From NCBI GenBank assembly GCA_964558935.1, contig CAZLFP010000001.1:83260-147259 (forward strand): a DNA stretch of 64,000 bases. The letters run 5' to 3'. The position numbers were made by a program, and so were the translations under genes. The notes beneath the pieces are model-generated. The model worked only from the letters and a program-made list of their open reading frames with translations. It searched no databases and was not told the origin of the DNA. Source of the DNA: an uncultured Gammaproteobacteria bacterium (lineage in GTDB: Bacteria > Patescibacteriota > Patescibacteriia > 2-01-FULL-39-33). Shown one piece after another: positions 1-64,000 of the stretch. Each line of letters opens with the position of its first letter. The first letter of the stretch is position 1.

Positions 1-135
1 CTGAATATTTAAAAGAATTTTTTGTAATTCAATTATTTTTGGTTTTTGTATATTTAAAAATAGAGCACCAATAGCAGTAATTGAACCAACAACTTGTATG
101 TTTATTTTATTTTTTTTATAAAAATCTTCAATCAT
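1..135 (-). CDS. Partial ORF running off the left edge (begins MIEDFYKKNKINIQVVGSITAIGALFLNIQ); hypothetical
   Basis: Manual translation of the reverse strand from an ATG near 135; no stop before the window edge; weak RBS. Confidence 0.25.
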   Translation of the reverse strand, partial: MIEDFYKKNKINIQVVGSITAIGALFLNIQKPKIIELQKILLNIQ

Positions 136-220
136 ATTACTTAACTATACCAACCTCGCCATCATGTATTAATAAAGGCTGTTTATTAAAAATTTAACTT
201 CGAACTTAGATTTTAAAATA

Positions 221-1720
221 TTATTTATTAGTCAATTTCATAATACCATCTTTCAATACCATTGTAGCCTTACAATCATCCTCGTTATAGATCAATATTC
301 TTTCTAATATCTTTTCATCTTTAGTTTTTATGTATTCGTTAAACCATTGAATAGACAAGGCACCTGACGGGGTTTCATCTCTCCATCTAAAATCAAGGTA
401 TTGAGCTAGGGCTTTAAGAGAATAACTACCAACTGGCCAGTCTGTTTGTTTTAGTACAACATGATATAGATCAATGACATTAGGATTATCAAAAAAATCA
501 TTTACTTCATCTTCAGATATAACATCAGGATAAAGTTTCTGCATTTTTTTATAAGTTGTTTTTTCGTGTGGAGAATAATAGTAAACTGCGAAATCATCTT
601 GAGGTAGACTTCTGATATAATTCCAAAACTTTGCCCATGTTTCTTTTTCTGATTCTGTGCTTATTTCTTTTGCGGTAAAATCTAAAAATCTTTCACCACT
701 AGGGCTTCTCTCGTAAACGCCGTGCAAATAAACAAACTCTTGAGTCGGATCATCTTCAATATCAAAAAATAATTCATAACTAACATCTGGGAAAGTTATA
801 TCACCACAGACAACTGGTTTTTTAATATTTTTCAATATATTTGCTCGAGTAATCATTTTATCAATTGTCTTTTGTCCCAAGCCTTTTAAAAATTCTTTAT
901 CGCTTTCTTTTTGTTTTACCAATTCATCAACATTTAGTGTTAAAATATCTTGAATGGTATTTACTTGTAGATCTTCACTTAATAAATCTCTTTTACTTCT
1001 TCCTAAATAGAAAAGGCAGGTTGGATCATCAGCATCATGTGCCCATTTTTTACAACTACTATACCAAGGACACAATTTACATGCTCCTGCCATAGCTGGT
1101 TTATTTTGAAACTTATTTTCTAACAATAAACTTACTTTGTTAAATACATCTTTATACAATTCCCAAAAACTTATTTTCTTTATTTTTCCAATTGGGCTAT
1201 CTAAATTATATACGACCTCATGACCTCTAATATCATAAATTAATCCTTGTTTTTTAGTTTCAAATCCTAAGCGAATGAGAGCATCACAATACAAAGCAAG
1301 CTGTACAGCATAATGTTCTTTTGGTTTGCCTTCGTCGCCCTCATCTTCGTCAACACCTTCTAAACCCATTCCAGATTTTATGTCTACTGGAATATATGTA
1401 CCGTCTGGATTTAGTTTCAATAAGTCTGGAATACCAACAATATTGTCTACCATTAATACACCTTGATAAATAAGAGGGATCTTGTTTCTCATGGCTTCAA
1501 TTGTCTTTTGAAATCTTTCTTCAAGTGAACCCTTTGATAAATCAAAATATTCTCCTAATTCAGCTATTACTTTTTTCTCATACAAAACACCCTTGTCCCA
1601 TAGAAGTTGAACAAATGGATTTATATCTTTTACTTTTTCATCTTGTGGACCATAAACATCTCGCCACACACGGTGAGGACATTGCATGAAGTCATATAGT
1701 TTTGAAGCGGTTATGTGCAT
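221..1720 (-). CDS. RecB-family nuclease of the TM0106 type: N-terminal Cas4-like PD-(D/E)XK nuclease with a 4-Cys cluster, plus a DnaQ/RNase H-like fold
   Basis: 499-aa ORF. Has N-terminal Cys (MQCPHRVW), the motifs IPDLL...VDIKSG and QLALYCDAL (the QxxxY RecB motif), and a C-x2-C...C cluster (CKLCPWYSSC). The C-terminal half carries an FDIEDD motif reminiscent of DEDD exonuclease motif I. A 4-nt gap to the upstream gene implies the same operon. Confidence 0.6.
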   Translation of the reverse strand: MHITASKLYDFMQCPHRVWRDVYGPQDEKVKDINPFVQLLWDKGVLYEKKVIAELGEYFDLSKGSLEERFQKTIEAMRNKIPLIYQGVLMVDNIVGIPDLLKLNPDGTYIPVDIKSGMGLEGVDEDEGDEGKPKEHYAVQLALYCDALIRLGFETKKQGLIYDIRGHEVVYNLDSPIGKIKKISFWELYKDVFNKVSLLLENKFQNKPAMAGACKLCPWYSSCKKWAHDADDPTCLFYLGRSKRDLLSEDLQVNTIQDILTLNVDELVKQKESDKEFLKGLGQKTIDKMITRANILKNIKKPVVCGDITFPDVSYELFFDIEDDPTQEFVYLHGVYERSPSGERFLDFTAKEISTESEKETWAKFWNYIRSLPQDDFAVYYYSPHEKTTYKKMQKLYPDVISEDEVNDFFDNPNVIDLYHVVLKQTDWPVGSYSLKALAQYLDFRWRDETPSGALSIQWFNEYIKTKDEKILERILIYNEDDCKATMVLKDGIMKLTNK

Positions 1721-1724
1721 ATTT

Positions 1725-3140
1725 CTATTTTAAAGGATGTGTTGGATTTTCAAAATTAACATAAAATGATCCACTCCTTGCTAAACAAGTTTGATTAGTT
1801 GAGTCAACAATAAAACATTCCACCCAATGCTTACCTGTATATAAACTTTGTTCCCATTTTTCTCTTCCTCCCGCAATAATTTCACCGCGTAAAGCTTTTT
1901 CACCTAAGCTTTTAGCATGTTCTCCTGTGTTCACAACCTGCCAATAAATATTATAATTCCTATGTGGAATACATGGTATTGCTTTAAACAATAAATGATG
2001 AGCTATTGGTAAAATTTCATCGGAATTAAAAAGTTCCCGAACCATTGTCGGACTAGTTCTGCTTCCTACGTATAAACCAGCAATAATTTTTACTGAATAA
2101 GGATAACGGCCAGTATCTATTAAACCGAGATCAGATAATTGCATTTTATGGCCATGATCACCAAGAACAAAAAGAGAAATACTGTTATTAATTGATGTCA
2201 GACTTTTTTCAATTTCATATGTAAAACCATCACCGAAAACTTCTTGTAATTTTTTTATGCTATTTATAAGTTCTTCTTTATCTAATGCCTCATTTATTTT
2301 TTCTGTATATATTTTAATTTTATCTTTAAAATTAAAATATTGCCCTGGATACTTATCCCAATGCCTATTAAAATTTTCTGAGCTTAGAACAGGATTAATA
2401 ATTATCGGGGTAGAAGTATTTGACTGTAAAAAATTATTTAGTCTATTTATTAAAGTTTTTAATGCTGTTGGGATATCACTATACAAAGAAACATCATCGT
2501 CATTATAGACTTGCATCCCCAATAATGTGGTTATCAAAACTGATTTAACAGAAAAATTTTGTTTTATATCCCGCAAGTATTTAATTAACTTGATTACAGT
2601 AACCAACTTTCCTTCTGTAATTATATTTTTTTCCTCAAACCATTCCGCATAGCCATCAGCATCAGTCTGTTCTAAAACATTATCATTTTTGTTCATTATA
2701 AAATAAGATTCCCCCTGCTTAATACATGGAACAATATCCATATGAAAATCACCAGCATAATTGAGTGTAACACAACGAGTTTTCCCATTACTATCGACAA
2801 TATTTTCGTATCTTTCTGATTCTTTGAAAAGTGCCTTTAGATTACTAATATAATCTTTAGGTTCCAAATCTACAATTTCTTTTAATAAAAACAGAGCATC
2901 TACATCAAACTCATTATTTTCAGTAACGGGCTTTATAATAGTATCCTGTCTGTATGATCCTTGTGGTGTTAAGTCTATTATAAGATCCCTATATTTATCG
3001 CTATTTTCTAAAAATGTTTTAATCGTATCTAATTTGGATTTAGCGGTTTTAATACGATCTGGATTTAACTCCACCTTGTTGGAAACAAAATCCGCAAATA
3101 CATCATTCAAATTCATATGTTTATTTTTTATTATTGACAT
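1725..3140 (-). CDS. cGAS/DncV-like nucleotidyltransferase (CD-NTase / SMODS family) with an uncharacterised ~200-aa C-terminal extension
   Basis: 471-aa ORF. The N-terminus carries a pol-beta-type nucleotidyltransferase signature: GS (QGSYRQD), then DVD 16 residues later, then a third acidic residue in an hhDhhP context (HMDIVPC). It overlaps the upstream SAVED gene by 20 nt. Confidence 0.6.
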   Translation of the reverse strand: MSIIKNKHMNLNDVFADFVSNKVELNPDRIKTAKSKLDTIKTFLENSDKYRDLIIDLTPQGSYRQDTIIKPVTENNEFDVDALFLLKEIVDLEPKDYISNLKALFKESERYENIVDSNGKTRCVTLNYAGDFHMDIVPCIKQGESYFIMNKNDNVLEQTDADGYAEWFEEKNIITEGKLVTVIKLIKYLRDIKQNFSVKSVLITTLLGMQVYNDDDVSLYSDIPTALKTLINRLNNFLQSNTSTPIIINPVLSSENFNRHWDKYPGQYFNFKDKIKIYTEKINEALDKEELINSIKKLQEVFGDGFTYEIEKSLTSINNSISLFVLGDHGHKMQLSDLGLIDTGRYPYSVKIIAGLYVGSRTSPTMVRELFNSDEILPIAHHLLFKAIPCIPHRNYNIYWQVVNTGEHAKSLGEKALRGEIIAGGREKWEQSLYTGKHWVECFIVDSTNQTCLARSGSFYVNFENPTHPLK

Positions 3141-3546
3141 TAATAGTATGAAGATAGCCTTTTTCTCTGTTTAGGTTAAAGATTTCTAATGTAAATCCAA
3201 AATTTCTATTCAAAGATCTACCACAAATAACTGCGACAGGAGCAGGTATGGCTGGGAAAATTTTTATAGAACTACTACCAGGATGTTCTGTTTCTAATTT
3301 TCCCATTAGATTATTAAATTTTTCTTCAAAATTTTGTAAGTCTTTTTCAGATTTTAAAAAGTTTACATTGGGATTACCAATAGTTATTTCATAAATATAA
3401 TGATTTTTGATAATCCTAGGGTCTATATTTTTTATATTAACCTTACCTGACAAGGATAAAAAAAGAGCGATTTTACTTTTATCTTTACCTTTTTTTAACA
3501 ATTGAGTGACATAATTTTGTGAGGCTTTTTTTGTTCCCATAGCCAA
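3121..3546 (-). CDS. cap5: C-terminal half of a Cap5-like effector (second SAVED repeat); in a different frame from the upstream half
   Basis: 141-aa ORF containing IKIFPAIPAPVAVICGRSL. This is the second copy of the hhhF-x-IPhP-hhhh-G-x-L Rossmann-like motif. The first copy lies in the preceding ORF, and the two ORFs overlap by 52 nt. Confidence 0.55.
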   Translation of the reverse strand: MAMGTKKASQNYVTQLLKKGKDKSKIALFLSLSGKVNIKNIDPRIIKNHYIYEITIGNPNVNFLKSEKDLQNFEEKFNNLMGKLETEHPGSSSIKIFPAIPAPVAVICGRSLNRNFGFTLEIFNLNREKGYLHTINVNNKK

Positions 3547-4280
3547 CTATCACCCTTGCGATGTCTTTGAAAAAATTTTGTAGATATTTTGTCTTCTAAT
3601 TTAGAACCAAAATACATTAACAAAGGAATGGGTCCTATAGCAAAAATAGAAACATGTCCGGCGTTTTGTCTTCTAAAATCACGATAGAAATCATCTACCT
3701 TACAATCAATCTCTTTTCTGCTAAAATCCCAATAAGTTTTAGAATAGGATATGCAAGTATTGGTAAAATCAATAAAAAACATATCGGAACCATCATAAGA
3801 ATATAATTTATCATTAAGAAGTGCGGATAAGACTGAGGAATTATCTAAAATAACTTTGTCCGACCCAATATTACCCGCAAATTTTAATACCTTTGTTTTT
3901 TTTGTAACATTTCCAGCAAAAAAAATCCTTCTTTCATTATCAATTTTCCATTGTTTCAACAATCCTATAGTGTAATCTCCTTCTAAAATTTGTTTGTCGA
4001 CTGTAGTGTGACATGTTGGACATAAGAGCATTAAATTATCTAAAGTATTTAAATACAACTTATTGAGATCTGTCCTAGCCCCTCCAGGGCTGAAAGCTCT
4101 AATATGTGCCTTTTCTGCTAAGTTAATATCTTTTTGAGTCAAAGCATCTTTAATAACTAAACGATTACAAATCTGACATCTTCCAGCACTTTTTGCAAAT
4201 AAAATAGTCTGTGTACTGGAATTAATATTTCTAAATTTCTTTCCAGCTTTTGGTATTGGTATAAATTCTTTTGAGTGCAT
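3495..4280 (-). CDS. cap5: N-terminal part of a Cap5-like effector: HNH endonuclease domain plus the first SAVED repeat; frame breaks at an A7 homopolymer
   Basis: 261-aa ORF. HNH motifs are present: CQIC...AHIRAFSPGG...N...LLCPTCH. VSIFAIGPIPLLMYFGSKL follows as the first SAVED half. The ORF ends 6 codons after the run caaaaaaag (about 3524-3530, reverse strand AAAAAAA). A +/-1 change in that run fuses it in frame to ORF 3121..3546. Confidence 0.6.
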   Translation of the reverse strand: MHSKEFIPIPKAGKKFRNINSSTQTILFAKSAGRCQICNRLVIKDALTQKDINLAEKAHIRAFSPGGARTDLNKLYLNTLDNLMLLCPTCHTTVDKQILEGDYTIGLLKQWKIDNERRIFFAGNVTKKTKVLKFAGNIGSDKVILDNSSVLSALLNDKLYSYDGSDMFFIDFTNTCISYSKTYWDFSRKEIDCKVDDFYRDFRRQNAGHVSIFAIGPIPLLMYFGSKLEDKISTKFFQRHRKGDSWLWEQKKPHKIMSLNC

Positions 4281-4283
4281 AAA

Positions 4284-4865
4284 TTACATTTTTACAACAT
4301 CAACAACCTTTCCTTGGATGATTATATTATCAAAAATATAAAGAGGTTTGTGAATTGGATTTGATGAATTAGGATTTAATGTTACTAGACCACTTTTTCG
4401 ATTAAAAATTTTAACTGTAGCGTCATCACCGATTAAAGCGACAACTTTATCACCATCGTCTGCTGTTTCTTGTTTATGTACCAAAACTAAATCACCATCT
4501 TCTATTCCAGATTTATCCATACTATCACCCATAGCTCTGAGAAAAAAATAATCACTCGGATTATCTGGTACTTTGTATGGAACAAATGCCTCAATGTTTT
4601 GTTCAGCTAGTAATGGAGTGCCACAAGAAATGCTCCCAACAACAGGGATGTTAAAAAGTTGGTTTAAGGTTTTTTTTATTTTTAAATTTCTAGAATCTTC
4701 TAAAAATTCATTTTTCTTTAATTCTTCGGTGTGTCTTTGAACTGAACTGGTATTTTTATAACCTAAAAATTCCTTTACCTCTCGTAGGGTTGGAGAGTTA
4801 CCCATCTTTGTTGTTAACTCTTGAATTGCAGATAAAACCTCTTTTTGTTTTTTAGTTATTTTCAT
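4284..4865 (-). CDS. lexA: LexA-type repressor (winged-helix DNA-binding domain plus S24 self-cleaving peptidase)
   Basis: 193 aa. The C-terminal domain has GDSM (catalytic Ser) and VVALIGDDATVKIF (catalytic Lys). A linker Cys-Gly sits where Ala-Gly is usually found. The gene lies 3 nt upstream of cap5 on the same strand. Confidence 0.8.
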   Translation of the reverse strand: MKITKKQKEVLSAIQELTTKMGNSPTLREVKEFLGYKNTSSVQRHTEELKKNEFLEDSRNLKIKKTLNQLFNIPVVGSISCGTPLLAEQNIEAFVPYKVPDNPSDYFFLRAMGDSMDKSGIEDGDLVLVHKQETADDGDKVVALIGDDATVKIFNRKSGLVTLNPNSSNPIHKPLYIFDNIIIQGKVVDVVKM

Positions 4866-4887
4866 AAAATATTATTTACAATATAGC

Positions 4888-4954
4888 AGTATTTTACCGC
4901 ACAACGCGTAATTGTGTCAAGTACAATCAAAAATACCGCTATTTTGCGGTACTT
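4888..4954 (-). promoter_or_regulatory. lexA promoter (TTGACA-N18-TAAAAT on the reverse strand) with two palindromic operator-like sites
   Basis: The perfect palindrome TACCGC-TATTTT-GCGGTA (about 4934-4951) lies just upstream of -35. A degenerate copy TACCGC-ACAAC-GCGTAA (about 4896-4912) lies in the -35/-10 spacer. Confidence 0.45.
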
Positions 4955-4959
4955 TTTGA

Positions 4960-6012
4960 TTATTTTATATCTTGTATAACTTGTAATATTTTATCTACTT
5001 TAGGACCCCAGTCCTCTATAAGCACAGCTGGTCGTGTCCGCAAGTAGTCATCACCGAACTCAAACCCTAATTCAGCTAGTTTATACTTAAAATTGATAGC
5101 GGATTGTTCATTATCTCTCGCTACCCATTCGAAATTGAGAGCCAATCGTTTATCTGTACTCAGTGTTACAAGTGACTTGGAGCTTATGGATTCAAATATT
5201 GGGCTGAAAGATCCATAGGATCCTGTACCGAAGTTTATTTGATCAGCATTGTCTTTGCAAAAGTTATAAAACTGTTCAAAGTATTTGTAATAATCACCAA
5301 GTTTATCTTTTGCATCTTGCAACACAGATTGCTCATTCCATCTTTGCCTGATTGATGATGAAGAAGTACCAACATCCTTTTTAACTTCAGCTCCAAATAA
5401 CTTAGGAATTAGAATCTCATTATTTTCATATTTGTAATATTCCAGTTCAACTGCATAAACAGTGAAGCGACTATTTTCATTTATAAAGATCATCAAATCT
5501 TTTAACTGAGAATGGAGTTTATCCATAAGAACAACAAATTTGAAATTTCCTTTATTCAAATTGTTTTGCATGTTGGACAAGAGTGTTTCCACTTCAATAT
5601 CTTCAATACCGAAAAATTCAATTAGCTTTTGATTCAGATCAAGATTAAATTGTTTTTGTGTACCTTGGTTTAGTCTGGAAGTAAAATCACTAAAATCAAT
5701 ACTGCTTTTCCAGAGCGAAGCTCCGTAGTCTAATACTTGAGCGACAACGGTTCGTTTGTCTGGATTTTTATATAGTTTAGTTTCAACTAGATAGATGTCG
5801 CCATCTTTATCTATTCCAACAGCATCAATCGGACCACTGTTGGTTGGAAATTCTCGAGCGAGAATTAGAAGTCTGATATCTTCTTTAATTTCATAAAGAG
5901 GGATACTTTCAGGATTATCATAAATATATTGTTGGAGAAAGTTTTCCGAATCAAAATGAGAAGGATCAAGACGTTGGGCGTTTTTACCGCCTTTTGAAAT
6001 TATAATTGACAT
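4960..6012 (-). CDS. Hypothetical protein with an N-terminal PD-(D/E)XK-like nuclease motif
   Basis: 350-aa ORF with a D-x(n)-E-x-K arrangement (PIDAVGIDKDGDIYLVETKLYK). Same strand as the lexA operon and directly upstream of it. No obvious SD. Confidence 0.45.
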   Translation of the reverse strand: MSIIISKGGKNAQRLDPSHFDSENFLQQYIYDNPESIPLYEIKEDIRLLILAREFPTNSGPIDAVGIDKDGDIYLVETKLYKNPDKRTVVAQVLDYGASLWKSSIDFSDFTSRLNQGTQKQFNLDLNQKLIEFFGIEDIEVETLLSNMQNNLNKGNFKFVVLMDKLHSQLKDLMIFINENSRFTVYAVELEYYKYENNEILIPKLFGAEVKKDVGTSSSSIRQRWNEQSVLQDAKDKLGDYYKYFEQFYNFCKDNADQINFGTGSYGSFSPIFESISSKSLVTLSTDKRLALNFEWVARDNEQSAINFKYKLAELGFEFGDDYLRTRPAVLIEDWGPKVDKILQVIQDIK

Positions 6013-6016
6013 AAAT

Positions 6017-6200
6017 TGTGTAGGTTAGGATTTTGTCGAATTCGAGAAACACAAAAGGCCTCCCGAACCAGCTGACGCCCCCTTACGGTGACATCACTAC
6101 ACCCTTTCGGGTATAGACCTAACCTACAAGTACTGGTCGGAAGACCATCTCTATGTAGGTTAGGTTTTATGACCATGCCACCGCCGAAGCGATGGTTTAG
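6017..6200. other. GC-rich structured intergenic element with the 10-mer GTAGGTTAGG repeated three times (two direct, one inverted); candidate ncRNA or recombinase/regulator site
   Basis: The motif sits at about 6020-6029 and 6155-6164 on the plus strand, and as CCTAACCTAC at 6118-6127. Copies 2 and 3 form an 11-bp perfect stem. It encloses a GGAA-capped 5-bp hairpin (tggtc-ggaa-gacca). Local GC is about 55% against a 35% background. Confidence 0.35.
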
Positions 6201-6349
6201 GCCATTAAATTGTTAAGTATATTATATACCAAATTTGGCTATGAATCAATAGTAGCTTAAATACAGAAGTTTGCGAAGTCTAGTTACCAACAGCTGGAAT
6301 TTTGGGTTTTTTTAGAGTTATAAGAGATATTTAGAGTTGTTAAGACTCC

Positions 6350-6380
6350 TTTGAGCAATTCTTGATATGAGGTAAAATAT
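6350..6380 (+). promoter_or_regulatory. Candidate sigma70-like promoter for the 6387 gene (TTGAGC-N16/17-TAAAAT)
   Basis: Sequence match located just upstream of the ATG. Confidence 0.3.
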
Positions 6381-6386
6381 AGTTAT

Positions 6387-7220
6387 ATGGCTACTAATAG
6401 TGAAAAATTAATTTTGATGGAATATCCTCGCAACCATTCCTTTTGGGGTAATGTTAAAGAAGCAAGGAATAATTTGGGTATGAACGAAAATGGATATTCA
6501 AGTTTAAAAGATTTTCAAAAATGTAATGAATTTTTTTCTGCAGAAACTCTTAAAAAAATAAGTCTATTTGGAACAGTTATTGAGGGAAATAATAATATTA
6601 CGTTAATTTCAGCAAAACGAACGCGAAATACTTACAAAGAAATTTTGAACGAAGCAAAAAAGATAGCCTTGCGAGAAAAACTTGGAACGGATGATGTTAG
6701 TTTGAGATTAATATCTGAATGTATTTTATTTGATAAATGTTTATTAAAAAATAAAAATACACCAAAAATGGTATTGCATTTTAATAATGATAAAAATGGT
6801 AATACTCTTATTTTGGAAATTTTTAGAGACACTAGATTACATGACTTTAAAAATAACTGGAAAGAAATGAAAGAAACAATAGATTATTTTCAAAAGTTTT
6901 TACCTGAAGGAAAATTTGATACAGAGCTACAAAAAAATAGTCTTTATGTATACATATTTAAAAACACCCAAAAACAAAACATTATTAACGCTTGGAGCAA
7001 AGAAGTATTACCCAAATTGCAACAGTTAGAAGGTTTTATGATTAGGAATAGATCAATAAAAATAAACAGATACAAAGAGATAATTGAAGAAGAAAAAAAC
7101 TATGTAAAAGATAGAAACAAAGATAAAACACAGACTTACCGGGTGGAGAATGATGATTCACATTTGCTGAAAAAATCTACTAAAGATAAAAGAAGGAAGA
7201 TTAAAAAATATCTAGATTAA
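6387..7220 (+). CDS. Hypothetical protein (first gene of the phage-derived cassette)
   Basis: 277-aa ORF, Lys-rich C-terminus, no recognisable motifs. Confidence 0.5.
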   Translation: MATNSEKLILMEYPRNHSFWGNVKEARNNLGMNENGYSSLKDFQKCNEFFSAETLKKISLFGTVIEGNNNITLISAKRTRNTYKEILNEAKKIALREKLGTDDVSLRLISECILFDKCLLKNKNTPKMVLHFNNDKNGNTLILEIFRDTRLHDFKNNWKEMKETIDYFQKFLPEGKFDTELQKNSLYVYIFKNTQKQNIINAWSKEVLPKLQQLEGFMIRNRSIKINRYKEIIEEEKNYVKDRNKDKTQTYRVENDDSHLLKKSTKDKRRKIKKYLD

Positions 7221-7322
7221 GTAAAACGCCCAGTATACGCCCCCTTAATTCTGGAACAGATATTGAGGTCAATATAAAATGAATTATGTAGAACACTTAA
7301 TTCATTTTTTAATTTAATCAAT

Positions 7323-8138
7323 ATGCAACAGCAAATTGAAATCGTGCAAGTACCAATCTCGCTTCTTCACGAAAGTGAGTACAATCCTCGTCGGATGACT
7401 GAGGATCAAGAAAGACACCTAACAGAAAGTATAAAGCGGTTTGGATTATCCAGCCCTTTAATCGTGAATAAATTCAAAGGTCGAGAAAACATTCTTATAT
7501 CAGGTCACCAAAGATACAAAATTGCTAAAAAGATTGGGATGAACGAAGTCCCTGTTGTATATCTTGAATTAGATCCGAAATCGGAACAAGAACTAAATTT
7601 GAGGTTTAATGCAAATATTTGCGAATGGAATACTGATTTACTAAAAGAGCTGGATCTAAAATTAATTCTTGACGTTGGTTTTGATGATCAAACTCTTTCG
7701 GATATGTGGGATTCAGCGTTAGAGATTGAAAATGATGACTTTGATATTGAAAAAGAAATTGAAATTGCCAAAACAACCGACATAAAAACTGGAGATATGT
7801 TTATTCTTGGCAATTCTAGATTAATTTGCGGGGATAGCACAGATCCCGAGGTGGTCAAAAAACTGGTTGGTAACGAAAAAATGGATTTAATAATTTCTGA
7901 TCCCTTATTCAACATAAATCTAAGTTATGACAAGGGGGTTGGTGGAAAAGCCAATTATGGTGGTTCAGCAAACGATAATAAAAGTGATGATGAATATAAA
8001 CAGTTTATTAAAAAACTGTTGCAAACGCACTGTTGGTATCTAAACCAGACCTTCATTGCTTCTACTTTTGCGACCAACGTTACATATGGATTTTACAAAC
8101 TATTTATCAAGAACTGGGCATCAAAAATGAACGAGTAA
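7323..8138 (+). CDS. ParB-like nuclease domain fused to a DNA methyltransferase (N-terminal part with motif IV SDPLFN); frameshifted relative to the next ORF
   Basis: The N-terminus shows a ParB/Srx fold signature (VPISLLHESEYNPR...GHQRY). The ICGDSTDPEVVKKL and DLIISDPLFN motifs follow. The downstream ORF overlaps by 105 nt and carries the SAM-binding motif. Confidence 0.6.
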   Translation: MQQQIEIVQVPISLLHESEYNPRRMTEDQERHLTESIKRFGLSSPLIVNKFKGRENILISGHQRYKIAKKIGMNEVPVVYLELDPKSEQELNLRFNANICEWNTDLLKELDLKLILDVGFDDQTLSDMWDSALEIENDDFDIEKEIEIAKTTDIKTGDMFILGNSRLICGDSTDPEVVKKLVGNEKMDLIISDPLFNINLSYDKGVGGKANYGGSANDNKSDDEYKQFIKKLLQTHCWYLNQTFIASTFATNVTYGFYKLFIKNWASKMNE

Positions 8139-8590
8139 ATATATGGGTTAAAAATGGGTTCAGTAGCACGCCCAGGAACGCATTTAATAAATGTTACGAA
8201 CCTGTTGTTTACGGTCGAATTGGTAAACCATATCTAAATGAAAATAATCGAAACTTGAATGAAATTCTTAACAAGGAGGTCGGTAATGGTAATCGTGCCT
8301 CAGATGACATTTTGGACATGATTGATTTGTGGCTAGTAAAGCGTTTGCCAGGAAATGAATATTTACACGCAACACAGAAACCAATTGACCTCTATGAAAA
8401 ACCACTTCGACGTTGTTCACGCCCAGGACAAAACGTCTTAGATTTATTCGCTGGATCAGGGACAGCACTTCTGGCATGCGAGCAAATGAGAAGAAAAGCA
8501 TTTGTAGTGGAGATTGACCCAATTTTTATTCAATTAATTATAAACAGATATGAGCAATACTCAAATCAAAAAGCTATCAAGCTTAATTAA
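8033..8590 (+). CDS. C-terminal part of the same ParB-methyltransferase (motif I FAGSGT)
   Basis: Carries NIWVKNG...HATQKPIDLYEKPLRRCS...VLDLFAGSGTALLACEQMRRKAFVVEID, matching beta-class N4/N6 MTase order (IV then I). Confidence 0.6.
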   Translation: MVSKPDLHCFYFCDQRYIWILQTIYQELGIKNERVNIWVKNGFSSTPRNAFNKCYEPVVYGRIGKPYLNENNRNLNEILNKEVGNGNRASDDILDMIDLWLVKRLPGNEYLHATQKPIDLYEKPLRRCSRPGQNVLDLFAGSGTALLACEQMRRKAFVVEIDPIFIQLIINRYEQYSNQKAIKLN

Positions 8591-9332
8591 ACCCGGCACA
8601 ATTATTGAGTTGGGACAACACACCCTTCTCTGCGGGGATTGTCGCAATAAGGAAATGATGAGCAAATACTTAGAAGGTCGAAAAATTGATTCTGTTAACG
8701 CAGATATGCCTTATGGTATATCCATAGTAGAAAGCAAACAAGGATTCAAACAAAAACTTGCCAACGAAACTATTATCCAAAATGACCACATTCAATCAGA
8801 TGAAGAATATATCAAATTTACTAAAGATTGGATTGAGGTAATAAAGCCTTACTTAGCGAGCAAAAACAGTTTCTATCTGTTTAACTGCGACAAAATGATA
8901 TTTGCTTTGCGTGATGGCATGAAGCAGGCTGGAGTTAATTTCTCACAAATGTTGATCTGGATAAAAAATTCAGCAGTAATTGGCAGGAAAGATTATCTTC
9001 CTATGTTTGAACTTATCGCCTACGGCTGGTATGGCACACACAAGTTTATGAAAAGTAAGGATAAGTCGGTGCTGTTTTATCCAAGGCCACAAAGTAGTCC
9101 ATTCCACCCTACATCCAAGCCTGTTGCGTTAATTCGACATCTGATTTTGAATAGCACTAGTATCGGCGACACTGTCTATGATGGATTTTTAGGTGGTGGA
9201 ACTTGTTTGCTCGCTTGTGAACAAACCAAAAGAAAATGTATTGGCGTTGAACTAGAACCAATACACTGTGCTAGTACTATTTTTCGTTGGGAAAAATTGA
9301 CTGGCAAAAAATGTAATATTATTAATCCTTAA
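8550..9332 (+). CDS. Second DNA methyltransferase (beta-class N6A/N4C; motif IV DMPY, motif I FLGGGT)
   Basis: Carries SVNADMPYG...HPTSKPVALIRHLI...DGFLGGGTCLLACEQTKRKCIGVELEP. No adjacent restriction endonuclease. Confidence 0.7.
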   Translation: MSNTQIKKLSSLIKPGTIIELGQHTLLCGDCRNKEMMSKYLEGRKIDSVNADMPYGISIVESKQGFKQKLANETIIQNDHIQSDEEYIKFTKDWIEVIKPYLASKNSFYLFNCDKMIFALRDGMKQAGVNFSQMLIWIKNSAVIGRKDYLPMFELIAYGWYGTHKFMKSKDKSVLFYPRPQSSPFHPTSKPVALIRHLILNSTSIGDTVYDGFLGGGTCLLACEQTKRKCIGVELEPIHCASTIFRWEKLTGKKCNIINP

Positions 9333-9342
9333 ATTTAAACAT

Positions 9343-9750
9343 ATGACTCCAGAAGAAAAACAAAATCAAGAAAAAATAAAGGCATTATTTATTGAACAAT
9401 TAAAAAAGACACCTGTTGTGCAAGTAGTCTGTGAAAAAATCCAAATTGGTAAGAGTAGTATATATCGCTGGAAAAAATCTGATAAAGAATTTAAAAAGGC
9501 AGTAGATGAAGCCATGTCTGAAGGAACAGATTATATTTCTGATATGGCTGAGAGTAGATTAATTGAAGCTATAAGAGATAGAAATTTGCGTGCCGTATTT
9601 TTTTGGCTTAAGTCCCATTCAAATCGTTATTCCACTAAAGTTGAAATCAATGGACGACTTAAGATGGAAAATGAACCACTAACGCAGGATCAACAGGACT
9701 TAATAAAAAAAGCCTTGGAATATTCAGGTTTGTTAAATGATAAAAAATAG
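9343..9750 (+). CDS. terS: Phage terminase small subunit-like protein
   Basis: 135 aa with an HTH-like N-terminus (GKSSIYRWKK). Immediately upstream of the large terminase gene and overlapping it. Confidence 0.5.
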   Translation: MTPEEKQNQEKIKALFIEQLKKTPVVQVVCEKIQIGKSSIYRWKKSDKEFKKAVDEAMSEGTDYISDMAESRLIEAIRDRNLRAVFFWLKSHSNRYSTKVEINGRLKMENEPLTQDQQDLIKKALEYSGLLNDKK

Positions 9751-11278
9751 TATGAAAAATGAATATTTGAAAGAAATATTGTCAGACAACAAATTACGTG
9801 TTGCCCTGGCAAAAGAATCACACCAATGGTTCTTCAATTTATACTTTGCCCATTATATAGATTGTCCATCAGCTCCATTCCATAAAAGATTTTTTGAAAT
9901 TACTGAGGATGAAAATATTAACATGGCAGTATTAGTTAGTTTTAGAGGTTCGGCAAAATCTACCATTATGACTACATCATATCCATTATGGGCAGTTATG
10001 GGGAAGCAAAGACGAAAGCTTGTTGTTATAGTTGGTAGAACGCAACGTCAGACTAAACTTATGATAGATAATTTGAAGCGTGAGCTAGAATCTAACCCTA
10101 TTTTATATAAAGATATGGGACCCTTTAAAGAACAGGGCGGTGATCTAGGTTCATATGCACTATATTTACCATGGTATGACGCAAAAATTATTGCCGTGTC
10201 AATGGAACAAACTATTCGTGGTATTCGCCATGGTAAGTACCGTCCAGATCTGATTCTATTGGATGATATTGAGGATCTCGATAGTGTAAAAACTATGGAA
10301 GGTAGAGATAAAATATTTAATTGGATTGCAAGTGAAGTTTTGCCAGCAGGACAAATTAATACCAAAGTTATTTGTATTGGAAATCTTTTGCATGAAGATT
10401 CAATGCTCATGAGATTGAAACGAAAAATTCAAAATAAAGAATTAGATGCAGTGTTTATGGAAATTCCTCTAATTGAGGATAATGGTGATATAACATGGAC
10501 GGGAATGTATCCAAATATGGAAGCAATTGAAAAGAAAAAACGACAGATTTTTGACGAGTATGCTTGGCACCGTGAATACATGCTAAAAATCATTTCTGAT
10601 AGAGGACGAATTATTCAACCAGAGTGGATAAAAAAATATAAGGATATTAAAGATGTTTTAACAGGAAGTGATTGTCGTAGTTTAACGATGACTAGTATTG
10701 ATCCAGCAATCTCTAAAGATGAAAATGCTTGTAAAACAGCTATGGTGTCCCTACGTGTTTTTAATTCTCGTAACAGATTGAAAATTATTGTATTACCAAA
10801 TCCTATCAACGAACGATTAACAATGAATGAAACAATTGAAAATGCAAAAAATATTTCAACTGTATTAGGTAATGGATATAAGACTGAATTATTAATTGAG
10901 GACGTTGGAATGCAAAAAGCATTTATTCAGGAGTTAGAAAGATTCCATTATCCAGTAACAGGATTCCCAGTGCACGGACAAGACAAACGCGCTAGATTGA
11001 AATTTGCCAGTCATCTGGTACAAGAAGGTGTTGTTTTTTTTCCAGAAAAGGGCTGTGAAGATTTGATAAACCAAATTGTAAATTTCGATACAGAAAAATA
11101 TCATGATTTGGCGGATGCTTTTTCAATGGCTTTATTAGATATCATTAAACGTGACAGTAACGAAGAATTATTCGAAGGTGTCGGCGAAGCAACTGCGTCG
11201 TGGGAAGAAGATCAAAATGAAAATATATCCAGACGAATAATAATAAGGGCTGGTATTGATCCAGATAATTGGGATTAA
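9737..11278 (+). CDS. terL: Phage terminase large subunit (ATPase + nuclease)
   Basis: 513 aa. Walker A-like SFRGSAKST and Walker B LILLDDIED are present, giving terminase_6-like organisation. Confidence 0.75.
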   Translation: MIKNSMKNEYLKEILSDNKLRVALAKESHQWFFNLYFAHYIDCPSAPFHKRFFEITEDENINMAVLVSFRGSAKSTIMTTSYPLWAVMGKQRRKLVVIVGRTQRQTKLMIDNLKRELESNPILYKDMGPFKEQGGDLGSYALYLPWYDAKIIAVSMEQTIRGIRHGKYRPDLILLDDIEDLDSVKTMEGRDKIFNWIASEVLPAGQINTKVICIGNLLHEDSMLMRLKRKIQNKELDAVFMEIPLIEDNGDITWTGMYPNMEAIEKKKRQIFDEYAWHREYMLKIISDRGRIIQPEWIKKYKDIKDVLTGSDCRSLTMTSIDPAISKDENACKTAMVSLRVFNSRNRLKIIVLPNPINERLTMNETIENAKNISTVLGNGYKTELLIEDVGMQKAFIQELERFHYPVTGFPVHGQDKRARLKFASHLVQEGVVFFPEKGCEDLINQIVNFDTEKYHDLADAFSMALLDIIKRDSNEELFEGVGEATASWEEDQNENISRRIIIRAGIDPDNWD

Positions 11279-11365
11279 TAAGTTACCAACAGTTTGGCTC
11301 TGGACTACAGGAACGGGACGCGTCATTACTGGTAGTAGAAGTAATAAATAACCAAAACTACCAGT

Positions 11366-12697
11366 ATGATGGAGTATCAACAAAAAACCATGCCCCAAGG
11401 GCAAAATACGACGGTTTTAGAGGATTTTACGCCAAAAGTGAGGTATTGCCTATACGCACGAAAGAGCACAGAGCAAGACGAGTTACAGGCGCTCTCAATA
11501 GATTCACAGATCAAGGAGATGTTAGAGTTAGCTAATAAGGAGAATCTGGATATTGTCGAGATCAGACGAGAAAGTCACTCAGCCAAAGATTCAGGGCAAC
11601 GGCCAGTGTTCAGTAAACTTTTATACGATATTCGGCAAGGAATGTTTAGTGGTATCCTTTGCTGGGCCCCTGACAGATTAAGTAGAAATGCTGGTGATCT
11701 TGGGTCAGTGGTAGATTTAATGGATCAAGGGTTTTTACAAGAAATACGAACACATAGTCAGACATTTACTAATAATCCAAATGAAAAATTCCTGTTGATG
11801 ATTTTAGGTAGTCAAGCAAAATTAGAAAATGACCATAAAGGTGAAAACGTAAAAAGAGGACTTAGAGCAAAGTGCGAACAAGGCTGGCGACCAGGGCAAC
11901 CACCACTTGGATATCTTCATGATAAATTTGCAGATAAAGGACAAAAGAAAGTATATATTGATTCTGATAGAGCACCTTTTATCAAACAAATGTTTGAACT
12001 AGTGGCTTATGAAAATTATAGTGGACGACAAATTGATAAATGGATAAAGAAAAATAATCTAAAAACGAAAAAGAAAAAAAATATAAGTTTAAGCATGATT
12101 TATAGAATTCTTGGGGATTGTTATTACTACGGTGAATTTGAATATCCAGTTGGTAGTGGAAAGTTTTATAAAGGTGGACACGACCCGATAATATCCAAAG
12201 AATTATTTCTAAAAGCAAGAGAAAATCTAACATCACCACCAAGGCGACACCCTGGAACTGTGGAATTTGCATTCACAAAATTATTATATTGTGGAAACTG
12301 TGGCTCTGGGATAAGTGCGGAAGAAAAATTTAAACATCAAAAAAATGGTAATATTCACAGATATGTTTATTACCATTGTTCACGAGGTAAAGATAGAGAT
12401 TGTCGGGAGGGAGCAATACGTGAGGAAGATCTCATCAAACAAATGGTTGGTTTGATTGATAAGATCGAAGTGGACCAATTAAAAATTGGCGAAAAAGTGA
12501 AAGCTGAAATGGAGAGATTTAGGAAGTTTAGTTCTATGCTAGGACAAACTGCTGAACAGCTCAAAAATGTTAACCTAGACGCGAGAAATTACGCTAAGTA
12601 TATTCTTTTAGAAGGGAGCAAGGAGGAAAAAAGAGAATTATTGGAGTGTATGAGTGGTAAGGTGGTGCTGAAGAATAAAGAATTAAACATTGTATAA
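11366..12697 (+). CDS. Large serine recombinase/integrase (resolvase domain + recombinase domain + zinc ribbon)
   Basis: 443 aa. The catalytic Ser sits in the context YARKSTEQDELQALSIDSQ. The Cys cluster CGNCGS...YYHCS is also present. Confidence 0.8.
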   Translation: MMEYQQKTMPQGQNTTVLEDFTPKVRYCLYARKSTEQDELQALSIDSQIKEMLELANKENLDIVEIRRESHSAKDSGQRPVFSKLLYDIRQGMFSGILCWAPDRLSRNAGDLGSVVDLMDQGFLQEIRTHSQTFTNNPNEKFLLMILGSQAKLENDHKGENVKRGLRAKCEQGWRPGQPPLGYLHDKFADKGQKKVYIDSDRAPFIKQMFELVAYENYSGRQIDKWIKKNNLKTKKKKNISLSMIYRILGDCYYYGEFEYPVGSGKFYKGGHDPIISKELFLKARENLTSPPRRHPGTVEFAFTKLLYCGNCGSGISAEEKFKHQKNGNIHRYVYYHCSRGKDRDCREGAIREEDLIKQMVGLIDKIEVDQLKIGEKVKAEMERFRKFSSMLGQTAEQLKNVNLDARNYAKYILLEGSKEEKRELLECMSGKVVLKNKELNIV

Positions 12698-12718
12698 TTA
12701 AATTTCATTGTTTTAAAA

Positions 12719-15700
12719 CTATCTGTTTTCTTCAACAATTTTAATTTCTTCATCCGTTAAATCGTAAAGCTTATAAACTAACTTATCAATTTCTTCTTCT
12801 AATTCAGAAGTATCAGCTTCTGAATTTTCTTTTTTAATTTTTAATATTTGGTCAACCAAATTTACAATCTCATTTTTTTGTGTATCGTCGACATCAGGTA
12901 TTGGATAATTATTTATCATATCCTTGGTGAAGCTAATTCCTTGATTATAGCTTGACGCGGGATATTTTTCTTTTAGAAAGAAAAGAATTAATTTGTTATT
13001 TAATAGAGCTAGTAAAAATTTCAAATTATCTATTTTATCGGAAATTACAATAAGTGTGGTCTTCGCAGGAATAGTATCCCCACAGCTATCTAAAGTTCCA
13101 TCAAGTAAATTTAATCCTTTTATAATAATTTTATATTTACTCGCCTTTTGTCCATATGAATTAGGGAATTCTTTAATAAAAATCTCTTTATTAACTACAG
13201 GGCATAAATATTTATCCTTTAAATATGTCATTTCTTTTTTGCCCCACCGAGAAGAATACTTACTGATGGTTCCAGTATTTATAATTTTGAAATACTTACT
13301 AGGATCAAAATTATCTTTATTAATATTTTCTAAAAGAGGTTTAAGTTTATATGCGTCAGATGTAGCACAGGCATTTTCACAAATGGCATAATCGGATAAT
13401 TTTTTAATAAATTTCTCTATTTTTTCTAGAAAAACCAAGTTTTCAGAAAAAATAAAATCAAGAGCATAAGGATCCATCAATTTATCTTTGGGATAGTTTC
13501 GTTTATACTGGAATCCATCTTTAGTGTATTCAACTACTTTTATGGAATCATGTTCTGTTTTTGAAATAAAAGTTATTATTGAATCTACTTTTGCAGTTTC
13601 AAATACATTCCGACCAGACTTTAAAATAGAATAAATATTACTAATAATACCTCTTCTTAATTCATCTCCAAAGGATTTAGAAATCCATTTATCAGGTGTG
13701 ATATATACCAAAATTCCCTCCTTGGTTATATTATGAAATCCTAATTCCAAAAAAGCTATGTAAATATCCCAATTTCCTTTTGTCCAATTATAGTTTTGTT
13801 GAATTGTATCTCTAAGTTCAAGTTGTCCATTTTTTTTCATGCTTTCTGAATCAATGTACGGTGGATTGCCAATTACGACATCAAAACCATTTATACCAAA
13901 CATAAATTCAGAATCAAAAAATTCTGTCACTTGTTCATTGTCAAAGGGGTGATATGATTGTAATTGTTCTAGTTTTTTAGATTTACCAAAAAGATTACCT
14001 TGATTTTTTTCTTCTAAAAGTTTATTAAACTTAATCTTCAATAGTTCTTTAACTTTAGGACTTCGAGCATTAAAATATTTTTCTCTAATTTCTTGCATTT
14101 CTTCTTCAAGCTTATCAGCTTGATCAAGCATTTGAGTTTGTTTGTTGGCATCTAAAGGAATTAGACTATTTGCACAAACAAATTTAAAATCAAGATTTGG
14201 TAGTGGTTTTATTTTATTACTGTCTACATCTTCATCTACGACAATAGACAACCAGGCTCTAAGACGGGAGATTTCAACCGCCATTGGTTCAATATCAACC
14301 CCATGTAAATTATTTTTGATAATTTCCAACTTCTTTTTGTAGGAGTCAAATGTTGCGTCTAATCTTTCGTATGTTTGTAAAAGCAAAGATAACATACCCA
14401 TCGGAAAAGCACCTGAACCGCAAGCAGGATCAAGAATTTTTAATTCATCAAGAGCTTTTAATATATCGTATTTGTATGGTTTTAATTTGTCACGATAATT
14501 TCTTTGTTGATCTCTCCAATCATGTTCTTTGCTGTCCAATAAATTATCAATTAATTCAAAAGATTTTCCTTCATCCCCAAGCTTATTTTTTAAATATTGT
14601 CGTAAACTCTCACGGGACATATAATCAACAATTTCTCTAGGAGTATAAAAAGCACCTTTTGCTTTTCTGGCCTGTTCACCAGTTTCTTCCGTTTGTTCTG
14701 CTAACAAGTTTTCAAAAATACGTCCTAACATTTCAGGATCAATGGCAACTTGTTGAAAAGTGCTAGTACTTTCGTCAGTGGTGAAATTGTAATGATGAAG
14801 AAAATCAATAATCCTATCAAAATAATCTGCTGGGAATGTAAGTTTTGTATCACCGTACTTATCTCCTAATTTTTCTTCAAATAAACCACCGTTCAAAAAT
14901 GGAGTAATCTTATCAATACCTTTTTCTCTATCTTCAATAGGAGTGTTAAAAACCTTGAAAAATAATGTTTCTAATTTTTCTCTGTAATATTCTGTTGCAT
15001 TTTTTCCCTTTATCTTAAAATAATCAACTTCGGTATTTATAATTCCTTTTTTATCCAAAAACCAACAAAATACCAATCTGCCAATTAATCGATTAACAAA
15101 ATATGAAGCGTGCTTATCATCAAAAACTTTTTCCTTAATGAGATGTTGCTTTAATTCTACAAAGAATGAACTTACCTCTTTATAGAAACGTTTATTCAAA
15201 GGTTCAATGTCAAAACTTTGCCACAACATCTCGTGAACCTGAGCCTTATTATCAAAATCAAACTCCTGCAACCATTTTGCAAAAATTTCTTGCTGTGTAA
15301 TTGTTAGCTCACCTGACAATTCTAATGTACGTATTATATAATTCTTACTTAAAACCACTATTACACGATCGGATTTTTCTGGAATCACAAAATCAATACC
15401 TACATTTAAATTTCCATAAAAAGGCTCATCCTCAAAATTTGGAGTAAGAGCCACAAGCCAACTAATGATTGATTTTTTCGGTTTTTTAACCCAATATACT
15501 TTCAAATCTATTTTTTCAAGGTTGTCATTAGATATTTTATAAGAAGCTCTGCGATCAGCAAAACCTTCCGCTTCCATAAACCAGCCTGCGTTTGATCTAA
15601 TTTTACCCTGAGAATCTGTAAATAATTTCCATTCATTACTTGATTCAATACCAAATAATGATACCAAATTATTAATTACATTTTGAGTATTTGAAAAACT

Positions 15701-15778
15701 GTTTTCTTGTGACAGAATTTTTATTGATTCGTTTAATTCTTGAATTTTTTCTGGTAATTTATTTATTGTCTTTGACAT
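12719..15778 (-). CDS. Large gamma-class N6-adenine DNA methyltransferase with type IIG/PglX-like architecture (N-terminal domain, MTase core, C-terminal putative target-recognition domain)
   Basis: 1019 aa. Motif X is GAFYTPREIVDYM, motif I ILDPACGSGAF, motif IV VIGNPPY. Overlaps the downstream helicase gene by 20 nt. Confidence 0.75.
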   Translation of the reverse strand: MSKTINKLPEKIQELNESIKILSQENSFSNTQNVINNLVSLFGIESSNEWKLFTDSQGKIRSNAGWFMEAEGFADRRASYKISNDNLEKIDLKVYWVKKPKKSIISWLVALTPNFEDEPFYGNLNVGIDFVIPEKSDRVIVVLSKNYIIRTLELSGELTITQQEIFAKWLQEFDFDNKAQVHEMLWQSFDIEPLNKRFYKEVSSFFVELKQHLIKEKVFDDKHASYFVNRLIGRLVFCWFLDKKGIINTEVDYFKIKGKNATEYYREKLETLFFKVFNTPIEDREKGIDKITPFLNGGLFEEKLGDKYGDTKLTFPADYFDRIIDFLHHYNFTTDESTSTFQQVAIDPEMLGRIFENLLAEQTEETGEQARKAKGAFYTPREIVDYMSRESLRQYLKNKLGDEGKSFELIDNLLDSKEHDWRDQQRNYRDKLKPYKYDILKALDELKILDPACGSGAFPMGMLSLLLQTYERLDATFDSYKKKLEIIKNNLHGVDIEPMAVEISRLRAWLSIVVDEDVDSNKIKPLPNLDFKFVCANSLIPLDANKQTQMLDQADKLEEEMQEIREKYFNARSPKVKELLKIKFNKLLEEKNQGNLFGKSKKLEQLQSYHPFDNEQVTEFFDSEFMFGINGFDVVIGNPPYIDSESMKKNGQLELRDTIQQNYNWTKGNWDIYIAFLELGFHNITKEGILVYITPDKWISKSFGDELRRGIISNIYSILKSGRNVFETAKVDSIITFISKTEHDSIKVVEYTKDGFQYKRNYPKDKLMDPYALDFIFSENLVFLEKIEKFIKKLSDYAICENACATSDAYKLKPLLENINKDNFDPSKYFKIINTGTISKYSSRWGKKEMTYLKDKYLCPVVNKEIFIKEFPNSYGQKASKYKIIIKGLNLLDGTLDSCGDTIPAKTTLIVISDKIDNLKFLLALLNNKLILFFLKEKYPASSYNQGISFTKDMINNYPIPDVDDTQKNEIVNLVDQILKIKKENSEADTSELEEEIDKLVYKLYDLTDEEIKIVEENR

Positions 15779-18700
15779 AATACAAAACTTGTTTTGAGCT
15801 GGTAGATTGAATAGTTTTATCTTTTCCGTCCAAGGTTTTATAAGATAGACTGATCAATTCTTTTAATTCATCCAAAAAACCTTCGTTTGCTCTTTTTTGT
15901 TTCACAATCTTTCTGACCAGTCTTCTTATTATCTGTTGATCTATAATATTTTTTGTTTGAAAAGCCAGTCTGACTTGTTCAATATCCTCTTCCAATGTTT
16001 GACTTTCAAATAAAATTCTTAGTAATTCTGTTTGTTGGGGAAGCGGAGCACCTATTTCATCATCCTCTGAATAAGTGGCGATGCTTTGTCTTACTTTCCC
16101 ATCTATCATTTGTTTGTCCAAGCTAATGTTGTCAGAAACTCTTTCATTATTATTATCAGTTGTTCTCAACCATTCTAGAGCTTGCAAATTGGTTACAGCC
16201 TGAAAATTAGATCCGTCCCTTAACATAGAGACAAAACTATGACCGATTACTTCATAATTTTCATCACGTAAATTATTAAAGGATAAAACATCTGGTCTTT
16301 GTTCACCACGATGAACAGTATTTGGCATAATGGCCCATTTACCAAGTGAGATATTGTATATTTTATCTTTGTACTCTTCGGATAATTTGTTATTAAGATG
16401 AAAGTTTTTTAGATCCGCTACAAAAATATCTTCTGCCAACAAAAAATCAGCTTCTCTTTCTAATTTTTCCATTGCTTCAATACGTTTTTGTATATCTTCA
16501 CTGTAAATATCTTTCAAATTGTCGGTATATTCAATCGGATTTGCTAGCTCATCTAGTACAGGGGAATCGGTACCAATAGTATTTTTAATCAAATTAATTT
16601 TACCCTCTAATCTTTCAACCAGTTGTAGATACTCTTCAAGTTTTGCTTCTGGTGAAATATTGTAAATATAAACTTTGTCATATTTACTACCTAGACGATT
16701 TACACGACCATTTCGTTGAATCATTCGAACAGGATTCCAATGTAAATCATAATTAACAAGAATACCACAATCTTGAAGATTCTGACCTTCTGATAGAATA
16801 TCTGTTGAAAATAAATAATCTAATTCAGTTTCATCATCTTTTATTTTATAATTTTTTGCTTTTGGTGCAAATCTATTTGCTAAGTTTTCGCTATCACCTC
16901 TGTTTTTAGATGAAATGAACGCAGAATTTTCACTTGTAATAAACTCCGCATATTCAGGCAAAGATTCTCTTAAATATTCCACTGTGTCAGCATAAAATGA
17001 AAATACTAAAATCTTTTTTCCTGCTGGCTGTTCTTTTTGAAGATTTTTTAATAATTCAGCAAAAGATCTAATTTTAGAATCATCTTTACCTAAAACAGAG
17101 AGCTGTCTATCAAGAATATCTATCAATATTCTTTCTCTTCGTATATCTTCTCTCAGTGCTTCTGTGTTATATTTTTTATTATCAATATCATCTAATTCCA
17201 TTTCTTCATCAATTTTAATATCTTCAGGATTAAAATCTTCATCTCCAATACCTAACATTTCTTCAATATTACTGAGATTTTTTAGACTAACGATTTTACC
17301 AATATCCAAACCTTTTTCAAAAACATCCAATTTTCTTTTGTAAATGTCTAGAGAACTTCTAATTGCACTAACAGATGACTCTAATCTTTTTAAAAACATC
17401 GTTCGCAAAATCCCATAGATACTTAATTGAAGGAATAATGATTTGCTTTCCCTTTCATCAAGTTTCATGGCTTTTACCTCACCTCTTGTTTTTCCATAAT
17501 ACTTCGTTTGATACATCATCCATCTATAAGGTACAAACCCCAACAACAAAATTATTTGATACACAAAGGCAACAGCTGATAAATTCGAAAACTTTTCATC
17601 ATCCACTTCTGTTTCTAAATTTTCAATCTGATCAAGAGGGTGTAAAAGTGCATTTGTATTTTTAACAATTTTATCAATTGGCAATCTGTAAATTTTGTTT
17701 AGATCAACGTCATTACTTTCTAGATTTTTAACTTCTTCAGCTACTTCTTTATTAAAACCATATTTTTTAACCTCTGGGACAACAGTTGGAAAATGACTTT
17801 CTTTACCACCAATATTCAATCCACCATATTCTTTTTCTATTCCTTGCCTTGTCCTTCTAACAACAAAAGCTCTGATAATAGGAGCCATTACCTGTTGAAC
17901 ATAATTTTTATCAAAACTTCCATCTCGTTTCAAATCCTGTTTTATCTTCTTCTGTAAATTTTCAATTGCTTGATAAAAAGACATTTGAACCGTCTGTTTT
18001 AACTTTTTATCAACTGATGTCACTTTCAATACATCAGCAACACCTCTAGTACCAAGTAGTATTTGATTTACAATATCACCCAATTGATTATTAATAGGGG
18101 TGGCAGTAAGTAGAAGTACGTGAGCTTTGGGGTTATTTCTTATCCATTCAATAATTTGGTCAAATCTTTTTCCTCCACGATTTTTTAAATTATGAGATTC
18201 ATCAATAACAAACAAAGACACACTTGCTATGTTATCAAGCTCTTTTTTCCTTTCAATTTCATTAGGATTTTGCAACGTAATTGGTGAAAGACCCAAAACT
18301 CCTTGTATTGTCATTTCTTTTTCCCATTGAGTTTTTAGGGATTTTGGACAAATAATTTCAACACGTTGTTGTCCAGATTCAGTATTAAGATATTGTTTTA
18401 TTACTTCAATAGCAGTATATGTTTTCCCCAAACCAACAGAATCTGCCAACATTGCTACTTTGTATTTTCTTAATCTTCTTACTAGTGCATGAACATTTTT
18501 AACTTGAAAATCCAAAAGATCATATCTTCCTTTTATGGTTTCGTCTAAATTTTCCTCAATCAACTCATCACTATACAAATCATAAAGTGTTTTTATATAT
18601 GTTTCATAAGGACTAAAAAGAGTATCACCAGCCGGTGAATTTTCTAATAACTCAGTAAATTGACCATTCCATTCTTCTGTTTGGGGATCATCCCAAAATT

Positions 18701-19250
18701 TATCAAACCAAAATAAATGACCAACCTCTTGGGTTTTAGATTTAGGTTTAAATGTTACAATTCTGTGATCCGATTCCAATGAATTTAATTCAGTATTAGC
18801 TGTCAATCCGTTTTTCGTAAAATTTGATGATCCAATAACTCCGACAGCATTATCAGAAGAATAATCTCCAAAAATATAACATTTTGCGTGCAAAAAATTC
18901 TTTCGATAAACTCGAACTTCTAAATTACCATTTTTAATCATTTCTTTTATTTCCTTAACTAATTCTTTTAATTCAGGGGTCGGCTGGATTCTTTCTAGAT
19001 CATAAAAAAAATCTTTATCAGGATAATCTGGCTCTGGTTCAAGTTTTTTATGTCTTGGGATAAGTGGTTCTCTACCAATTAGTAGCCTGACTTTTTTATA
19101 GTCTTTGATCAAACCAAAGACTTCTTGCATTCCTTTTAGATCCCAATACCCAGTTGCGATTGAGAGATTTTGATAGTTTGAAGTTATTGATTTTATTGTA
19201 TCTAATAAAACAACTCTATCATTATCAATGATTTTATGAAGATTTGACAT
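15759..19250 (-). CDS. Phospholipase-D-family (HKD) nuclease fused to an SNF2-family helicase/translocase
   Basis: 1163 aa. There is a single HKD motif (HAKCYIFGD...IGSSNFT). SNF2 motif I is LADSVGLGKTYTA, motif II VIDESHNLKN, motifs V/VI ILSEGQNLQDCG...QRNGRVNRLGS. Confidence 0.75.
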   Translation of the reverse strand: MSNLHKIIDNDRVVLLDTIKSITSNYQNLSIATGYWDLKGMQEVFGLIKDYKKVRLLIGREPLIPRHKKLEPEPDYPDKDFFYDLERIQPTPELKELVKEIKEMIKNGNLEVRVYRKNFLHAKCYIFGDYSSDNAVGVIGSSNFTKNGLTANTELNSLESDHRIVTFKPKSKTQEVGHLFWFDKFWDDPQTEEWNGQFTELLENSPAGDTLFSPYETYIKTLYDLYSDELIEENLDETIKGRYDLLDFQVKNVHALVRRLRKYKVAMLADSVGLGKTYTAIEVIKQYLNTESGQQRVEIICPKSLKTQWEKEMTIQGVLGLSPITLQNPNEIERKKELDNIASVSLFVIDESHNLKNRGGKRFDQIIEWIRNNPKAHVLLLTATPINNQLGDIVNQILLGTRGVADVLKVTSVDKKLKQTVQMSFYQAIENLQKKIKQDLKRDGSFDKNYVQQVMAPIIRAFVVRRTRQGIEKEYGGLNIGGKESHFPTVVPEVKKYGFNKEVAEEVKNLESNDVDLNKIYRLPIDKIVKNTNALLHPLDQIENLETEVDDEKFSNLSAVAFVYQIILLLGFVPYRWMMYQTKYYGKTRGEVKAMKLDERESKSLFLQLSIYGILRTMFLKRLESSVSAIRSSLDIYKRKLDVFEKGLDIGKIVSLKNLSNIEEMLGIGDEDFNPEDIKIDEEMELDDIDNKKYNTEALREDIRRERILIDILDRQLSVLGKDDSKIRSFAELLKNLQKEQPAGKKILVFSFYADTVEYLRESLPEYAEFITSENSAFISSKNRGDSENLANRFAPKAKNYKIKDDETELDYLFSTDILSEGQNLQDCGILVNYDLHWNPVRMIQRNGRVNRLGSKYDKVYIYNISPEAKLEEYLQLVERLEGKINLIKNTIGTDSPVLDELANPIEYTDNLKDIYSEDIQKRIEAMEKLEREADFLLAEDIFVADLKNFHLNNKLSEEYKDKIYNISLGKWAIMPNTVHRGEQRPDVLSFNNLRDENYEVIGHSFVSMLRDGSNFQAVTNLQALEWLRTTDNNNERVSDNISLDKQMIDGKVRQSIATYSEDDEIGAPLPQQTELLRILFESQTLEEDIEQVRLAFQTKNIIDQQIIRRLVRKIVKQKRANEGFLDELKELISLSYKTLDGKDKTIQSTSSKQVLYYVKDNK

Positions 19251-19406
19251 GTAATTGAATTTTAATAATTATAGATATTGTACTATTTTTGACCACAAAA
19301 GTAAAGTTATCACAAAAACAAAAATCGCCATTTATAGACGATTTTTGCATACAGAACTTGGGTGAAACGATTAATGACCCAATCGGGTCGGTTTCACCAA
19401 AATTCT

Positions 19407-19480
19407 TGGCTCGGAGGCAGGGATTCGAACCCCGATAGCCAGGACCAAAACCTGGAGTCCTACCATTAGACGACCTCCGA
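19407..19480 (-). tRNA. tRNA-Gln (anticodon UUG), CCA encoded
   Basis: Manual cloverleaf. Acceptor is TCGGAGG/CCTCCGA, D-arm GTCT/GGAC, anticodon loop TTTTGGT, T-arm CGGGG-TTCGAAT-CCCTG. Confidence 0.8.
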
Positions 19481-19502
19481 ATACTAGTTAACGATTACGT
19501 TA

Positions 19503-19586
19503 ACTATCTATTTTTCACTTTAGCCTTCTTGGTTCGCCATTTCAACTTAGGCACTTTAACCTTAGGGTCTGTTTTTTTCTTAGCCA
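19503..19586 (-). CDS. Possible 27-aa Lys-rich small ORF (MAKKKTDPKVKVPKLKWRTKKAKVKNR)
   Basis: The ATG lies 19 nt after an AAGGAGG. Very basic peptide. Could be spurious. Confidence 0.15.
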
Positions 19587-19663
19587 TATAATCTAGTTAA
19601 AAAACCCCTCCTTAAGAAAGGGATTTAATCACATATTAGCACAAAAAAGATGTATAGTCAAGT

Positions 19664-20581
19664 TTAAACTCTTAAGTATCTGCCCAAAGCCAAGCCACTG
19701 GCTGCTGTATTTAAAATAATAATACCGGCTAATTGACTGCCAAAAATAACCTGGAAATGCAGGTTGTAATAGTCTATTATGGTAAAGTCTAACCCACCAA
19801 AGAAATCGGCAATGTAGGGTTGCACAAATGAGAGCAGTCCGTAAATTAAGCCAATTGAAATACTGCAAGCAACCACTCCAGAAATTATATTCTCCAAAAT
19901 AAAGGGTGAGCGAATAAAGCCGTTATTGGCACCAACCAATTTCATAATTTCAATCTCTCCCCGATGGGTAAAAATGGCAATTCTAACCGTGTTATACACA
20001 ATTAAGATCGCAATAATGACAAAAATCCCGGCAATGATTAACCCACCTTTTTGGACGCTCTCGGTAATGGCATTAATTCTCTCAATCGCATCTTCATGAT
20101 CTTCATATGATGCCTTCTCAATTAAATCAGCGTAAGCTGGATTGTCCAAGGCACTTAAGATATCTGGGTAATCTTCCAAGTCTTTAGCTTTAACTATTAA
20201 AGTGGCACCCAAAGGATTGCCTTCCAGCTCGGTTAATGATTCTTGAATTGTGGCTTCATCTATATGTCTGAGTTTAAATTCTTCTAAATTTTGTTCGGGT
20301 GATTTGTAAATAATGCGGCTAATTTGAGGCATGGTTTCCAAGCTGGACTTCATGTCCTCAATTTTCACCTCTCTCACCTCAGGTTTGAAGTAGACGGAAA
20401 TATCTATCTTGTTCTTAACTTCCTGGATGGCCTGTTCTGACATGGCATTTATGACAATTAAAAAATTAATTGACATTAAAGTTAGGGTGATGATAAAAAT
20501 AGTGGCTAAAGACAGCCAAATATTCCTCCAAAAGGATTGGAAGGCGAATAAGAGACTACGACCAAATGAAATTAAAAACAT
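19664..20581 (-). CDS. ftsX: Cell-division ABC transporter permease FtsX
   Basis: 305 aa with 4 TM segments, paired with the upstream FtsE ATPase. Confidence 0.8.
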   Translation of the reverse strand: MFLISFGRSLLFAFQSFWRNIWLSLATIFIITLTLMSINFLIVINAMSEQAIQEVKNKIDISVYFKPEVREVKIEDMKSSLETMPQISRIIYKSPEQNLEEFKLRHIDEATIQESLTELEGNPLGATLIVKAKDLEDYPDILSALDNPAYADLIEKASYEDHEDAIERINAITESVQKGGLIIAGIFVIIAILIVYNTVRIAIFTHRGEIEIMKLVGANNGFIRSPFILENIISGVVACSISIGLIYGLLSFVQPYIADFFGGLDFTIIDYYNLHFQVIFGSQLAGIIILNTAASGLALGRYLRV

Positions 20582-20586
20582 AATGA

Positions 20587-21267
20587 TTAAATAACGTATT
20601 TACCTATTTTTTGATCTTGAACAATTTGTCCATCTTCTAAGGTAATAACTCTTTTTCTTAATTTATTAACGATATCTTTATTGTGAGTCACTAAGACAAC
20701 AGTTGTGCCAAAGTCATTGATTTTTTGCAATAATTCAATGATTTCCTGAGAATTAATAGCATCCAAATTACCGGTTGGCTCATCTGCCAACAATACCTTG
20801 GGTCGATGAATTAAGGATCTGGCAATGGCCACTCTTTGTCTTTCACCGCCAGACAGCTCTTGAGGGTAGCGATCCAACTTACCATCCAAATCTACAATTT
20901 TGAGCACTTGCGGCACGATTTGACGGATTTTACGACTGGAGGCTCCGGATACCTGCAAAGCAAAAGCGACGTTTTCAAAGACGGTTTTCTTGGGTAAAAG
21001 TTTAAAATCTTGAAAAACCACCCCAATTTGTCTTCTGAGTATGGGAATCTTACCTCTTCTAATACGTGTAATATCCCAACCACCAATGATGATTTGACCT
21101 TGATCTGGTTTAATTTCCGCAATCAACAGCCTGACAAGTGTGGTTTTACCGCATCCAGATTGACCCACGATTGAGACAAACTCACCCGGTTTGATGTGTA
21201 AGCTAACATTATTGAGAGCCGTGGTGTGTTTATCGAATTTTTTGCTAACTTTGATGATTTTTATCAT
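20587..21267 (-). CDS. ftsE: Cell-division ABC transporter ATPase FtsE
   Basis: Walker A GQSGCGKTT and ABC signature LSGGERQRVAIARSL. Confidence 0.85.
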   Translation of the reverse strand: MIKIIKVSKKFDKHTTALNNVSLHIKPGEFVSIVGQSGCGKTTLVRLLIAEIKPDQGQIIIGGWDITRIRRGKIPILRRQIGVVFQDFKLLPKKTVFENVAFALQVSGASSRKIRQIVPQVLKIVDLDGKLDRYPQELSGGERQRVAIARSLIHRPKVLLADEPTGNLDAINSQEIIELLQKINDFGTTVVLVTHNKDIVNKLRKRVITLEDGQIVQDQKIGKYVI

Positions 21268-21268
21268 A

Positions 21269-22069
21269 TTATTCTATTGCTGAAACTTTGACATTAATGA
21301 CTCCTTCCCAGGTAGGCGCCAAGACTTGAAAAGCGGTTTTGGATAAGTCAATGATCCTTTCTTGACAAGGACCCATGCTATCCAGTTCTTCTTGCGTCCA
21401 ATCTCGACACTCTTTGGGACCGTAGTCTTTGACACTGACTACGACAGATTGTTGATTCTCCAAATTAGTGACTTTTACTTGGGTGTCTAACTCAAAATCA
21501 CGACTGGCTGCGATTAACTGATTAGGGTATTTATAATGCACATACCAAGAAGCTTTACCGATTTGTTCTGCTGGTTCAAATAAGGCGAAAATGACAGACT
21601 TTTTATTAGGTATGTCAAAAGTCAAAGTCTGAGTGGTTGTATTGCGACGAACATCTAGTTTTTCAAAGCCTAACTGTCCCCAATTGTAATAGTATATGTC
21701 CTGGTTATGATTATCTGATGTGTAAGCGAGAGTAATCGTAGGCGGAAGATTGAACTGGTCGGTACCGGCTGGTGTAAAACGGATGGAATACAAATCACTG
21801 GCTGCCTGTTGGTTTTTCGGTAGTGTAAAATACCGGTAAATGCGTTCTTGTTTCACTAACCTGGTTAAGCGATAACTGAGTTTGCCTTGCGGACTACTGG
21901 TGGCAATTTCCAAAGTGACTTGTCCTTGAGGTGATGTGTAGGTAAATAACTCGTCTAATGGATAGTCTATGGCTTGTAAGCTCAGAAAATCTTCAGCCGC
22001 TGCTGGGTTAAAACAGGTCAGGCCAAAGCCTAGACTAATTATACAGTAAATAATTGTTTTTTTAAACAT
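21269..22069 (-). CDS. Secreted RlpA-like protein (C-terminal double-psi beta-barrel)
   Basis: Signal peptide. The C-terminus carries KASWY...NGQSVVVSVKDYGP...RIIDLSKTAFQVLA, resembling RlpA/expansin DPBB. Confidence 0.55.
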   Translation of the reverse strand: MFKKTIIYCIISLGFGLTCFNPAAAEDFLSLQAIDYPLDELFTYTSPQGQVTLEIATSSPQGKLSYRLTRLVKQERIYRYFTLPKNQQAASDLYSIRFTPAGTDQFNLPPTITLAYTSDNHNQDIYYYNWGQLGFEKLDVRRNTTTQTLTFDIPNKKSVIFALFEPAEQIGKASWYVHYKYPNQLIAASRDFELDTQVKVTNLENQQSVVVSVKDYGPKECRDWTQEELDSMGPCQERIIDLSKTAFQVLAPTWEGVINVKVSAIE

Positions 22070-22093
22070 TTTTAGTTATAGTAATAGTGGATT

Positions 22094-22166
22094 GCCTGCG
22101 TAGCTCAGTTGGTAGAGCAATGGTATCGTAAACCAGTGGTCGTCAGTTCGAATCTGACCGTGGGCT
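22094..22166 (+). tRNA. tRNA-Thr (anticodon CGU)
   Basis: Manual cloverleaf. D-arm is GCTC-AGTTGGTA-GAGC, anticodon loop ATCGTAA, T-arm GTCAG-TTCGAAT-CTGAC. Confidence 0.7.
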
Positions 22167-22169
22167 TAA

Positions 22170-23411
22170 TTATAACGGGATATATTCCTTAATATCTGCT
22201 TGTTGGTACAGGTTTTTTAAATGTTGAGTTACATCGACTCGGATTAATATGTGGGCCAATTTAACCGCTTGTTTACCTGTTTCAGCGTCAGTTAATTTTT
22301 GATTAACTTTAAAAATATGGTAACCAGAGCGGTTGGGAACTACTTGGTCGTATACCGTATGATTAGGCAGGCTGAAAATGATCTGTTCCAAATCAGGACT
22401 TAATTCTCCCTGGTTAATCCAGCCCAAGTCTCCACCGGTATTTACACCGCTTTCATCCTGAGTGAATTGTCCGGCAATTAAACTAAAATCGGCCGGATTA
22501 TCCATTGCAATATTTAATATATCTTGTGCCTGGTCTTTAGCGCTTTGGTTTATCTCTAAACTGGCATCCTGAGCAATTAGCTCTTGTAACTTATCCTGCA
22601 TTAACAGGGGCAACAGGACTTTGTATTTAAATTCATCCAAACTGAGTTTGTATAAATCGGCAATCGCATTTTTGGCATCTTGTGGATTACCGAATTGAGC
22701 TAACAGAGCATTCATGCGGTTATCTAATTCATCTTCAGTGACTTCAGCTTGGTATCTGTTGAGTTCATCTTTAATCAACTCCATCATGACCAAACGATTA
22801 AAAATTTGTTTTTCCATGTCTAATTGTTCAGCCGGTAGCAAGCTAACCCCAGCTCCTTCTCTTTCTTGGTCTACGGCAGCTTGAAGCAGAGCTAAATCTG
22901 ACCAGTAATCCGACAACTTAATCTTATGACCATTGACCTGTCCGGCCGGTAGAGATAGATATTTTGCGACTTGCTGACTAATTAACCCATGCCATTGCCA
23001 ATTGTATATGCCGTAGATATTTGCACCCAAAGCTAGTCCCAGTAAAATTAGAGCGGTTAACAGACCATGCCACCAGGTTAGACGAAAACCGATTTTAGGT
23101 TTGGTAACCCGTTGTTGGGTTGTGTATTCTGTTTTTTTAAGCTCTTCCCATTTAACATCTTCTGGTTGCTCAATAACTGAAACCACTTTTTCTTCCAAGG
23201 CTCTTTCTGGCACCCTTTTTGGCTTAGATTTACCGACTTTCTTGCGAACAACCTTTTTGAGAGGTGTTTGAACTTGTGAGGTCTTGACAGTTTTTTTGGC
23301 GGTTTTCTTACGTATGGTCTTTGTTGGAGTCTTAACCTTATTTAACTCACTTAAAATATTAGCTTTTAATTCGGATTTTTTAGTTTGTGATTTGGTTGAT
23401 TTAGCAGGCAT
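22170..23411 (-). CDS. Membrane-anchored parvulin-type peptidyl-prolyl isomerase (PrsA/PpiD-like)
   Basis: Lys-rich N-terminus, one TM segment, and a C-terminal parvulin domain (GGDLGWINQGELSPDLEQIIFSL...SGYHIFKV). Confidence 0.65.
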   Translation of the reverse strand: MPAKSTKSQTKKSELKANILSELNKVKTPTKTIRKKTAKKTVKTSQVQTPLKKVVRKKVGKSKPKRVPERALEEKVVSVIEQPEDVKWEELKKTEYTTQQRVTKPKIGFRLTWWHGLLTALILLGLALGANIYGIYNWQWHGLISQQVAKYLSLPAGQVNGHKIKLSDYWSDLALLQAAVDQEREGAGVSLLPAEQLDMEKQIFNRLVMMELIKDELNRYQAEVTEDELDNRMNALLAQFGNPQDAKNAIADLYKLSLDEFKYKVLLPLLMQDKLQELIAQDASLEINQSAKDQAQDILNIAMDNPADFSLIAGQFTQDESGVNTGGDLGWINQGELSPDLEQIIFSLPNHTVYDQVVPNRSGYHIFKVNQKLTDAETGKQAVKLAHILIRVDVTQHLKNLYQQADIKEYIPL

Positions 23412-23419
23412 AATTCTGA

Positions 23420-23854
23420 TTATGATTCAGGCTGGAAAAAGTATCTCCACCATTTAATGGGATTGGATACCTCTTGTTGGTCATTGGGTATGATAATTCC
23501 GCCAATAATTTGATCGCCTTGTTGTATGGTGTTCTTTGGAGCCTTGTCAGGTTGGTCGGGACGCATGATAATGACCGCTTGTTCATTGGGTTTTTTCAGG
23601 CCAAGTTTTAACCTGGCTTCCTTTTCCAGTCGGTTGCTTTCTGACCAATTGGATATTAAATTGCCAATTTCCTGGTTTTCCTTTTCCAGAGCCGCAATTT
23701 CATTTTCTAAACCAGTAATTTGTTTGTTGATCTGTTGCCGGTTGATTAATTCCTTAACCAAACCAACACTAAAAAAAATCAGGAACAAACTACTGACAGC
23801 TATCGCAACTCTCGCTTTTGTGATTAATTTTCGTTTGGTAAGCTTTCTAAACAT
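23420..23854 (-). CDS. ftsB: Septum formation initiator FtsB/DivIC family
   Basis: 144 aa with an N-terminal TM segment and a coiled coil (ITGLENEIAALEKENQEI). Confidence 0.6.
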   Translation of the reverse strand: MFRKLTKRKLITKARVAIAVSSLFLIFFSVGLVKELINRQQINKQITGLENEIAALEKENQEIGNLISNWSESNRLEKEARLKLGLKKPNEQAVIIMRPDQPDKAPKNTIQQGDQIIGGIIIPNDQQEVSNPIKWWRYFFQPES

Positions 23855-23877
23855 GATTATTATAGCATAAAAAATAG

Positions 23878-24507
23878 TTAGTCAGCAATTAAACGTTCAT
23901 ATTGTTGACTGCCTAGCTTGGTCTTAATTTTATTGAGTAGTTTTAGGGCAGCTTGGTTGTTCTTATCCTGCTTCTGTGCGACATAGACTTCCTGTAGAGT
24001 CACAATTTGATCAACTAATGCTTGTGGTTGAGCAATATTGGGCAGTTTCAATTTACTATGATTGTTTAAACTGATATAAATATCTCCGATTTTTAAAATC
24101 GATTTAACCACACCATGACATTGGTAGGAAATATCTTGGATTTGACTGTAAACTACACTGACAACCGACCGACTCAAAATGTTTTTTTGTTCCACTTCTA
24201 TTAGACGACGATTGGTTAAGAGAATAACCGTATAGTGGTATTTCAAATAGGTTCGGATTAACCAGAGAAGACTGACTATAATTAAAGATACAAAAATAAT
24301 TATACCTGCTTGACCTTGATGAAATAAAGGATAGATCAGAAAAAAAGGCAGTGCCAATATCACTAATCCGACTAAGACAGGTAAAACAATGATCCAGATT
24401 GAACGCCTGGTCAGAGATTGTGTATATTCATTGGGTGTGTATTTAACTGCCGAGGGCCACATGTTTGATTTGACTTCTAACAATAAAATAATATTTAACA
24501 ACTTCAA
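23878..24507 (-). CDS. Membrane protein with a bacterial PH (bPH_2/YdbS-like) domain
   Basis: Two TM segments followed by a PH-like region. Confidence 0.45.
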   Translation of the reverse strand: MKLLNIILLLEVKSNMWPSAVKYTPNEYTQSLTRRSIWIIVLPVLVGLVILALPFFLIYPLFHQGQAGIIIFVSLIIVSLLWLIRTYLKYHYTVILLTNRRLIEVEQKNILSRSVVSVVYSQIQDISYQCHGVVKSILKIGDIYISLNNHSKLKLPNIAQPQALVDQIVTLQEVYVAQKQDKNNQAALKLLNKIKTKLGSQQYERLIAD

Positions 24508-27142
24508 TCAGTAGGATTTTAATAATGCCAAAAGATATAATTACACTCCATTCCAACCAGCCAATATGAATTGTCTTAAAAATCGGTTGTAACCAAGGCA
24601 GATATATGGCAGCCAGCATGACTAGTAAGCCAATAAACACTGACCCCAGTAAGTATTTGTTTTGGAACAAGTTGCTTTTAAAAATCGTTTTACGCATAGT
24701 TCTAACACTAAAGACATACAACAGAGAATCAAAACCCAAAGCAGCAAAGATGACTGTCCGAATATAGTTTAGGTCTGTGTAGTGTCTGAGTAGGTAGAAA
24801 AACAGGCCAAGCAAGATGATATCTGTAACGATTCCAATAATGAAGATCAAAATTTTCATTTCACGGTTCATTATTTTTTCCTCCTTTTTTCTGGGAGGAT
24901 CCTGCATAATACCCGGTTCTCCAGGTTCCAAGGTCATGGCGATATTAGGCAGGCCGTCTGCCACCAAATTAATCCACAGGATTTGAGTTGCCAAAATGGG
25001 CAAAGGCAAACCCAATACAATACTACCGGTAATTAAGATCATCTCCGAAAAACTATCTGCCAGCAAATAGACAATGATCTTACGAATGTTATCAAAAATA
25101 ATTCTACCCTGTCGAATGGCCGCTACAATGACGCTAAAATTATTGTCCAGCAGAATGATATCGGCTGTTTCTTTGGTTACATCTGAACCGTCTCCCAAGG
25201 CAATGCCAATATCAGCCGCTTTTAGAGCTGGGGCGTCGTTTACACCATCGCCTGTCATGGCCACTACTTCCCCATTAGCTTGCCAAGCATCAACAATCCT
25301 TAACTTATGTCTGGGCTCAACTCTGGCATAGATGTCAATCTCTTTAATCTTGGTCTGTAGCGTTTTATCATCCCACTTATCTATCGCTTGGCCTTCAACC
25401 AAATTATGGTTAATTTTAATCCCCAGTTCTTCGTAAATAGCTTTTGCTGTTAAGCGATGGTCACCGGTGATCATTATGGGTCTTATCCCCGCTTTTAAAC
25501 ATTGCTGAATGGCTTGTTTGGCTTCTTCACGTAAAGGATCTTTTAAGGCTACAAAACCCAAAAAAACCAAGTCATCCAGATTATTTTCCAGTGGCTGGTC
25601 TATTTTACTGTCTGTTTTGTAGGCAAAGGCCAGCAGTCTTAATCCTTGCTTGGTTAATTTTTCATACTGACTAATTAAGGCTTTGCGTTTGTTGACAGTC
25701 AATTTAATTTTTTGACTGTTAATTAAAACTCTTTGGCATTTGTCTAAGACAATTTCCGGTGCTCCTTTCATGAAAACATGGCTGTGTTTAGCCTGCTGAT
25801 GTCGGTTTAAGGTCGCCATGTATTTGTTTTCTGAACTGAAAGGAATTTCAGCTATTCTTAGATATTCTTTTTCCAGCTGATGCTTGTCATACCCAGATTG
25901 AATACCGGCCAACAGCAGTGCCGCTTCCGTCGGATCACCTATAATCTTTAATTCAGCCATTTTCGCTTCTGGATTTTCCACATCCGCATTGTTACACAGG
26001 ACACCGGTTTTAATGACCAAATCATGCACCTTCTCTAATGTAGATTGCTCCACAAAGGAAGAGATTTTAAGTTCATCTTGAGCCGTAATAATGGTATCTA
26101 CCTGCATTTTACCTTCTGTTAAAGTGCCGGTTTTGTCTGTGCAAATAATGGAAGTGCTACCCAAGGTTTCAGCGGCTAACAATTTTCTGACCAGAGCTTT
26201 TCTTTTTAAAATCACTTGCATGCCAATGGTAAGTACAATAGTGACTGAGACTAACAAACCTTCAGGAATAGCTGCTACCGCTAATGCTACAGTGATAATG
26301 AACATATCTACCGGATTCTGTCCGTTTAGAAAGCCGATTGTAAAAACCAGAAAAGCCAAACTAACCACCATTACTGTCAGCCAATTGCTAAATTGAATTA
26401 ATTTTAATTGCAGGGGTGTCAAATCTTCCTCAGCTTGGTGAATTAAGCTGGTAATCCGACCAATTTCTGTATTATGACCGGTATTGCAAACCACTGCCAA
26501 GCCAATACCTCTGGCCACTAAAGTACCCATATACACCATATTTTCCCGATCAGCCATGGCCACACCCTTCTTTAAGGGTTGAGTTTTTTTACGTGAAGGT
26601 TCAGATTCTCCCGTCAAACTGGCTTCAATTACAGACAGATTGTCGGCTTTAAACAAACGACAATCTGCCGGTACTTTGTTGCCGGCTTCCAAATAGATAA
26701 CATCTCCTGGCACTAGCAGACTGGCATCAATTTTCAATTTGTGACCATCACGGCTAACAATGGCTTCTTGACTGACAATTTTTTGCAAATGCTCAATGGC
26801 TTGGTTGGCTTTGTATTCCTGCCAAAAACCAAAAATGGTGTTAATGAAAACAGCAAAAAAAATAACACCGGCATCAGTCAGGTGGTTTAAAAAAATAGAT
26901 ACAGTGCCAGCAAAAAATAGTATGTAAACCAAAGGTGATTTAATCTGGTTTAACAAAATTTCCAGCCAAGAATGCTTGCGTTCCTCCGGTAGAATGTTTT
27001 TTCCGACTTGCTTCAGTCTATGTTCAGCTGTTGCAGTTGTTAAACCTTGTTTACTGGTTTTTAATTTTTTGACAGTTTCAGAAATGGTCAGACTATGCCA
27101 ATTGGTTTGTGCTAGTTTGGAGAATCTGGGGGTTTGAGCCAT
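24443..27142 (-). CDS. P-type ATPase, Ca2+-transporting type (P2A/P2B)
   Basis: 899 aa with CTDKTGTLT, MITGDHRLTA and TGDGVNDAPALK. Confidence 0.85.
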   Translation of the reverse strand: MAQTPRFSKLAQTNWHSLTISETVKKLKTSKQGLTTATAEHRLKQVGKNILPEERKHSWLEILLNQIKSPLVYILFFAGTVSIFLNHLTDAGVIFFAVFINTIFGFWQEYKANQAIEHLQKIVSQEAIVSRDGHKLKIDASLLVPGDVIYLEAGNKVPADCRLFKADNLSVIEASLTGESEPSRKKTQPLKKGVAMADRENMVYMGTLVARGIGLAVVCNTGHNTEIGRITSLIHQAEEDLTPLQLKLIQFSNWLTVMVVSLAFLVFTIGFLNGQNPVDMFIITVALAVAAIPEGLLVSVTIVLTIGMQVILKRKALVRKLLAAETLGSTSIICTDKTGTLTEGKMQVDTIITAQDELKISSFVEQSTLEKVHDLVIKTGVLCNNADVENPEAKMAELKIIGDPTEAALLLAGIQSGYDKHQLEKEYLRIAEIPFSSENKYMATLNRHQQAKHSHVFMKGAPEIVLDKCQRVLINSQKIKLTVNKRKALISQYEKLTKQGLRLLAFAYKTDSKIDQPLENNLDDLVFLGFVALKDPLREEAKQAIQQCLKAGIRPIMITGDHRLTAKAIYEELGIKINHNLVEGQAIDKWDDKTLQTKIKEIDIYARVEPRHKLRIVDAWQANGEVVAMTGDGVNDAPALKAADIGIALGDGSDVTKETADIILLDNNFSVIVAAIRQGRIIFDNIRKIIVYLLADSFSEMILITGSIVLGLPLPILATQILWINLVADGLPNIAMTLEPGEPGIMQDPPRKKEEKIMNREMKILIFIIGIVTDIILLGLFFYLLRHYTDLNYIRTVIFAALGFDSLLYVFSVRTMRKTIFKSNLFQNKYLLGSVFIGLLVMLAAIYLPWLQPIFKTIHIGWLEWSVIISFGIIKILLIEVVKYYFIVRSQIKHVALGS

Positions 27143-27150
27143 GTCTAGAA

Positions 27151-28164
27151 TTAAAAAATGTTAAAGAGTTTACCCACGAACAAAATATACAGAATTAGAT
27201 AGAAAGCACCTTCCCACATATGAATTCGTCTTGAGATACCGGAAATTACAAAGAGCAAAGTAGCTAAAGCCATAACCGGTACACCAATGAGAAAAGTTTG
27301 TTCATCCACAGCCAGTGTCGTAAACAAGCCGGGAATGCCAATTACGACTAAAGCGTTGAAAATATTAGAGCCAAATACATTACCAATCGCCATTTCTGAC
27401 TTATGATTGCGAATGGCTTTAATGGAAACAATTAATTCGGGTAGAGATGTACCAAGAGCCACAGCCGTAATGGCGATGACACCGGCACCGATGTTGATCA
27501 TTTCAGACAATTTAATCACTGATTCAATTAAATAATTGGCACCAACCACTAAGCCGGCCAAGCCTAAGAATAGCAAACCAAAATCCCGAGCTGTCAATTT
27601 AGGTTTTTGACTGGTTTCTTTGGTTTTTTTGTGATCTTTTTTAATCACCGACTTTCTTCTTCTGTCTGGTCTGGCTGGTAAAATATCTGCGATTTCGACT
27701 GAATCATCATCATCTTTATGTAAAATAGTGTAAAGCAGATATATGATGTAAGTAATTAACAGTAGAATTGATTCACCCAGAGTAATTTGTCTGTCAACCA
27801 CCGTCACCAACAAAACGACCGTACTAATGGCCAATAGGGGTAAATCTAAATCAATTAAAGACTTGGTTACAATTAATTTCTTGCCAATTAAGGCACTGAG
27901 TCCGATAATCAGCAGAATATTGGCAATATTCGAACCAATTGCATTAGCAGCGACAATTTCTGTCACTCCCCTAAAAACTGCCAATAATGAAGAAATTAGT
28001 TCAGGAAAGGAAGTACCTAAGCCGACAATCACCACTCCGATAATAAAAGGAGACAGTCCAATGGCTAAGCCAATTCTCTCAGCGCTACCCAGCAGCCAGT
28101 CCGCCCCTTTAACTAAGGCGAATAAGGAAGCAGCAAAAACTAAAACCCAAAGTAAAATTTCCAT
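27151..28164 (-). CDS. Na+/Ca2+ exchanger (CaCA family, YrbG-like)
   Basis: Two alpha-repeats: GTSFPEL and GTSLPEL. Confidence 0.8.
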   Translation of the reverse strand: MEILLWVLVFAASLFALVKGADWLLGSAERIGLAIGLSPFIIGVVIVGLGTSFPELISSLLAVFRGVTEIVAANAIGSNIANILLIIGLSALIGKKLIVTKSLIDLDLPLLAISTVVLLVTVVDRQITLGESILLLITYIIYLLYTILHKDDDDSVEIADILPARPDRRRKSVIKKDHKKTKETSQKPKLTARDFGLLFLGLAGLVVGANYLIESVIKLSEMINIGAGVIAITAVALGTSLPELIVSIKAIRNHKSEMAIGNVFGSNIFNALVVIGIPGLFTTLAVDEQTFLIGVPVMALATLLFVISGISRRIHMWEGAFYLILYILFVGKLFNIF

Positions 28165-28238
28165 AGAGTTGAAAATTATTATGTCTATCTCTAAATGATT
28201 AAATTTATTATACCATATATTTCCCTAAATGATTAACC

Positions 28239-28267
28239 TTGCCAAAATTCATTTTATTTGTTATAAT
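28239..28267 (+). promoter_or_regulatory. tRNA-Lys promoter (TTGCCA-N17-TATAAT)
   Basis: Sequence match located about 20 nt upstream of the tRNA 5' end. Confidence 0.4.
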
Positions 28268-28288
28268 AAGATAGTTAAAACTTAGTTT

Positions 28289-28361
28289 GCGCCTATAGCT
28301 CAGTTGGTAGAGCAACAGCCTTTTAAGCTGATGGTCCCAGGTTCGAGTCCTGGTGGGCGTA
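28289..28361 (+). tRNA. tRNA-Lys (anticodon UUU)
   Basis: Manual cloverleaf. Anticodon loop is CTTTTAA and the T-arm is CCAGG-TTCGAGT-CCTGG. Confidence 0.8.
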
Positions 28362-28365
28362 CTGA

Positions 28366-28391
28366 AAAGACCTGTCTTGTGACAGGTCTTT
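28366..28391 (+). terminator. Hairpin after tRNA-Lys (aaagacctgtc-ttgt-gacaggtcttt)
   Basis: 11-bp perfect stem with a weak T tract. Confidence 0.45.
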
Positions 28392-28414
28392 AATATTAAT
28401 ATATTTAAGAATTA

Positions 28415-29644
28415 TTAGAATCTAATATTCTCACCTAAATTAGTGGCAGCAATAAACATAATAACAAAGATTAAGAAAAAGATCTGCCAAAAAAAGACCA
28501 TTAAACCATCTTTAGGCCTATTTCTAAATCCATAATAAACAGGTAAAGCTAATATAGATATGATAATTGTAATAATAATTAAGATAACTACCAGCAGCGT
28601 GGCTAAATCATTATGACGAACTAAATCATCTATCCATTCAGGCACTTTCATGGCGATATAGATAATAATTGGTATAATTAAAGCTCCAATTAAACCGGTT
28701 ATAGCAGCAAAATGTAAAGGCAAAGACTGTCTATCTTTTTGAAAAATGACCTGTTTTTTTATCGTTTCTTTCTTATTTTTAACCCGCCAGTTAATTAAGA
28801 ATACAGTCCCTATAATACCAGCTAATATTAAAATACCTATGAATAATTTAAGATAATATAATCCAAACCAGGTTTTAGCATACACACCCTTAACATGAAA
28901 GGTTTCATTTGGCAATAGATAATTAGCTGTTTTATTAATCTTGCCATAGGAACCAACTCGTCTAGAAAAATCTTGTAAAGCTGCAGATTCTTTAAATTCT
29001 GATCCCGCTGTCATAGCAGTATCAAAACCGGTATAGGCATAATCTATACTGGATTTTTGACCCTCAAAAAATAAATCTGTATCTACATTAACGGAAATTT
29101 TAGCTGTTGTAATATTATCGTCAACTCTTAAAGTTAAAAAATCAAAATTCTTTCGACCAAATAGACCGTTTTTAGCATAACCAAAACCTCGATAATGCAT
29201 TAGCACCACACCGGATTGAAAAGAATCAATGTAAGCATTTAAATCAACTGAATATGTATTCTCAGATTGATCAAAGTCCAATTTTTGATAAACGATTTCA
29301 TTTGGATTATCCCGATAAGATCTATTACATTCAGTATTACTTAAAATCTGCTTAGTTGTCTTGTTGCGACATATTTCCTGAAAGAAACTCACTTGTCCAA
29401 CATTAAGATCTAAAATTTCAACTTCTAAGTCATTAATTGGTACTTTTGTACCATTACTGGTAATAATTTTAGCTCCCACCACCACTTCTCCATTGCCCCT
29501 AAATAAGACAGAATAGAAATGTTCTTGGCCAAAAGGACCTGTTTCAGTAGATTCTGGATAATATGGTTCAGGTACAATAGTAGCTTGAGCTGTTAAACCA
29601 ATCAAAAAGCTAACTAAAAGGGTAAAAATTAGTTTAAATTTCAT
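28415..29644 (-). CDS. Exported hypothetical protein with two C-terminal TM helices
   Basis: 409 aa with signal peptide MKFKLIFTLLVSFLIGLTAQA. Confidence 0.5.
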   Translation of the reverse strand: MKFKLIFTLLVSFLIGLTAQATIVPEPYYPESTETGPFGQEHFYSVLFRGNGEVVVGAKIITSNGTKVPINDLEVEILDLNVGQVSFFQEICRNKTTKQILSNTECNRSYRDNPNEIVYQKLDFDQSENTYSVDLNAYIDSFQSGVVLMHYRGFGYAKNGLFGRKNFDFLTLRVDDNITTAKISVNVDTDLFFEGQKSSIDYAYTGFDTAMTAGSEFKESAALQDFSRRVGSYGKINKTANYLLPNETFHVKGVYAKTWFGLYYLKLFIGILILAGIIGTVFLINWRVKNKKETIKKQVIFQKDRQSLPLHFAAITGLIGALIIPIIIYIAMKVPEWIDDLVRHNDLATLLVVILIIITIIISILALPVYYGFRNRPKDGLMVFFWQIFFLIFVIMFIAATNLGENIRF

Positions 29645-29779
29645 ATTAATCTTTAATATTAATAAGTTAGATGATTGATGTATACATTATAGTTCAGAAT
29701 GATTTAAATAACCAGGATAACCTGTTTACAAACTAGATTTGCTTTAATGGATATCATCAGCTAAAATAAAGCTAAATTT

Positions 29780-31192
29780 ATGCCGGATCAGACTCAAAGT
29801 TTAAACAAATTACCACCCCAAAACCTCGAAGCCGAAGAATCGCTGTTGGGTGCTTTACTCTTGGACAAGGATGCTGTCATTAAAGTGGCAGACTTAGTTA
29901 CCGGTGAAGACTTTTATTCAGATAATAATGGTTTGATTTACGATACTATTCTGGAACTGTTTGAGAAAAAACAAGCCATTGATCTATTGAGCTTAACCAG
30001 TCGATTACAGGAGAGAAACATACTGGACAAGATCGGAGGCCGCAGCTACTTGGTTAATTTGGGTAATCAGGTCCCCTCTTCCGCCCATGTCATATCCTAT
30101 GCTCAAATAATTCAGAAGAAAGCGACATTAAGAAGATTGATTTCTGCTGCTAACCATATTCTGGAGTTGGGTTTCCAGGAAGAGAAAGAGATTAATGAAG
30201 TCTTAGATAAATCTGAACAGTCCATTTTTAGTGTTTCCCAAAAATATTTAAAAGAAAAGTTTACCCCCATCAAGGACATACTGGCCGGTGCTTTTGAAAG
30301 AATTGAAGAATTACATCGAGAAAAAGGTAAGCTCAGAGGCTTACCCACTGGTTTTAAACAGTTGGATAACTTATTGGGCGGTTTGCAAAAATCAGATTTG
30401 GTGATTTTAGCAGCCAGACCTTCGGTCGGTAAAACTTCCTTAGCTTTGGATATGGCCAGGCAAATCGCCACCAAGGCCAAAAAAGCAGTGGGTATTTTTT
30501 CATTGGAAATGTCCAAAGAACAGTTAGTGGATAGGTTGATTTGTGCTGAAGCGGGAATTGGACTGTGGAAAATGCGTACCGGTAGATTGTCTGAAGGTGG
30601 TGATGATTTTCCGAAAATCGGACAGGCTATGAGTGAATTGTCTGAATCCCAAATCTATATCGATGATTTTGCCAATACCAATGTGATGGAACTTAGAACC
30701 AAAGCCAGGAGACTTCAAATGGAACATGGCTTGGATATTATTATCTTAGACTATTTACAATTAATGGAAGGCACTGGTTCTCGGTCATCAGATAATCGAG
30801 TTCAGGAAATTGCTGAAATTTCCAGAGCTTTAAAAGGGATTGCCAGAGAATTAGATATACCGGTGTTAGCTTTATCTCAGCTGTCAAGAGCGGTTGAAGC
30901 CAATCATCCAGCCATTCCCAAGCTCTCCCATCTTAGAGAATCCGGCTCTATTGAGCAAGACGCTGATGTGGTTATGTTTATCTACCGTAAAGCTGCTGAC
31001 CGGGGGTATGATCTTAATTCATTGTCAGAAGAAGAAAAACATACGGCTGAAATCCATATTGCCAAGCACAGAAATGGACCAACCGGCGTAGTTAATCTGT
31101 ATTTCGATGCTGAACAGGTCTGTTTCAAAAATTTAGACACTACCCATGAAGTACCGGCTGATGTGGATCATGAGGTTCAAGCTGCTATTTAA
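29780..31192 (+). CDS. dnaB: Replicative DNA helicase DnaB
   Basis: 470 aa. Walker A is ARPSVGKTSLALDMA, and an SQLSRAVE-type motif is present. Confidence 0.9.
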   Translation: MPDQTQSLNKLPPQNLEAEESLLGALLLDKDAVIKVADLVTGEDFYSDNNGLIYDTILELFEKKQAIDLLSLTSRLQERNILDKIGGRSYLVNLGNQVPSSAHVISYAQIIQKKATLRRLISAANHILELGFQEEKEINEVLDKSEQSIFSVSQKYLKEKFTPIKDILAGAFERIEELHREKGKLRGLPTGFKQLDNLLGGLQKSDLVILAARPSVGKTSLALDMARQIATKAKKAVGIFSLEMSKEQLVDRLICAEAGIGLWKMRTGRLSEGGDDFPKIGQAMSELSESQIYIDDFANTNVMELRTKARRLQMEHGLDIIILDYLQLMEGTGSRSSDNRVQEIAEISRALKGIARELDIPVLALSQLSRAVEANHPAIPKLSHLRESGSIEQDADVVMFIYRKAADRGYDLNSLSEEEKHTAEIHIAKHRNGPTGVVNLYFDAEQVCFKNLDTTHEVPADVDHEVQAAI

Positions 31193-31206
31193 TCATAATA
31201 TAGAAT

Positions 31207-31503
31207 ATGTTCAACAAATTAAAACAAATTCAAGATCTGAGACAGCAAGCCAACCAAATTAAAACTGCTTTGGCTCAAGAGACGGTTGAAGGCAGTGGAG
31301 CTTGGGGTAAAATTATCATTACCATGGATGGTAACCAAGAAGTTAAGCAAGTTCAGATAGATCCTGAAATTTTGTCAGATCAGTCAAAAGTTGAGACGGG
31401 AGTTAAAGATGCTACAAATGATGCGATTAAAAAGGTGCAAAAAGTCATGGCTCAAAAAATGCAGCAAATGGGTGGTTTGAATTTACCGGGCATGGGTCAA
31501 TAA
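31207..31503 (+). CDS. ybaB: Nucleoid-associated protein YbaB/EbfC
   Basis: 98 aa: MFNKLKQIQDLRQQANQ...GGLNLPG. Confidence 0.8.
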   Translation: MFNKLKQIQDLRQQANQIKTALAQETVEGSGAWGKIIITMDGNQEVKQVQIDPEILSDQSKVETGVKDATNDAIKKVQKVMAQKMQQMGGLNLPGMGQ

Positions 31504-31558
31504 AAAAGGCCTCATCACCAAAAAATGATGATGAGGCGTCGACGATGGACCGCTGTGA

Positions 31559-31597
31559 CTAGATAAAAGCAAGCAGGAACAGGATAAACGCGAACAT
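31559..31597 (-). CDS. 12-aa hydrophobic mini-ORF (MFAFILFLLAFI) with its own promoter, SD (GAGGAG) and terminator; likely a truncated paralog or leader of the Gly-zipper gene family
   Basis: Its promoter (TTGACA-N17-TAAGAT) and RBS context are near-identical to those of the two downstream small-protein genes. A hairpin plus T-run follows. Confidence 0.3.
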   Translation of the reverse strand: MFAFILFLLAFI

Positions 31598-31644
31598 GGC
31601 TTTCTCCTCGGTATTTCTACTGGCCCATCCAATAGAATAGAGCA

Positions 31645-31673
31645 TCTTAGCACATTAGTGTAATATTGTCAAG
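31645..31673 (-). promoter_or_regulatory. Promoter module copy 1 (TTGACA-N17-TAAGAT)
   Basis: Shares the cTTGACAatatta context with copy 2. Confidence 0.4.
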
Positions 31674-31708
31674 CGTAAAAAAATAACCCCTAACTTTGCA
31701 GCTAGGGG
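31673..31708 (-). terminator. Rho-independent terminator of the small-protein genes (ccccta...tagggg stem followed by T7 on the reverse strand)
   Basis: Hairpin plus poly-T just downstream of the stop at 31719. Confidence 0.5.
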
Positions 31709-31718
31709 GTGGAAAACT

Positions 31719-32015
31719 CTAGGCCAGGGAGCCGATCAGCAACAAGCCGACCAACCTGCCGAGACCAACAATGCCTTCGACTACCATGCCGACTACCGGA
31801 GCAATTCCGTGGTAGACGGCAATACCGGCACCAAACATGGCGCCGATAACCGGTGCCAGCATTTCACTGATCACCTCAATCGGACCTGCCGAATCCCATA
31901 ACATTGTCTTTCCTCCGTTGTCTAACCCAATGCCCAATGCATTAGATTGAAATATATTAGCATGTATTAATAATATTGTCAAGAGGAATATAATAAAAAA
32001 GGCCAAGATTCTCAT
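31719..32015 (-). CDS. Gly/Ala-rich glycine-zipper membrane peptide, paralog B. Likely true start is Met38 (MLWDSAGPIEV..., about 61 aa, RBS GGAGGA)
   Basis: The C-terminal 60 aa show a GxxxG/AxxxG periodicity. A promoter falls inside the annotated N-terminal extension. The gene is GC-rich (about 55%). Confidence 0.55.
   Translation of the reverse strand: MRILAFFIIFLLTILLIHANIFQSNALGIGLDNGGKTMLWDSAGPIEVISEMLAPVIGAMFGAGIAVYHGIAPVVGMVVEGIVGLGRLVGLLLIGSLA
31952..31980 (-). promoter_or_regulatory. Promoter module copy 2 (TTGACA-N17-TAATAT)
   Basis: Followed by RBS GGAGGAAAGACA-ATG of the MLWDSAG start. Confidence 0.4.
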
Positions 32016-32041
32016 AAGTCGCTACAAAGAGAATCTTGGCC
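32001..32041 (-). repeat. 13-bp perfect inverted repeat (ggccaagattctc ... gagaatcttggcc) between the two paralogous small genes
   Basis: Strong hairpin with no T-run. Candidate intercistronic processing or attenuation element. Confidence 0.5.
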
Positions 32042-32047
32042 GATAGC

Positions 32048-32497
32048 CTAGAGGGCAAGCACGAGTGCAATCCCCAGAATGCCGGCAATCCCGAACAAGG
32101 GACCGGCAATGAGGGCGCCTCCTACTAACAGCGGTATGCCAACGGCGACAACTGCTGTGGCAGCAAGAGCTAGGCCACCTACAAGCGCCGCACCGGTGCC
32201 CAGGGCAGCCAGGGTACCTCCCGTCAAAGCGATCAGATCGGTTCCGACATCAATGCCGGAATCATGACCGTAATCGAACTCGAAGGCCATGGCGGACTGA
32301 CTGGCACCCAACATGATCACCATGATCAATACCGGGAAAAACAGCTGTCGGATCACGTTCAGACTGAATTCCATCAACAGCCAAATGGGCTGCAGATTGA
32401 TTTCAAAGCTGGCCGTGGTTTCCTCCCACCAGTGCAATCCCGATGTAAGGGGGTTCCAATTCCACAACATATCGTTTTCCTCCAACATTTGGAACAA
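32048..32497 (-). CDS. Gly/Ala-rich glycine-zipper membrane protein, paralog A. Likely true start is Met10 (MLWNWNPLTSG..., about 140 aa, RBS GGAGGA)
   Basis: Internal signal-peptide-like segment (LFFPVLIMVIMLGASQSAMA) is followed by a 75-aa Gly-zipper. Shares the MLW start with paralog B. Confidence 0.55.
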   Translation of the reverse strand: MFQMLEENDMLWNWNPLTSGLHWWEETTASFEINLQPIWLLMEFSLNVIRQLFFPVLIMVIMLGASQSAMAFEFDYGHDSGIDVGTDLIALTGGTLAALGTGAALVGGLALAATAVVAVGIPLLVGGALIAGPLFGIAGILGIALVLAL

Positions 32498-32566
32498 ACG
32501 TTACGCACTTTCAATCTCTGACTTGTTCAGAGTTGAAGTGCTAATCCTAAACTTTAGGATCAAACC

Positions 32567-32595
32567 ATCTTACCATTATTACTCTTTTTTGTCAA
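32567..32595 (-). promoter_or_regulatory. Promoter module copy 3 (TTGACA-N17-TAAGAT) with a ~95-nt structured 5' UTR
   Basis: Same -10 hexamer as copy 1. Confidence 0.4.
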
Positions 32596-32610
32596 TAGTT
32601 AAGTATTAAA

Positions 32611-33102
32611 ATGACTAAATTTAAACAAATAAGTATTCAATATGCTGCCCAATTACTAAATTTGTGGCAAATGAATCTACTGGAACCGGCCAATTTTTTA
32701 GTAGATCCGGATAAATTTGATGTTAATCTTCAAGATCTCCAAGCTCAACTTAATTCCCCTTATGACCATTACTTCGGTGCTTTTAACGGTCAACAATTAA
32801 TCGCTTATTGCCTGCTGAGGCAGGGTGAGTATTTAAAAAACCGGCATACTGCCAGCTTGGAAATCTATGTCAGACCGGAAGTGCGAGAACAAGGAATTGG
32901 TTTGTCTTTATGTCAATTCAGTTTAAACAATATCAGACAACAAGGTGTGAAGCGTGTTACACTAGAGGTATGGGCCAATAATCCATCTGCTTTAAAGTTG
33001 TATCAAAAGATGGGTTTTAAATTAGAGGGAACTTGCCACAAGGCATATAAAATTGGAGCCAAGTATGTAGATAGTTATTTACTGGCCAAGTGGTTAGCCT
33101 AA
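32611..33102 (+). CDS. GNAT-family N-acetyltransferase
   Basis: 163 aa with VRPEVREQGIGLSLCQ (acetyl-CoA-binding motif A). Confidence 0.7.
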   Translation: MTKFKQISIQYAAQLLNLWQMNLLEPANFLVDPDKFDVNLQDLQAQLNSPYDHYFGAFNGQQLIAYCLLRQGEYLKNRHTASLEIYVRPEVREQGIGLSLCQFSLNNIRQQGVKRVTLEVWANNPSALKLYQKMGFKLEGTCHKAYKIGAKYVDSYLLAKWLA

Positions 33103-33710
33103 TTATTATAACTATGCATCCCAAACAAATCCAAAATTTGATTAATCAATTAGCTAGATTACCGAGTATTGGCCCCAAAAGCGCTGAAAGATTGGTTTTT
33201 TATTTGGTTAAACAGTCTCAAGCAGACTTGGAGATCTTGGCTAAAAGTATTCAAGATTTAAAGGCTAGTTTAACCACGTGTGAATGTTGTGGCAATTATA
33301 CCGTCGCTAATCCTTGCAGTATTTGTTCAGATACCAGACGTAATCGAGGTTTAATTTGTGTCGTCGCCAAACCGCAAGATATTTTAGCTTTGGAGAAAAC
33401 CGGTCACTATCACGGAGTCTACCATCTTTTGGGTGGCACTTTAAATGCACTGGCAGACATTAAACCCTCGGATTTAAATCTAAGTCGGTTAATTCAAAGA
33501 TTAAAAAAAGATCAAATTCAAGAAGTCATCTTAGCCTTTAACCCGGATATGGAAGGAGAAACTACCATGCTTTATTTAGCCAAACTGATCAAACAATATC
33601 CAGATATTAAAATCAGTCGTTTAGCTAGAGGTTTGCCCATGGGTGCTGATCTGGAGTACGCTGATGAGGTGACGCTCGACAATGCCCTAAACAGTCGTCA
33701 GTCCATCTAA
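33090..33710 (+). CDS. recR: Recombination protein RecR
   Basis: Zn-finger CECCGNYTVANPCSICSD plus a Toprim domain. Confidence 0.85.
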   Translation: MVSLIIITMHPKQIQNLINQLARLPSIGPKSAERLVFYLVKQSQADLEILAKSIQDLKASLTTCECCGNYTVANPCSICSDTRRNRGLICVVAKPQDILALEKTGHYHGVYHLLGGTLNALADIKPSDLNLSRLIQRLKKDQIQEVILAFNPDMEGETTMLYLAKLIKQYPDIKISRLARGLPMGADLEYADEVTLDNALNSRQSI

Positions 33711-33734
33711 AAACCGCTCTACTGAGCGGTTTTT

Positions 33735-34037
33735 TTAAATAGACTGGATTTTAACTTGTGAGTACGTTTGTCTATGTCCAAATTTTGTTGCTTGTCTGGT
33801 TTTTGGCTTGTATTTAATACCTGTTACCTTAGCTGATTTTCCAACCTGAGTCACCTGGCCAGTCACTTTACTGGCTAACATTGGAGTACCCAATTCCACA
33901 CTAGCTTGGTCTGCTTTCAGTAATGTATCAAATTCAACTGTCTCACCGATTTCAGCTTGTAATTTTTCGACTTTCAGACTGTCGCCTGGCTTGACAATGT
34001 ACTGTTTACCACCTGTTTTAATAATCGCTAAACTCAT
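33735..34037 (-). CDS. rplU: 50S ribosomal protein L21
   Basis: MSLAIIKTGGKQYIVKPGDSLKVEKL. Confidence 0.85.
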   Translation of the reverse strand: MSLAIIKTGGKQYIVKPGDSLKVEKLQAEIGETVEFDTLLKADQASVELGTPMLASKVTGQVTQVGKSAKVTGIKYKPKTRQATKFGHRQTYSQVKIQSI

Positions 34038-34088
34038 ATTATAGATTTAAGATTTACCCTCATATATTACCTAATAATACATACTTTG

Positions 34089-34535
34089 TCAATATTTAAA
34101 AACATCCCCTACCTGAATGTCATATTTGTCCACAAAACCTGCGTTAACTTCCAATACTAAATTAACCTCAGTGTTGGAAGAACAGGTTTTCGGATGCTGA
34201 TGCAGTTCCGGAGCCGGCATATCCTGACAATAGCCAATCACTTGGTTGTCTCGAATCCAAATAATATCCAAGGGAAAATTCATGTGTCGCATGACAAAAG
34301 TTCGAGGCTCATATTCATCGAAAATAAACAGCATGCCAGTGTTTGCTGGTAATTCTACTCGGTTGCTTAATCCTTGGTAACGCTCTTGTGGATCATCTGC
34401 AATTTCCAAGCGAATCATATGCTTACCTATTTGTGCTTTGGGCAACAAATAATTGTAATAGATGAGAAAGCCTGAGACAGCCAGACCAATCACCATCAGT
34501 AGAGCTAATAAATCAAGAAGTTTGGATTTTAACAT
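34089..34535 (-). CDS. DUF192 domain membrane-anchored protein
   Basis: N-terminal TM segment plus FPLDIIWI, a DUF192-like motif. Confidence 0.5.
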   Translation of the reverse strand: MLKSKLLDLLALLMVIGLAVSGFLIYYNYLLPKAQIGKHMIRLEIADDPQERYQGLSNRVELPANTGMLFIFDEYEPRTFVMRHMNFPLDIIWIRDNQVIGYCQDMPAPELHQHPKTCSSNTEVNLVLEVNAGFVDKYDIQVGDVFKY

Positions 34536-35574
34536 GTAGATAATATGATAAAGTGACCATTAAGATGATTAAGACGCTTAAACTGATTAACTTACCCAAA
34601 CTGGTGGACATAACAGCCAGAGATCCAAATACCAGTGCGATTAAATAGAATATCAGAACCACCTGTCTTTTGGATAAGCCGATTTTTAAGAGTTGGTAGT
34701 GCAAATGTTTGTTATCTGCATGACGAAAGGGAGACTGACCGGCTAAGAGTCTTTGAATAATCACCCAAATTAAGTCTAGAATCGGCAAACCAATAATGAG
34801 TAAAGTAGTAATAATCTTTGAGCCTGAGATGATAGATAAAATACCGAGTAAAAAACCGACAGCTACACTCCCCCCTTCTCCTAAAAATATTTTAGCCGGT
34901 TGCCAATTAAAGATCAAGAAACTCAGACAAGCACCCAACAGAGCCAATGACCAAAAACTGGTCGCTGACGCTGAAATATCCCAACTTAGACTAAGAATAA
35001 AGATGTAGAAACTAGCAATAGCTGTCATGCCAGTGACCAAACCATCCAAGCCATCTAAGATTTTAGTTGTGTACATCATACCCATCAGCCAGATAAAAGT
35101 GACCATATAACTGACTATGGGACCAAGATAGATAATGGCATGATCAGGTCCTCCGAATGGGTTGGTTATGTATGAAATATTAATACCCGCCAGCAAAGTT
35201 ATACCGGCTGCCATAAGTGGCCAAATGATTTGTTGCCAGGGTTTGAGATTATACTTGTCATCCAAATAACCACCTATGAGAATTAAAATACAGCTTACAA
35301 TGACGGATAATATATAGCTATCAGGAATTTTATCAAAGTTAGCCAAGTGCCAAATTCTACCGAAAATTAACATCACTAACACAGAGATAATAATGGCAGT
35401 CCCACCCAATAAGGGTATGGGCTGTTGATGAACTTTTCTTGGCAAATTCGGCTTATCTATAATCTGGTTAGCTAGAGCAAAGTGGCGAATAACCGGCACT
35501 AATACGAGGGTCAAGCCAAAACTACCCAATAAAGCGATCACATAATTAATGTTTAAGTTAAGCATACTGCGCAA
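34513..35574 (-). CDS. Polyprenyl-phosphate N-acetylhexosamine-1-phosphate transferase (MraY/WecA/TagO family)
   Basis: 10-11 TM segments and a GGYLDDKYNLKP (DDxxD) motif. Confidence 0.65.
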   Translation of the reverse strand: MRSMLNLNINYVIALLGSFGLTLVLVPVIRHFALANQIIDKPNLPRKVHQQPIPLLGGTAIIISVLVMLIFGRIWHLANFDKIPDSYILSVIVSCILILIGGYLDDKYNLKPWQQIIWPLMAAGITLLAGINISYITNPFGGPDHAIIYLGPIVSYMVTFIWLMGMMYTTKILDGLDGLVTGMTAIASFYIFILSLSWDISASATSFWSLALLGACLSFLIFNWQPAKIFLGEGGSVAVGFLLGILSIISGSKIITTLLIIGLPILDLIWVIIQRLLAGQSPFRHADNKHLHYQLLKIGLSKRQVVLIFYLIALVFGSLAVMSTSLGKLISLSVLIILMVTLSYYLHVKIQTS

Positions 35575-35617
35575 TAAGGAAAGACTCTAATCTAGGATTA
35601 GAGTCGGTTGGCTGAGG

Positions 35618-35881
35618 TTAGGTTAAGATTGCTGGATCATCAGAGATTTCAATCTCCCAAGTTTCCAGATCAAAATCGCCAATCGGAATACTGTGTACGG
35701 CTCCATTGTCTGTCTTGGCGAAAATTTGAGTCGTGGGGTACTTTTTCGCCATGTGAGCGAAAACCTGGAAAGCTGTTTCCGGATCAGCGCTATAGCCTGT
35801 GAAATTCCTGATCTCACAACTCTGACCCTGAAACCTGCCTTTCCAGGCTCGACATCGAATGGTAGATGTTGGCTGTATCAC
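35618..35881 (-). CDS. Small hypothetical protein (87 aa, GTG start); GC-enriched islet
   Basis: AAGGGAG lies 7 nt upstream of the GTG. Competing ORFs on both strands stem from elevated GC. Confidence 0.35.
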   Translation of the reverse strand: MIQPTSTIRCRAWKGRFQGQSCEIRNFTGYSADPETAFQVFAHMAKKYPTTQIFAKTDNGAVHSIPIGDFDLETWEIEISDDPAILT

Positions 35882-35962
35882 GTATTTACTCCCTTAAATC
35901 ATGATTCCGGTTTAGGATTACTCCTCAGACACCTGCATTATATCATAAGCCTTAATTATTGA

Positions 35963-36259
35963 CTAATGATTATTTTTTTTAATATCTTGCTGTTCAAAAT
36001 AAATATATTTAATCCAAATTTTCTTGAAATAGCCAATAGTTAATGTGGATAGAATGAAACCAACTGTCGGTATTAGAGCGTTAATCAGGGGTCTGGGTAA
36101 TTGACCCACAACAAAAAAAAGTAAAACCACCAAATAAGTCAAAACAGCAGTCATAATTCTGCGAAACCAACTGTTATTCCAAGCATAGTTTAAATCATTG
36201 GACTTACATTTGAATTCCAATTTAGCCAACTGATCTTCAATTTGGTTGTGCTTGCTCAT
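35963..36259 (-). CDS. Small membrane protein, hypothetical
   Basis: 98 aa with two TM segments. Confidence 0.45.
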   Translation of the reverse strand: MSKHNQIEDQLAKLEFKCKSNDLNYAWNNSWFRRIMTAVLTYLVVLLFFVVGQLPRPLINALIPTVGFILSTLTIGYFKKIWIKYIYFEQQDIKKNNH

Positions 36260-37344
36260 AAGATATGATGTTTAATCGCTGATCTAAGCTCTGTCATTAA
36301 GTTTAGATAAAAATGTAAATTATTTAAAGTGGCCAATCTTAAAGCCAAAGGTTCATGTGTTTTAAACAGGTGATGTAAATAAGCTTTGGAGTAATCCGCT
36401 AAAATGGCTGAATTAAGACTGGATGTGTCTAAAGCATACTTGGCATTATTAATGTTAATGGTAGTGTAGTTTAATTTACCTCGAGAAATCAGTTGCGCAT
36501 GAGTTTTAACATATAACCTGCCATGTCGAGCTTCTCTGGTGGGAATAACACAATCGAACATATCCACACCTTGCTTCACTGCTTGAAAAATATTATCCGG
36601 AGTGCCTACACCCATTAAATACCTGGGTTTACTTTTGGGCATCTCAGGCACTAAAGCTTTTAATACTCCATACATTTCAGCATGACTCTCACCAACTGCC
36701 AAGCCACCAATGGCATAACCATCAAAATTTAGTTTGACCAAATCAGCTAAACTGCGCTGTCTCAAATCCGGAAATAATCCACCTTGAACAATTCCAAATA
36801 AGAGCTGACCGGGCGTTTGGTGGTGTTTTTTAGCGATCTCAGCCCAACGACTGGTTATGGTCACTGCTTCTAAGACTTCCTGCCGCTCGGCTTGGGAACT
36901 GGGGCAAATATCCAATACCATGGCAATATCTGAACCAATTACAGCTTGTATATCCAAGACTTTTTTGGGTGTTAAAAGTCGCTGACTGCCATCGATATGG
37001 GATTGAAATTCAATCCCTTGAGGTAGAATCTTTCTGATTTTAGCTAGTGAAAAAACTTGGAAACCGCCACTGTCTGTTAAAATGGGTCTGTTCCAATCCA
37101 TAAATCGATGCAAGCCAGCTTGTTTTTTAAGAACTTTCAAACCAGGTTGAAGAAACAAGTGGTAAGTATTAGACAAGATGATTTGAGCCTGTAAAGCCAC
37201 TAAATCTTTACTGGTTAAACTTTTAACCGCAGCTTTGGTCGCAATTGGCATGAAACAAGGAGTTGCTATTTGACCGTGACGGGTTTTCAAACTACCTAAT
37301 CTGGCTTGAGAAATTTGAGATTGCTTGATTAGTCTAAAGGACAT
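36256..37344 (-). CDS. tgt: Queuine tRNA-ribosyltransferase (tRNA-guanine transglycosylase)
   Basis: 362 aa with conserved Tgt blocks (GQIATPCFMP, DSGGFQ, LMGVGTP). Confidence 0.85.
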   Translation of the reverse strand: MSFRLIKQSQISQARLGSLKTRHGQIATPCFMPIATKAAVKSLTSKDLVALQAQIILSNTYHLFLQPGLKVLKKQAGLHRFMDWNRPILTDSGGFQVFSLAKIRKILPQGIEFQSHIDGSQRLLTPKKVLDIQAVIGSDIAMVLDICPSSQAERQEVLEAVTITSRWAEIAKKHHQTPGQLLFGIVQGGLFPDLRQRSLADLVKLNFDGYAIGGLAVGESHAEMYGVLKALVPEMPKSKPRYLMGVGTPDNIFQAVKQGVDMFDCVIPTREARHGRLYVKTHAQLISRGKLNYTTININNAKYALDTSSLNSAILADYSKAYLHHLFKTHEPLALRLATLNNLHFYLNLMTELRSAIKHHIL

Positions 37345-37345
37345 G

Positions 37346-39358
37346 TTATTCTACTATACCGCTAGTTTCACCTAAAATGGGATCATCTAATTCCGTGGTA
37401 ATGGCTTTTAATTTCTGGCTAATGTCTGCGCCCGTGTTCTTATCTTTACCAATTAAAGTTAACTCTGAAACTAACAGTAAAACTTTGCCGGCATCTTCCA
37501 AAGTCGGAGTTAAACTCACATTAAAACTGGCTTCAGTTTGACCTGCACTCTTAGACAAATTGGCGATTTGCCAAATAACTTTATTATTACTCTGGTCATA
37601 GATTAAATCTCCACTGATATGATTGGCCTTATCTGCCCAACTGACTTTGCCTTTGGGTAAAGTTGCTGTGACTTTAACATTTTCTATATCATGCAAATTA
37701 TTTGTGATTTCAAGCAAGATATTGTATTCAGATTCTTCATCAACATGTGGTATATACTGGCCCGCACCCAAAGCGATGTTGTCCGAATCATAGTACCTGG
37801 CTAAACCGATGAGGCTCAGATCTGAATTGATGGAATTGGTAATGGGTTGTGTTTTAACGGTGATAACTTGGTCAGAATCTACAACTTTGAAGTCAGCTTG
37901 GATGGTATTTTCAACACTGAACTTGGCAATTTGTTCGTCACTCACGACTGAAGCATCTTTAACCCTGATTTTCCAGGAAATCTCACCTTCTTCACCCGGT
38001 TTTAACTTCAAGAGCTGAGATACATCTTTACCATCCCAGATTATTTGGTTATTGGCAAATTGCCCCTTATTTTCGTCTTCCAAGGTCGACCAATTTAGAA
38101 TTTCAGAATCTAAATTGGCAGTCAGAGTAATATCCTCCAATTCTTCTTGACCGGCATTGGCGTATGTTAAAGTGTAAACGAGTAAATCTTCAAAACCAAT
38201 TGGCTGATCTTCTGATGAACCATTGATGATCAATTGCAGGTTGAGCTGATCTTTTATCACTCTGGTGACAATCGAATCCTCGGCTTGAGGATAATAATCA
38301 CTGCCCTGCTGCAACTGGATTCGAGCCTTAAACTCTTGATTCTGAGCTTTGACAGTGGCTGCATAATTGCCGGTGATCTTAATTTCTTGTCTGGTCTCAG
38401 GCTCCAACTTGACGATTTCCCAAGTGTCATTGGTATCCGATTCAGATTCAGGCTCAGCGCTTTCTAAAACAAAGCCTTGTGGATATTCCACCACTAACTG
38501 CAAATTGGAAATCGTTTCATCTCCGACATTTAAATAGCTCAGTGTGTATTCGGCTGTTTGATCAGCTAAAATACGGTCTGGACCCTCAATATCCAAATCT
38601 ATCAATGAAGAACCAATCATTACGTCCACAATAGCTTCCTGTTTAAAAGTGGCATTTAAATTTTCCGGCTTAAAGTTCAAAGCAGCGTTAAAAGATTTGA
38701 CTGAATTGATGGAACCGACAATACTGCCCTTGAAAGTGATTTTTTTGGTTTCTCCGGTGCGTAACAAGCTAAATTTCCAAGTATTGCTGTTTTCACCAGC
38801 TGCTTTGGGAGAAGTATCTGTTAAGACAAAATTATCTGGATAAAAAACCTGCAATTCGGCATTGTAAAGATTGACCTGTTCTTGGTTGTTAATAATGATC
38901 GTGTATTCAGCTTCTTCTCCAGACGTCAGAGTCAGAGGAGGATCTATTTTTAAACTAATTTGTTCATTGGTAAATTTGTCGCTTTCGACTAGATTGGTAA
39001 AAACCACGAAACCGGCAATTGAAACAGCTAGTAGGACAGCCAAGAGTCCGATTAAAGTGTAGATGATTATAAACCAAATGGGCTTTTTACCGGTATCTAA
39101 CGTGGTCATATCTGGAATATGACCGTCTCTATCTGCGTAAACTTCAGCCAAGTCTCTTTGAATTTCTTTTTCCTGATTAGTTTCGTCATCTACCTGTACA
39201 TTCATAATTTGTTTACCTTTGGATTTGGCTTCAATAGAATCAATAATGCCGTCTTGCATGGTTTCCACATCTTGTTTAAACACTGACTTAGTCTTAACTG
39301 ATTCGTCTATTCTTTTAGATTTAAACTTACCGGTCACTGAGTTGTCTTTTTTAGGCAT
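37346..39358 (-). CDS. Large membrane-anchored extracellular repeat protein, hypothetical
   Basis: 670 aa with a TM anchor around residues 95-117 and repetitive beta-rich domains. Confidence 0.5.
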   Translation of the reverse strand: MPKKDNSVTGKFKSKRIDESVKTKSVFKQDVETMQDGIIDSIEAKSKGKQIMNVQVDDETNQEKEIQRDLAEVYADRDGHIPDMTTLDTGKKPIWFIIIYTLIGLLAVLLAVSIAGFVVFTNLVESDKFTNEQISLKIDPPLTLTSGEEAEYTIIINNQEQVNLYNAELQVFYPDNFVLTDTSPKAAGENSNTWKFSLLRTGETKKITFKGSIVGSINSVKSFNAALNFKPENLNATFKQEAIVDVMIGSSLIDLDIEGPDRILADQTAEYTLSYLNVGDETISNLQLVVEYPQGFVLESAEPESESDTNDTWEIVKLEPETRQEIKITGNYAATVKAQNQEFKARIQLQQGSDYYPQAEDSIVTRVIKDQLNLQLIINGSSEDQPIGFEDLLVYTLTYANAGQEELEDITLTANLDSEILNWSTLEDENKGQFANNQIIWDGKDVSQLLKLKPGEEGEISWKIRVKDASVVSDEQIAKFSVENTIQADFKVVDSDQVITVKTQPITNSINSDLSLIGLARYYDSDNIALGAGQYIPHVDEESEYNILLEITNNLHDIENVKVTATLPKGKVSWADKANHISGDLIYDQSNNKVIWQIANLSKSAGQTEASFNVSLTPTLEDAGKVLLLVSELTLIGKDKNTGADISQKLKAITTELDDPILGETSGIVE

Positions 39359-39369
39359 AGCTAAAGCAA

Positions 39370-42306
39370 TTAATTCTTAAAACCAACCAGATAGAAAACA
39401 TCCTGATCGAGCCGTCCACTAAATGTTACCTGGTTTGGGTTAGTTTCTAAAGTTTGAGGAAAATTAATTTGGTTGTCCCAATCAGCAGGATAAATAACTT
39501 GACTCACAAAATTATCCGGTTGACTGCCTGGCTGCTTTTGAACCGCCAAACTGTAGGAGCCATAGGCTTGAGCCGGAGACATGGCTGTGGATAATTTATC
39601 TAACCAATTTTGGTTGTCGGGTATCTCGGGTTTTGTCAGCTTAATCTGAAAAGGCAATTTATAAATGAGCAATATTTCTTGAGCTTCACCCGGCAGAATT
39701 GTCAACCAATTGGCAAAAACTGTTTTATTATTTTCTTGGTAAATTAAGGTCTCTGAATCAGCATCCATTCTAGCTTGGTACTCTGAACGCAGTAATTCGT
39801 CTAATTCATACTGGTAGCCTTCCAGTAACGCTTTGTATTCGGTTGGTTGGGGTTGGTTAAAGCCCACCGCTTTTATCAGTTGACTGCCGGCTGGCACATA
39901 GATTCTCAAATAACTGCGGTTGGGATGTGTGGTAAAATGTTCATCGGTCGGTCCGTAATGATATCTTTTAATAATTACCTGGTTTATGACCGATCCATCC
40001 GCTTGGATATTGGCCTGATGCTGGATATCTTGCTTAATGACATTATCTGTTTTACCGCCTCCGACATTTGTCGCCACCACTGATAAATAATCTTTGCTGG
40101 CATTTTTTATCTGACCGCCCCAATTATTATCTACAATGAACTTTTGCTGATCTTGGTCAGTGGCATAAATCAAAATATCTTTGGCAGATAAACCAGTGGT
40201 TATGGATTGGGTTAAATCCATAAAACGAGCCGCATCAAGAGAGAAAATTTTGTCTAACAGTTTAGGTGCCAGATCAGATAATATTTTCTTGGGTTTGGTT
40301 TTGTCTTCAGCTTCCAGTTCAATGCTTTCTTGCAACAGCTGTTCAAAATTGGCTTGAGATATTGTTTTACCCTGCTCAGGCACATTAATTGGTCCGGTCA
40401 CGGCCAAAAGTTCACCCAACCAGTCGGAATTAATAGCAATAACACCATCTACACTCGGACCGCCACTTTCCGTGTAAAACCAAGCGATTTTTTGAGCTGA
40501 AGTTGGCCAATCCGGCCACCAGTTAGCGTCTTGAAACTCCCACCGCGCATTAATGACCTGTAATGGTTTGGGCGGCAGTAAAATTTGACTCAAACCGGCT
40601 CTAACATCATAAGTACCGCCTTGCGGTAATTCAATATTGGCTATTTCACCAGATTTAATATCCACCAAAGCATAACTACCCATAAAGCCACCGGTTGCCC
40701 TGAGTTCATTGTCATTTTGAAAAACAATTAAATATCTTCTTAAATCATTATCTCCTAAAAAATCCAGAGCAAAATTGAGAGTGGCTTTCAGTTGTCGTGA
40801 ACCATCTATTAACAACGGTATTTTTTCCTGCAACACCGCAAACTCAGCCTGATTCTGCTCAGGCAAATGTTTAATGTTAATCTGATCTAAGTTAGCTTGA
40901 GCGAGTTTGGTTTCAATTAGAGCTTTATCCACTAAAGATTGGAAAGCTTTAATCTTTGCGGTTAAAGATAGATTGGATTCGGTTTGCAAATCATTAATGC
41001 CCGTTATTAAATATTGACCTGCCAAAGTGAGATGTTCTCCGGCCTCCAAAATATTCTTACCACTCTTGTAAGTATTGTCTATCGGTATACTTTCAGCTAA
41101 AACAGTGATGATGGATTTAATTTCAGTCAACTGATGGCTGGCCGAATTAAAATTGTCATTGGCTTGAGCAATGTAAGATTGAGCAGACTGGAAGTCTAAA
41201 TCAGACAGATTATTTTGTGCAAATTTGAGTTGGTTAATGGCTTGTTCCGTTTGACCTAAAACCTGTCCTCGAACTGCTTGAATATTCTGCCAATAGCTAA
41301 TCGCTTTCACTCCGAGCATGAAAAATAAGGCGATACAGGTAACGACAATAATCGGGGTATATTTTACTCCTTTGATATCCAGAGTAACTTTAGGTATGAT
41401 AATCTGCGGTAATTGAAAATCAGGTAAGTTTAAATGAATATCTGGTATTAATTTATCCAATTTAAACTGCTTGGCTTCAGCCGCTTTAATTTGTTTGAAC
41501 AGTGGACTGGGTTTGGGTTGAGCAGAGCTAACCGGTTTAACACTGAACTCCACCACTCTATCTGGAGCCAGTTTGTCTTGCAATTGCTCAGACCACTGCA
41601 AGACAGTCCAATACACCGGCATGAATGCTTTTTGAATTAGTGATCCAAGGTATATGATCAGGCTGATGTAAGAGATATCTTGCCACACAGTCGGTTTTTC
41701 TGAAAATATTTTTGTTTTTTTAATAGCCGGCAATTTAGGCGTTAAATCCACTGTACTGAAAGATTTCTTAAGACTGGAGTCAGTTTTGTCCAAACTGGAT
41801 TTTAACCATTTCAAGATTTGGCTATGTTTCAGATCCATTAGCTCCAATAAATACATTTTTTCCAAGATATCTCCAGCCGGTAAATCGGCATAGGTAACTG
41901 TCTTTTTGTCGGCCGGTTTGACTTTTTCAATAAATCTGAGCTGAGATAGATCCAGTAAATGAGGTGAGCGGTAAACATCCAACGGATCATCGGTTACATT
42001 GATCTGAAGTTGCTTGGTTTGAGCCGTTAAATCGACTAAATTCACTTCTGTTTCAGTTTCAGGATTAAATAAAATTAAATCTGACTCTGGATCGCAGATT
42101 TGTTTCACTTTAAATAAAGGATTAATTACAGATTTTTTACGACTGACTGTCTTGGGTTTGACTTGGGGCTTACCAGACACTTTACGACGAGTAACTTTTT
42201 TGGTTACTTTTTTGCGAGCAACCACCCTTTTCCGAGTTGCCTTGCGCGTCGGTTTTTTGTTAGTTACCTTTTTCCGAGTAGTTTTTTTTAACGATTTTTT
42301 TGCCAC
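39370..42306 (-). CDS. Giant membrane protein with a highly basic N-terminal tail (K/R/T repeats), hypothetical
   Basis: 978 aa with the N-terminus MAKKSLKKTTRKKVTNKKPTRKATRKR and TM segments. Confidence 0.5.
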   Translation of the reverse strand: MAKKSLKKTTRKKVTNKKPTRKATRKRVVARKKVTKKVTRRKVSGKPQVKPKTVSRKKSVINPLFKVKQICDPESDLILFNPETETEVNLVDLTAQTKQLQINVTDDPLDVYRSPHLLDLSQLRFIEKVKPADKKTVTYADLPAGDILEKMYLLELMDLKHSQILKWLKSSLDKTDSSLKKSFSTVDLTPKLPAIKKTKIFSEKPTVWQDISYISLIIYLGSLIQKAFMPVYWTVLQWSEQLQDKLAPDRVVEFSVKPVSSAQPKPSPLFKQIKAAEAKQFKLDKLIPDIHLNLPDFQLPQIIIPKVTLDIKGVKYTPIIVVTCIALFFMLGVKAISYWQNIQAVRGQVLGQTEQAINQLKFAQNNLSDLDFQSAQSYIAQANDNFNSASHQLTEIKSIITVLAESIPIDNTYKSGKNILEAGEHLTLAGQYLITGINDLQTESNLSLTAKIKAFQSLVDKALIETKLAQANLDQINIKHLPEQNQAEFAVLQEKIPLLIDGSRQLKATLNFALDFLGDNDLRRYLIVFQNDNELRATGGFMGSYALVDIKSGEIANIELPQGGTYDVRAGLSQILLPPKPLQVINARWEFQDANWWPDWPTSAQKIAWFYTESGGPSVDGVIAINSDWLGELLAVTGPINVPEQGKTISQANFEQLLQESIELEAEDKTKPKKILSDLAPKLLDKIFSLDAARFMDLTQSITTGLSAKDILIYATDQDQQKFIVDNNWGGQIKNASKDYLSVVATNVGGGKTDNVIKQDIQHQANIQADGSVINQVIIKRYHYGPTDEHFTTHPNRSYLRIYVPAGSQLIKAVGFNQPQPTEYKALLEGYQYELDELLRSEYQARMDADSETLIYQENNKTVFANWLTILPGEAQEILLIYKLPFQIKLTKPEIPDNQNWLDKLSTAMSPAQAYGSYSLAVQKQPGSQPDNFVSQVIYPADWDNQINFPQTLETNPNQVTFSGRLDQDVFYLVGFKN

Positions 42307-42563
42307 CTACTAAGCTGTTAGTAAATCTTATTTTCCAATCCATGGATTCCTCGCTTTTTTTTGAGGAAGATTAATGTAAATTTGAATTAATTATAACATA
42401 AATTTGGCTTTTGAAACAAGCTTGAATCTTTGGGGATAAGTAAAGAGCGTAGCAGCTATTGCTTTGACTGCCACGCCTGGTTAGTTAAACTGCTGGAAAT
42501 CGGTCCAATGCAAAATCCGGAATTAAATGCACATATCTCCCCTGTATATGAAGTATCAACTAA

Positions 42564-43682
42564 TTAGATCGAATTATACAGTTTATGAATCTGAGTAGCC
42601 ATATTTCGCCAGGAAAAACGCTGTAAATTTGACTTGGCATGAGTTCTGAGTGTCTGTTGTAAGGCATAATCATCAAAAGTCTCAGTTATTTTGGCTACCA
42701 TCTCATCTACATTGGTGGGATCAAAGTAGATTGCGCTTTCCCCTAAAATCTCAGGCAAACAAGAAGCATTGGAACTAATAACCGGCACGCCATAAGTCTG
42801 AGCTTCAAGGGGTGGTAAGCCAAAACCTTCCAATAGGCTGGGGAAGACATAGATGGCGGCGTTTTGGTACAGACATGCTAATTTTTCATCGGGCAAATAA
42901 TCGGTTAAAACCACAGCCTTTTCTAAACCCAACTCTTGGATTTGCTGCTGCAATCGCTGGTAAAAAAAGTTAATTTTACCCACTAAAACTAATTGCAAGA
43001 GTAGGTTTGTACGCTGTATTCTGGCAAAAGCTTGAAGTAAACGCTCTAAATTCTTATGAGGATAAGCTGAACCCACATACAGCAAGTAATTCCCTTTGAG
43101 TCTAAACTGATTTAAAACAGCCTGGCATTCAGCCTGACCGGGTTGAGGCAAATCTACACCTTCATAAATAACATGGATTTTGGCGGGATTAATTCTGAGA
43201 GTGCCTGCAATATCCTGTTGAGTATATTTGGAGACGGCGATGATCGAATGAGCGCGTAAAGCAGCTATTTTAACAGTTAACCGGTATAAAAAGAGTTTAA
43301 TTTGGTACCAAAAAGGATTTAAGGTGGTGGCACGACTAGTTGGATAATGAGTGATTATCAAATCATGAATTGTGACCAAATATTTGCCAAAATATCCAAT
43401 CGGTACGTTAAAATGCGGAAAATGGACTAAATCCAACCGATATTGTTTCAATATACCGGGTAATTTGAACTGTTCCGACCAACTATACACTTGGCAATCA
43501 GCCAAAATTTTCTTAAAATTGGAATTTTTTGGTTGATATGCTTCATAATTATCTGCATTTAAAAAAATATAATACTGATTGGAACTATCTATTAATTCCA
43601 ATTCATGGATTAAATGCTGAATGTATCTGCCGATACCACCATGCTGGGTACCATATAATCTGGCATCAAGACCAATTTTCAT
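42564..43682 (-). CDS. Glycosyltransferase family 1 (GT4)
   Basis: EGFGLPPLEA motif. Confidence 0.75.
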   Translation of the reverse strand: MKIGLDARLYGTQHGGIGRYIQHLIHELELIDSSNQYYIFLNADNYEAYQPKNSNFKKILADCQVYSWSEQFKLPGILKQYRLDLVHFPHFNVPIGYFGKYLVTIHDLIITHYPTSRATTLNPFWYQIKLFLYRLTVKIAALRAHSIIAVSKYTQQDIAGTLRINPAKIHVIYEGVDLPQPGQAECQAVLNQFRLKGNYLLYVGSAYPHKNLERLLQAFARIQRTNLLLQLVLVGKINFFYQRLQQQIQELGLEKAVVLTDYLPDEKLACLYQNAAIYVFPSLLEGFGLPPLEAQTYGVPVISSNASCLPEILGESAIYFDPTNVDEMVAKITETFDDYALQQTLRTHAKSNLQRFSWRNMATQIHKLYNSI

Positions 43683-43795
43683 ACCTTAATTATACCAAAT
43701 AATAGTCTAACACATATATTGACATAATAGGTCATATGTGATACAATATATTTCGTATTCCCAGAATAGTTTGGGGATAAACTGGAGGAATTGAG

Positions 43796-44392
43796 ATGCG
43801 AATATTGTTGTGTTGTGCAGTCATGCTGGTGTGTTTTAAGGCGTCAGCCACGATCGTGGCGGTTAGAAATCTGGTCGAGCTGGATAACCTTCAGCTCCTC
43901 GAAGATCAGAATTTGACCTCGCAGATTTTTGAGACCAGCCTGGGACTGGTGGAGACCAAAGGTCGTCACGACGACTACGGCGTCTCAGAAGAGTACATCT
44001 GTACTCCCAAGGGCAAATGGCTGATCGGTTTACCCATGGCCATGGCTGAATATGGTCAGGATTTTATTCATGATGTCACCATTATTGGTGAAGAGCTGTA
44101 CCTCATTGGGCTTCACTCCATTTGGAAGTATAATTCCAAATATGACAATTTTAGAGTGGTCATTGGTCCGGGAGAGCGTTGCCAATTCTGGCCGGATCTG
44201 CTGATCGGACCAGCCATCAGCAGTAGTAAGGATAAGTTCTTCATCTTCAGCAATGAAGAACTGCCCGAACTCATGGGAATCATTGAGTTTATACCCGACA
44301 AGTACGGGTGGGTACCCAGCTGTTCGGAAGATCCGGAATTCTATGCCGAGGTCTTGCAGGAATGGCTGGTACACTGGATACCTGCCAGCTGA
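43796..44392 (+). CDS. Secreted hypothetical protein; GC-rich outlier gene (about 50% GC)
   Basis: Signal peptide MRILLCCAVMLVCFKASA. Codon composition is unlike the neighbours. A terminator follows. Confidence 0.5.
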   Translation: MRILLCCAVMLVCFKASATIVAVRNLVELDNLQLLEDQNLTSQIFETSLGLVETKGRHDDYGVSEEYICTPKGKWLIGLPMAMAEYGQDFIHDVTIIGEELYLIGLHSIWKYNSKYDNFRVVIGPGERCQFWPDLLIGPAISSSKDKFFIFSNEELPELMGIIEFIPDKYGWVPSCSEDPEFYAEVLQEWLVHWIPAS

Positions 44393-44399
44393 TTACACT

Positions 44400-44438
44400 A
44401 CCCGCTTTATCACGGAAGATAAGGCGGGTTTTCATTTA
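44400..44438 (+). terminator. Rho-independent terminator (acccgcttta...taaggcgggt followed by a T-run)
   Basis: 10-bp stem including one G-U pair, followed by tttcattta. Confidence 0.55.
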
Positions 44439-45530
44439 TGATAATAACTTTAACAAAGAGTGAGCAGCTGCTTCCCAGGTAAATTTATTAGCTTGTTCTT
44501 TACCCTGATCGATCAGATGCTGTTTAAGTGATTCATTCGATAAAACCGAGGTAATAGCTTGCTTTAGATCATTGATGTTATATGGATCAATTAAAATACC
44601 GGCGTTATCCACAACTTCCAACAATGAAGAATTGGCTCCAGCTATCACTGGTGTGCCACACGCCATGGCTTCTAAGGGTGGTAAACCAAAGCCCTCATAA
44701 TATGAAGGATAGACAAATATGTCTGCCAGGTTGTAAAGAGCGGCCTTATCTTCTTCTGGAACGTAACCTAAGAAACGTATCCGTTTATGATCTTTAACCA
44801 ACTTATGGAGGCATCCATTTTTCCAGCCAATGCCACCGCCAATCACTAAAGAATGCTCTAAATTTAATTGCTGGTAAGCTTGAATCATACTCACCACATT
44901 CTTTCTCGGTTCTAAATTACCCAGGTAGAGAATAAACCTGTCTGGTAACTGGTATTTATTCTTGACAAATTGAAGGTTGTCTAAAGGTTTGAAGGCCTGA
45001 CTAACTCCCGGATAAATGACATGTATTTTTGACTCGCTCAGAGATAATAGGTCCACTAAATTCTGTTTGGTATGCAGAGAATCGGCAATAATAACATCCG
45101 CTTGTTTTAAATAATTTTTAACCAATATAAGCTTGTGCCATAATCTCATTTTCCAAGAAAAAAATTCCGGATAGATAAGAAAAGACAAATCATGGACCAC
45201 CATGATTTTTCTAACTGTGTCAGATAAAGCAATGAAATGTAAATTGGGTGTAAAAAATACCTCACAACCTCCGATCAAATTATCCAGTTTGGGATAATCA
45301 ACAAGATTAATCGCCAGATTTAATACTTTATTCGGAAAATGAAAACCGATATATTCAACATTGGGATAATTGAATTCAGGTAAGGAAACTTTTTTCGAAG
45401 AATTGTAAAAGAGTCGGTATTGATTCTTTCTGTCCAATTCAAAAATAGCTCTTAATAAGTTAAGAGTATAGATACTAACACCTGAATATTGGTTGTTCAT
45501 TAAGCATCTAGCGTCTATTCCGATTCTCAT
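44436..45530 (-). CDS. Glycosyltransferase family 1 (GT4)
   Basis: EGFGLPPLEAMACG. Confidence 0.75.
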   Translation of the reverse strand: MRIGIDARCLMNNQYSGVSIYTLNLLRAIFELDRKNQYRLFYNSSKKVSLPEFNYPNVEYIGFHFPNKVLNLAINLVDYPKLDNLIGGCEVFFTPNLHFIALSDTVRKIMVVHDLSFLIYPEFFSWKMRLWHKLILVKNYLKQADVIIADSLHTKQNLVDLLSLSESKIHVIYPGVSQAFKPLDNLQFVKNKYQLPDRFILYLGNLEPRKNVVSMIQAYQQLNLEHSLVIGGGIGWKNGCLHKLVKDHKRIRFLGYVPEEDKAALYNLADIFVYPSYYEGFGLPPLEAMACGTPVIAGANSSLLEVVDNAGILIDPYNINDLKQAITSVLSNESLKQHLIDQGKEQANKFTWEAAAHSLLKLLS

Positions 45531-46642
45531 AATTGTATGTTGGTCTGAACCGCTTGGTAGTTGTCTATTAATCTTTTGATCTTTGATTTAAAATTGGCTG
45601 TATTAAACTGTTCTGCATGCATTTTAATGTAATATGGATTGTAGTTATCTGGATGAAAACGAATCACCATATCTGCAATCTCTTCCCAGATCTGTTCGTC
45701 AAAAAACTCACCTGTTTTACCGGCAATTACTGTTTCACTGGCGCCTCCGGATCGGTAGGCAATAACCGGCCTACCAGAGGCCATGGCTTCAACGGCTGTA
45801 ATTCCAAAGTCTTCTTCCTGCGGATTGAGATAAGCGATACAATTGGCGTAAAGTTTGACTTTTTCATCATCACTGATTTTGCCTAAAAATTGAATATTCT
45901 CCCTACCTCGAGCCAATTGTTTCAAATGCTGCTCCTCTGGTCCAATGCCAAATATTTTAAGAGGCACACCCAATCTGACAAATGCTTGTACAACCAAATC
46001 CAATCTTTTGTAAGGCACTAATCTGGAACCAGCTAAATAATATGTTTTAGGTTCGTGTGAGATGTAAAATTTATCCGTTTCCACTGGTGGATAGATAACA
46101 CTGCTCTCGCGACTGTAATATTTCTTAATTCTTTGTTTTACGGTTTGTGAAATAGCCACATATTCATCTACCCTGCCTGCGGCTAATTGATCCCAGGTTC
46201 TTAATTTCCTTAAAGTCATGGGTAGAATGGATTTGATAATAGAGTTAACTTTCAGTTCACGAATATATGAATGAGTGTCAGTCCACAAGTATCTGGTCGG
46301 CGTGTAACAATAGCAGATATGCAAACTACCGGGCTTGGTAATTACACCCTTAGCAAAAGAAGAAGCGCTGGATAGAATAATGTCATAGTCCATTAAGTTG
46401 TAATTCTCGATAGCAGTTGGCATAAATGAAAGCCACCATTGATATTTCTTAACACCAAAATACGGTATTTTTTGTATAAAGGAAGTTCGGATATCTTGAC
46501 CAATAAAAAAAGGATTAGTATTTGACGCATCAAAGACTAAAGTAAAAATGGGAGCCTCCGGATAGAGTTGTTTGAATACCTTCAAAACCTTTTCCGCTCC
46601 CCCATCTTGTGCCAAATGATCATGGACTAAGGCAATTTTCAT
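45527..46642 (-). CDS. Glycosyltransferase family 1 (GT4)
   Basis: DFGITAVEAMASGRPVIA. Confidence 0.7.
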   Translation of the reverse strand: MKIALVHDHLAQDGGAEKVLKVFKQLYPEAPIFTLVFDASNTNPFFIGQDIRTSFIQKIPYFGVKKYQWWLSFMPTAIENYNLMDYDIILSSASSFAKGVITKPGSLHICYCYTPTRYLWTDTHSYIRELKVNSIIKSILPMTLRKLRTWDQLAAGRVDEYVAISQTVKQRIKKYYSRESSVIYPPVETDKFYISHEPKTYYLAGSRLVPYKRLDLVVQAFVRLGVPLKIFGIGPEEQHLKQLARGRENIQFLGKISDDEKVKLYANCIAYLNPQEEDFGITAVEAMASGRPVIAYRSGGASETVIAGKTGEFFDEQIWEEIADMVIRFHPDNYNPYYIKMHAEQFNTANFKSKIKRLIDNYQAVQTNIQL

Positions 46643-46678
46643 GATCTTATCTTAGTCAATTTGGCTTTATTTGGCAAA

Positions 46679-48082
46679 TTATTCTGTCTTCCTTTTCTTT
46701 AAAACCGCCCAAGGTGTTTTAAAGAGTATCATCAGGTCTAATTTGAGACTCCAGTTTTCCATATACCAAGTATCCAATTTTATCTCTTCCTCAAAATCCA
46801 AATCTGAGCGACCTGACACTTGAGCCATACCGGTCATGCCCGGTTTGATCGTTAACACTTTCTTATGCTCTGTTTTATACCTTTCAACTTCTTCAATTTC
46901 ATGTGGACGAGGTCCAACCAAACTCATTTTACCGATGAGCACATTAAACAATTCCGGGAGTTCATCAATACTGTATCGTCGAATAAAACGTCCGATTGGT
47001 GTAATCCTGGGATCATTTTGAAATTTCATTAATGGCGATCCCTGTCTGAGATCGGTTTGTTGCTTAACAAATTCAGTATCAAATCTCATCTTGTGAGCGT
47101 CCTTAACCATAGATCTGAATTTAAAATAATTAAATGGTTTGCCGTACTGACCAATTCTGTAATAGCTAAAGAAAACCGGTCCGGGTGAAGTTAGCTTAAC
47201 GGCCAGAGAGGTTAGAATTAGAACTGGTGAAAGAAGAATAATAATTACCAGACTGAATATGAAATCAAATATTCTCTTATAAATCTTACCCCAACCATCT
47301 AAAGGAGTTTTATTCAATTCCACAATCGGCAAACCGGATATGGTGTTAATCTGGAAATTATGCAGTGGAAAATCAAAAATATCTGCGACAAATTTTAAAG
47401 CAATATGATTAACGTAAGAAAAATCGTTTAACCTATTTAACTGAGAGGTGCTTAAATTCGGATTAACAACCAATATTTCATCAAATTTGTCTTGTTGTAT
47501 CATTTTGACCAATTGGGCTTCAATTTCTTTACTAAAATCTGGCACTGACTTCTCAACTCGGTAACCAGCTTTAGGATTGTTCTTAAAAATAGCGTTAGCT
47601 TCTTGAGTCAAAGCATTATCTCCAATAATTACCAATCTGTGAACACCTATACCGTAATTATACAAATGGCTTTGCAGCCATCGGACCAGACTTCTGCCAA
47701 TGATCACAAAAATAATGCTGAATAACCAGCCGGCAATGATAATAAATCTGGAGTCAAACAAGGAACGACTGAAGAAAAAAATGAACATTAAGGTCATAAC
47801 GGCTGTAGAACAACCCAGAACAATCTTACCCAGTTCATCGACCGCTCTTCGGGTGCCGGTCATGTTATACAAACCGGCTAAAGCAAAAGTAATAACCCAA
47901 ATAAAAGCAATGGGCCACAACACCTGCCAAAACTCAATCAATCTTAAATCAAAAATAATGGGACGAATATCCCGTATGGGCTGTAAATATCTAATTGAAT
48001 AAGCGGCTAAACCAGCTAGGATAACCATCAGATAATCCAATGGCACCAAACTAGCTGAAATAGCTAACTCAGATCTTTTCAT
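46679..48082 (-). CDS. Undecaprenyl-phosphate sugar phosphotransferase (WbaP/CpsE-type bacterial sugar transferase)
   Basis: 467 aa with N-terminal TM segments and C-terminal PGMTGMAQVSGRSDL. Confidence 0.75.
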   Translation of the reverse strand: MKRSELAISASLVPLDYLMVILAGLAAYSIRYLQPIRDIRPIIFDLRLIEFWQVLWPIAFIWVITFALAGLYNMTGTRRAVDELGKIVLGCSTAVMTLMFIFFFSRSLFDSRFIIIAGWLFSIIFVIIGRSLVRWLQSHLYNYGIGVHRLVIIGDNALTQEANAIFKNNPKAGYRVEKSVPDFSKEIEAQLVKMIQQDKFDEILVVNPNLSTSQLNRLNDFSYVNHIALKFVADIFDFPLHNFQINTISGLPIVELNKTPLDGWGKIYKRIFDFIFSLVIIILLSPVLILTSLAVKLTSPGPVFFSYYRIGQYGKPFNYFKFRSMVKDAHKMRFDTEFVKQQTDLRQGSPLMKFQNDPRITPIGRFIRRYSIDELPELFNVLIGKMSLVGPRPHEIEEVERYKTEHKKVLTIKPGMTGMAQVSGRSDLDFEEEIKLDTWYMENWSLKLDLMILFKTPWAVLKKRKTE

Positions 48083-48140
48083 ATCTATATTTTATCATTA
48101 TCTAATAGAAAAAGCGACCGTACACGGACGATCGCTTAGA

Positions 48141-48438
48141 AACTTGTGAGAGGAGGATGCCTTAAATTTGTTAATCCGCGACATGGATATATCACGGATT
48201 ATCAACTGATATGTCGATCATACCTGAGTGCATCTCATTAGCCTGAGAAGGCCGCCCGCAACCCGGCGTCAGCTGTTCATTCTTCCCCAGGAAAGTCAGG
48301 AAGCGAACTCATCACCAATCCATGTCTTAGTCAGGCACGGCTCTAAATCTTGGTTCACGCAACTCCTAGGCGTCTTCCTGTGCCTAAGTGGCACGCCTGT
48401 AAGCTGTACGCAACCTTGATTTCCTCCTCTCATCAACC
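48141..48438 (+). ncRNA. GC-rich structured RNA with ends paired (gtgagaggagga / tcctcctctcat); candidate long-form SRP RNA, identity unresolved
   Basis: About 55% GC in a 35% background. Shows terminal complementarity and internal pairing (caggaag/cttcctg; cttag..ggcac/gtgcctaag). The stretch CCCGCAAC...CUGUU...CCAGG..GUCAGG..AAGC resembles the 5' strand of SRP RNA helix 8, but the canonical GGAA tetraloop was not found. Confidence 0.35.
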
Positions 48439-48760
48439 TCTCAGCTGATAGCCACATTGTATCATAGATTCATATATATGTCAAGAATATTGCTCGTATA
48501 TTCCTAGATAAATGTCTAAATTTAAATAAAAAAAGAGCCGCCAGCTTGACTCTTTGCCTTATCTTACCTCCAGACCATCATACGGTGACAGTCTGAGTGA
48601 TCCCAAAATGCTTTCTCAAAAGCTTCGGTTCTGCTGGCGGCTGAAAAGCCCTAAGAGTGATGGCAGCAACTGACGACGGATCAGTTGCCGAGCTCGTGCT
48701 TGTCTCACACCTTAAAGCTGTTATTAGTATAGCATATTAATTATTATTCTTACAGCCATA

Positions 48761-48792
48761 TTGACAAAACAGTTCCAATATGATAGTATAAT
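48761..48792 (+). promoter_or_regulatory. rnpB promoter (TTGACA ... TATAAT)
   Basis: TTGACA at 48761 and TATAAT at 48787, just upstream of the P1 helix. Confidence 0.4.
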
Positions 48793-48799
48793 AAATGTT

Positions 48800-49183
48800 C
48801 AAACCGGCCGGATGACTGCTTTATTCTAAATAAAGAGGAAAGTCCGAACACCTCCTGAGTTATCGGGAAAGCGGTAGTGGGTAACGCCCACCCTTTAACT
48901 TGTAAAAGTTAAAGAGGACCAGTTCCACAGAGACAATACTAATCTGTTCAACCTGAATGGATGAAAGGTGAAAAGTGTTAAGGTGTTATAGTTTAAACTT
49001 GGGATATCCTTTTAAACTACAGCTACTTAACTCAGCCTCTGGTGACAGAAGGCTAGTGGTAAACTCTACCTGGTGCAACCCCAAATATAGTCGGGGGCTT
49101 GAATCTAACAGCAATGTTAGATCTAGATAGATGGTCATCCTTCACTCTAGTGAAGACAGAATTCGGCTTACAAGCTGGTTTGG
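48800..49183 (+). ncRNA. rnpB: RNase P RNA, bacterial type A
   Basis: Conserved blocks found: GAGGAAAGUCCG (P4 5' strand), GGUAACGCC, CACAGAGA, AAAGGUGAAA, GGUAAACUC, CAAAUA..GGGGG, and ACAGAAUUCGGCUUA (P4 3' strand). P1 pairs caaaccggc with gctggtttg. A terminator follows. Confidence 0.9.
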
Positions 49184-49192
49184 ATATAATAA

Positions 49193-49222
49193 AACACGGA
49201 TTTACTCCGTGTTTTTTTATTT
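49193..49222 (+). terminator. Bidirectional rho-independent terminator (acacgga-tttac-tccgtgt + T7) shared by rnpB and rnhA
   Basis: 7-bp stem flanked by an A-run and a T-run. Confidence 0.6.
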
Positions 49223-49615
49223 TTTTTCATCTATGGCTTGGTTGACCAAACTGTCTGCTTCCTTGTTCTCTGACCGATATACATGTTGAAAAGTAATTTT
49301 CTTAAACTGCTGTGACAGATTGAATATTTTGACAAACCAAGGAGCCAAATCCGGATTTTTAACCTTGTATTCTCTATTCAATTGCTTAACTACCAATTCA
49401 GAGTCCAAATAACAGTCAATTTCCTCCACTTGGGCTTTTAAAGCCTCTTGCAAACCCAGCAGTAGAGCTTGGTATTCTGCTTGGTTATTGGTGGTTTCTC
49501 CGATGTATTGTTTGAACATTTTTTTCTGGCCTTGTATGTTCAAAACCGCTCCGATGCCGGCTGGACCCGGATTACCCCTAGCTCCCCCATCGGTGTGTAA
49601 AACAGCTTTAAGCAT
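49217..49615 (-). CDS. rnhA: Ribonuclease HI
   Basis: The N-terminus TDGGARGNPGPAGIGAV is typical of type-1 RNase H. Confidence 0.8.
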   Translation of the reverse strand: MLKAVLHTDGGARGNPGPAGIGAVLNIQGQKKMFKQYIGETTNNQAEYQALLLGLQEALKAQVEEIDCYLDSELVVKQLNREYKVKNPDLAPWFVKIFNLSQQFKKITFQHVYRSENKEADSLVNQAIDEKK

Positions 49616-51326
49616 GTTGTTTTAAATCAATAATTTTTAATTGCAACTCACGATTACCATTCCATTCATTAACACTCAATTCGTAAACTACATCAATTTT
49701 TTCTCCTAGCTTAAGTGTATCACACCAATCACCAAAACCAAAACCAATTAACTTACGTTGTGTTCCCTCTTGACTGACTTGTAATCTTAAATGCTTGTTA
49801 TCAGCTCCTAGAGCCTGAATTTGTTCCACGACCAAATCTTGAGATAGAAAAAGCGGTGTCGGATTACCTTCACCAAAAGGTTCAAATCTACCCAGGTCTT
49901 GCTGTAAATCCCAGTCGGCTTGAGCCAGTTGCATAACGGCATCAATTCTGAGAGTGGGTATTAATTCTACGCCTTTTAACGCCTTGTGAGCAAGCTGTTT
50001 CATTTTACGAATAAACTGGTCATAATTAGACTGCCCTTGAAGGCTAAAACCACATGCTTGGGAATGACCTCCGTATCTGACCAACAAGTCATGACATTGG
50101 CCCAAAGCTTCTGTTATATTGAATTGTTCAATACTGCGACCAGAACCCACAAACTGTTCCTGGTCACGGGAAATAATTAAAGTCGGTCTTTGGTGTTTGT
50201 CTGCCAGTCGACCGGCGACTAAGCCCACCACTCCAGCCGGCCAATCTTGCCCGACAGCCACTAATAATTTATCTGCGTCTGTAACTTCTCCAATTTGATC
50301 CAGGGATTGTTTCAAGATACTGTCTGTAATCTGTTGCCTTTTCTTGTTGTTGTTTTCCAAAACTTCCATTAATTTAATAACCTCTGTCTCGTCTTGGGAA
50401 GTTAAAAGTTTAAATGAAGCAGAAGCATGATCTATTCTGCCGGCGGCATTTAGCCTTGGCACCACTCTCCAGCCGACATACTGCGTATCTATCTGTCCCT
50501 TAAAATTATTTACCACTTCAAACATATGCTGCAAACCGACTCGCTTGGTTTTAGCCAAAACAACCAAGCCATATTTTACCAGGACTCTATTCTCAGCTGT
50601 CAAAGGACAAATATCTCCAATGGTGGCAATCGCGACTAAATCCAACAGCCATTTGTCAAAACCAGCCGGTAGCTGTATGGGCATATTTTCCTGAGCTTGG
50701 TAGATCATAATCGCCTGAACAACCTTAAAGGCTACTCCAGCCCCACATAAGTATCTAAACGGATAGCCACTGTTTTTCAGGGCTGGATTAAGAATGGCAT
50801 AAGCCGATGGCAACTGGGCTGGCTCCTGGTGATGATCGGTGATAATCGTATCTATACCATGCTGATTGAGATAAGCAATTTCACGGTGATTAGAAATACC
50901 ACAATCCACCGTGACCACCAAATTAAAACCTTGTTTAACAATATTTTCAGCCACAGACTGATTTAAGCTGTAACCTTCAGTTTCCCGAAATGGAATGTAG
51001 ACCTCTGTGGACAGACCTAAACCAGTTAAGGCCTGGTACATAATAGCTGAAGCTGAAACACCATCCGCATCATAATCTCCGAAAATCATGACTTTCTCTT
51101 TTTTAAAAACCGCTTCAAACAGACGCTTCACGGCCTTTGACATATCTTGAAACAAAAAAGGATCATGAATTTGGTCCTCATAACTGGCTGCAAAAAAATC
51201 ATCTATCTGGTCTTGGGTCGTTAAACCCCGGTTAAACAGTAATTGTAAAATAACCGGATTCAATTCCGGATATTTATCCACTACCGTTTGATTTGTTTCA
51301 GGCAAAACTTGCCATTTTTTTTGCAT
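49608..51326 (-). CDS. recJ: Single-stranded-DNA-specific exonuclease RecJ
   Basis: DHH motifs (GDYDADGVSA, DHH) plus a DHHA1 region. Confidence 0.85.
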   Translation of the reverse strand: MQKKWQVLPETNQTVVDKYPELNPVILQLLFNRGLTTQDQIDDFFAASYEDQIHDPFLFQDMSKAVKRLFEAVFKKEKVMIFGDYDADGVSASAIMYQALTGLGLSTEVYIPFRETEGYSLNQSVAENIVKQGFNLVVTVDCGISNHREIAYLNQHGIDTIITDHHQEPAQLPSAYAILNPALKNSGYPFRYLCGAGVAFKVVQAIMIYQAQENMPIQLPAGFDKWLLDLVAIATIGDICPLTAENRVLVKYGLVVLAKTKRVGLQHMFEVVNNFKGQIDTQYVGWRVVPRLNAAGRIDHASASFKLLTSQDETEVIKLMEVLENNNKKRQQITDSILKQSLDQIGEVTDADKLLVAVGQDWPAGVVGLVAGRLADKHQRPTLIISRDQEQFVGSGRSIEQFNITEALGQCHDLLVRYGGHSQACGFSLQGQSNYDQFIRKMKQLAHKALKGVELIPTLRIDAVMQLAQADWDLQQDLGRFEPFGEGNPTPLFLSQDLVVEQIQALGADNKHLRLQVSQEGTQRKLIGFGFGDWCDTLKLGEKIDVVYELSVNEWNGNRELQLKIIDLKQHA

Positions 51327-51447
51327 AAGCTATAATACGAATATGAAAAAAATTAATTACCAGAAAAAATTTTGGGCGGTTGTCGCTCTCTTGGTGGTCA
51401 TTTCAATGTTAATTATGACCATTGCTCCACTCTTCTACTATTAACAG

Positions 51448-53217
51448 TTATTTTTTGAGTACGGCTAAAAAAGCTTTGGTGGGAATATCCACTTTACCGG
51501 TTCCCATCATTCTTTTTTTACCTTTTTTTTGTTTATCGAGTAACTTCTGCCTTCTAGACCAGTCACCGCCGTATAATTTGGCGGTCACATCCTTTCTTAA
51601 AGCAGATATTCTTTCAGCAGCTACGACCTTACCGCCTACAGCTGCTTGGATTTTAACCACAAATTGCTGACGTGGCAATTCATCTTTTAAAACATTGACG
51701 ATCTTTTTACCCACCTGATGTAAAGTATCTTTGTAAGTAATGATTGACAAGGCATCTACTTTTTCTTCAGCGACCAAGATATCCATTTTAACAACCTCTG
51801 TTGGAGAGAATTGGTCAAAATCATAACTTAGCGAAGCATAACCAGAGGATATACTTTTTAACCGATCGTAAAAATCCACAATCAGCTGAGTCAACGGAAT
51901 CTTGTAATGCAAAATGGCCACATCTTTATCTAAATATTCAGTATTTAAATATGATCCCCTTTTATCAGTCGCCAATTGCATAATACCGCCCAAATATTGG
52001 TTGGGTGTAAAAATATCCACTCTCATAACCGGTTCTTTAACCTGTTGAATACGGGTTGGATCCGGAAAACTGACTGGATTGTAGATCATCTCAACTTTAC
52101 CGTCCTTGTATTCCACCTGATAAGCTACAGACGGTACAGTAACCACCAAATCCAAATCATATTCTCTTCTTAATCTTTCTTGAAAAATTTCTAAATGGAG
52201 CAAGCCTAAAAAACCACATCTAAAACCAAAGCCTAAAGCCTGAGAATTTTCTGGTTCATAACTCAGGGCAGCATCATTTAACTTAATTTTCTCCAAGGCT
52301 TCTCTTAATCTGGGAAAATCATTACCTTCTTTACAAAAAATACCGGCAAATACCATGGGTTTAACCTCTTGGTAACCAGGGAGAGGTTCGGGATTCTCAC
52401 CTGCGCGGGTAATGGTATCACCTACTTTACATTGAGAAACCTGTCTGAGATTTGTCACCACATAGCCAACTTCTCCGGTTTCTAACACATCTGCTTTAAC
52501 ATACTTGGGATTGAAGTATCCAACCTCAATTGCTTCCACCTCTCTATTCACTGACAAGAGTTTTATTTTTGAACCTGCTTTTAACGCTCCACTGAAAACA
52601 CGCACGTAAGCAATAACTCCTTTGTATTCATCATACACGGAATCAAAGATCAGAGCTTTGGTTTCATTGGTAGTCGTCTGCTTGGGTTCAGGGACTGTTT
52701 TAATAATATACTTCAAGACTTCTGCCACCCCCTCACCGGTTTTGGCTGATACGGCATAAATATCTTCTTCTTGACAATTTAACAATCCCATAATTTCCTG
52801 CTTGGTTTTTACAGGATCCGCATTGGGTAAATCTATTTTATTAATAACCGGTATGATGGTTAAATTTTCCTCCATGGCCAAATACAAATTAGCCAATGTT
52901 TGAGCTTGGATACCTTGAGTGGCATCAACCAGTAAGATAGCACCTTCAACTGCCATTAAAGATCTGGATACTTCGTAAGTAAAATCCACATGTCCGGGAG
53001 TATCTATTAAGTTAAGCTCGTAACCCTCATATTTCATCCTCACCGGTTGCAATTTGATGGTAATCCCCCTTTCTTGTTCAATATCCATCTGATCCAACAA
53101 CTGAGATTTCATTTTTCTTTTATCTACCGTTTGAGTGATTTCAAGCATCCGGTCAGCCAAAGTTGACTTACCGTGATCGATATGTGCAATAATACAAAAG
53201 TTTCTAATTTTATCCAT
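51448..53217 (-). CDS. lepA: Elongation factor 4 (LepA)
   Basis: IAHIDHGKSTLADR G-domain and a LepA C-terminal domain. Confidence 0.9.
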   Translation of the reverse strand: MDKIRNFCIIAHIDHGKSTLADRMLEITQTVDKRKMKSQLLDQMDIEQERGITIKLQPVRMKYEGYELNLIDTPGHVDFTYEVSRSLMAVEGAILLVDATQGIQAQTLANLYLAMEENLTIIPVINKIDLPNADPVKTKQEIMGLLNCQEEDIYAVSAKTGEGVAEVLKYIIKTVPEPKQTTTNETKALIFDSVYDEYKGVIAYVRVFSGALKAGSKIKLLSVNREVEAIEVGYFNPKYVKADVLETGEVGYVVTNLRQVSQCKVGDTITRAGENPEPLPGYQEVKPMVFAGIFCKEGNDFPRLREALEKIKLNDAALSYEPENSQALGFGFRCGFLGLLHLEIFQERLRREYDLDLVVTVPSVAYQVEYKDGKVEMIYNPVSFPDPTRIQQVKEPVMRVDIFTPNQYLGGIMQLATDKRGSYLNTEYLDKDVAILHYKIPLTQLIVDFYDRLKSISSGYASLSYDFDQFSPTEVVKMDILVAEEKVDALSIITYKDTLHQVGKKIVNVLKDELPRQQFVVKIQAAVGGKVVAAERISALRKDVTAKLYGGDWSRRQKLLDKQKKGKKRMMGTGKVDIPTKAFLAVLKK

Positions 53218-53379
53218 ATTTAGTTAATTCTAATCAATTTTAGCATTATTATGTTTAATTATCAAGAATAAAAAAACCCACCTTTTTGGGATAGCGGGAT
53301 TAAACTGAAACTCATTGATAAAACCAATTTATCATGTGATTATATAAAAGCAAATTATTTGAGCAATTATAATTAAACA

Positions 53380-55089
53380 TTAAACTCCATCACCTTCGCG
53401 TCTGGTATCCTCTATCTGCTGTAAATTGACTTTCTTTAAAAATTTCTTTGTAAACGAAGCTAAAAAAATATTCATTTCTTCCATGTGCATAATCTTTCCC
53501 AATATGCCATACACCGCAATACCCATCAGACCGGCCACACCACTTTGGAAGGCTATACCCATAAAAGTATTGGTTTCAAGACAACAGGTTAGCAACTGCA
53601 AACTGCCATAAGTGGCCAAACCGGCACCCAAAGATGCAAATACAATTCTCCAAGTTGAATCTAGAATCTTCCTACCATCCAACCAACCAACTTTGTGTCT
53701 CAACCAGATTATGAGTATCACTAAATTAATGATTGAAGATACGGTTACTGCGGCTGGCAAAGCCAAAACGCGTAAATCATACACATACCACATATCTGAC
53801 AACTTTAAAATAGAATGGGTAAAGTAGGAAAACCAATTATCAAAAGAAAGAACCCATCTAAAAAAGACCAGGGAAACGTAATTAGCAATCAAGGTAATAA
53901 CACCCACAACAAATGGAGTCTTAGAATCTTGCAAAGCATAAAACCCACGCACCAGTAACGGTAAGATCGCTTGAGCAAATAAACCTAAAGCAAAAACACC
54001 CAAGCAAGCCGCAGTCAGTCGTGTATCTTGCCAGTCAAAAGAACCAGCTCCTAAAATAACTCTCACGATCTGAGCACGCATGACATAGAAAACCACAGAG
54101 ATGGGAACAATGAAGAATAAAATCTGCCTGAAGGTTACAGACATGGTTTTCACAAATCTTTTCATTTTTTTTCTGGCGGCCAGATCAGATAAAACCGGTA
54201 AAGCAGCCACGGCAAAAGAAATACCAAAAATGCCCAAAGGAAAACTTTGCAAGTTATTGGATAAATTAAAAATAGATAAAGAACCGACCGTTAATGTGGA
54301 GGCAATAATGGTAATAACCAAAATATTGAGCTGGTTAATAACCAAAGTCAAGGTGCGAGGAATCATCAATTTACCCACTCTTCTGACTTCAGGCTGAGAC
54401 CAATTAAAACCCGGTTGATACACATAACCCAAAGCCACAACCGGACCAACTTGGATTAAAAAATGAAAAATAGCACCTAAAATAACCCCCCAAGCTAGTC
54501 CATAAATACCCCAACTATCAACTAGATAGAGAGCGCCAATCATAATACCAATATTATAGAAGATAGGAGCTAAGGAATAGGCAAAAAACCTCTGATAAGA
54601 TTGCAAGATGGAACCGAAAATGGCTGACATACCCAAGAAAATTGGAGATAAGAACATAATGCGAGACAAATCAATGACCATCTTCATTTTTTCACCTTCA
54701 AAGCCGGGGGTAATTAAGGGCATGATCCAAGGAGCAAACGTAAACAAGACTGCGCAAACAATAATTAGAAACAAAATTAAGGTATTAAAAATACTGTTAA
54801 TCAACAACCAGGCTTCCTGGTCTTTCTTTTTAGAAATTAAACCTGTAAAAACGGGGATTAGACCGGCAGAAATAGCACCCAAGACCAATAGATTAAACAC
54901 TAAATCAGGTAATCTGAAAGCGGCATAGTATACGTCTAAAATATCCCCGGCTCCAAACTGGGAAGCCAAAATTCGATCTCTAAAGACTCCCAAAACACGG
55001 CTAACCAAAGACAAAGCGCCGATAATAATCGCCGCTGAGGTAATTGTTTTAGCCTGATGATTAATAGAATTAAATAATTTGCCAAACAT
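53380..55089 (-). CDS. murJ: Lipid II flippase MurJ (MviN)
   Basis: 14 TM segments and an N-terminus ...RVLGVFRDRILASQFGAGDILDVYYAAFRLP. Confidence 0.85.
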   Translation of the reverse strand: MFGKLFNSINHQAKTITSAAIIIGALSLVSRVLGVFRDRILASQFGAGDILDVYYAAFRLPDLVFNLLVLGAISAGLIPVFTGLISKKKDQEAWLLINSIFNTLILFLIIVCAVLFTFAPWIMPLITPGFEGEKMKMVIDLSRIMFLSPIFLGMSAIFGSILQSYQRFFAYSLAPIFYNIGIMIGALYLVDSWGIYGLAWGVILGAIFHFLIQVGPVVALGYVYQPGFNWSQPEVRRVGKLMIPRTLTLVINQLNILVITIIASTLTVGSLSIFNLSNNLQSFPLGIFGISFAVAALPVLSDLAARKKMKRFVKTMSVTFRQILFFIVPISVVFYVMRAQIVRVILGAGSFDWQDTRLTAACLGVFALGLFAQAILPLLVRGFYALQDSKTPFVVGVITLIANYVSLVFFRWVLSFDNWFSYFTHSILKLSDMWYVYDLRVLALPAAVTVSSIINLVILIIWLRHKVGWLDGRKILDSTWRIVFASLGAGLATYGSLQLLTCCLETNTFMGIAFQSGVAGLMGIAVYGILGKIMHMEEMNIFLASFTKKFLKKVNLQQIEDTRREGDGV

Positions 55090-55093
55090 CTGA

Positions 55094-56251
55094 TTACACT
55101 GTTAGAATCTGCTGAGCAATGACAAGTTCTTCATTGGCAGGTATGACAGTTGTCTTGAATTTACCCAAGTGCCTGATTTGTTGAGTCACCATTTTACGAA
55201 TCACACCACTTCTTTCGCCTATGCCACCTGTAAAAACCAGCAAATCCAAACCTTTGAGCAGAACATGATACTGACCAATATATTTAGTAATACTATAAAT
55301 AAACATATCTAAAGCGAGTTTTGCGCTAGCCTGTTGTTCTGAGGTAAATTGACGATCAATATCATAACCCTCCACTTTATGACCAGCCGCCGCTAATATG
55401 TCACGCATATCTTTAGTGCCGGCAATACCCAACAGACCGGATTGCTCATTTAAAATTTGGGTTACTTGTGACATGTCCATTTTAAGTTCAGACAACAGGT
55501 AAAGAGGTATACTGGCATCCAAGTCTCCTGACCGGGTTGACATAACCAAACCTTCCAGAGGTGTAAAGCCCATGGAAGTAGCTAAAGCATGACCGTTTAA
55601 AGTCGCGGTTACACTACAGCCACTGCCTAAATGACAACTGACAATCTTACTGCTTGTTAAACTCACTTTAGCTTTTTTAGCTCCTTGAATGACTGCTGAC
55701 TGATGGGAAACACCATGAAAACCATAGCGCCTAATTTTATTCTGAGTATATAATCTATTGGGCAAGGCGTAGCGGTAAATATATTCCGGCATGGTTGAGA
55801 AATAGGCAGTATCAAAAACAGCATACTGATCTAACTTGGGTAAAATTTGAGACAACTTGCGGATACAGGCCAGATTAATTGGATTATGCAAAGGAGCTAA
55901 ATGATTATACTCAGCTAATTGCTGAATAATAACTGAATTTAATCTAGTCACCTGCTGAAATTCCTCACCGCCGTGTACCACTCGATGACCAATAATTTCC
56001 ACTTGGCTTAATATCTTCTTTAATGCAGCTAACATCTTGTCAACCGCTTGTTCATGATTCTTAACACCGCCAGGATAGTTTTGACGAAAAAAATTAGGCT
56101 GATTAGATTCTTGTAATTCTAAAAAAGAATCTTTCATGCCTATTCTTTCAATAATACCAGCGATTTCTTCCTTTAGCTCAGCGGTAAAAATTTTAAACTT
56201 CAAAGTCGCACTGCCAGCATTAATAATCAAAATTTTCTGGTTTTTATTCAT
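55094..56251 (-). CDS. ackA: Acetate kinase
   Basis: ILIINAGSATLKFKIF and HLGSGCSV motifs. Confidence 0.85.
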   Translation of the reverse strand: MNKNQKILIINAGSATLKFKIFTAELKEEIAGIIERIGMKDSFLELQESNQPNFFRQNYPGGVKNHEQAVDKMLAALKKILSQVEIIGHRVVHGGEEFQQVTRLNSVIIQQLAEYNHLAPLHNPINLACIRKLSQILPKLDQYAVFDTAYFSTMPEYIYRYALPNRLYTQNKIRRYGFHGVSHQSAVIQGAKKAKVSLTSSKIVSCHLGSGCSVTATLNGHALATSMGFTPLEGLVMSTRSGDLDASIPLYLLSELKMDMSQVTQILNEQSGLLGIAGTKDMRDILAAAGHKVEGYDIDRQFTSEQQASAKLALDMFIYSITKYIGQYHVLLKGLDLLVFTGGIGERSGVIRKMVTQQIRHLGKFKTTVIPANEELVIAQQILTV

Positions 56252-56253
56252 AC

Positions 56254-56820
56254 TTATTGAATGATCATTCCATAATTACAAACTCCGCCCGGTAAACCGG
56301 CATTACCCTCATCCACATCCACATGCATACCACAGTCATATTTTTGACTCACTCTGACAACCACATTGTGAAAAGTCAGACTTCGATCCCCAACTGTCTT
56401 AACGGAAATCTTCTGGTTATTCCTAACCCCTAATTTCTTGGCATTCTCAGGATCGCAATGCATATGCCTTTGAGCAATAATAATTCCTGACTTTAAGATA
56501 ACCTTGCCCTTAGAGCCAATTAATGTTCCGCCAACAGAACCCTCATGATTTCCAGATACTCTAATGGGAGGATTGATTTTTAACTTGTAACTGTCTGTTC
56601 TGGATAATTCCACTTGAGTTCTTTCACGAACCGACATTAAGACCCTTAAACTCAGTTCTCCCTTTCTCGTCTTCAAAGTCACAACACTTTTAGTTGCAAA
56701 TTCACCCGGTTGAGACAAATCTTTCAATTTCTTGAATTTAAAGCCAATTCCAAATAACTTATCTGCATCTTTTTGAGATAAGTGAATGTGTCTGGCAGAT
56801 ACTTCAATGGGAATACGCAT
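56254..56820 (-). CDS. pduL: PduL-type phosphate acyltransferase (phosphotransacetylase substitute)
   Basis: Two PduL repeats with RHIHLS and QRHMHCD metal-binding motifs. Sits 3 nt upstream of ackA. Confidence 0.7.
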   Translation of the reverse strand: MRIPIEVSARHIHLSQKDADKLFGIGFKFKKLKDLSQPGEFATKSVVTLKTRKGELSLRVLMSVRERTQVELSRTDSYKLKINPPIRVSGNHEGSVGGTLIGSKGKVILKSGIIIAQRHMHCDPENAKKLGVRNNQKISVKTVGDRSLTFHNVVVRVSQKYDCGMHVDVDEGNAGLPGGVCNYGMIIQ

Positions 56821-56916
56821 AGGTGTATTATATCAATTTTAAAAAATTATGACAAAAGAAAAAACCCGCAAAGCTGTTACACTCTGCGGGTTGAATTGGT
56901 TTAGGGAATCACTTCC

Positions 56917-58509
56917 CTATTCGGCCCACAACAGACCGATGTCGTGGCCTTGAAGACCAGCTCCGATACACGGCGAAGCCGGATCCAGAATACCGGGCCA
57001 ATACAGTAACGGATCCTGGCCGATTAGCCAATTCGGGACTTCGAATTCAGGATGAACCGGACTGCCCGTCATAAGGCAGTTGTTAAACGTCCCAATTTGC
57101 CCGTCCTGTTCGAAGGTCGGCAACATGATGGCGATGTAGTCATTCGCCCAGGACTGGAAGATGGAATCATAAACCATCGATGACTGACCATCATAGCCGT
57201 TAAGCTCCAGGCTCGGCATACTGTTCGCCCAGAACACGCAACGATTAACGTTAACTTGCTGCGGATAGTAAACGCTGACCGAGAACCCGTCATAGTTCTC
57301 AAAGACGCAGTTGTAAGCCAACAAGCTCATACCGGATAGCTGGATCAGATTACCCGGTACCGGCATGGACATCATACTTTGGTAGCTGGATACAACCGCC
57401 AGATCGTTCAGAGACAGCGTCGGAGCGCCTCCGCCTTTGCCAACCGCCAGCTCAGCGTAGATAACGTTCGGGCTGCCCTTGGGCTTAATCAGCGAAGTTT
57501 TGGCTGCACCTTGACCGGTAATCGAGATGATCTTGCCGTCATCCGGTCCAAGTGTAAAGCCGGGATACTCGCCCTGGCCCAGCTGAATTTCAACTGGTGT
57601 GTCATTCGAGTCAATCGCTTCCTGGATCGAGTTATAATCCAGGCCATTGACTCGGACATACCGATTCTGGTAAGCGAAACTGACCTCGATCTCTACCTGC
57701 CCGGCTGTCGTTGGCGGCTGGTAGCCGACCCAATACGAACTGGACAGATCATAGGTATTGAAGTCCAACGCGTACAGAATTAGCGGCAGATCCGCCAAGA
57801 CCTCGATACCCGTATCCAAATCGGATATGACCATACTGCCGCCCTTAAAAGACAGGGGCAGAGGAACCAAAGCCTGAAGACAATCGTCTTCCGGATAGGC
57901 GTACTGGCTGTACCAGGAATTACCGTCCAAATCTATGACGCGGATCTGACTGTTGTAACCGAACTCAGCCGGTAAATCACAGATCTGGAGGCGAAAGTCA
58001 TATTGGTACATAAAGTCGACTTCTATCTCAGCTTCAGTGACTTGTCCGGCTTCAACGGTTAATGTCTCATTGGCGTCAAATAGGTTATTATACCTGTCAT
58101 CGACCACTGTGGACGTCAACCAATAATCACCCACATTCAAAGCCACCTTTTTTTCGGCTACGCCATCTACGATCGGAATCGATTCATAACGATAGCCCGG
58201 AGGCGGAACATCTCCTCCCATCTTGCCGTAAATTGGTGACTGAGGATAGAATTCCAGTTCCAGATAGGCAGCCTTGCTCTTGAAAGCATCACCGACCTGG
58301 CGCAAATGATTGAGAGGGATTTCCGGATAACCGTAACCCTTCTCAGTATCTGCATCAGTGTTCAAATCCAGACGGATATGAACACCCTGTTTGACCGGTT
58401 GGCTAATTAGCCACGGACAACCGGTCAGGACAGCGGCCAATACAAACAGAATCGCCAACACACCACACTTCTTCATTCCAACATCCTCCATGTTTTGACT
58501 ACCATCCAC
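56917..58509 (-). CDS. GC-rich lipoprotein, possible beta-helix fold; likely true start at MKKCGVLAIL (lipobox LTGC)
   Basis: About 52% GC. Carries a lipoprotein signal, and the C-terminal region shows a repetitive pattern of small residues and Asn. Confidence 0.5.
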   Translation of the reverse strand: MDGSQNMEDVGMKKCGVLAILFVLAAVLTGCPWLISQPVKQGVHIRLDLNTDADTEKGYGYPEIPLNHLRQVGDAFKSKAAYLELEFYPQSPIYGKMGGDVPPPGYRYESIPIVDGVAEKKVALNVGDYWLTSTVVDDRYNNLFDANETLTVEAGQVTEAEIEVDFMYQYDFRLQICDLPAEFGYNSQIRVIDLDGNSWYSQYAYPEDDCLQALVPLPLSFKGGSMVISDLDTGIEVLADLPLILYALDFNTYDLSSSYWVGYQPPTTAGQVEIEVSFAYQNRYVRVNGLDYNSIQEAIDSNDTPVEIQLGQGEYPGFTLGPDDGKIISITGQGAAKTSLIKPKGSPNVIYAELAVGKGGGAPTLSLNDLAVVSSYQSMMSMPVPGNLIQLSGMSLLAYNCVFENYDGFSVSVYYPQQVNVNRCVFWANSMPSLELNGYDGQSSMVYDSIFQSWANDYIAIMLPTFEQDGQIGTFNNCLMTGSPVHPEFEVPNWLIGQDPLLYWPGILDPASPCIGAGLQGHDIGLLWAE

Positions 58510-58688
58510 TATGGATAATAGTCTCAGCTATTCCAAACGGTGACAACAACGCCACCTACAGTTTGGATATAATATAACTGCCCTAGACCAACTAAAGCAG
58601 ATCTTAGATATTAACACATCCGTTAAAATCTGTCAATCAAAAAATACCCCCGTTTTAAGGGAGTATTTTTATCTAAAATCAGAAATAT

Positions 58689-61337
58689 CTATCTATTCTT
58701 AATCACGGCCTGAGCAGCTGCCAATCTGGCAATTGGGACTCTAAACGGTGAACAAGACACGTAATTAAAGCCTTCCCGATGACAGAATTCTACAGATTCC
58801 GGATCTCCGCCATGTTCTCCGCAAATACCAATCTTAAGTGAAGAATTAATACTCCTGCCTTTTTGAATGGCAATTCTAATCAATTCACCTACACCGGATT
58901 GATCCAATGATTGAAAAGGATCTCTTTCGTAAATACCTTTAGATACGTATTCCTTTAAAAATCGACCGGCATCATCTCTGGAAAATCCACAACCCATTTG
59001 AGTTAAATCGTTAGTACCAAATGAGAAAAATTCTGCTTCCTTGGCAATCTCATCTGCTGTCACAGCTGCTCGAGGAACTTCAATCATGGTACCGATCTTG
59101 TATTTCATTTCAACACCCGCATCTTTCAGCTTCTTGTCAATTATTTTAATGCTTCTTTCCTTTATGAGAGCTAACTCTTTAACATTACCAACTAAAGGAA
59201 TCATGATTTCCGGTTCGACTTTGTTCTGGTGACCGCAAGTCGGACATTTCTTGGAAACTTCAATGGCAGCTTCAATAATGGCTGTGACTTGCATATCATA
59301 AATTTCCGGATAAGTCACGGCTAAACGACAACCTCTGTGGCCAAGCATGGGATTGAACTCATGCAAATCAGCAATCTTGGCTTTTAGGACACCAACTTCC
59401 ACTTCCATCTCTCTGGCTAAATCAAAAATATCCTTTTCTTCGGTGGGTAAAAATTCATGTAGCGGTGGATCCAATAATCTAATCGTGGCCGGATAACCGT
59501 TTAAAGCTTGGAAAATGCCAATGAAATCCTCTTTCTGATAAGGTAATAACTTATCTAAAGCTTTTTTTCTACCCTTTTCATCGGCTGATAAAATCATTTC
59601 CCGAACCGCTTTAATTCGGTCGCCTTCAAAGAACATATGTTCAGTTCGACATAATCCAATACCTTCAGCGCCAAATTTAACAGCCACAGTCGTATCATGA
59701 GGAGTGTCAGCATTGGTTCTAACTTTAAGACTTCTAATCTCATCCGCCCAGGTCATAATGGTGGCAAAATCACCACTTAAATCCGGATCTTTGGTGTTTA
59801 CCTTTCCCTGATACACCTTACCATCGCCACCGTCTAAGGTGATATAATCACCTTCTTTAATTACAACACCGGATTCTTTTATCTTAAACTGCTTGGCTTT
59901 TTCATCAATTACAATGTCTCCGCAACCAGCCACGCAACAGGTGCCCATACCGCGAGCGACTACCGCAGCGTGTGAAGTCATACCACCCCGAGCAGTTAAA
60001 ATACCTTTAGCGCTATGCATGCCATCAATATCCTCAGGAGAAGTTTCCACTCTGACTAGAATCACATCTAAGCCTTGTTGAGTCTTGTCAGCTGCTTCCT
60101 GAGCCGTAAAGACCACTTGACCCACAGCTGCACCGGGAGAAGCCGGTAAACCTTGAGCAATGACCTCAGCTTGCTCCTTAGCGACTGGATCCAGTTGTTT
60201 ATGCAGCAACTGGTCCAATTGAGCCGGTTCTACTTTCATAAGTGCCTGCTCTTTGGTTAACAAACCTTCAGCCACCAGGTCAGAGGCAATCTTGACTGCA
60301 GCAGCAGCTGTTCTTTTTCCATTTCTGGCTTGTAATATAAATAATCTACCTTCCTGAATTGTAAACTCCATATCCTGCATATCTTTGTAATGCTTTTCGA
60401 CTCGGTCGCAAACTGCCACTAATTCTTGGTAAATCTCAGGCATCTGTTGACCTAAAGTTTCAACATCTTTGGGTGTTCGTATACCAGCCACCACATCTTC
60501 ACCTTGAGCATTCATTAAATATTCACCATAGAATTTGTTTTCACCGGTACTGGGATTTCTGGTAAAACACACCCCGGTGCCGGAATTTTCACTTAAATTT
60601 CCAAAGACCATGGCTTGAACATTAACGGCAGTACCGATTAAACCAAAAATATTATTTAAAGCTCGGTATTTATTGGCTCGAGGATTATTCCAAGAGTTAA
60701 AAACAGCGTCAATCGCCAATTGTAATTGTTCTTGCGGATCCTGAGGAAATTCTTTTTTGGTCACTTCCAGAATCTTTTCTTTGTATCTTTTAACAATCTC
60801 CTGCAAATCTTCAGCTGTCAGATCCGTATCATATTCCACACCTTTGGTGTCCTTGACATTCTCCAAAATTTCTTCAAATTCACTACCATTCATGCCTAAG
60901 ACGACATTGCCTAACATTTGAATTAATCTACGGTATGAATCCCAGGCAAATCTAGGATTATTGGTTTTTTTGGCTAAACCAACCACTGACTCATCATTCA
61001 AACCTAAGTTTAAAATGGTGTCCATCATACCGGGCATGGAGACAGCTGCTCCAGATCTCACAGAAACCAGTAAAGGATCTGTGGCATCGCCCAATTTCTT
61101 GCCGATAGACTCTTCCAATTCTACCAGCTTATCCGCAATTTGTTTTTTAACTTCAGCTGGATATTTACGATTGTTTTGGTGGTACACCTCACACACTTCG
61201 GTTGAAATGGTAAATCCTGGTGGCACATTAATGCCCAGACTGCTCATTTCAGCCAAGTTAGCACCTTTACCACCCAGAATCATTTTAAGATCTTTGTTTC
61301 CCTCCTGAAAAGAATACACGTACTTTTTGTCTGACAT
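58689..61337 (-). CDS. ppdK: Pyruvate, phosphate dikinase
   Basis: 882 aa with a PEP-utilising His domain (GGMTSHAAVVARG), an ATP-grasp N-terminus and a TIM-barrel C-terminus. Confidence 0.9.
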   Translation of the reverse strand: MSDKKYVYSFQEGNKDLKMILGGKGANLAEMSSLGINVPPGFTISTEVCEVYHQNNRKYPAEVKKQIADKLVELEESIGKKLGDATDPLLVSVRSGAAVSMPGMMDTILNLGLNDESVVGLAKKTNNPRFAWDSYRRLIQMLGNVVLGMNGSEFEEILENVKDTKGVEYDTDLTAEDLQEIVKRYKEKILEVTKKEFPQDPQEQLQLAIDAVFNSWNNPRANKYRALNNIFGLIGTAVNVQAMVFGNLSENSGTGVCFTRNPSTGENKFYGEYLMNAQGEDVVAGIRTPKDVETLGQQMPEIYQELVAVCDRVEKHYKDMQDMEFTIQEGRLFILQARNGKRTAAAAVKIASDLVAEGLLTKEQALMKVEPAQLDQLLHKQLDPVAKEQAEVIAQGLPASPGAAVGQVVFTAQEAADKTQQGLDVILVRVETSPEDIDGMHSAKGILTARGGMTSHAAVVARGMGTCCVAGCGDIVIDEKAKQFKIKESGVVIKEGDYITLDGGDGKVYQGKVNTKDPDLSGDFATIMTWADEIRSLKVRTNADTPHDTTVAVKFGAEGIGLCRTEHMFFEGDRIKAVREMILSADEKGRKKALDKLLPYQKEDFIGIFQALNGYPATIRLLDPPLHEFLPTEEKDIFDLAREMEVEVGVLKAKIADLHEFNPMLGHRGCRLAVTYPEIYDMQVTAIIEAAIEVSKKCPTCGHQNKVEPEIMIPLVGNVKELALIKERSIKIIDKKLKDAGVEMKYKIGTMIEVPRAAVTADEIAKEAEFFSFGTNDLTQMGCGFSRDDAGRFLKEYVSKGIYERDPFQSLDQSGVGELIRIAIQKGRSINSSLKIGICGEHGGDPESVEFCHREGFNYVSCSPFRVPIARLAAAQAVIKNR

Positions 61338-61435
61338 GGTTTTGTAAGCTAATTATGGATTAGATATTCAGTGACTTGTCAAAAAGAAAATAGGTCCAAG
61401 TGAGACCTATCACCTTCATTTAGCTTTGCTGTCAA

Positions 61436-62389
61436 TTATCTCAATTGGTACTTGGCTAGAATACCGTTTTGAGCTCCAATCTGACTAATGACTGAAGCAG
61501 AATTTAACATGCCCCAGCGCAAAGCTTCCTTAATTGTTTTAGCATAAATTAATCCAGCTGTAAAGGCAGAAGCAAAAGCATCACCCGCTCCAACTGTATC
61601 TACGACTTTTGTGGCTTTAGACTTCATAAAATAATACTTATGGCCGTCATAAACGTAAGCACCGGCCTTACCATCGGTGACCACTACCAACTTAGGACCA
61701 AGGCCATGAATATACTTGATTAAACCCTTGATATCCTTTAATTTCCTAAATTCACTGGCTTCATCCCGATTCAAAATCAAAACTTCCAATTTGGGCAGAA
61801 AGGTCTTCAAACGCTTTAAATCAGCCAGTTGACGACTACCCGGATTGAATGCCATCGGCTTTTGTAATCGACCTGCTTTGCGAATAATCCGATCCCAATT
61901 ATTCTCAGGCAAAGAAGAAACATACAGCCAGTCAGTATTAAGCCTGGTAATTGGTACGTCATCTGAGCTTAAAAAATCATTAGCACCCCGATGAGCAAAG
62001 ATAATATGTTCTTTTTCCTGGTTACTAACCGTTAAAATCATGGAAAAACCAGTAGCGTGTTGGGTATTTTTTTTAACAAACTCTGTTGCGATCTTTTTAG
62101 TCTTCATATTTTTAATCACCTGACAGCCGTTTTCATCCTGTCCCAAACGACAAATAGCGGCTGTTTTCAAACCTAGCTTAGCAAAAGTACTGGCTGTATT
62201 GACAGCTCCGCCTCCAAAGCTATAGTATATTTTATCGGCCACAATTTTAGCTCCATATTCAAAACCGAGCAATTTATGCTTAGTTAAATTGCCGGTTTTA
62301 ATCAGTTCTCCTTCCGAAGAATAGAACATGATATCTCGGGTGGCCCCGCCAATGGTAACTACTTGGTATTTGTTAACTCGACTCGCCAT
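61436..62389 (-). CDS. PfkB-family carbohydrate/nucleoside kinase
   Basis: GG motif (FGGGAVN) and C-terminal DTVGAGDAF. Confidence 0.7.
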   Translation of the reverse strand: MASRVNKYQVVTIGGATRDIMFYSSEGELIKTGNLTKHKLLGFEYGAKIVADKIYYSFGGGAVNTASTFAKLGLKTAAICRLGQDENGCQVIKNMKTKKIATEFVKKNTQHATGFSMILTVSNQEKEHIIFAHRGANDFLSSDDVPITRLNTDWLYVSSLPENNWDRIIRKAGRLQKPMAFNPGSRQLADLKRLKTFLPKLEVLILNRDEASEFRKLKDIKGLIKYIHGLGPKLVVVTDGKAGAYVYDGHKYYFMKSKATKVVDTVGAGDAFASAFTAGLIYAKTIKEALRWGMLNSASVISQIGAQNGILAKYQLR

Positions 62390-62617
62390 ATACTGGTATT
62401 ATACCAGAGATTATTAAAAAAGAAAAAACCTGTTTACAGGTTTGACATATTAGATAACTTGTATTATACTGCCATCTAAACCAACAGGAGGATACTATGA
62501 TCTGGTTTACTCTCTTCCTCATTGCCATGTTACTGGTTTGTCTGTATCTGGATTGGAATGATCCGGCTACAGATGACGAAGACTAACCACCACCCTATCC
62601 CTGTCATGAACAGGGAT

Positions 62618-63679
62618 TTATTTTTGCACAATCACAGTTTGGGTTGGATAAGCAAACTCTATTTTAGCTTTCTTAAAAGCAGTATAAATGGCTAAATTAA
62701 TCTCTTGGTTGACATCCATGTATTGATTATAATCCGGACTATCCACATGGTAGACCAACTCATAAATCAAACTGAAATCTCCATAAGTCTTAAAATGACA
62801 ACGATCAAATTCAGCTGCTGACTGCTTTCTAACTATTTGTTCGGTTATCTGAGGTATTAATTTCAATTTTTGTTCAGCAGTGCCATAGATCACTCCCAAG
62901 TCAACAGCCACTCGTCTTTTCTTCATTCTCTTGAAATTCTGGATTCTGGCTCCAGACAGTTCTTGGTTGGAAACTATCAATTCCTCACCTTGTAAAGTTC
63001 TAATTCTAGTGGTTTTTAAACCGATCTTCTCTACCGTACCGGAATCAGTACCTATGATTATGAAATCTCCAATCTTAAAAGGTTGGTCAATATAGATCAT
63101 GAAGCTGGAAAAGACATCACCCAAAATATTTTGAACAGCTAAAGCGATGGCAATACCACCAATACCCAAACCGGCTAACAATGAAGTTACATCAATGCCC
63201 AAGTTAGATAAAACCAAGATGATGCCAAATAACCACAGAATAATCTTGATGACTACGCCCGCTGCTTTAACCATGGACTTACTGCCTCGACTCCGACCAT
63301 TATCCATTCTTGCAGCATATTTTGTTAGGATATAATCTATGAGCTTTTGCAAGGCTTGGATAACTTCATAAACAACTAATATCAAAATGATGGTCAGAAC
63401 AACCTTGTCAACCAAAGCTGGAAATTTTAATACAGAGTAGCCTAAATAGACAGCGATGATTAAATAAAAAGCAGGCTTGATATCTGAAAAAACTTCAATT
63501 AAGGCATCGTCTAAATCATTGGCAGTTTTTTTGGCTAAAGATCTTAATCTAGCTAAAATCACAGCTTGGAAAATCTTCAGTCCAACTAAAGTTAAAACAA
63601 ATAAAACTACTGCCAAGGCATAATCATACAAAGTATTGCCCCAGTAGCTGATATCTTGCAAAGAGTAAATATATTCCAT
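62618..63679 (-). CDS. mscS: Small-conductance mechanosensitive channel (MscS family)
   Basis: Three TM segments followed by an MscS beta-domain. Confidence 0.7.
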   Translation of the reverse strand: MEYIYSLQDISYWGNTLYDYALAVVLFVLTLVGLKIFQAVILARLRSLAKKTANDLDDALIEVFSDIKPAFYLIIAVYLGYSVLKFPALVDKVVLTIILILVVYEVIQALQKLIDYILTKYAARMDNGRSRGSKSMVKAAGVVIKIILWLFGIILVLSNLGIDVTSLLAGLGIGGIAIALAVQNILGDVFSSFMIYIDQPFKIGDFIIIGTDSGTVEKIGLKTTRIRTLQGEELIVSNQELSGARIQNFKRMKKRRVAVDLGVIYGTAEQKLKLIPQITEQIVRKQSAAEFDRCHFKTYGDFSLIYELVYHVDSPDYNQYMDVNQEINLAIYTAFKKAKIEFAYPTQTVIVQK

Positions 63680-63784
63680 ATGGTTATTATATCACAGATC
63701 ATGCTGATCTTTAAATTTGACAACTTTCATGCATCAATGATATGAAATAAGTAGAGTTCCGACTGTCTCAAAGGAGGTGATAAC

Positions 63785-63961
63785 ATGAGACATTGTCGAC
63801 CTGTTTCTTTGCCCAACTCCGCTTACTCAGCCGAGGAGTTGCAGCAATTCGGCTACTTCCTCAATGGTCTGGCTCAAATCATGAATTCCATTTTTGGATT
63901 TGTGACCACGTTGACCGACCAGATGACAAGTAAGGTCATCGCCAACAAGTACGCTTACTAA
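63785..63961 (+). CDS. 58-aa GC-rich small protein with a strong SD (AGGAGGTG) and its own terminator
   Basis: Not in the track (below 60 aa). Sequence: MRHCRPVSLPNSAYSAEELQQFGYFLNGLAQIMNSIFGFVTTLTDQMTSKVIANKYAY. Confidence 0.4.
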   Translation: MRHCRPVSLPNSAYSAEELQQFGYFLNGLAQIMNSIFGFVTTLTDQMTSKVIANKYAY

Positions 63962-63967
63962 TCCGAA

Positions 63968-64000
63968 CCAGCCGCTTGTCTACTGATAAGACAGGCGGCT
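63968..64000 (+). terminator. Hairpin terminator (agccgcttgtct-actgata-agacaggcggct)
   Basis: 12-bp stem with one G-U pair, at the window edge. Confidence 0.45.

Follow-up and report, generated by a model that had tools for sequence, protein, structure and literature searches.

A type I CBASS cassette with a putative LexA-family controller in a Patescibacteria-like defence island

Within a 64-kb stretch of DNA (the window), positions 1724-4923 of the minus strand are, on balance, probably a self-contained, horizontally swappable cassette, in which a promoter with a candidate operator palindrome precedes the genes for LexA, Cap5 and a CD-NTase, the whole making up a LexA-controlled type I CBASS. 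Judging from sequence, gating by RecA/SOS would be the most likely form of this regulation, and a LexA-type, DNA-damage-cleavable repressor is apparently a kind of CBASS regulator not previously described. How cells restrain suicidal defence systems until the moment of need is under active study, and a LexA-type autoprotease that comes in one package with CBASS would, if true, couple defence expression directly to classical RecA/SOS signalling. To our knowledge, the immunity of candidate-phyla-radiation bacteria has been little studied. A low-GC defence island adjoining tRNA-Gln in a Patescibacteria-like genome houses the cassette, which has a LOOT-RNA/PD-(D/E)XK unit on one side and a conserved TM0106 nuclease gene on the other; its clean borders make it a compact, testable 3.2-kb unit of promoter, repressor, effector and cyclase.

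The minus-strand genes follow one another as lexA (4284-4865), cap5 (3121-4280), the CD-NTase gene (1725-3140) and the TM0106 nuclease gene (221-1720). A sequence-only reading of the window had described these open reading frames as a tightly packed CBASS with a Cap5-type effector and an SMODS cyclase. The frames are real, only about 3-4 nt separate them, and profile searches return significant matches to both SMODS and, through the Cap5 profile, SAVED. The 471-aa cyclase matches SMODS at 3e-31 and the full-length cyclase model of PADLOC at 3e-132; its true start is likely Met9 at 3116, giving a product of 463 aa, the length of the database protein P0001. The catalytic residues G61 and S62 (GS60-62), D79, D81 and D135, which form the GS...DxD...D pattern, are invariant in 23 homologs. 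What had been taken for an uncharacterised C-terminal extension of about 200 aa turns out to be AGS-C (Pfam AGS_C, PF18134; residues 349-462, 1.5e-21, 77.2 bits against a gathering cut-off of 26.7 bits), a domain that about 40% of type I CBASS are reported to carry (bioRxiv 10.1101/2023.05.21.541620). Among solved structures, SmCdnG (8hsb) comes nearest, and since this match is weak (3e-13), we call the cyclase CdnG-like with caution.

The effector combines an HNH endonuclease with a SAVED sensor and is split into two frames, 3495-4280 and 3121-3546. Its predicted HNH-SAVED identity holds, as the halves cover positions 12-255 and 254-388 of the PADLOC profile PDLC00746 with no loss (7e-74 and 1e-37); the idea of a single polypeptide does not hold for the window copy, although the ortholog in the close relative L001 is intact at 388 aa. 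Alignment to that ortholog places a 1-nt deletion in an A-run at approximately 3527-3535. Because the window gene is split, the L001 protein served as proxy for the structural search, where its match to PDB entry 7rwk, deposited as a SAVED domain-containing protein, reached 1e-42. The deletion means either that this copy is disabled or that the assembly contains a homopolymer error, and the frameshifted copy may be dead. One could go further and regard the cluster as a decaying pseudogene array, a relic without functional effector whatever its former regulation; the lesion relative to L001 and a second 1-nt-deletion frameshift in a nearby ParB-MTase gene speak for this, but each of the two is the loss of one base in an A-run, as is typical of homopolymer assembly error, and the 141 codons beyond the shift are still open and 76% identical to L001. 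The site moreover reads A_AAA_AAG in the zero frame, so that a -1 slip would restore full-length Cap5, yet it is not conserved in L001. Genuine decay thus seems to us a minority possibility, albeit one to be taken seriously.

When every gene of the operon and its flanks was scanned with Pfam and PADLOC, no Cap2/Cap3 (E1/E2/JAB) and no HORMA/TRIP13 genes were found. With a cyclase carrying its catalytic residues, an adjacent effector bearing a cyclic-nucleotide sensor and no ancillary genes, the core is, by sequence, an ordinary two-gene CBASS (effector plus cyclase) of type I.

The first cistron encodes a 193-aa protein in which a winged-helix DNA-binding domain is joined to an S24 autopeptidase, matching Pfam LexA_DNA_bind and Peptidase_S24. 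It scores 137.2 bits over residues 2-192 against the NCBIfam lexA equivalog TIGR00498 (curated cut-off 110.95 bits), and its best solved relatives in the PDB are LexA proteins (1e-22), with CI-family proteins at 8e-4. An alignment of relatives places the cleavage position at Cys81-Gly82 and shows the Ser115/Lys152 dyad to be invariant; Cys-Gly is present in most of the CBASS-linked LexA relatives in the same alignment. The earlier view that a bona fide LexA with Cys-Gly heads the operon is thereby upheld. Among relatives of the protein, one has recA downstream and another ssb; recA was not found within the 64-kb window.

Upstream of lexA lies the strongest promoter match on the minus strand, a sigma-70-like TTGACA-18 nt-TAAAAT at 4891-4920 that scores 11/12, is the best minus-strand match within 1-7400 and recurs with the same architecture in L001 and in the related locus L084. 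It is the one strong promoter of the operon. Between its -35 and -10 elements, and overlapping the -10, sits an imperfect palindrome, TTACGC-N5-GCGGTAA (4894-4911, minus strand), which is a candidate LexA operator, proposed from three related promoters only: it is kept as TTACGCGTTATGCGGTAA in L001 and as TTACGCTATATGCGTTAA in L084, though the flanks diverge and the L084 LexA is 58% identical to that of the window. An operator inside the lexA promoter would imply negative autoregulation.

Comparison with another close relative, L248, defines the borders of the cassette. Homology spans the LOOT RNA, the gene for a 350-aa protein and the terminator up to 4924, and resumes exactly at the nuclease open reading frame, at 1723; in between, the position of lexA-cap5-cyclase is taken in L248 by an ATPase gene that has a promoter of its own, from which we conclude that promoter, lexA, cap5 and cyclase exchange as one unit. 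The left border coincides with an intrinsic terminator hairpin (4929-4956, minus strand) that ends the unit of the 350-aa gene (4960-6012, minus strand). The sequence-only reading had called the product of this gene PD-(D/E)XK-like, and its fold is indeed restriction-endonuclease-like and carries a D...ExK motif; it is NucS-like and belongs to the PADLOC candidate family PDC-S11. Its gene has its own promoter (6221-6249) and a LOOT RNA leader (Rfam RF03000; 6074-6203, minus strand). On the other side, the TM0106/Cas4-like RecB-family nuclease (221-1720, minus strand; 499 aa, with an RNase H-like domain) was likewise correctly identified, scoring 226.9 bits against TIGR03491 (curated cut-off 97.45).

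Counting these two nucleases as parts of the system was not borne out, as neither co-varies with CBASS. The 350-aa gene, with its own promoter, LOOT leader and terminator, is a separate unit. The TM0106 gene is probably co-transcribed with the cassette, but among 83 cyclase-related loci it occurs only in the window and in L001/L002, and we reject it as a CBASS accessory. Its homologs number over 1,600 (62-100% identity for the best 120 clusters), the cargo ahead of it ranges from Thoeris-like and type III R-M to ATPase and other genes, and it shares DNA homology with relatives only across its open reading frame; it is a conserved anchor outside the CBASS.

The linkage of repressor and CBASS recurs: in 16 of the 83 cyclase-related loci, mostly in Patescibacteria, an S24/LexA gene lies directly upstream of effector and cyclase, co-directionally in 12 and divergently in four, with Cap5 as effector in six and a patatin in ten. 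This synteny, with two effector types and in both orientations, supports the earlier proposal that a single protein would replace CapH plus CapP in coupling the system to DNA damage, which remains the most reasonable reading of the sequence data. Related LexA-CBASS loci occur in at least a dozen Patescibacteria representative genomes, so the suggestion that such systems are rare there is weak. Nor is the gene order non-canonical, effector-then-cyclase being usual in this cyclase clade (at least 32 of the 83 loci). Gene order, the AGS-C domain and the two nucleases are accordingly not to be counted as novelties of the system.

LexA relatives head varied cargo (CBASS, R-M, Thoeris-like, caspase-like, GmrSD), and most of the 80 closest ones in metagenomes have no adjoining cyclase, which means that this LexA is not CBASS-specific. 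Could it be a plain chromosomal SOS LexA, with defence cassettes landing downstream because the interval between lexA and the TM0106 nuclease gene is an integration hotspot, and CBASS regulation amounting to incidental read-through? Passing the equivalog model, having cellular LexAs as best structural relatives, the recA and ssb neighbours mentioned above and the proximity of LexA to the TM0106 nuclease in four separate contexts all fit such a gene. We nevertheless regard this as quite unlikely: lexA sits in a low-GC island and is missing from the same site in L248, the palindrome is found nowhere else in the 64 kb at up to two mismatches, not even close to recJ or dnaB, and promoter palindromes differ among LexA relatives that are 40-58% identical, more in the manner of immunity-type repressors.

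A different rival arises from the 6.5-kb phage-like block at 6194-12726 (plus strand), which comprises an unknown 277-aa gene, the frameshifted ParB-MTase, an MTase, TerS, TerL and a large serine recombinase. LexA often adjoins such an integrase/terminase module divergently, which allows it to be read as a lysogeny-type repressor of the neighbouring phage- or satellite-like element, with CBASS a co-transcribed passenger, as rexAB is with lambda cI, and SOS mainly triggering excision and packaging instead of defence. The divergent layout [SerRec-TerL-TerS-MTase-ParB-MTase]<>[LexA-cargo] is seen in about ten of the 16 LexA-CBASS loci, in approximately eight of 27 LexA-centred loci with enough upstream DNA and on the P0135 contig; TerL, TerS and the integrase belong to phage families, and the module is present in IMG/VR. 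However, the two parts also occur separately: L001 has LexA-CBASS without the module, L248 has the module with the LOOT RNA and the 350-aa gene but no LexA, and no LexA is seen in those IMG/VR copies for which 5-8 kb of upstream DNA is available. In the window, the terminator, the 350-aa gene and the LOOT RNA intervene between lexA and the module, the candidate operator was not found ahead of the module genes, and its position within the lexA promoter points to negative autoregulation. We therefore consider an element repressor unlikely.

Under the preferred reading, that of a LexA-controlled CBASS, LexA bound at its own promoter would hold the toxic abortive-infection genes at a low level. 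Phage replication or DNA damage would generate RecA-ssDNA filaments and, by analogy with the family, stimulate LexA to cleave itself at Cys81-Gly82 through the Ser115/Lys152 dyad, and the derepressed operon would yield more cyclase and Cap5. Infection would then trigger the cyclase, possibly via AGS-C, to make a cyclic dinucleotide, which may be 3',2'-cGAMP-like by analogy with CdnG-Cap5 systems, the identity of the product being a guess. Binding of this signal by SAVED would switch on the HNH nuclease, so that DNA is degraded and the infection aborted. More tentatively, and with slightly less than even confidence, we suggest that LexA-family S24 repressors are a fourth class of regulators of the 'controller of adjacent pathway' type, made of a single protein and dependent on RecA. 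Together with their own promoter and a set of defence genes (a CBASS whose effector is Cap5 or a patatin, a Thoeris-like system, R-M or another system), they would move as plug-in cassettes, and the exchange would take place at a hotspot in Patescibacteria and the phage-like elements of these bacteria; SOS would thus gate abortive infection in these minimal genomes.

Among known systems, CdnG-Cap5 type I CBASS has the same core of SMODS CD-NTase and HNH-SAVED nuclease, without Cap2/Cap3 or HORMA/TRIP13, and the AGS-C domain is shared with many type I systems. The best PDB matches are 7rwk and 7rwm (both deposited as SAVED domain-containing proteins) for Cap5 and SmCdnG 8hsb for the cyclase. 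Here, in contrast, the promoter-proximal cistron is a LexA-family repressor, the cyclase is only distantly related to the solved CdnG and Cap5 is frameshifted in the window copy. Cellular LexA/SOS is matched in domain architecture, catalytic dyad and equivalog-level score; however, the protein here has Cys-Gly at the cleavage site, a pair shared with UmuD (PMC8565304), in place of Ala-Gly, its gene belongs to a variable island and is mobile together with the cargo, and no regulon sites are seen within the 64-kb window. Lambda cI-rexAB likewise places an S24 autoproteolytic repressor first and defence genes next, with phage-like genes nearby, but our protein is LexA-family and not CI-family, its operator position predicts negative and not positive autoregulation, and L001 has the cassette but lacks the phage-like block. 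Finally, CapH+CapP, CapW/BrxR and CapK+CapS are DNA-damage-responsive regulators of immune operons, in the accounts of which (PMC13373217; bioRxiv 10.1101/2022.04.27.489752) no mention of LexA or S24 was found. They share with this cassette a repressor gene beside an abortive-infection promoter and expected inactivation on DNA damage. We reject membership in CapH+CapP, as Pfam and PADLOC scans reveal no metallopeptidase gene; unlike all three, the cassette relies on one protein with its own S24 serine autopeptidase and has no metallopeptidase, WYL domain or kinase, and the signal would be RecA-ssDNA filaments as opposed to direct ssDNA binding.

GC content is ~30% over the initial 19.4 kb of the window, against ~39% in the remainder, and this low-GC stretch ends at a tRNA-Gln gene (19407-19480). 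On the minus strand near its left end lie, in order of transcription, a 350-aa PD-(D/E)XK ORF (p350, 4960-6012), a lexA-family gene (4284-4865; 193 aa, LexA_DNA_bind and Peptidase_S24 domains), ORFs of 261 aa (3495-4280) and 141 aa (3121-3546), a cyclase (1725-3140; 471 aa, SMODS and AGS_C) and a nuclease of the TM0106 family (221-1720; 499 aa, PDDEXK_1 and RNase_H_2; 227 bits, NCBIfam). Family searches identify the two middle ORFs as the HNH and SAVED halves of a single Cap5-type effector, covering positions 12-255 and 254-388 of the PADLOC model PDLC00746, and the cyclase matches the full-length PADLOC cyclase model at 3e-132; the SMODS, SAVED and HNH matches expected by the sequence-only reading were thus obtained. 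The 193-aa protein exceeds the NCBIfam lexA equivalog cut-off (137 vs 111 bits), and its solved relatives are cellular LexAs (1e-22), with lambda CI reaching only 8e-4. Its catalytic dyad Ser115/Lys152 is invariant among homologs, as are the catalytic residues of the cyclase, and its scissile position is Cys81-Gly82, a Cys-Gly site being known from UmuD (PMC8565304). The solved relative of the cyclase is SmCdnG (3e-13). For the effector, queried with the intact ortholog from the closely related locus L001 and not with the window's split gene, the solved relatives are 7rwk (1e-42) and 7rwm (3e-39), both deposited as SAVED domain-containing proteins; no relative of the TM0106 nuclease was found among solved structures. 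The system itself is a known one: type I CBASS with Cap5 and an AGS-C cyclase.

Two features that had been taken as unusual turn out to be ordinary. The C-terminal extension of the cyclase, described as uncharacterised, is AGS-C, a named Pfam domain that ~40% of the cyclases of type I CBASS are reported to carry (bioRxiv 10.1101/2023.05.21.541620). The supposedly non-canonical order of effector before cyclase is common among 83 loci with cyclase relatives (three from assemblies and 80 from GTDB species representatives): at least 32 of them have a Cap5 or patatin gene directly ahead of the cyclase, spanning Bacteroidota, Actinomycetota and Patescibacteria.

The window's cap5 is broken within an A-run, reading CAAAAAAAGCC where L001, with an intact 388-aa cap5, has the in-frame CAAAAGAAGGCC; past the shift the SAVED half keeps an open reading frame with 76% identity to L001. 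The shift falls on A_AAA_AAG in the zero frame, where a -1 slip would restore the frame. Since the slip site is not conserved, L001 having the in-frame CAAAAGAAGG, we do not propose programmed frameshifting and regard it as a minor possibility. The island carries a second single-base frameshift: a ParB-N6/N4 methylase gene (7323-8590, plus strand) has lost 1 nt near 8024 in a short A-run, leaving ORFs of 271 and 185 aa, with the intact 434-aa homolog in the related locus L003 as reference. Both look like homopolymer assembly errors, or else recent lesions. As a separate observation, DNA homology to L001 is lost just across the HNH stretch of Cap5 (window 3652-4284, minus strand, vs L001 8689-9322), where the protein is only 46% identical, against 76% for the SAVED half, 84% for the cyclase, 83% for LexA and 92% for the nuclease, a pattern suggesting that the nuclease head was replaced as a domain or has diverged quickly.

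The claim that a LexA-type gene heads the system holds. Of the 83 loci, 16 have an S24/LexA-type gene directly preceding effector and cyclase, most of them in Patescibacteria MAGs; 12 are co-directional and four divergent, and the effector is Cap5 in six and patatin in 10. Linkage kept across effector swaps and in both orientations fits the expectation for a regulator. The pairing extends beyond CBASS: in a LexA-centred metagenome scan (80 loci, 37-58% identity) the co-directional cargo downstream of LexA is mostly defence, with CBASS in ~7 loci, several R-M enzymes, ThsA/ThsB, caspase-like proteins and GmrSD, alongside one recA and one ssb. Such varied cargo indicates that this LexA is not CBASS-specific but heads variable defence payloads. 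Two loci of our set carry LexA-S24 domains apparently fused to DNA methyltransferases, a 525-aa C5 enzyme (L005, 1589-3166, minus strand) and a 507-aa N6/N4 enzyme (L246, 3477-5000, minus strand, with TaqI); both adjoin defence genes and are possible self-cleaving methylase regulators.

The anatomy of the promoter is compatible with autorepression. Only 3-4 nt separate lexA, cap5, cyclase (counted from Met9) and nuclease. A terminator hairpin (4956-4929) closes the upstream p350 gene and is followed by the best minus-strand promoter match, TTGACA-18-TAAAAT (4920-4891), between whose -35 and -10 boxes lies the palindrome TTACGC-GTTGT-GCGGTAA. The element occurs once in the 64-kb window and is retained amid divergent flanks in L001 and in the locus L084 (58% identity in LexA); in other relatives of LexA, different palindromes occupy this promoter position. 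From this we infer that the lexA promoter would be negatively autoregulated. The Gram-positive-type SOS box GAAC-N4-GTTC has a single, chance-level match in the window, inside a pyruvate phosphate dikinase gene. Another palindrome, TACCGC-N6-GCGGTA, is also unique in the window, and as a second operator it was set aside because the p350 terminator explains it equally well. Two lines, synteny and promoter anatomy, support a probable regulation of the CBASS cassette by LexA.

A comparison with locus L248 delimits this cassette. Their shared sequence takes in LOOT (the Rfam RNA RF03000), p350 and the terminator as far as 4924 and resumes with the nuclease at 1723 (~85% identical at the DNA level); between these flanks, lexA-cap5-cyclase is replaced in L248 by an ATPase gene that has a promoter of its own. 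Promoter, lexA, cap5 and cyclase thus behave as a single 3.2-kb cassette. The nuclease, which had been read as part of the system, does not travel with it: apart from the window, tblastn places it behind the cyclase in just two of the 83 cyclase loci, the near-identical L001 and L002, and it is absent from all 80 LexA-centred loci, so we reject it as a CBASS accessory. Its homologs number more than 1,600, the best 120 clusters being 62-100% identical and mostly from Patescibacteria, and in six further contexts it sits tightly behind very different cargo: LexA with a 157-aa gene and a ThsB-like TIR gene; LOOT with p350 and an AAA_13 ATPase; LexA divergent from a type III R-M Mod/Res pair; an R-M system with a 689-aa gene; a LexA-methylase fusion with TaqI; and a 482-aa gene upstream with a HEPN gene downstream. 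DNA homology of the window to each of the six ends at the limits of the nuclease ORF (220-1723), the DNA is variable on both sides of the gene (window, L244, L246, L248-L250), and defence cargoes abut its start codon at 1-61 nt. By its sequence context the TM0106 nuclease is a conserved anchor in a variable island, its gene marking a hotspot of cassette exchange.

LOOT (6074-6203, minus strand) lies 61 nt ahead of p350; Rfam labels it an sRNA, and here it behaves like a 5' leader. Among 262 loci it occurs only in or beside a serine-recombinase/terminase element or upstream of p350 homologs (besides window 6000-6249, minus strand, in L003, L004, L020, L026, L091, L102, L109, L176, L207, L211, L248 and L252-L254). 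A co-directional ORF of varying family always follows, at 48-65 nt in 12 of 13 loci, encoding the PD-(D/E)XK protein, proteins with a hydrophobic N-terminus (possibly membrane proteins, judged by eye) or others. In 10 of the 13, the 9-13 nt directly before the ORF start exactly duplicate the 5' strand of the long LOOT helix (CCTAACCTACA in the window, at the p350 start) and can therefore pair with the helix 3' strand. The copy varies between loci yet co-varies with LOOT, the longest complement averaging 9.5 nt to the locus's own LOOT vs 5.5 nt to that of another. This implies that the start-site copy and the LOOT 5' strand would pair with the 3' strand in a mutually exclusive manner, and suggests a cis-acting translation switch for a variable, possibly toxic cargo gene; LOOT may control toxic cargo genes as a riboregulator.

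A 6.5-kb phage-like block (6194-12726, plus strand) has its left junction within the LOOT 5' end. Absent from L001, the block comprises an unknown 277-aa gene and genes for the ParB-methylase, a methylase, TerS, TerL and a large serine recombinase, the latter five all of phage families. Terminase genes with no capsid genes nearby give it a satellite-like appearance. The module recurs across many loci of Patescibacteria, lies divergent to LexA-cargo in many cases, and is present in IMG/VR contigs by alignment-based search, a single-sequence TerL search of viral contigs giving no match; we therefore keep alive the alternative that the window's LexA is the repressor of this element. Against it for this locus, LexA-CBASS stands in L001 with no such module, the module in L248 comes with no LexA, and in the window a terminator separates the module from lexA. 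Beyond the block, at 12719-19250 (minus strand) and adjoining tRNA-Gln, lies a gene pair encoding an MmeI/Eco57I-like methylase of 1019 aa and a PLD-SNF2 helicase of 1163 aa. The pair, 94% identical to its L001 counterpart, resembles another restriction-type defence system of the island.

With the cassette read as LexA-controlled CBASS, the LexA-headed arrangement is probably undescribed: the literature searched, which was of limited coverage, yielded no description of LexA or S24 repressors linked to CBASS. The regulatory logic is similar to that of CapH+CapP, CapW and CapK+CapS (PMC13373217). In contrast to these, the window encodes an S24 autoprotease as its one regulator protein, for which RecA filaments are the expected signal.

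What the first reader, a model, noticed from the sequence alone, without database searches (positions are those of the whole stretch)
31504..32610. GC-rich islet inserted between ybaB and recR encoding two paralogous glycine-zipper membrane peptides
ybaB and recR are normally adjacent. Here about 1.6 kb intervenes, of which about 1.1 kb is 55% GC. It carries two reverse-strand genes whose likely true products are 61 aa and 140 aa. Both begin with MLW, and their C-terminal halves are almost pure Gly/Ala/Val/Leu/Ile with GxxxG periodicity. The larger one has an internal signal-peptide-like segment. No homolog family is evident to me. Candidate roles include a membrane-active toxin or bacteriocin-like peptide pair, holin-like proteins, or a glycine-zipper pore.
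Basis: partly seen in the sequence, partly recalled or inferred. Interest (0 to 1): 0.65.

Follow-up and report, generated by a model that had tools for sequence, protein, structure and literature searches.

The report
Orphan membrane mini-genes between ybaB, recR
A 1.1-kb stretch between two housekeeping genes of a Patescibacteria (CPR) genome holds three tiny genes, each with its own promoter and terminator. Two of them encode very hydrophobic small membrane proteins with no detectable relative in any database searched; the "glycine zipper" and "paralogue" labels do not hold up, and the function is unknown.

Summary
The genes are real, but their description needs correcting.

**What is there**
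- ybaB and recR are normally neighbours: the median spacer is about 90 nt in 54 Patescibacteria loci. Here 1.6 kb intervenes.
- The minus strand carries three autonomous units, each with a full-consensus extended -10 promoter, a Shine-Dalgarno site and an intrinsic terminator.

**Coding and orphan status**
- p140 has 1 Arg+Lys against 12.4±2.9 expected, and GRAVY 1.11 against 0.15.
- No relative appeared in 5.8 billion indexed proteins, a full HMMER scan of 1.84 billion representatives, or contig scans.

- The interval is 48% GC overall. Only the two coding sequences are 56% GC (GC3 0.64-0.65 against 0.33±0.09).
- GxxxG motifs are not enriched.
- p61 and p140 are not detectably paralogous beyond their first four codons.

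**Context**
- No transporter, immunity, phage or type IV secretion gene lies nearby.
- The same promoter class drives two other GC3-rich, family-less secreted or lipoprotein genes in the window.

**Best reading:** strongly expressed, lineage-specific, compositionally foreign small integral membrane proteins of unknown role. Toxin, bacteriocin and de novo origin readings remain open.

The parts
32567..32595 (-). U1 promoter, TTGACA-17-TAAGAT with an extended -10 TG. It is divergent from the GNAT start at 32611.
   Evidence: The pattern TTGACA-N14-TGNTANNNT occurs 7 times in 64 kb against 0.04 expected, and 3 of the 7 lie in this islet.
32471..32560 (-). U1 5' UTR of about 90 nt. It has two hairpins (including GCACTTCAACTCTGA...TCAGAGATTGAAAGTGC) and the Shine-Dalgarno site GGAGGA at 32478-32483. 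A local stem (UUCCA/UGGAG) can occlude the Shine-Dalgarno site.
   Evidence: Sequence; fold (whole U1 transcript z = -4.67).
32048..32470 (-). p140 coding sequence (140 aa plus stop). Residues 1-40 form a Trp-rich polar head. Residues 41-62 (R-QLFFPVLIMVIMLGASQSAMA) are a signal-anchor or cleavable signal. Residues 63-78 are an acidic loop (FEFDYGHDSGIDVGTD). Residues 79-140 are a continuous Gly/Ala/Val/Leu/Ile-rich hydrophobic tail.
   Evidence: GC3 is 0.64. Arg+Lys is 1 against 12.4±2.9 (0 of 5000 shuffles). GRAVY is 1.11 against 0.15±0.18. The ORF stays open in 55 of 5000 shuffles. Only itself is found in the protein databases.
31992..32041 (-). U1 intrinsic terminator: a 13-bp perfect stem (32029-32041 with 32001-13), a 15-nt loop, then TTTTTTATT.
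   Evidence: inverted repeat I3, direct repeat D5; sequence.
31954..31982 (-). U2 promoter, TTGACA-17-TAATAT with TG. It lies inside the annotated 98-aa ORF.
   Evidence: It shares the exact 13-mer CTTGACAATATTA with the U3 promoter, and these are the only two exact copies in the window.
31719..31904 (-). p61 coding sequence (61 aa plus stop), with Shine-Dalgarno GGAGGA at 31911-31916. The N-terminus MLWDSAGPIEVISEM is acidic and is followed by a 47-residue hydrophobic stretch.
   Evidence: GC3 is 0.65, against 0.35 in the 37 codons upstream. Arg+Lys is 1 against 6.4 (P = 0.004). Only itself is found.
31677..31708 (-). U2 intrinsic terminator, CCCCTAGCTGCAAAGTTAGGGG followed by a T-run.
31644..31672 (-). 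U3 promoter, TTGACA-17-TAAGAT with TG.
31559..31597 (-). U3 mini-ORF MFAFILFLLAFI* behind Shine-Dalgarno GAGGAG (31604-31609). Alternatively U3 is a small RNA of about 135 nt.
   Evidence: translation; fold z = -2.92; GC3 0.67, islet-like. No significant pairing with the U1 or U2 mRNAs.
31499..31537 (-). U3 intrinsic terminator: a 12-bp stem followed by CTTTTTTATT. The tail overlaps the last codons of the convergent ybaB gene.
   Evidence: I8, D5.
31207..31503 (+). ybaB (left flank, context).
   Evidence: PF02575, E = 5e-18.
32611..33710 (+). GNAT acetyltransferase (32611-33102) and recR (33090-33710), the right flank. GNAT is also part of the ybaB-recR gap.
   Evidence: GNAT sits upstream of recR in only one other locus, L014. 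An independent Logan contig is 100% identical over 32101-33406.

Best explanation
The interval is a lineage-specific, compositionally foreign insertion of three self-contained minus-strand transcription units. Each has a promoter of the strongest class in this genome, a Shine-Dalgarno site and its own intrinsic terminator.

Two units encode genuine, probably strongly expressed small integral membrane proteins. They have no catalytic domain and no detectable relatives.

**Proposed mechanism (inferred)**
- p140 inserts with its N-terminus inside. Its only basic residue, R41, lies before the central hydrophobic segment, residues 42-62.
- That segment acts as a signal-anchor, or as a signal cleaved after A-M-A.
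- The acidic loop, residues 63-78, faces outward.
- The 62-residue Gly/Ala/Val/Leu/Ile tail is buried as a helical hairpin.
- p61 buries a 47-residue hydrophobic stretch behind a short acidic N-terminus.
- Whatever these proteins do, they do by occupying, packing in or perturbing a membrane.

They belong to a wider set in this genome of strongly promoted, GC3-rich, Lys-poor, family-less envelope or secreted proteins. I therefore read them as accessory envelope proteins of this lineage rather than a dedicated toxin cassette.

**Shown:** the units, coding status, orphan status, insertion relative to related genomes, and atypical synonymous composition.

**Inferred:** expression level, topology, membrane action and foreign origin.
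For: **Unit anatomy**
- Three full-consensus extended -10 promoters lie in the islet. They are 3 of only 7 in 64 kb, against 0.04 expected.
- A Shine-Dalgarno site sits 6-8 nt before each ATG.
- A terminator follows within about 10-20 nt of each stop codon.

**Coding status**
- p140 has 1 Arg+Lys against 12.4±2.9 expected (0 of 5000 shuffles).
- Its GRAVY is 1.11 against 0.15±0.18 (maximum 0.91).
- Its ORF stays open in only 1.1% of shuffles.
- The other five frames are stop-rich and Arg/Lys-rich.
- GC3 jumps from 0.35 to 0.65 exactly at the p61 start codon.

**Foreign composition**
- GC3 is 0.64 and 0.65, against 0.333±0.086 in 41 long ORFs.
- Synonymous usage is shifted toward GCC, GGC, CTG and ATC.

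**Insertion**
- None of 80 related recR loci has either gene.
- The typical ybaB-recR spacer is about 90 nt.

**Orphan status**
- Searches found only the proteins themselves.

**Membrane character**
- KD-19 hydropathy reaches 2.0-2.3 over residues 37-55 and 79-140.
- AlphaFold2 predicts all-helical models, with pLDDT 75 for p140 and 91 for p61.

**Wider class**
- The same promoter pattern drives a 198-aa secreted protein (GC3 0.59) and a 530-aa lipoprotein-like orphan (GC3 0.58). It also drives RNase P RNA.

**Assembly**
- An independent assembly reproduces the p140/GNAT/recR junction.
Against: - There are no expression data, no homologues and therefore no evolutionary evidence of constraint.
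- Topology and signal cleavage rest on rule-of-thumb reading, not on a predictor.
- The single-sequence AlphaFold2 models show implausibly long single helices, so they say little beyond helicity. The fold search was uninformative, with E > 4.
- "Accessory envelope protein" is a weak functional statement. The data do not separate a benign structural role from a membrane-permeabilising one.
- The mRNAs are unusually structured (z = -4.7 and -5.0). In related genomes the same site carries strongly promoted GC-rich transcripts without ORFs. Both points leave room for RNA-level functions.
Confidence: 0.45

Rival explanations
1. The pair is a secreted membrane-active antagonist, that is, a two-peptide bacteriocin, microcin or Cdz-like pair. 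p140 would be exported and cleaved after A-M-A to give a 78-residue acidic hydrophobic peptide. p61 would be exported through an N-terminal leader ending G21-A22. Together they would insert into and permeabilise a neighbour's or host's membrane.
For: - Two adjacent small proteins are very rich in Gly and small hydrophobic residues, as in CdzC/CdzD, where these make up 75% of the mature protein.
- Their lengths fall within the 60-151 residue range of Cdz-like proteins.
- p140 has a signal-like segment with an AxA site (sequence).
- The composition is foreign and the distribution is patchy, as for many bacteriocin loci.
- p61 contains G21xxxG25xxxA29xxxG33.
Against: - No type I secretion, C39 peptidase-ABC transporter or immunity-type gene lies within ±10 kb. 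The only ABC pair is FtsEX.
- Neither protein has a polar or charged C-terminal tail.
- GxxxG is not enriched.
- Both products are acidic and Lys-free, unlike most pore-forming bacteriocins.
- A 40-residue extension precedes the p140 signal-like segment.
- No bacteriocin family was hit in Pfam or NCBIfam, and the 1.84-billion-protein HMMER scan found nothing.
Confidence: 0.12
2. The units are type I toxin-antitoxin-like addiction or stress modules. p61, and perhaps the 12-residue peptide or p140, would be membrane-depolarising toxins. Their translation would be held down by mRNA structure and by an antisense or trans-acting RNA, either U3 or read-through from ybaB on the plus strand.
For: - The genes are small, hydrophobic and arranged in tandem, each with its own promoter and terminator. 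They sit in a variable spacer between conserved genes, as with ibs/sib, ldr/rdl and zor/orz in enterobacteria (established knowledge; review PMC8309996, listed).
- The transcripts are highly structured (z = -4.7, -5.0 and -2.9), with stems that can pair the Shine-Dalgarno sites.
- The three terminators work on the minus strand only, so ybaB read-through would be antisense to all three units (sequence).
Against: - No dedicated antisense promoter-terminator unit was found.
- U3 RNA pairs with U1 and U2 no better than shuffled RNA does (78 of 100 and 72 of 100 shuffles were at least as stable).
- p140 is far larger than known type I toxins.
- Neither protein has the usual polar or charged C-terminus.
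- Full-consensus promoters would be risky for a toxin gene.
Confidence: 0.12
3. These are young or proto-genes with little or no function. The site carries a clade-wide, strongly promoted, GC-rich minus-strand transcript. In this lineage the transcript would have acquired open reading frames that happen to encode hydrophobic peptides, either by de novo birth or as remnants of a decaying insertion.
For: - The closest relatives (DnaB 77-81% identical) have a consensus minus-strand promoter next to recR. It fires into a GC-rich spacer without long ORFs: GC 0.46-0.49 against 0.35-0.43 in L004, L007 and L073.
- There are no homologues at all.
- GC3 is far from the host's codon usage.
- The RNAs are still strongly structured.
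- U3 looks like a degenerate duplicate of the U2 promoter/UTR with only 12 codons.
Against: - The amino-acid composition is far from what the nucleotide composition yields (Arg+Lys and GRAVY lie outside all 5000 shuffles). This argues for sustained selection on the protein.
- No DNA similarity links the islet to the relatives' spacers beyond the promoter consensus.
- The Shine-Dalgarno site, start, stop and terminator are neatly arranged in both genes.
Confidence: 0.15
4. The GC-rich segments are structured non-coding RNAs, and the ORFs are fortuitous.
For: - Fold z-scores are -4.7 and -5.0.
- The same promoter class drives RNase P RNA and an ORF-less GC-rich transcript of about 370 nt at 48110-48484.
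- Related genomes have ORF-less transcripts at this site.
Against: - A Shine-Dalgarno site and ATG sit at the head of an ORF that runs to within 6-10 nt of the terminator in both units.
- The p140 frame stays open in only 1.1% of shuffles, and its Arg+Lys count and GRAVY lie outside all 5000 shuffles.
- Codon-position GC follows a coding pattern: 0.60, 0.44, 0.64.
- Rfam gives no hit with E below 0.2.
- GGC/GCC-rich Gly/Ala coding sequence is inherently self-complementary, which can explain part of the z-score.
Confidence: 0.05
5. p140 is a conjugative-type pilin (VirB2/TrbC/TraA-like). It would have a long leader cleaved after an A-x-A site and a mature peptide of about 78 residues with two hydrophobic segments.
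For: The architecture resembles F-pilin TraA, which has a 51-residue leader ending A-M-A and a 70-residue hydrophobic mature part. This is recalled knowledge, not tested here.
Against: - No Pfam hit to TraA, TrbC or T4SS pilin families at E ≤ 1.
- No type IV secretion genes in the annotated 28 kb around the islet.
- There is no polar loop between the hydrophobic segments.
- Patescibacteria are generally regarded as lacking an outer membrane (recalled knowledge, not tested here).
Confidence: 0.02

Closest known systems
CdzC/CdzD and Cdz-like contact-dependent glycine-zipper bacteriocins (Caulobacter; PMC5380434)
   Same: - Two adjacent small genes are present.
- The products are dominated by Gly and small hydrophobic residues.
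- The length range matches.
- The distribution is patchy and looks horizontally acquired.
- BLAST finds no homologues even among true Cdz family members.
   Different: - There is no CdzAB-type type I secretion system or immunity gene nearby.
- There is no extended GxxxGxxxG zipper in p140, and no enrichment of the motif overall.
- The C-terminus is hydrophobic rather than polar.
- p140 carries a 40-residue N-terminal head and a Sec-type segment rather than a G[G/A/S] leader.
- The host is a Patescibacterium, generally regarded as lacking an outer membrane (recalled knowledge).
Type I toxin-antitoxin toxins (TisB, Ibs, Ldr, ZorO, Fst, BsrG)
   Same: - The peptides are small and hydrophobic.
- Each gene has its own promoter and terminator.
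- The genes are arranged in tandem in a variable intergenic site.
- The mRNAs are long, structured and able to occlude the Shine-Dalgarno site.
   Different: - No antitoxin RNA was found.
- p140 is too large.
- There is no polar or charged C-terminus.
- The proteins are acidic and Lys-free.
- The promoters are of the strongest class in the genome.
Class IIb microcins (MccH47, MccM, MccE492) and class IIb two-peptide bacteriocins
   Same: The peptides are Gly/Ala-rich, hydrophobic and, in the case of microcins, anionic. They are sometimes encoded in pairs. This comparison rests on recalled knowledge.
   Different: - There is no double-glycine leader of canonical form.
- There is no PCAT exporter or immunity gene.
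- There is no Ser-rich C-terminus.
- There is no sequence similarity.
Gly-rich small membrane protein families: GlsB/YeaQ/YmgE (PF04226) and the Gly-zipper Pfam families (PF13488, PF13441, PF13436, PF05433)
   Same: They are small, multi-pass or hairpin membrane proteins rich in Gly and small residues.
   Different: No Pfam model matched either protein, even at E ≤ 1. Those families are broadly conserved housekeeping or stress proteins, whereas these proteins are singletons.

Membership tests
Cdz-like glycine-zipper bacteriocins (criteria from PMC5380434) | Length of 60-151 residues. | tested here: met
   The proteins are 61 and 140 residues long.
Cdz-like glycine-zipper bacteriocins | Predicted secretion leader ending in G[G/A/S]. 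| tested here: inconclusive
   p61 has ...EMLAPVIG21-A22|M, with hydrophobic residues at -4, -7 and -12, but also a Pro at -5 and a shifted Glu. p140 has only a Sec-like A-M-A site after residue 62. Both were read from the sequence, and no predictor was available.
Cdz-like glycine-zipper bacteriocins | One or two extended GxxxGxxxG zippers flanked, but not interrupted, by Pro or a charged residue. | tested here: not met
   The p140 tail has 1 GxxxG against 2.35 expected. p61 has 2 against 1.8, including one G21xxxG25xxxA29xxxG33 run. There is no enrichment and no helical periodicity.
Cdz-like glycine-zipper bacteriocins | [quoted passage not shown] | tested here: not met
   The C-termini are ...GIALVLAL and ...LLLIGSLA.
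Cdz-like glycine-zipper bacteriocins | Type I secretion system (CdzAB-like) within about 10 kb, plus a small transmembrane immunity protein. | tested here: not met
   Pfam annotation of the non-overlapped ORFs of at least 110 aa between 18 and 46 kb found FtsEX, a P-type ATPase, a Na/Ca exchanger, TGT, glycosyltransferases and similar genes. No type I secretion or C39 gene was found.
Type I toxin-antitoxin systems | Small (usually under 60 aa) hydrophobic toxin with one transmembrane helix. | tested here: inconclusive
   p61 is borderline, with 61 aa and a 47-residue hydrophobic stretch. p140 does not fit. The 12-residue ORF is too short to span a bilayer.
Type I toxin-antitoxin systems | Cis-antisense or trans-encoded RNA antitoxin complementary to the toxin mRNA. 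| tested here: not met
   There is no bounded antisense unit. U3 RNA forms duplexes with U1 and U2 no better than shuffled RNA does. Read-through antisense from ybaB cannot be excluded.
Type I toxin-antitoxin systems | Toxicity on overexpression. | not testable with these tools
   This requires an expression experiment.
Pfam/NCBIfam glycine-zipper, holin, bacteriocin and pilin families | Significant match to the family profile. | tested here: not met
   Pfam gave 0 families at E ≤ 1. NCBIfam gave 0 at E ≤ 10. PHROGs gave only E = 0.049 and 0.99 to families of unknown function. PADLOC gave 0. PDB sequence hits were repeat artefacts only.
Holins | Charged, usually basic C-terminal cytoplasmic tail, and a lysis-cassette or phage context. 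| tested here: not met
   Both C-termini are hydrophobic, and each protein has a single Arg and no Lys. There are no phage genes nearby and no match in phage collections.
Sec-dependent secreted or cleaved preprotein (p140) | N-terminal n-h-c signal peptide with an AxA cleavage site. | tested here: inconclusive
   The n-h-c pattern (R41, a 13-residue h-region, ASQSAMA) is present but starts after about 40 residues. The internal Met33 has no Shine-Dalgarno site. No signal-peptide predictor was available.

The most novel reading that the evidence does not exclude
The ybaB-recR spacer of this Buchananbacteria-like clade would be a cradle for new genes. A conserved, very strong divergent promoter next to recR drives GC-rich, fast-evolving transcripts. 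These are ORF-less in sister lineages apart from a conserved 8-codon mini-ORF. In this lineage they would have given rise, de novo or by capture of unsampled foreign DNA, to strongly expressed acidic, Lys-free membrane peptides. Together with the other GC3-rich, consensus-promoter, family-less envelope genes, these peptides would form a lineage-specific surface toolkit of an episymbiont, for example for interaction with a host membrane.
Probability: 0.1. Interest if true: 0.7.

Novelty: new variant of a known kind. Interest (0 to 1): 0.35.

Why it matters
- Patescibacteria have tiny genomes and depend on other cells, so any strongly promoted, lineage-specific envelope protein is a candidate for the poorly understood interface with the host.
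- The locus offers a compact, directly testable set. Two short genes and one 12-codon ORF can be synthesised and assayed for membrane insertion, oligomerisation and toxicity.
- It is also a clean annotation lesson.
  - One product is over-called in the public record, at 98 aa instead of 61 aa.
  - A third unit is not called at all.
- It shows that GC-rich patches in an AT-rich genome can mark a class of orphan envelope genes sharing one promoter type, and not only structured RNAs.
- If the products turn out to be ordinary small membrane proteins, the finding is of local interest only.

Tried and rejected
**Homology**
- Pfam, NCBIfam, PHROGs, PADLOC and PDB sequences gave nothing real.
- The word-indexed 5.8-billion-protein search found only the proteins themselves, for both p140 and p61.
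- A full HMMER scan of 1.84 billion representatives with p140 found only itself.
- tblastn-confirmed scans of metagenome and viral contigs (p140 and p61) and tblastn of phages and plasmids (p140) gave nothing.
- blastn of the whole islet against plasmids gave nothing.

**Structure**
- Single-sequence AlphaFold2 gave only long helices.
- Foldseek against the PDB was uninformative.

**Glycine-zipper idea**
- Rejected by motif counts and helical-moment tests against shuffles.

**Paralogy**
- Rejected by BLASTP and by a Smith-Waterman comparison against shuffles.

**U3 as a trans-acting antitoxin RNA**
- Duplex energies were no better than for shuffled RNA. The first attempt timed out.

**Known RNA families in the islet or in the relatives' spacers**
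- None found.

**Mobile-element signatures**
- No flanking direct repeats beyond the shared terminator tails, and no integrase, transposase or phage genes.

**DNA homology between the islet and the relatives' spacers**
- Only the promoter consensus matched.

**Small hydrophobic ORFs with a Shine-Dalgarno site in the same spacer of related loci**
- None found.

**Source contig**
- Exact-protein look-up succeeded only for GNAT, giving a Logan contig identical to the window.
Full report
**Observation**

The window shows dnaB (29780-31192, +), ybaB (31207-31503, +; PF02575, E = 5e-18), a gap, a GNAT acetyltransferase (32611-33102, +), recR (33090-33710, +), then L21 and a DUF192 gene on the minus strand.

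A scan of one genome per species with the RecR protein returned 80 loci, nearly all Patescibacteria. The best RecR identity was 59%, so the source genome itself is not in that collection. The dnaB-ybaB-recR-L21 order is widely conserved. In 54 loci with ybaB upstream of recR the median spacer is about 90 nt. Seven exceed 300 nt and two exceed 1 kb. The premise that these genes are normally adjacent therefore holds, and the 1.6-kb gap here is unusual. Part of that gap is the GNAT gene, which precedes recR in only one other locus, L014.

**Anatomy**

Reading the minus strand together with the consensus scan shows three complete mini transcription units, not two genes.

| Unit | Promoter | 5' UTR and Shine-Dalgarno site | Product | Terminator |
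|---|---|---|---|---|
| U1 | TTGACA-17-TAAGAT with TG, 32595..32567 | About 90 nt with two hairpins; GGAGGA 8 nt before the ATG at 32470 | p140, stop at 32048 | 13-bp hairpin plus T-run, 32041..31992 |
| U2 | Promoter at 31982..31954 | GGAGGA 7 nt before the ATG at 31904 | p61, stop at 31719 | 31708..31677 |
| U3 | Promoter at 31672..31644 | GAGGAG | 12-codon ORF MFAFILFLLAFI, 31597-31559 | 31537..31499, overlapping the end of convergent ybaB |

- The full pattern TTGACA-N14-TGNTANNNT occurs only seven times in the 64-kb window, against 0.04 expected. Three of the seven are these promoters.
- The U2 promoter lies inside the 98-aa ORF that the public annotation calls (P0002).
- Those extra 37 codons have GC3 0.35, against 0.65 from the MLW start onward.
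- The 140-aa call matches the public protein P0001.

**Are the genes real?**

Yes, on the evidence available.

- Dinucleotide-preserving shuffles of the p140 coding sequence gave an open frame in 55 of 5000 trials.
- Those shuffles gave Arg+Lys of 12.4±2.9 (minimum 3), against 1 observed.
- They gave GRAVY of 0.15±0.18 (maximum 0.91), against 1.11 observed.
- p61 behaves the same way: Arg+Lys is 1 against 6.4 (P = 0.004), and GRAVY is 1.43 against a maximum of 1.31.
- The five other frames of the p140 region are stop-rich, Arg/Lys-rich and not hydrophobic.
- Codon-position GC is 0.60, 0.44, 0.64.
- An independent Logan assembly of run SRR7048221 is 100% identical over 32101-33406, so the p140/GNAT/recR junction is not a chimera.

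**Composition**

- The interval 31504-32610 is 47.9% GC overall, not 55%.
- The two coding sequences are 55.8% and 56.5% GC, and the promoter/UTR spacers are 33-35%, like the host.
- Gly/Ala codons do not explain all of the excess. GC3 is 0.64 and 0.65, against 0.333±0.086 in 41 long ORFs, with shifts toward GCC, GGC, CTG and ATC.

**The proteins**

- p140 has a Trp-rich polar head (five Trp in the first 30 residues).
- It has a single basic residue, R41, followed by a hydrophobic segment ending ASQSAMA (residues 42-62).
- An acidic loop follows (residues 63-78), then 62 uninterrupted Gly/Ala/Val/Leu/Ile-rich residues.
- p61 has an acidic N-terminus and 47 hydrophobic residues.
- Neither protein has a Lys, and both are acidic.
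- Single-sequence AlphaFold2 gives helices only: p140 with pLDDT 75 and pTM 0.34, p61 with pLDDT 91. Foldseek finds nothing.
- The "glycine zipper" label fails.
  - GxxxG occurs once in the p140 tail (2.35 expected) and twice in p61 (1.8 expected).
  - Small-xxx-small motifs are at chance level.
  - Gly and small residues show no helical periodicity.
- "Paralogous" also fails. BLASTP finds nothing, and the best local alignment scores 46 against 40±6.6 for shuffled p61 (P = 0.2).
- What the two genes share is the translation-initiation module GGAGGAAA..ATG-TTR-TGG-RAT (M-L-W-N/D). By background frequencies the chance of Leu-Trp at positions 2-3 is about 1e-3. This is suggestive of a shared origin for the start region but was noticed after the fact.

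**Relatives and context**

- Neither protein has any relative in any of the searches below.
  - Pfam, NCBIfam, PHROGs and PADLOC.
  - PDB sequences, where the only hits were designed Kelch-repeat artefacts.
  - The 5.8-billion-protein index, which returned only the proteins themselves.
  - A filter-only HMMER scan of 1.84 billion representatives with p140, which returned only itself.
  - Metagenome and viral contig scans (p140 and p61) and phage and plasmid searches (p140), and the whole islet against plasmids at DNA level.
- None of the 80 related loci encodes them. None has a hydrophobic ORF preceded by a Shine-Dalgarno site in the same spacer.
- The neighbourhood from 18 to 46 kb is housekeeping or envelope biosynthesis.
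  - Genes found: FtsEX, PpiC/SurA-like, DivIC, a P-type ATPase, a Na/Ca exchanger, TGT, a GT4 (MraY/WecA-like) transferase, DUF11, DUF4012 and glycosyltransferases.
  - No type I secretion, C39 peptidase, type IV secretion, integrase or phage gene is present.

**What the relatives do show**

- The closest genomes (DnaB 77-81% identical) carry a consensus extended -10 promoter on the minus strand next to the recR start. It points toward ybaB into a spacer that is GC-richer than its genome in L004, L007 and L073 and has no convincing ORF.
- In L007 and L073 that transcript opens with a conserved Shine-Dalgarno site and an 8-codon mini-ORF, MKYPVGYV and MEYPSGFV. The remaining roughly 500 nt are not conserved.
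- L001 has two terminator-bounded mini-units.
- No Rfam family matches these spacers.
- The site is therefore a recurrent home for small, strongly promoted minus-strand units whose content differs between lineages.
- Apart from the promoter consensus, no DNA similarity links these spacers to the islet.

**A wider class in the same window**

The four other occurrences of the consensus promoter drive the following.

| Promoter | Product | Notes |
|---|---|---|
| 48761-48789 (+) | RNase P RNA | Known RNA family |
| 48456-48484 (-) | ORF-less GC-rich transcript of about 370 nt, 48110-48484 | No Rfam or tmRNA hit |
| 43719-43747 (+) | 198-aa secreted protein | GC3 0.59; no Pfam or PHROG match |
| 58608-58636 (-) | 530-aa lipoprotein-like protein | GC3 0.58; only itself among 5.8 billion proteins |

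Ribosomal protein L21 has GC3 0.31, so high expression alone does not explain the bias. The islet genes thus belong to a set of strongly promoted, GC3-rich, Lys-poor, family-less envelope or secreted proteins.

**Interpretation**

I commit to the following reading, with confidence about 0.45. The islet is a lineage-specific, compositionally foreign insertion of autonomous mini-genes. Its two larger products are small integral membrane proteins without catalytic domains, acting by occupying or perturbing a membrane.

- p140 is most likely oriented with its N-terminus inside, with a signal-anchor or cleavable segment, an acidic outer loop and a buried hairpin tail.
- Topology, expression level and origin are inferred, not shown.

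Rivals, with their weights:

| Rival | Confidence | Main points |
|---|---|---|
| Secreted two-peptide bacteriocin, Cdz-like | 0.12 | Composition and pairing fit. Four of the five published Cdz-like criteria are unmet or inconclusive, and no exporter or immunity gene is present. |
| Type I toxin-antitoxin-like modules | 0.12 | Tandem autonomous units and very structured mRNAs fit (z = -4.7, -5.0, -2.9). No antitoxin RNA was found, and U3 does not pair with U1 or U2 better than chance. |
| Proto-genes or decaying genes from the clade's GC-rich transcript locus | 0.15 | Fits the relatives and the orphan status. The extreme amino-acid bias argues against it. |
| Non-coding RNAs | 0.05 | Contradicted by the coding statistics. 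|
| Conjugative-type pilin | 0.02 | No supporting genes or profile match. |

**Novelty and interest**

This is a family-less example of a known kind, namely small hydrophobic membrane peptides in a tiny variable islet. Its uncommon features are Lys-free acidic products, shifted synonymous composition, three top-class promoters within 1.1 kb, and a positional link to ORF-less transcripts in sister lineages. With no expression or phenotype data it is moderately interesting (0.35). It would become much more so if the gene-birth or host-interface reading were borne out.

Noticed in passing
L007:9290-9940 (-), L073:9300-9952 (-); also L004:9961-9989, L002:9898-9926, L001:9928-9956 and 9630-9657: Close relatives carry a consensus extended -10 promoter on the minus strand beside the recR start. 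It fires into a spacer with no convincing ORF and no Rfam match, GC-richer than its genome in L004, L007 and L073. In L007 and L073 the transcript opens with a conserved Shine-Dalgarno site and an 8-codon mini-ORF (MKYPVGYV and MEYPSGFV), and the remaining roughly 500 nt are not conserved. This may be an undescribed leader-peptide or non-coding RNA locus.
   Followed up: partly
L001:9282-9956 (-): Two terminator-bounded mini-units lie between dnaB and recR, and no ybaB was detected. The second unit has a Shine-Dalgarno site and an ATG opening the 20-aa ORF MKKNVRRKYGGQAVLGVVFT.
   Followed up: no
window:48110-48484 (-): A GC-rich stretch of about 370 nt without a credible ORF lies behind a full-consensus promoter (48456-48484). 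It ends in a hairpin plus T-run just upstream of a sugar-transferase gene (46679-48082) and is divergent from RNase P RNA. No Rfam or tmRNA match was found. It is a candidate novel structured RNA or long regulatory leader.
   Followed up: partly
window:56917-58509 (-), promoter 58608-58636: A 530-aa lipoprotein-like protein (LTGC lipobox) has 51% GC and GC3 0.58. It has no Pfam or PHROG match and only itself among 5.8 billion proteins. It is driven by the same consensus promoter class as the islet genes.
   Followed up: partly
window:43796-44392 (+), promoter 43719-43747: A 198-aa protein with a signal peptide (MRILLCCAVMLVCFKASA) has GC3 0.59 and no Pfam or PHROG match or relative in viral contigs. 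It has the same promoter class. Together with the items above it suggests a class of GC3-rich, strongly promoted, family-less envelope genes.
   Followed up: partly
window:6074-6203 (-): A LOOT RNA (RF03000) matches at 78 bits, above the gathering score. RNase P RNA lies at 48800-49186.
   Followed up: no
window:31719-32015 (-): The public record holds this gene as a 98-aa protein (P0002). The first 37 codons are the U2 promoter and 5' UTR (GC3 0.35 against 0.65), so the annotated start is probably wrong. The apparent N-terminal signal peptide of the 98-aa form is an artefact of AT-rich promoter DNA.
   Followed up: yes
window:32596-33114 (+): The GNAT gene has no recognisable Shine-Dalgarno site, and its ATG lies 16 nt from the divergent U1 -35 element. 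Its end overlaps the recR ORF. None of the three islet terminators has a T-run on the plus strand. Transcription from dnaB-ybaB could therefore read antisense through the whole islet into GNAT-recR.
   Followed up: no
window:32419-32429 and 32476-32486: The Shine-Dalgarno-containing 11-mer GTKGGAGGAAA is repeated inside the p140 coding sequence at the codons for W-W-E-E, with no start codon at a usable distance. Its significance is unknown (repeat D8).
   Followed up: no
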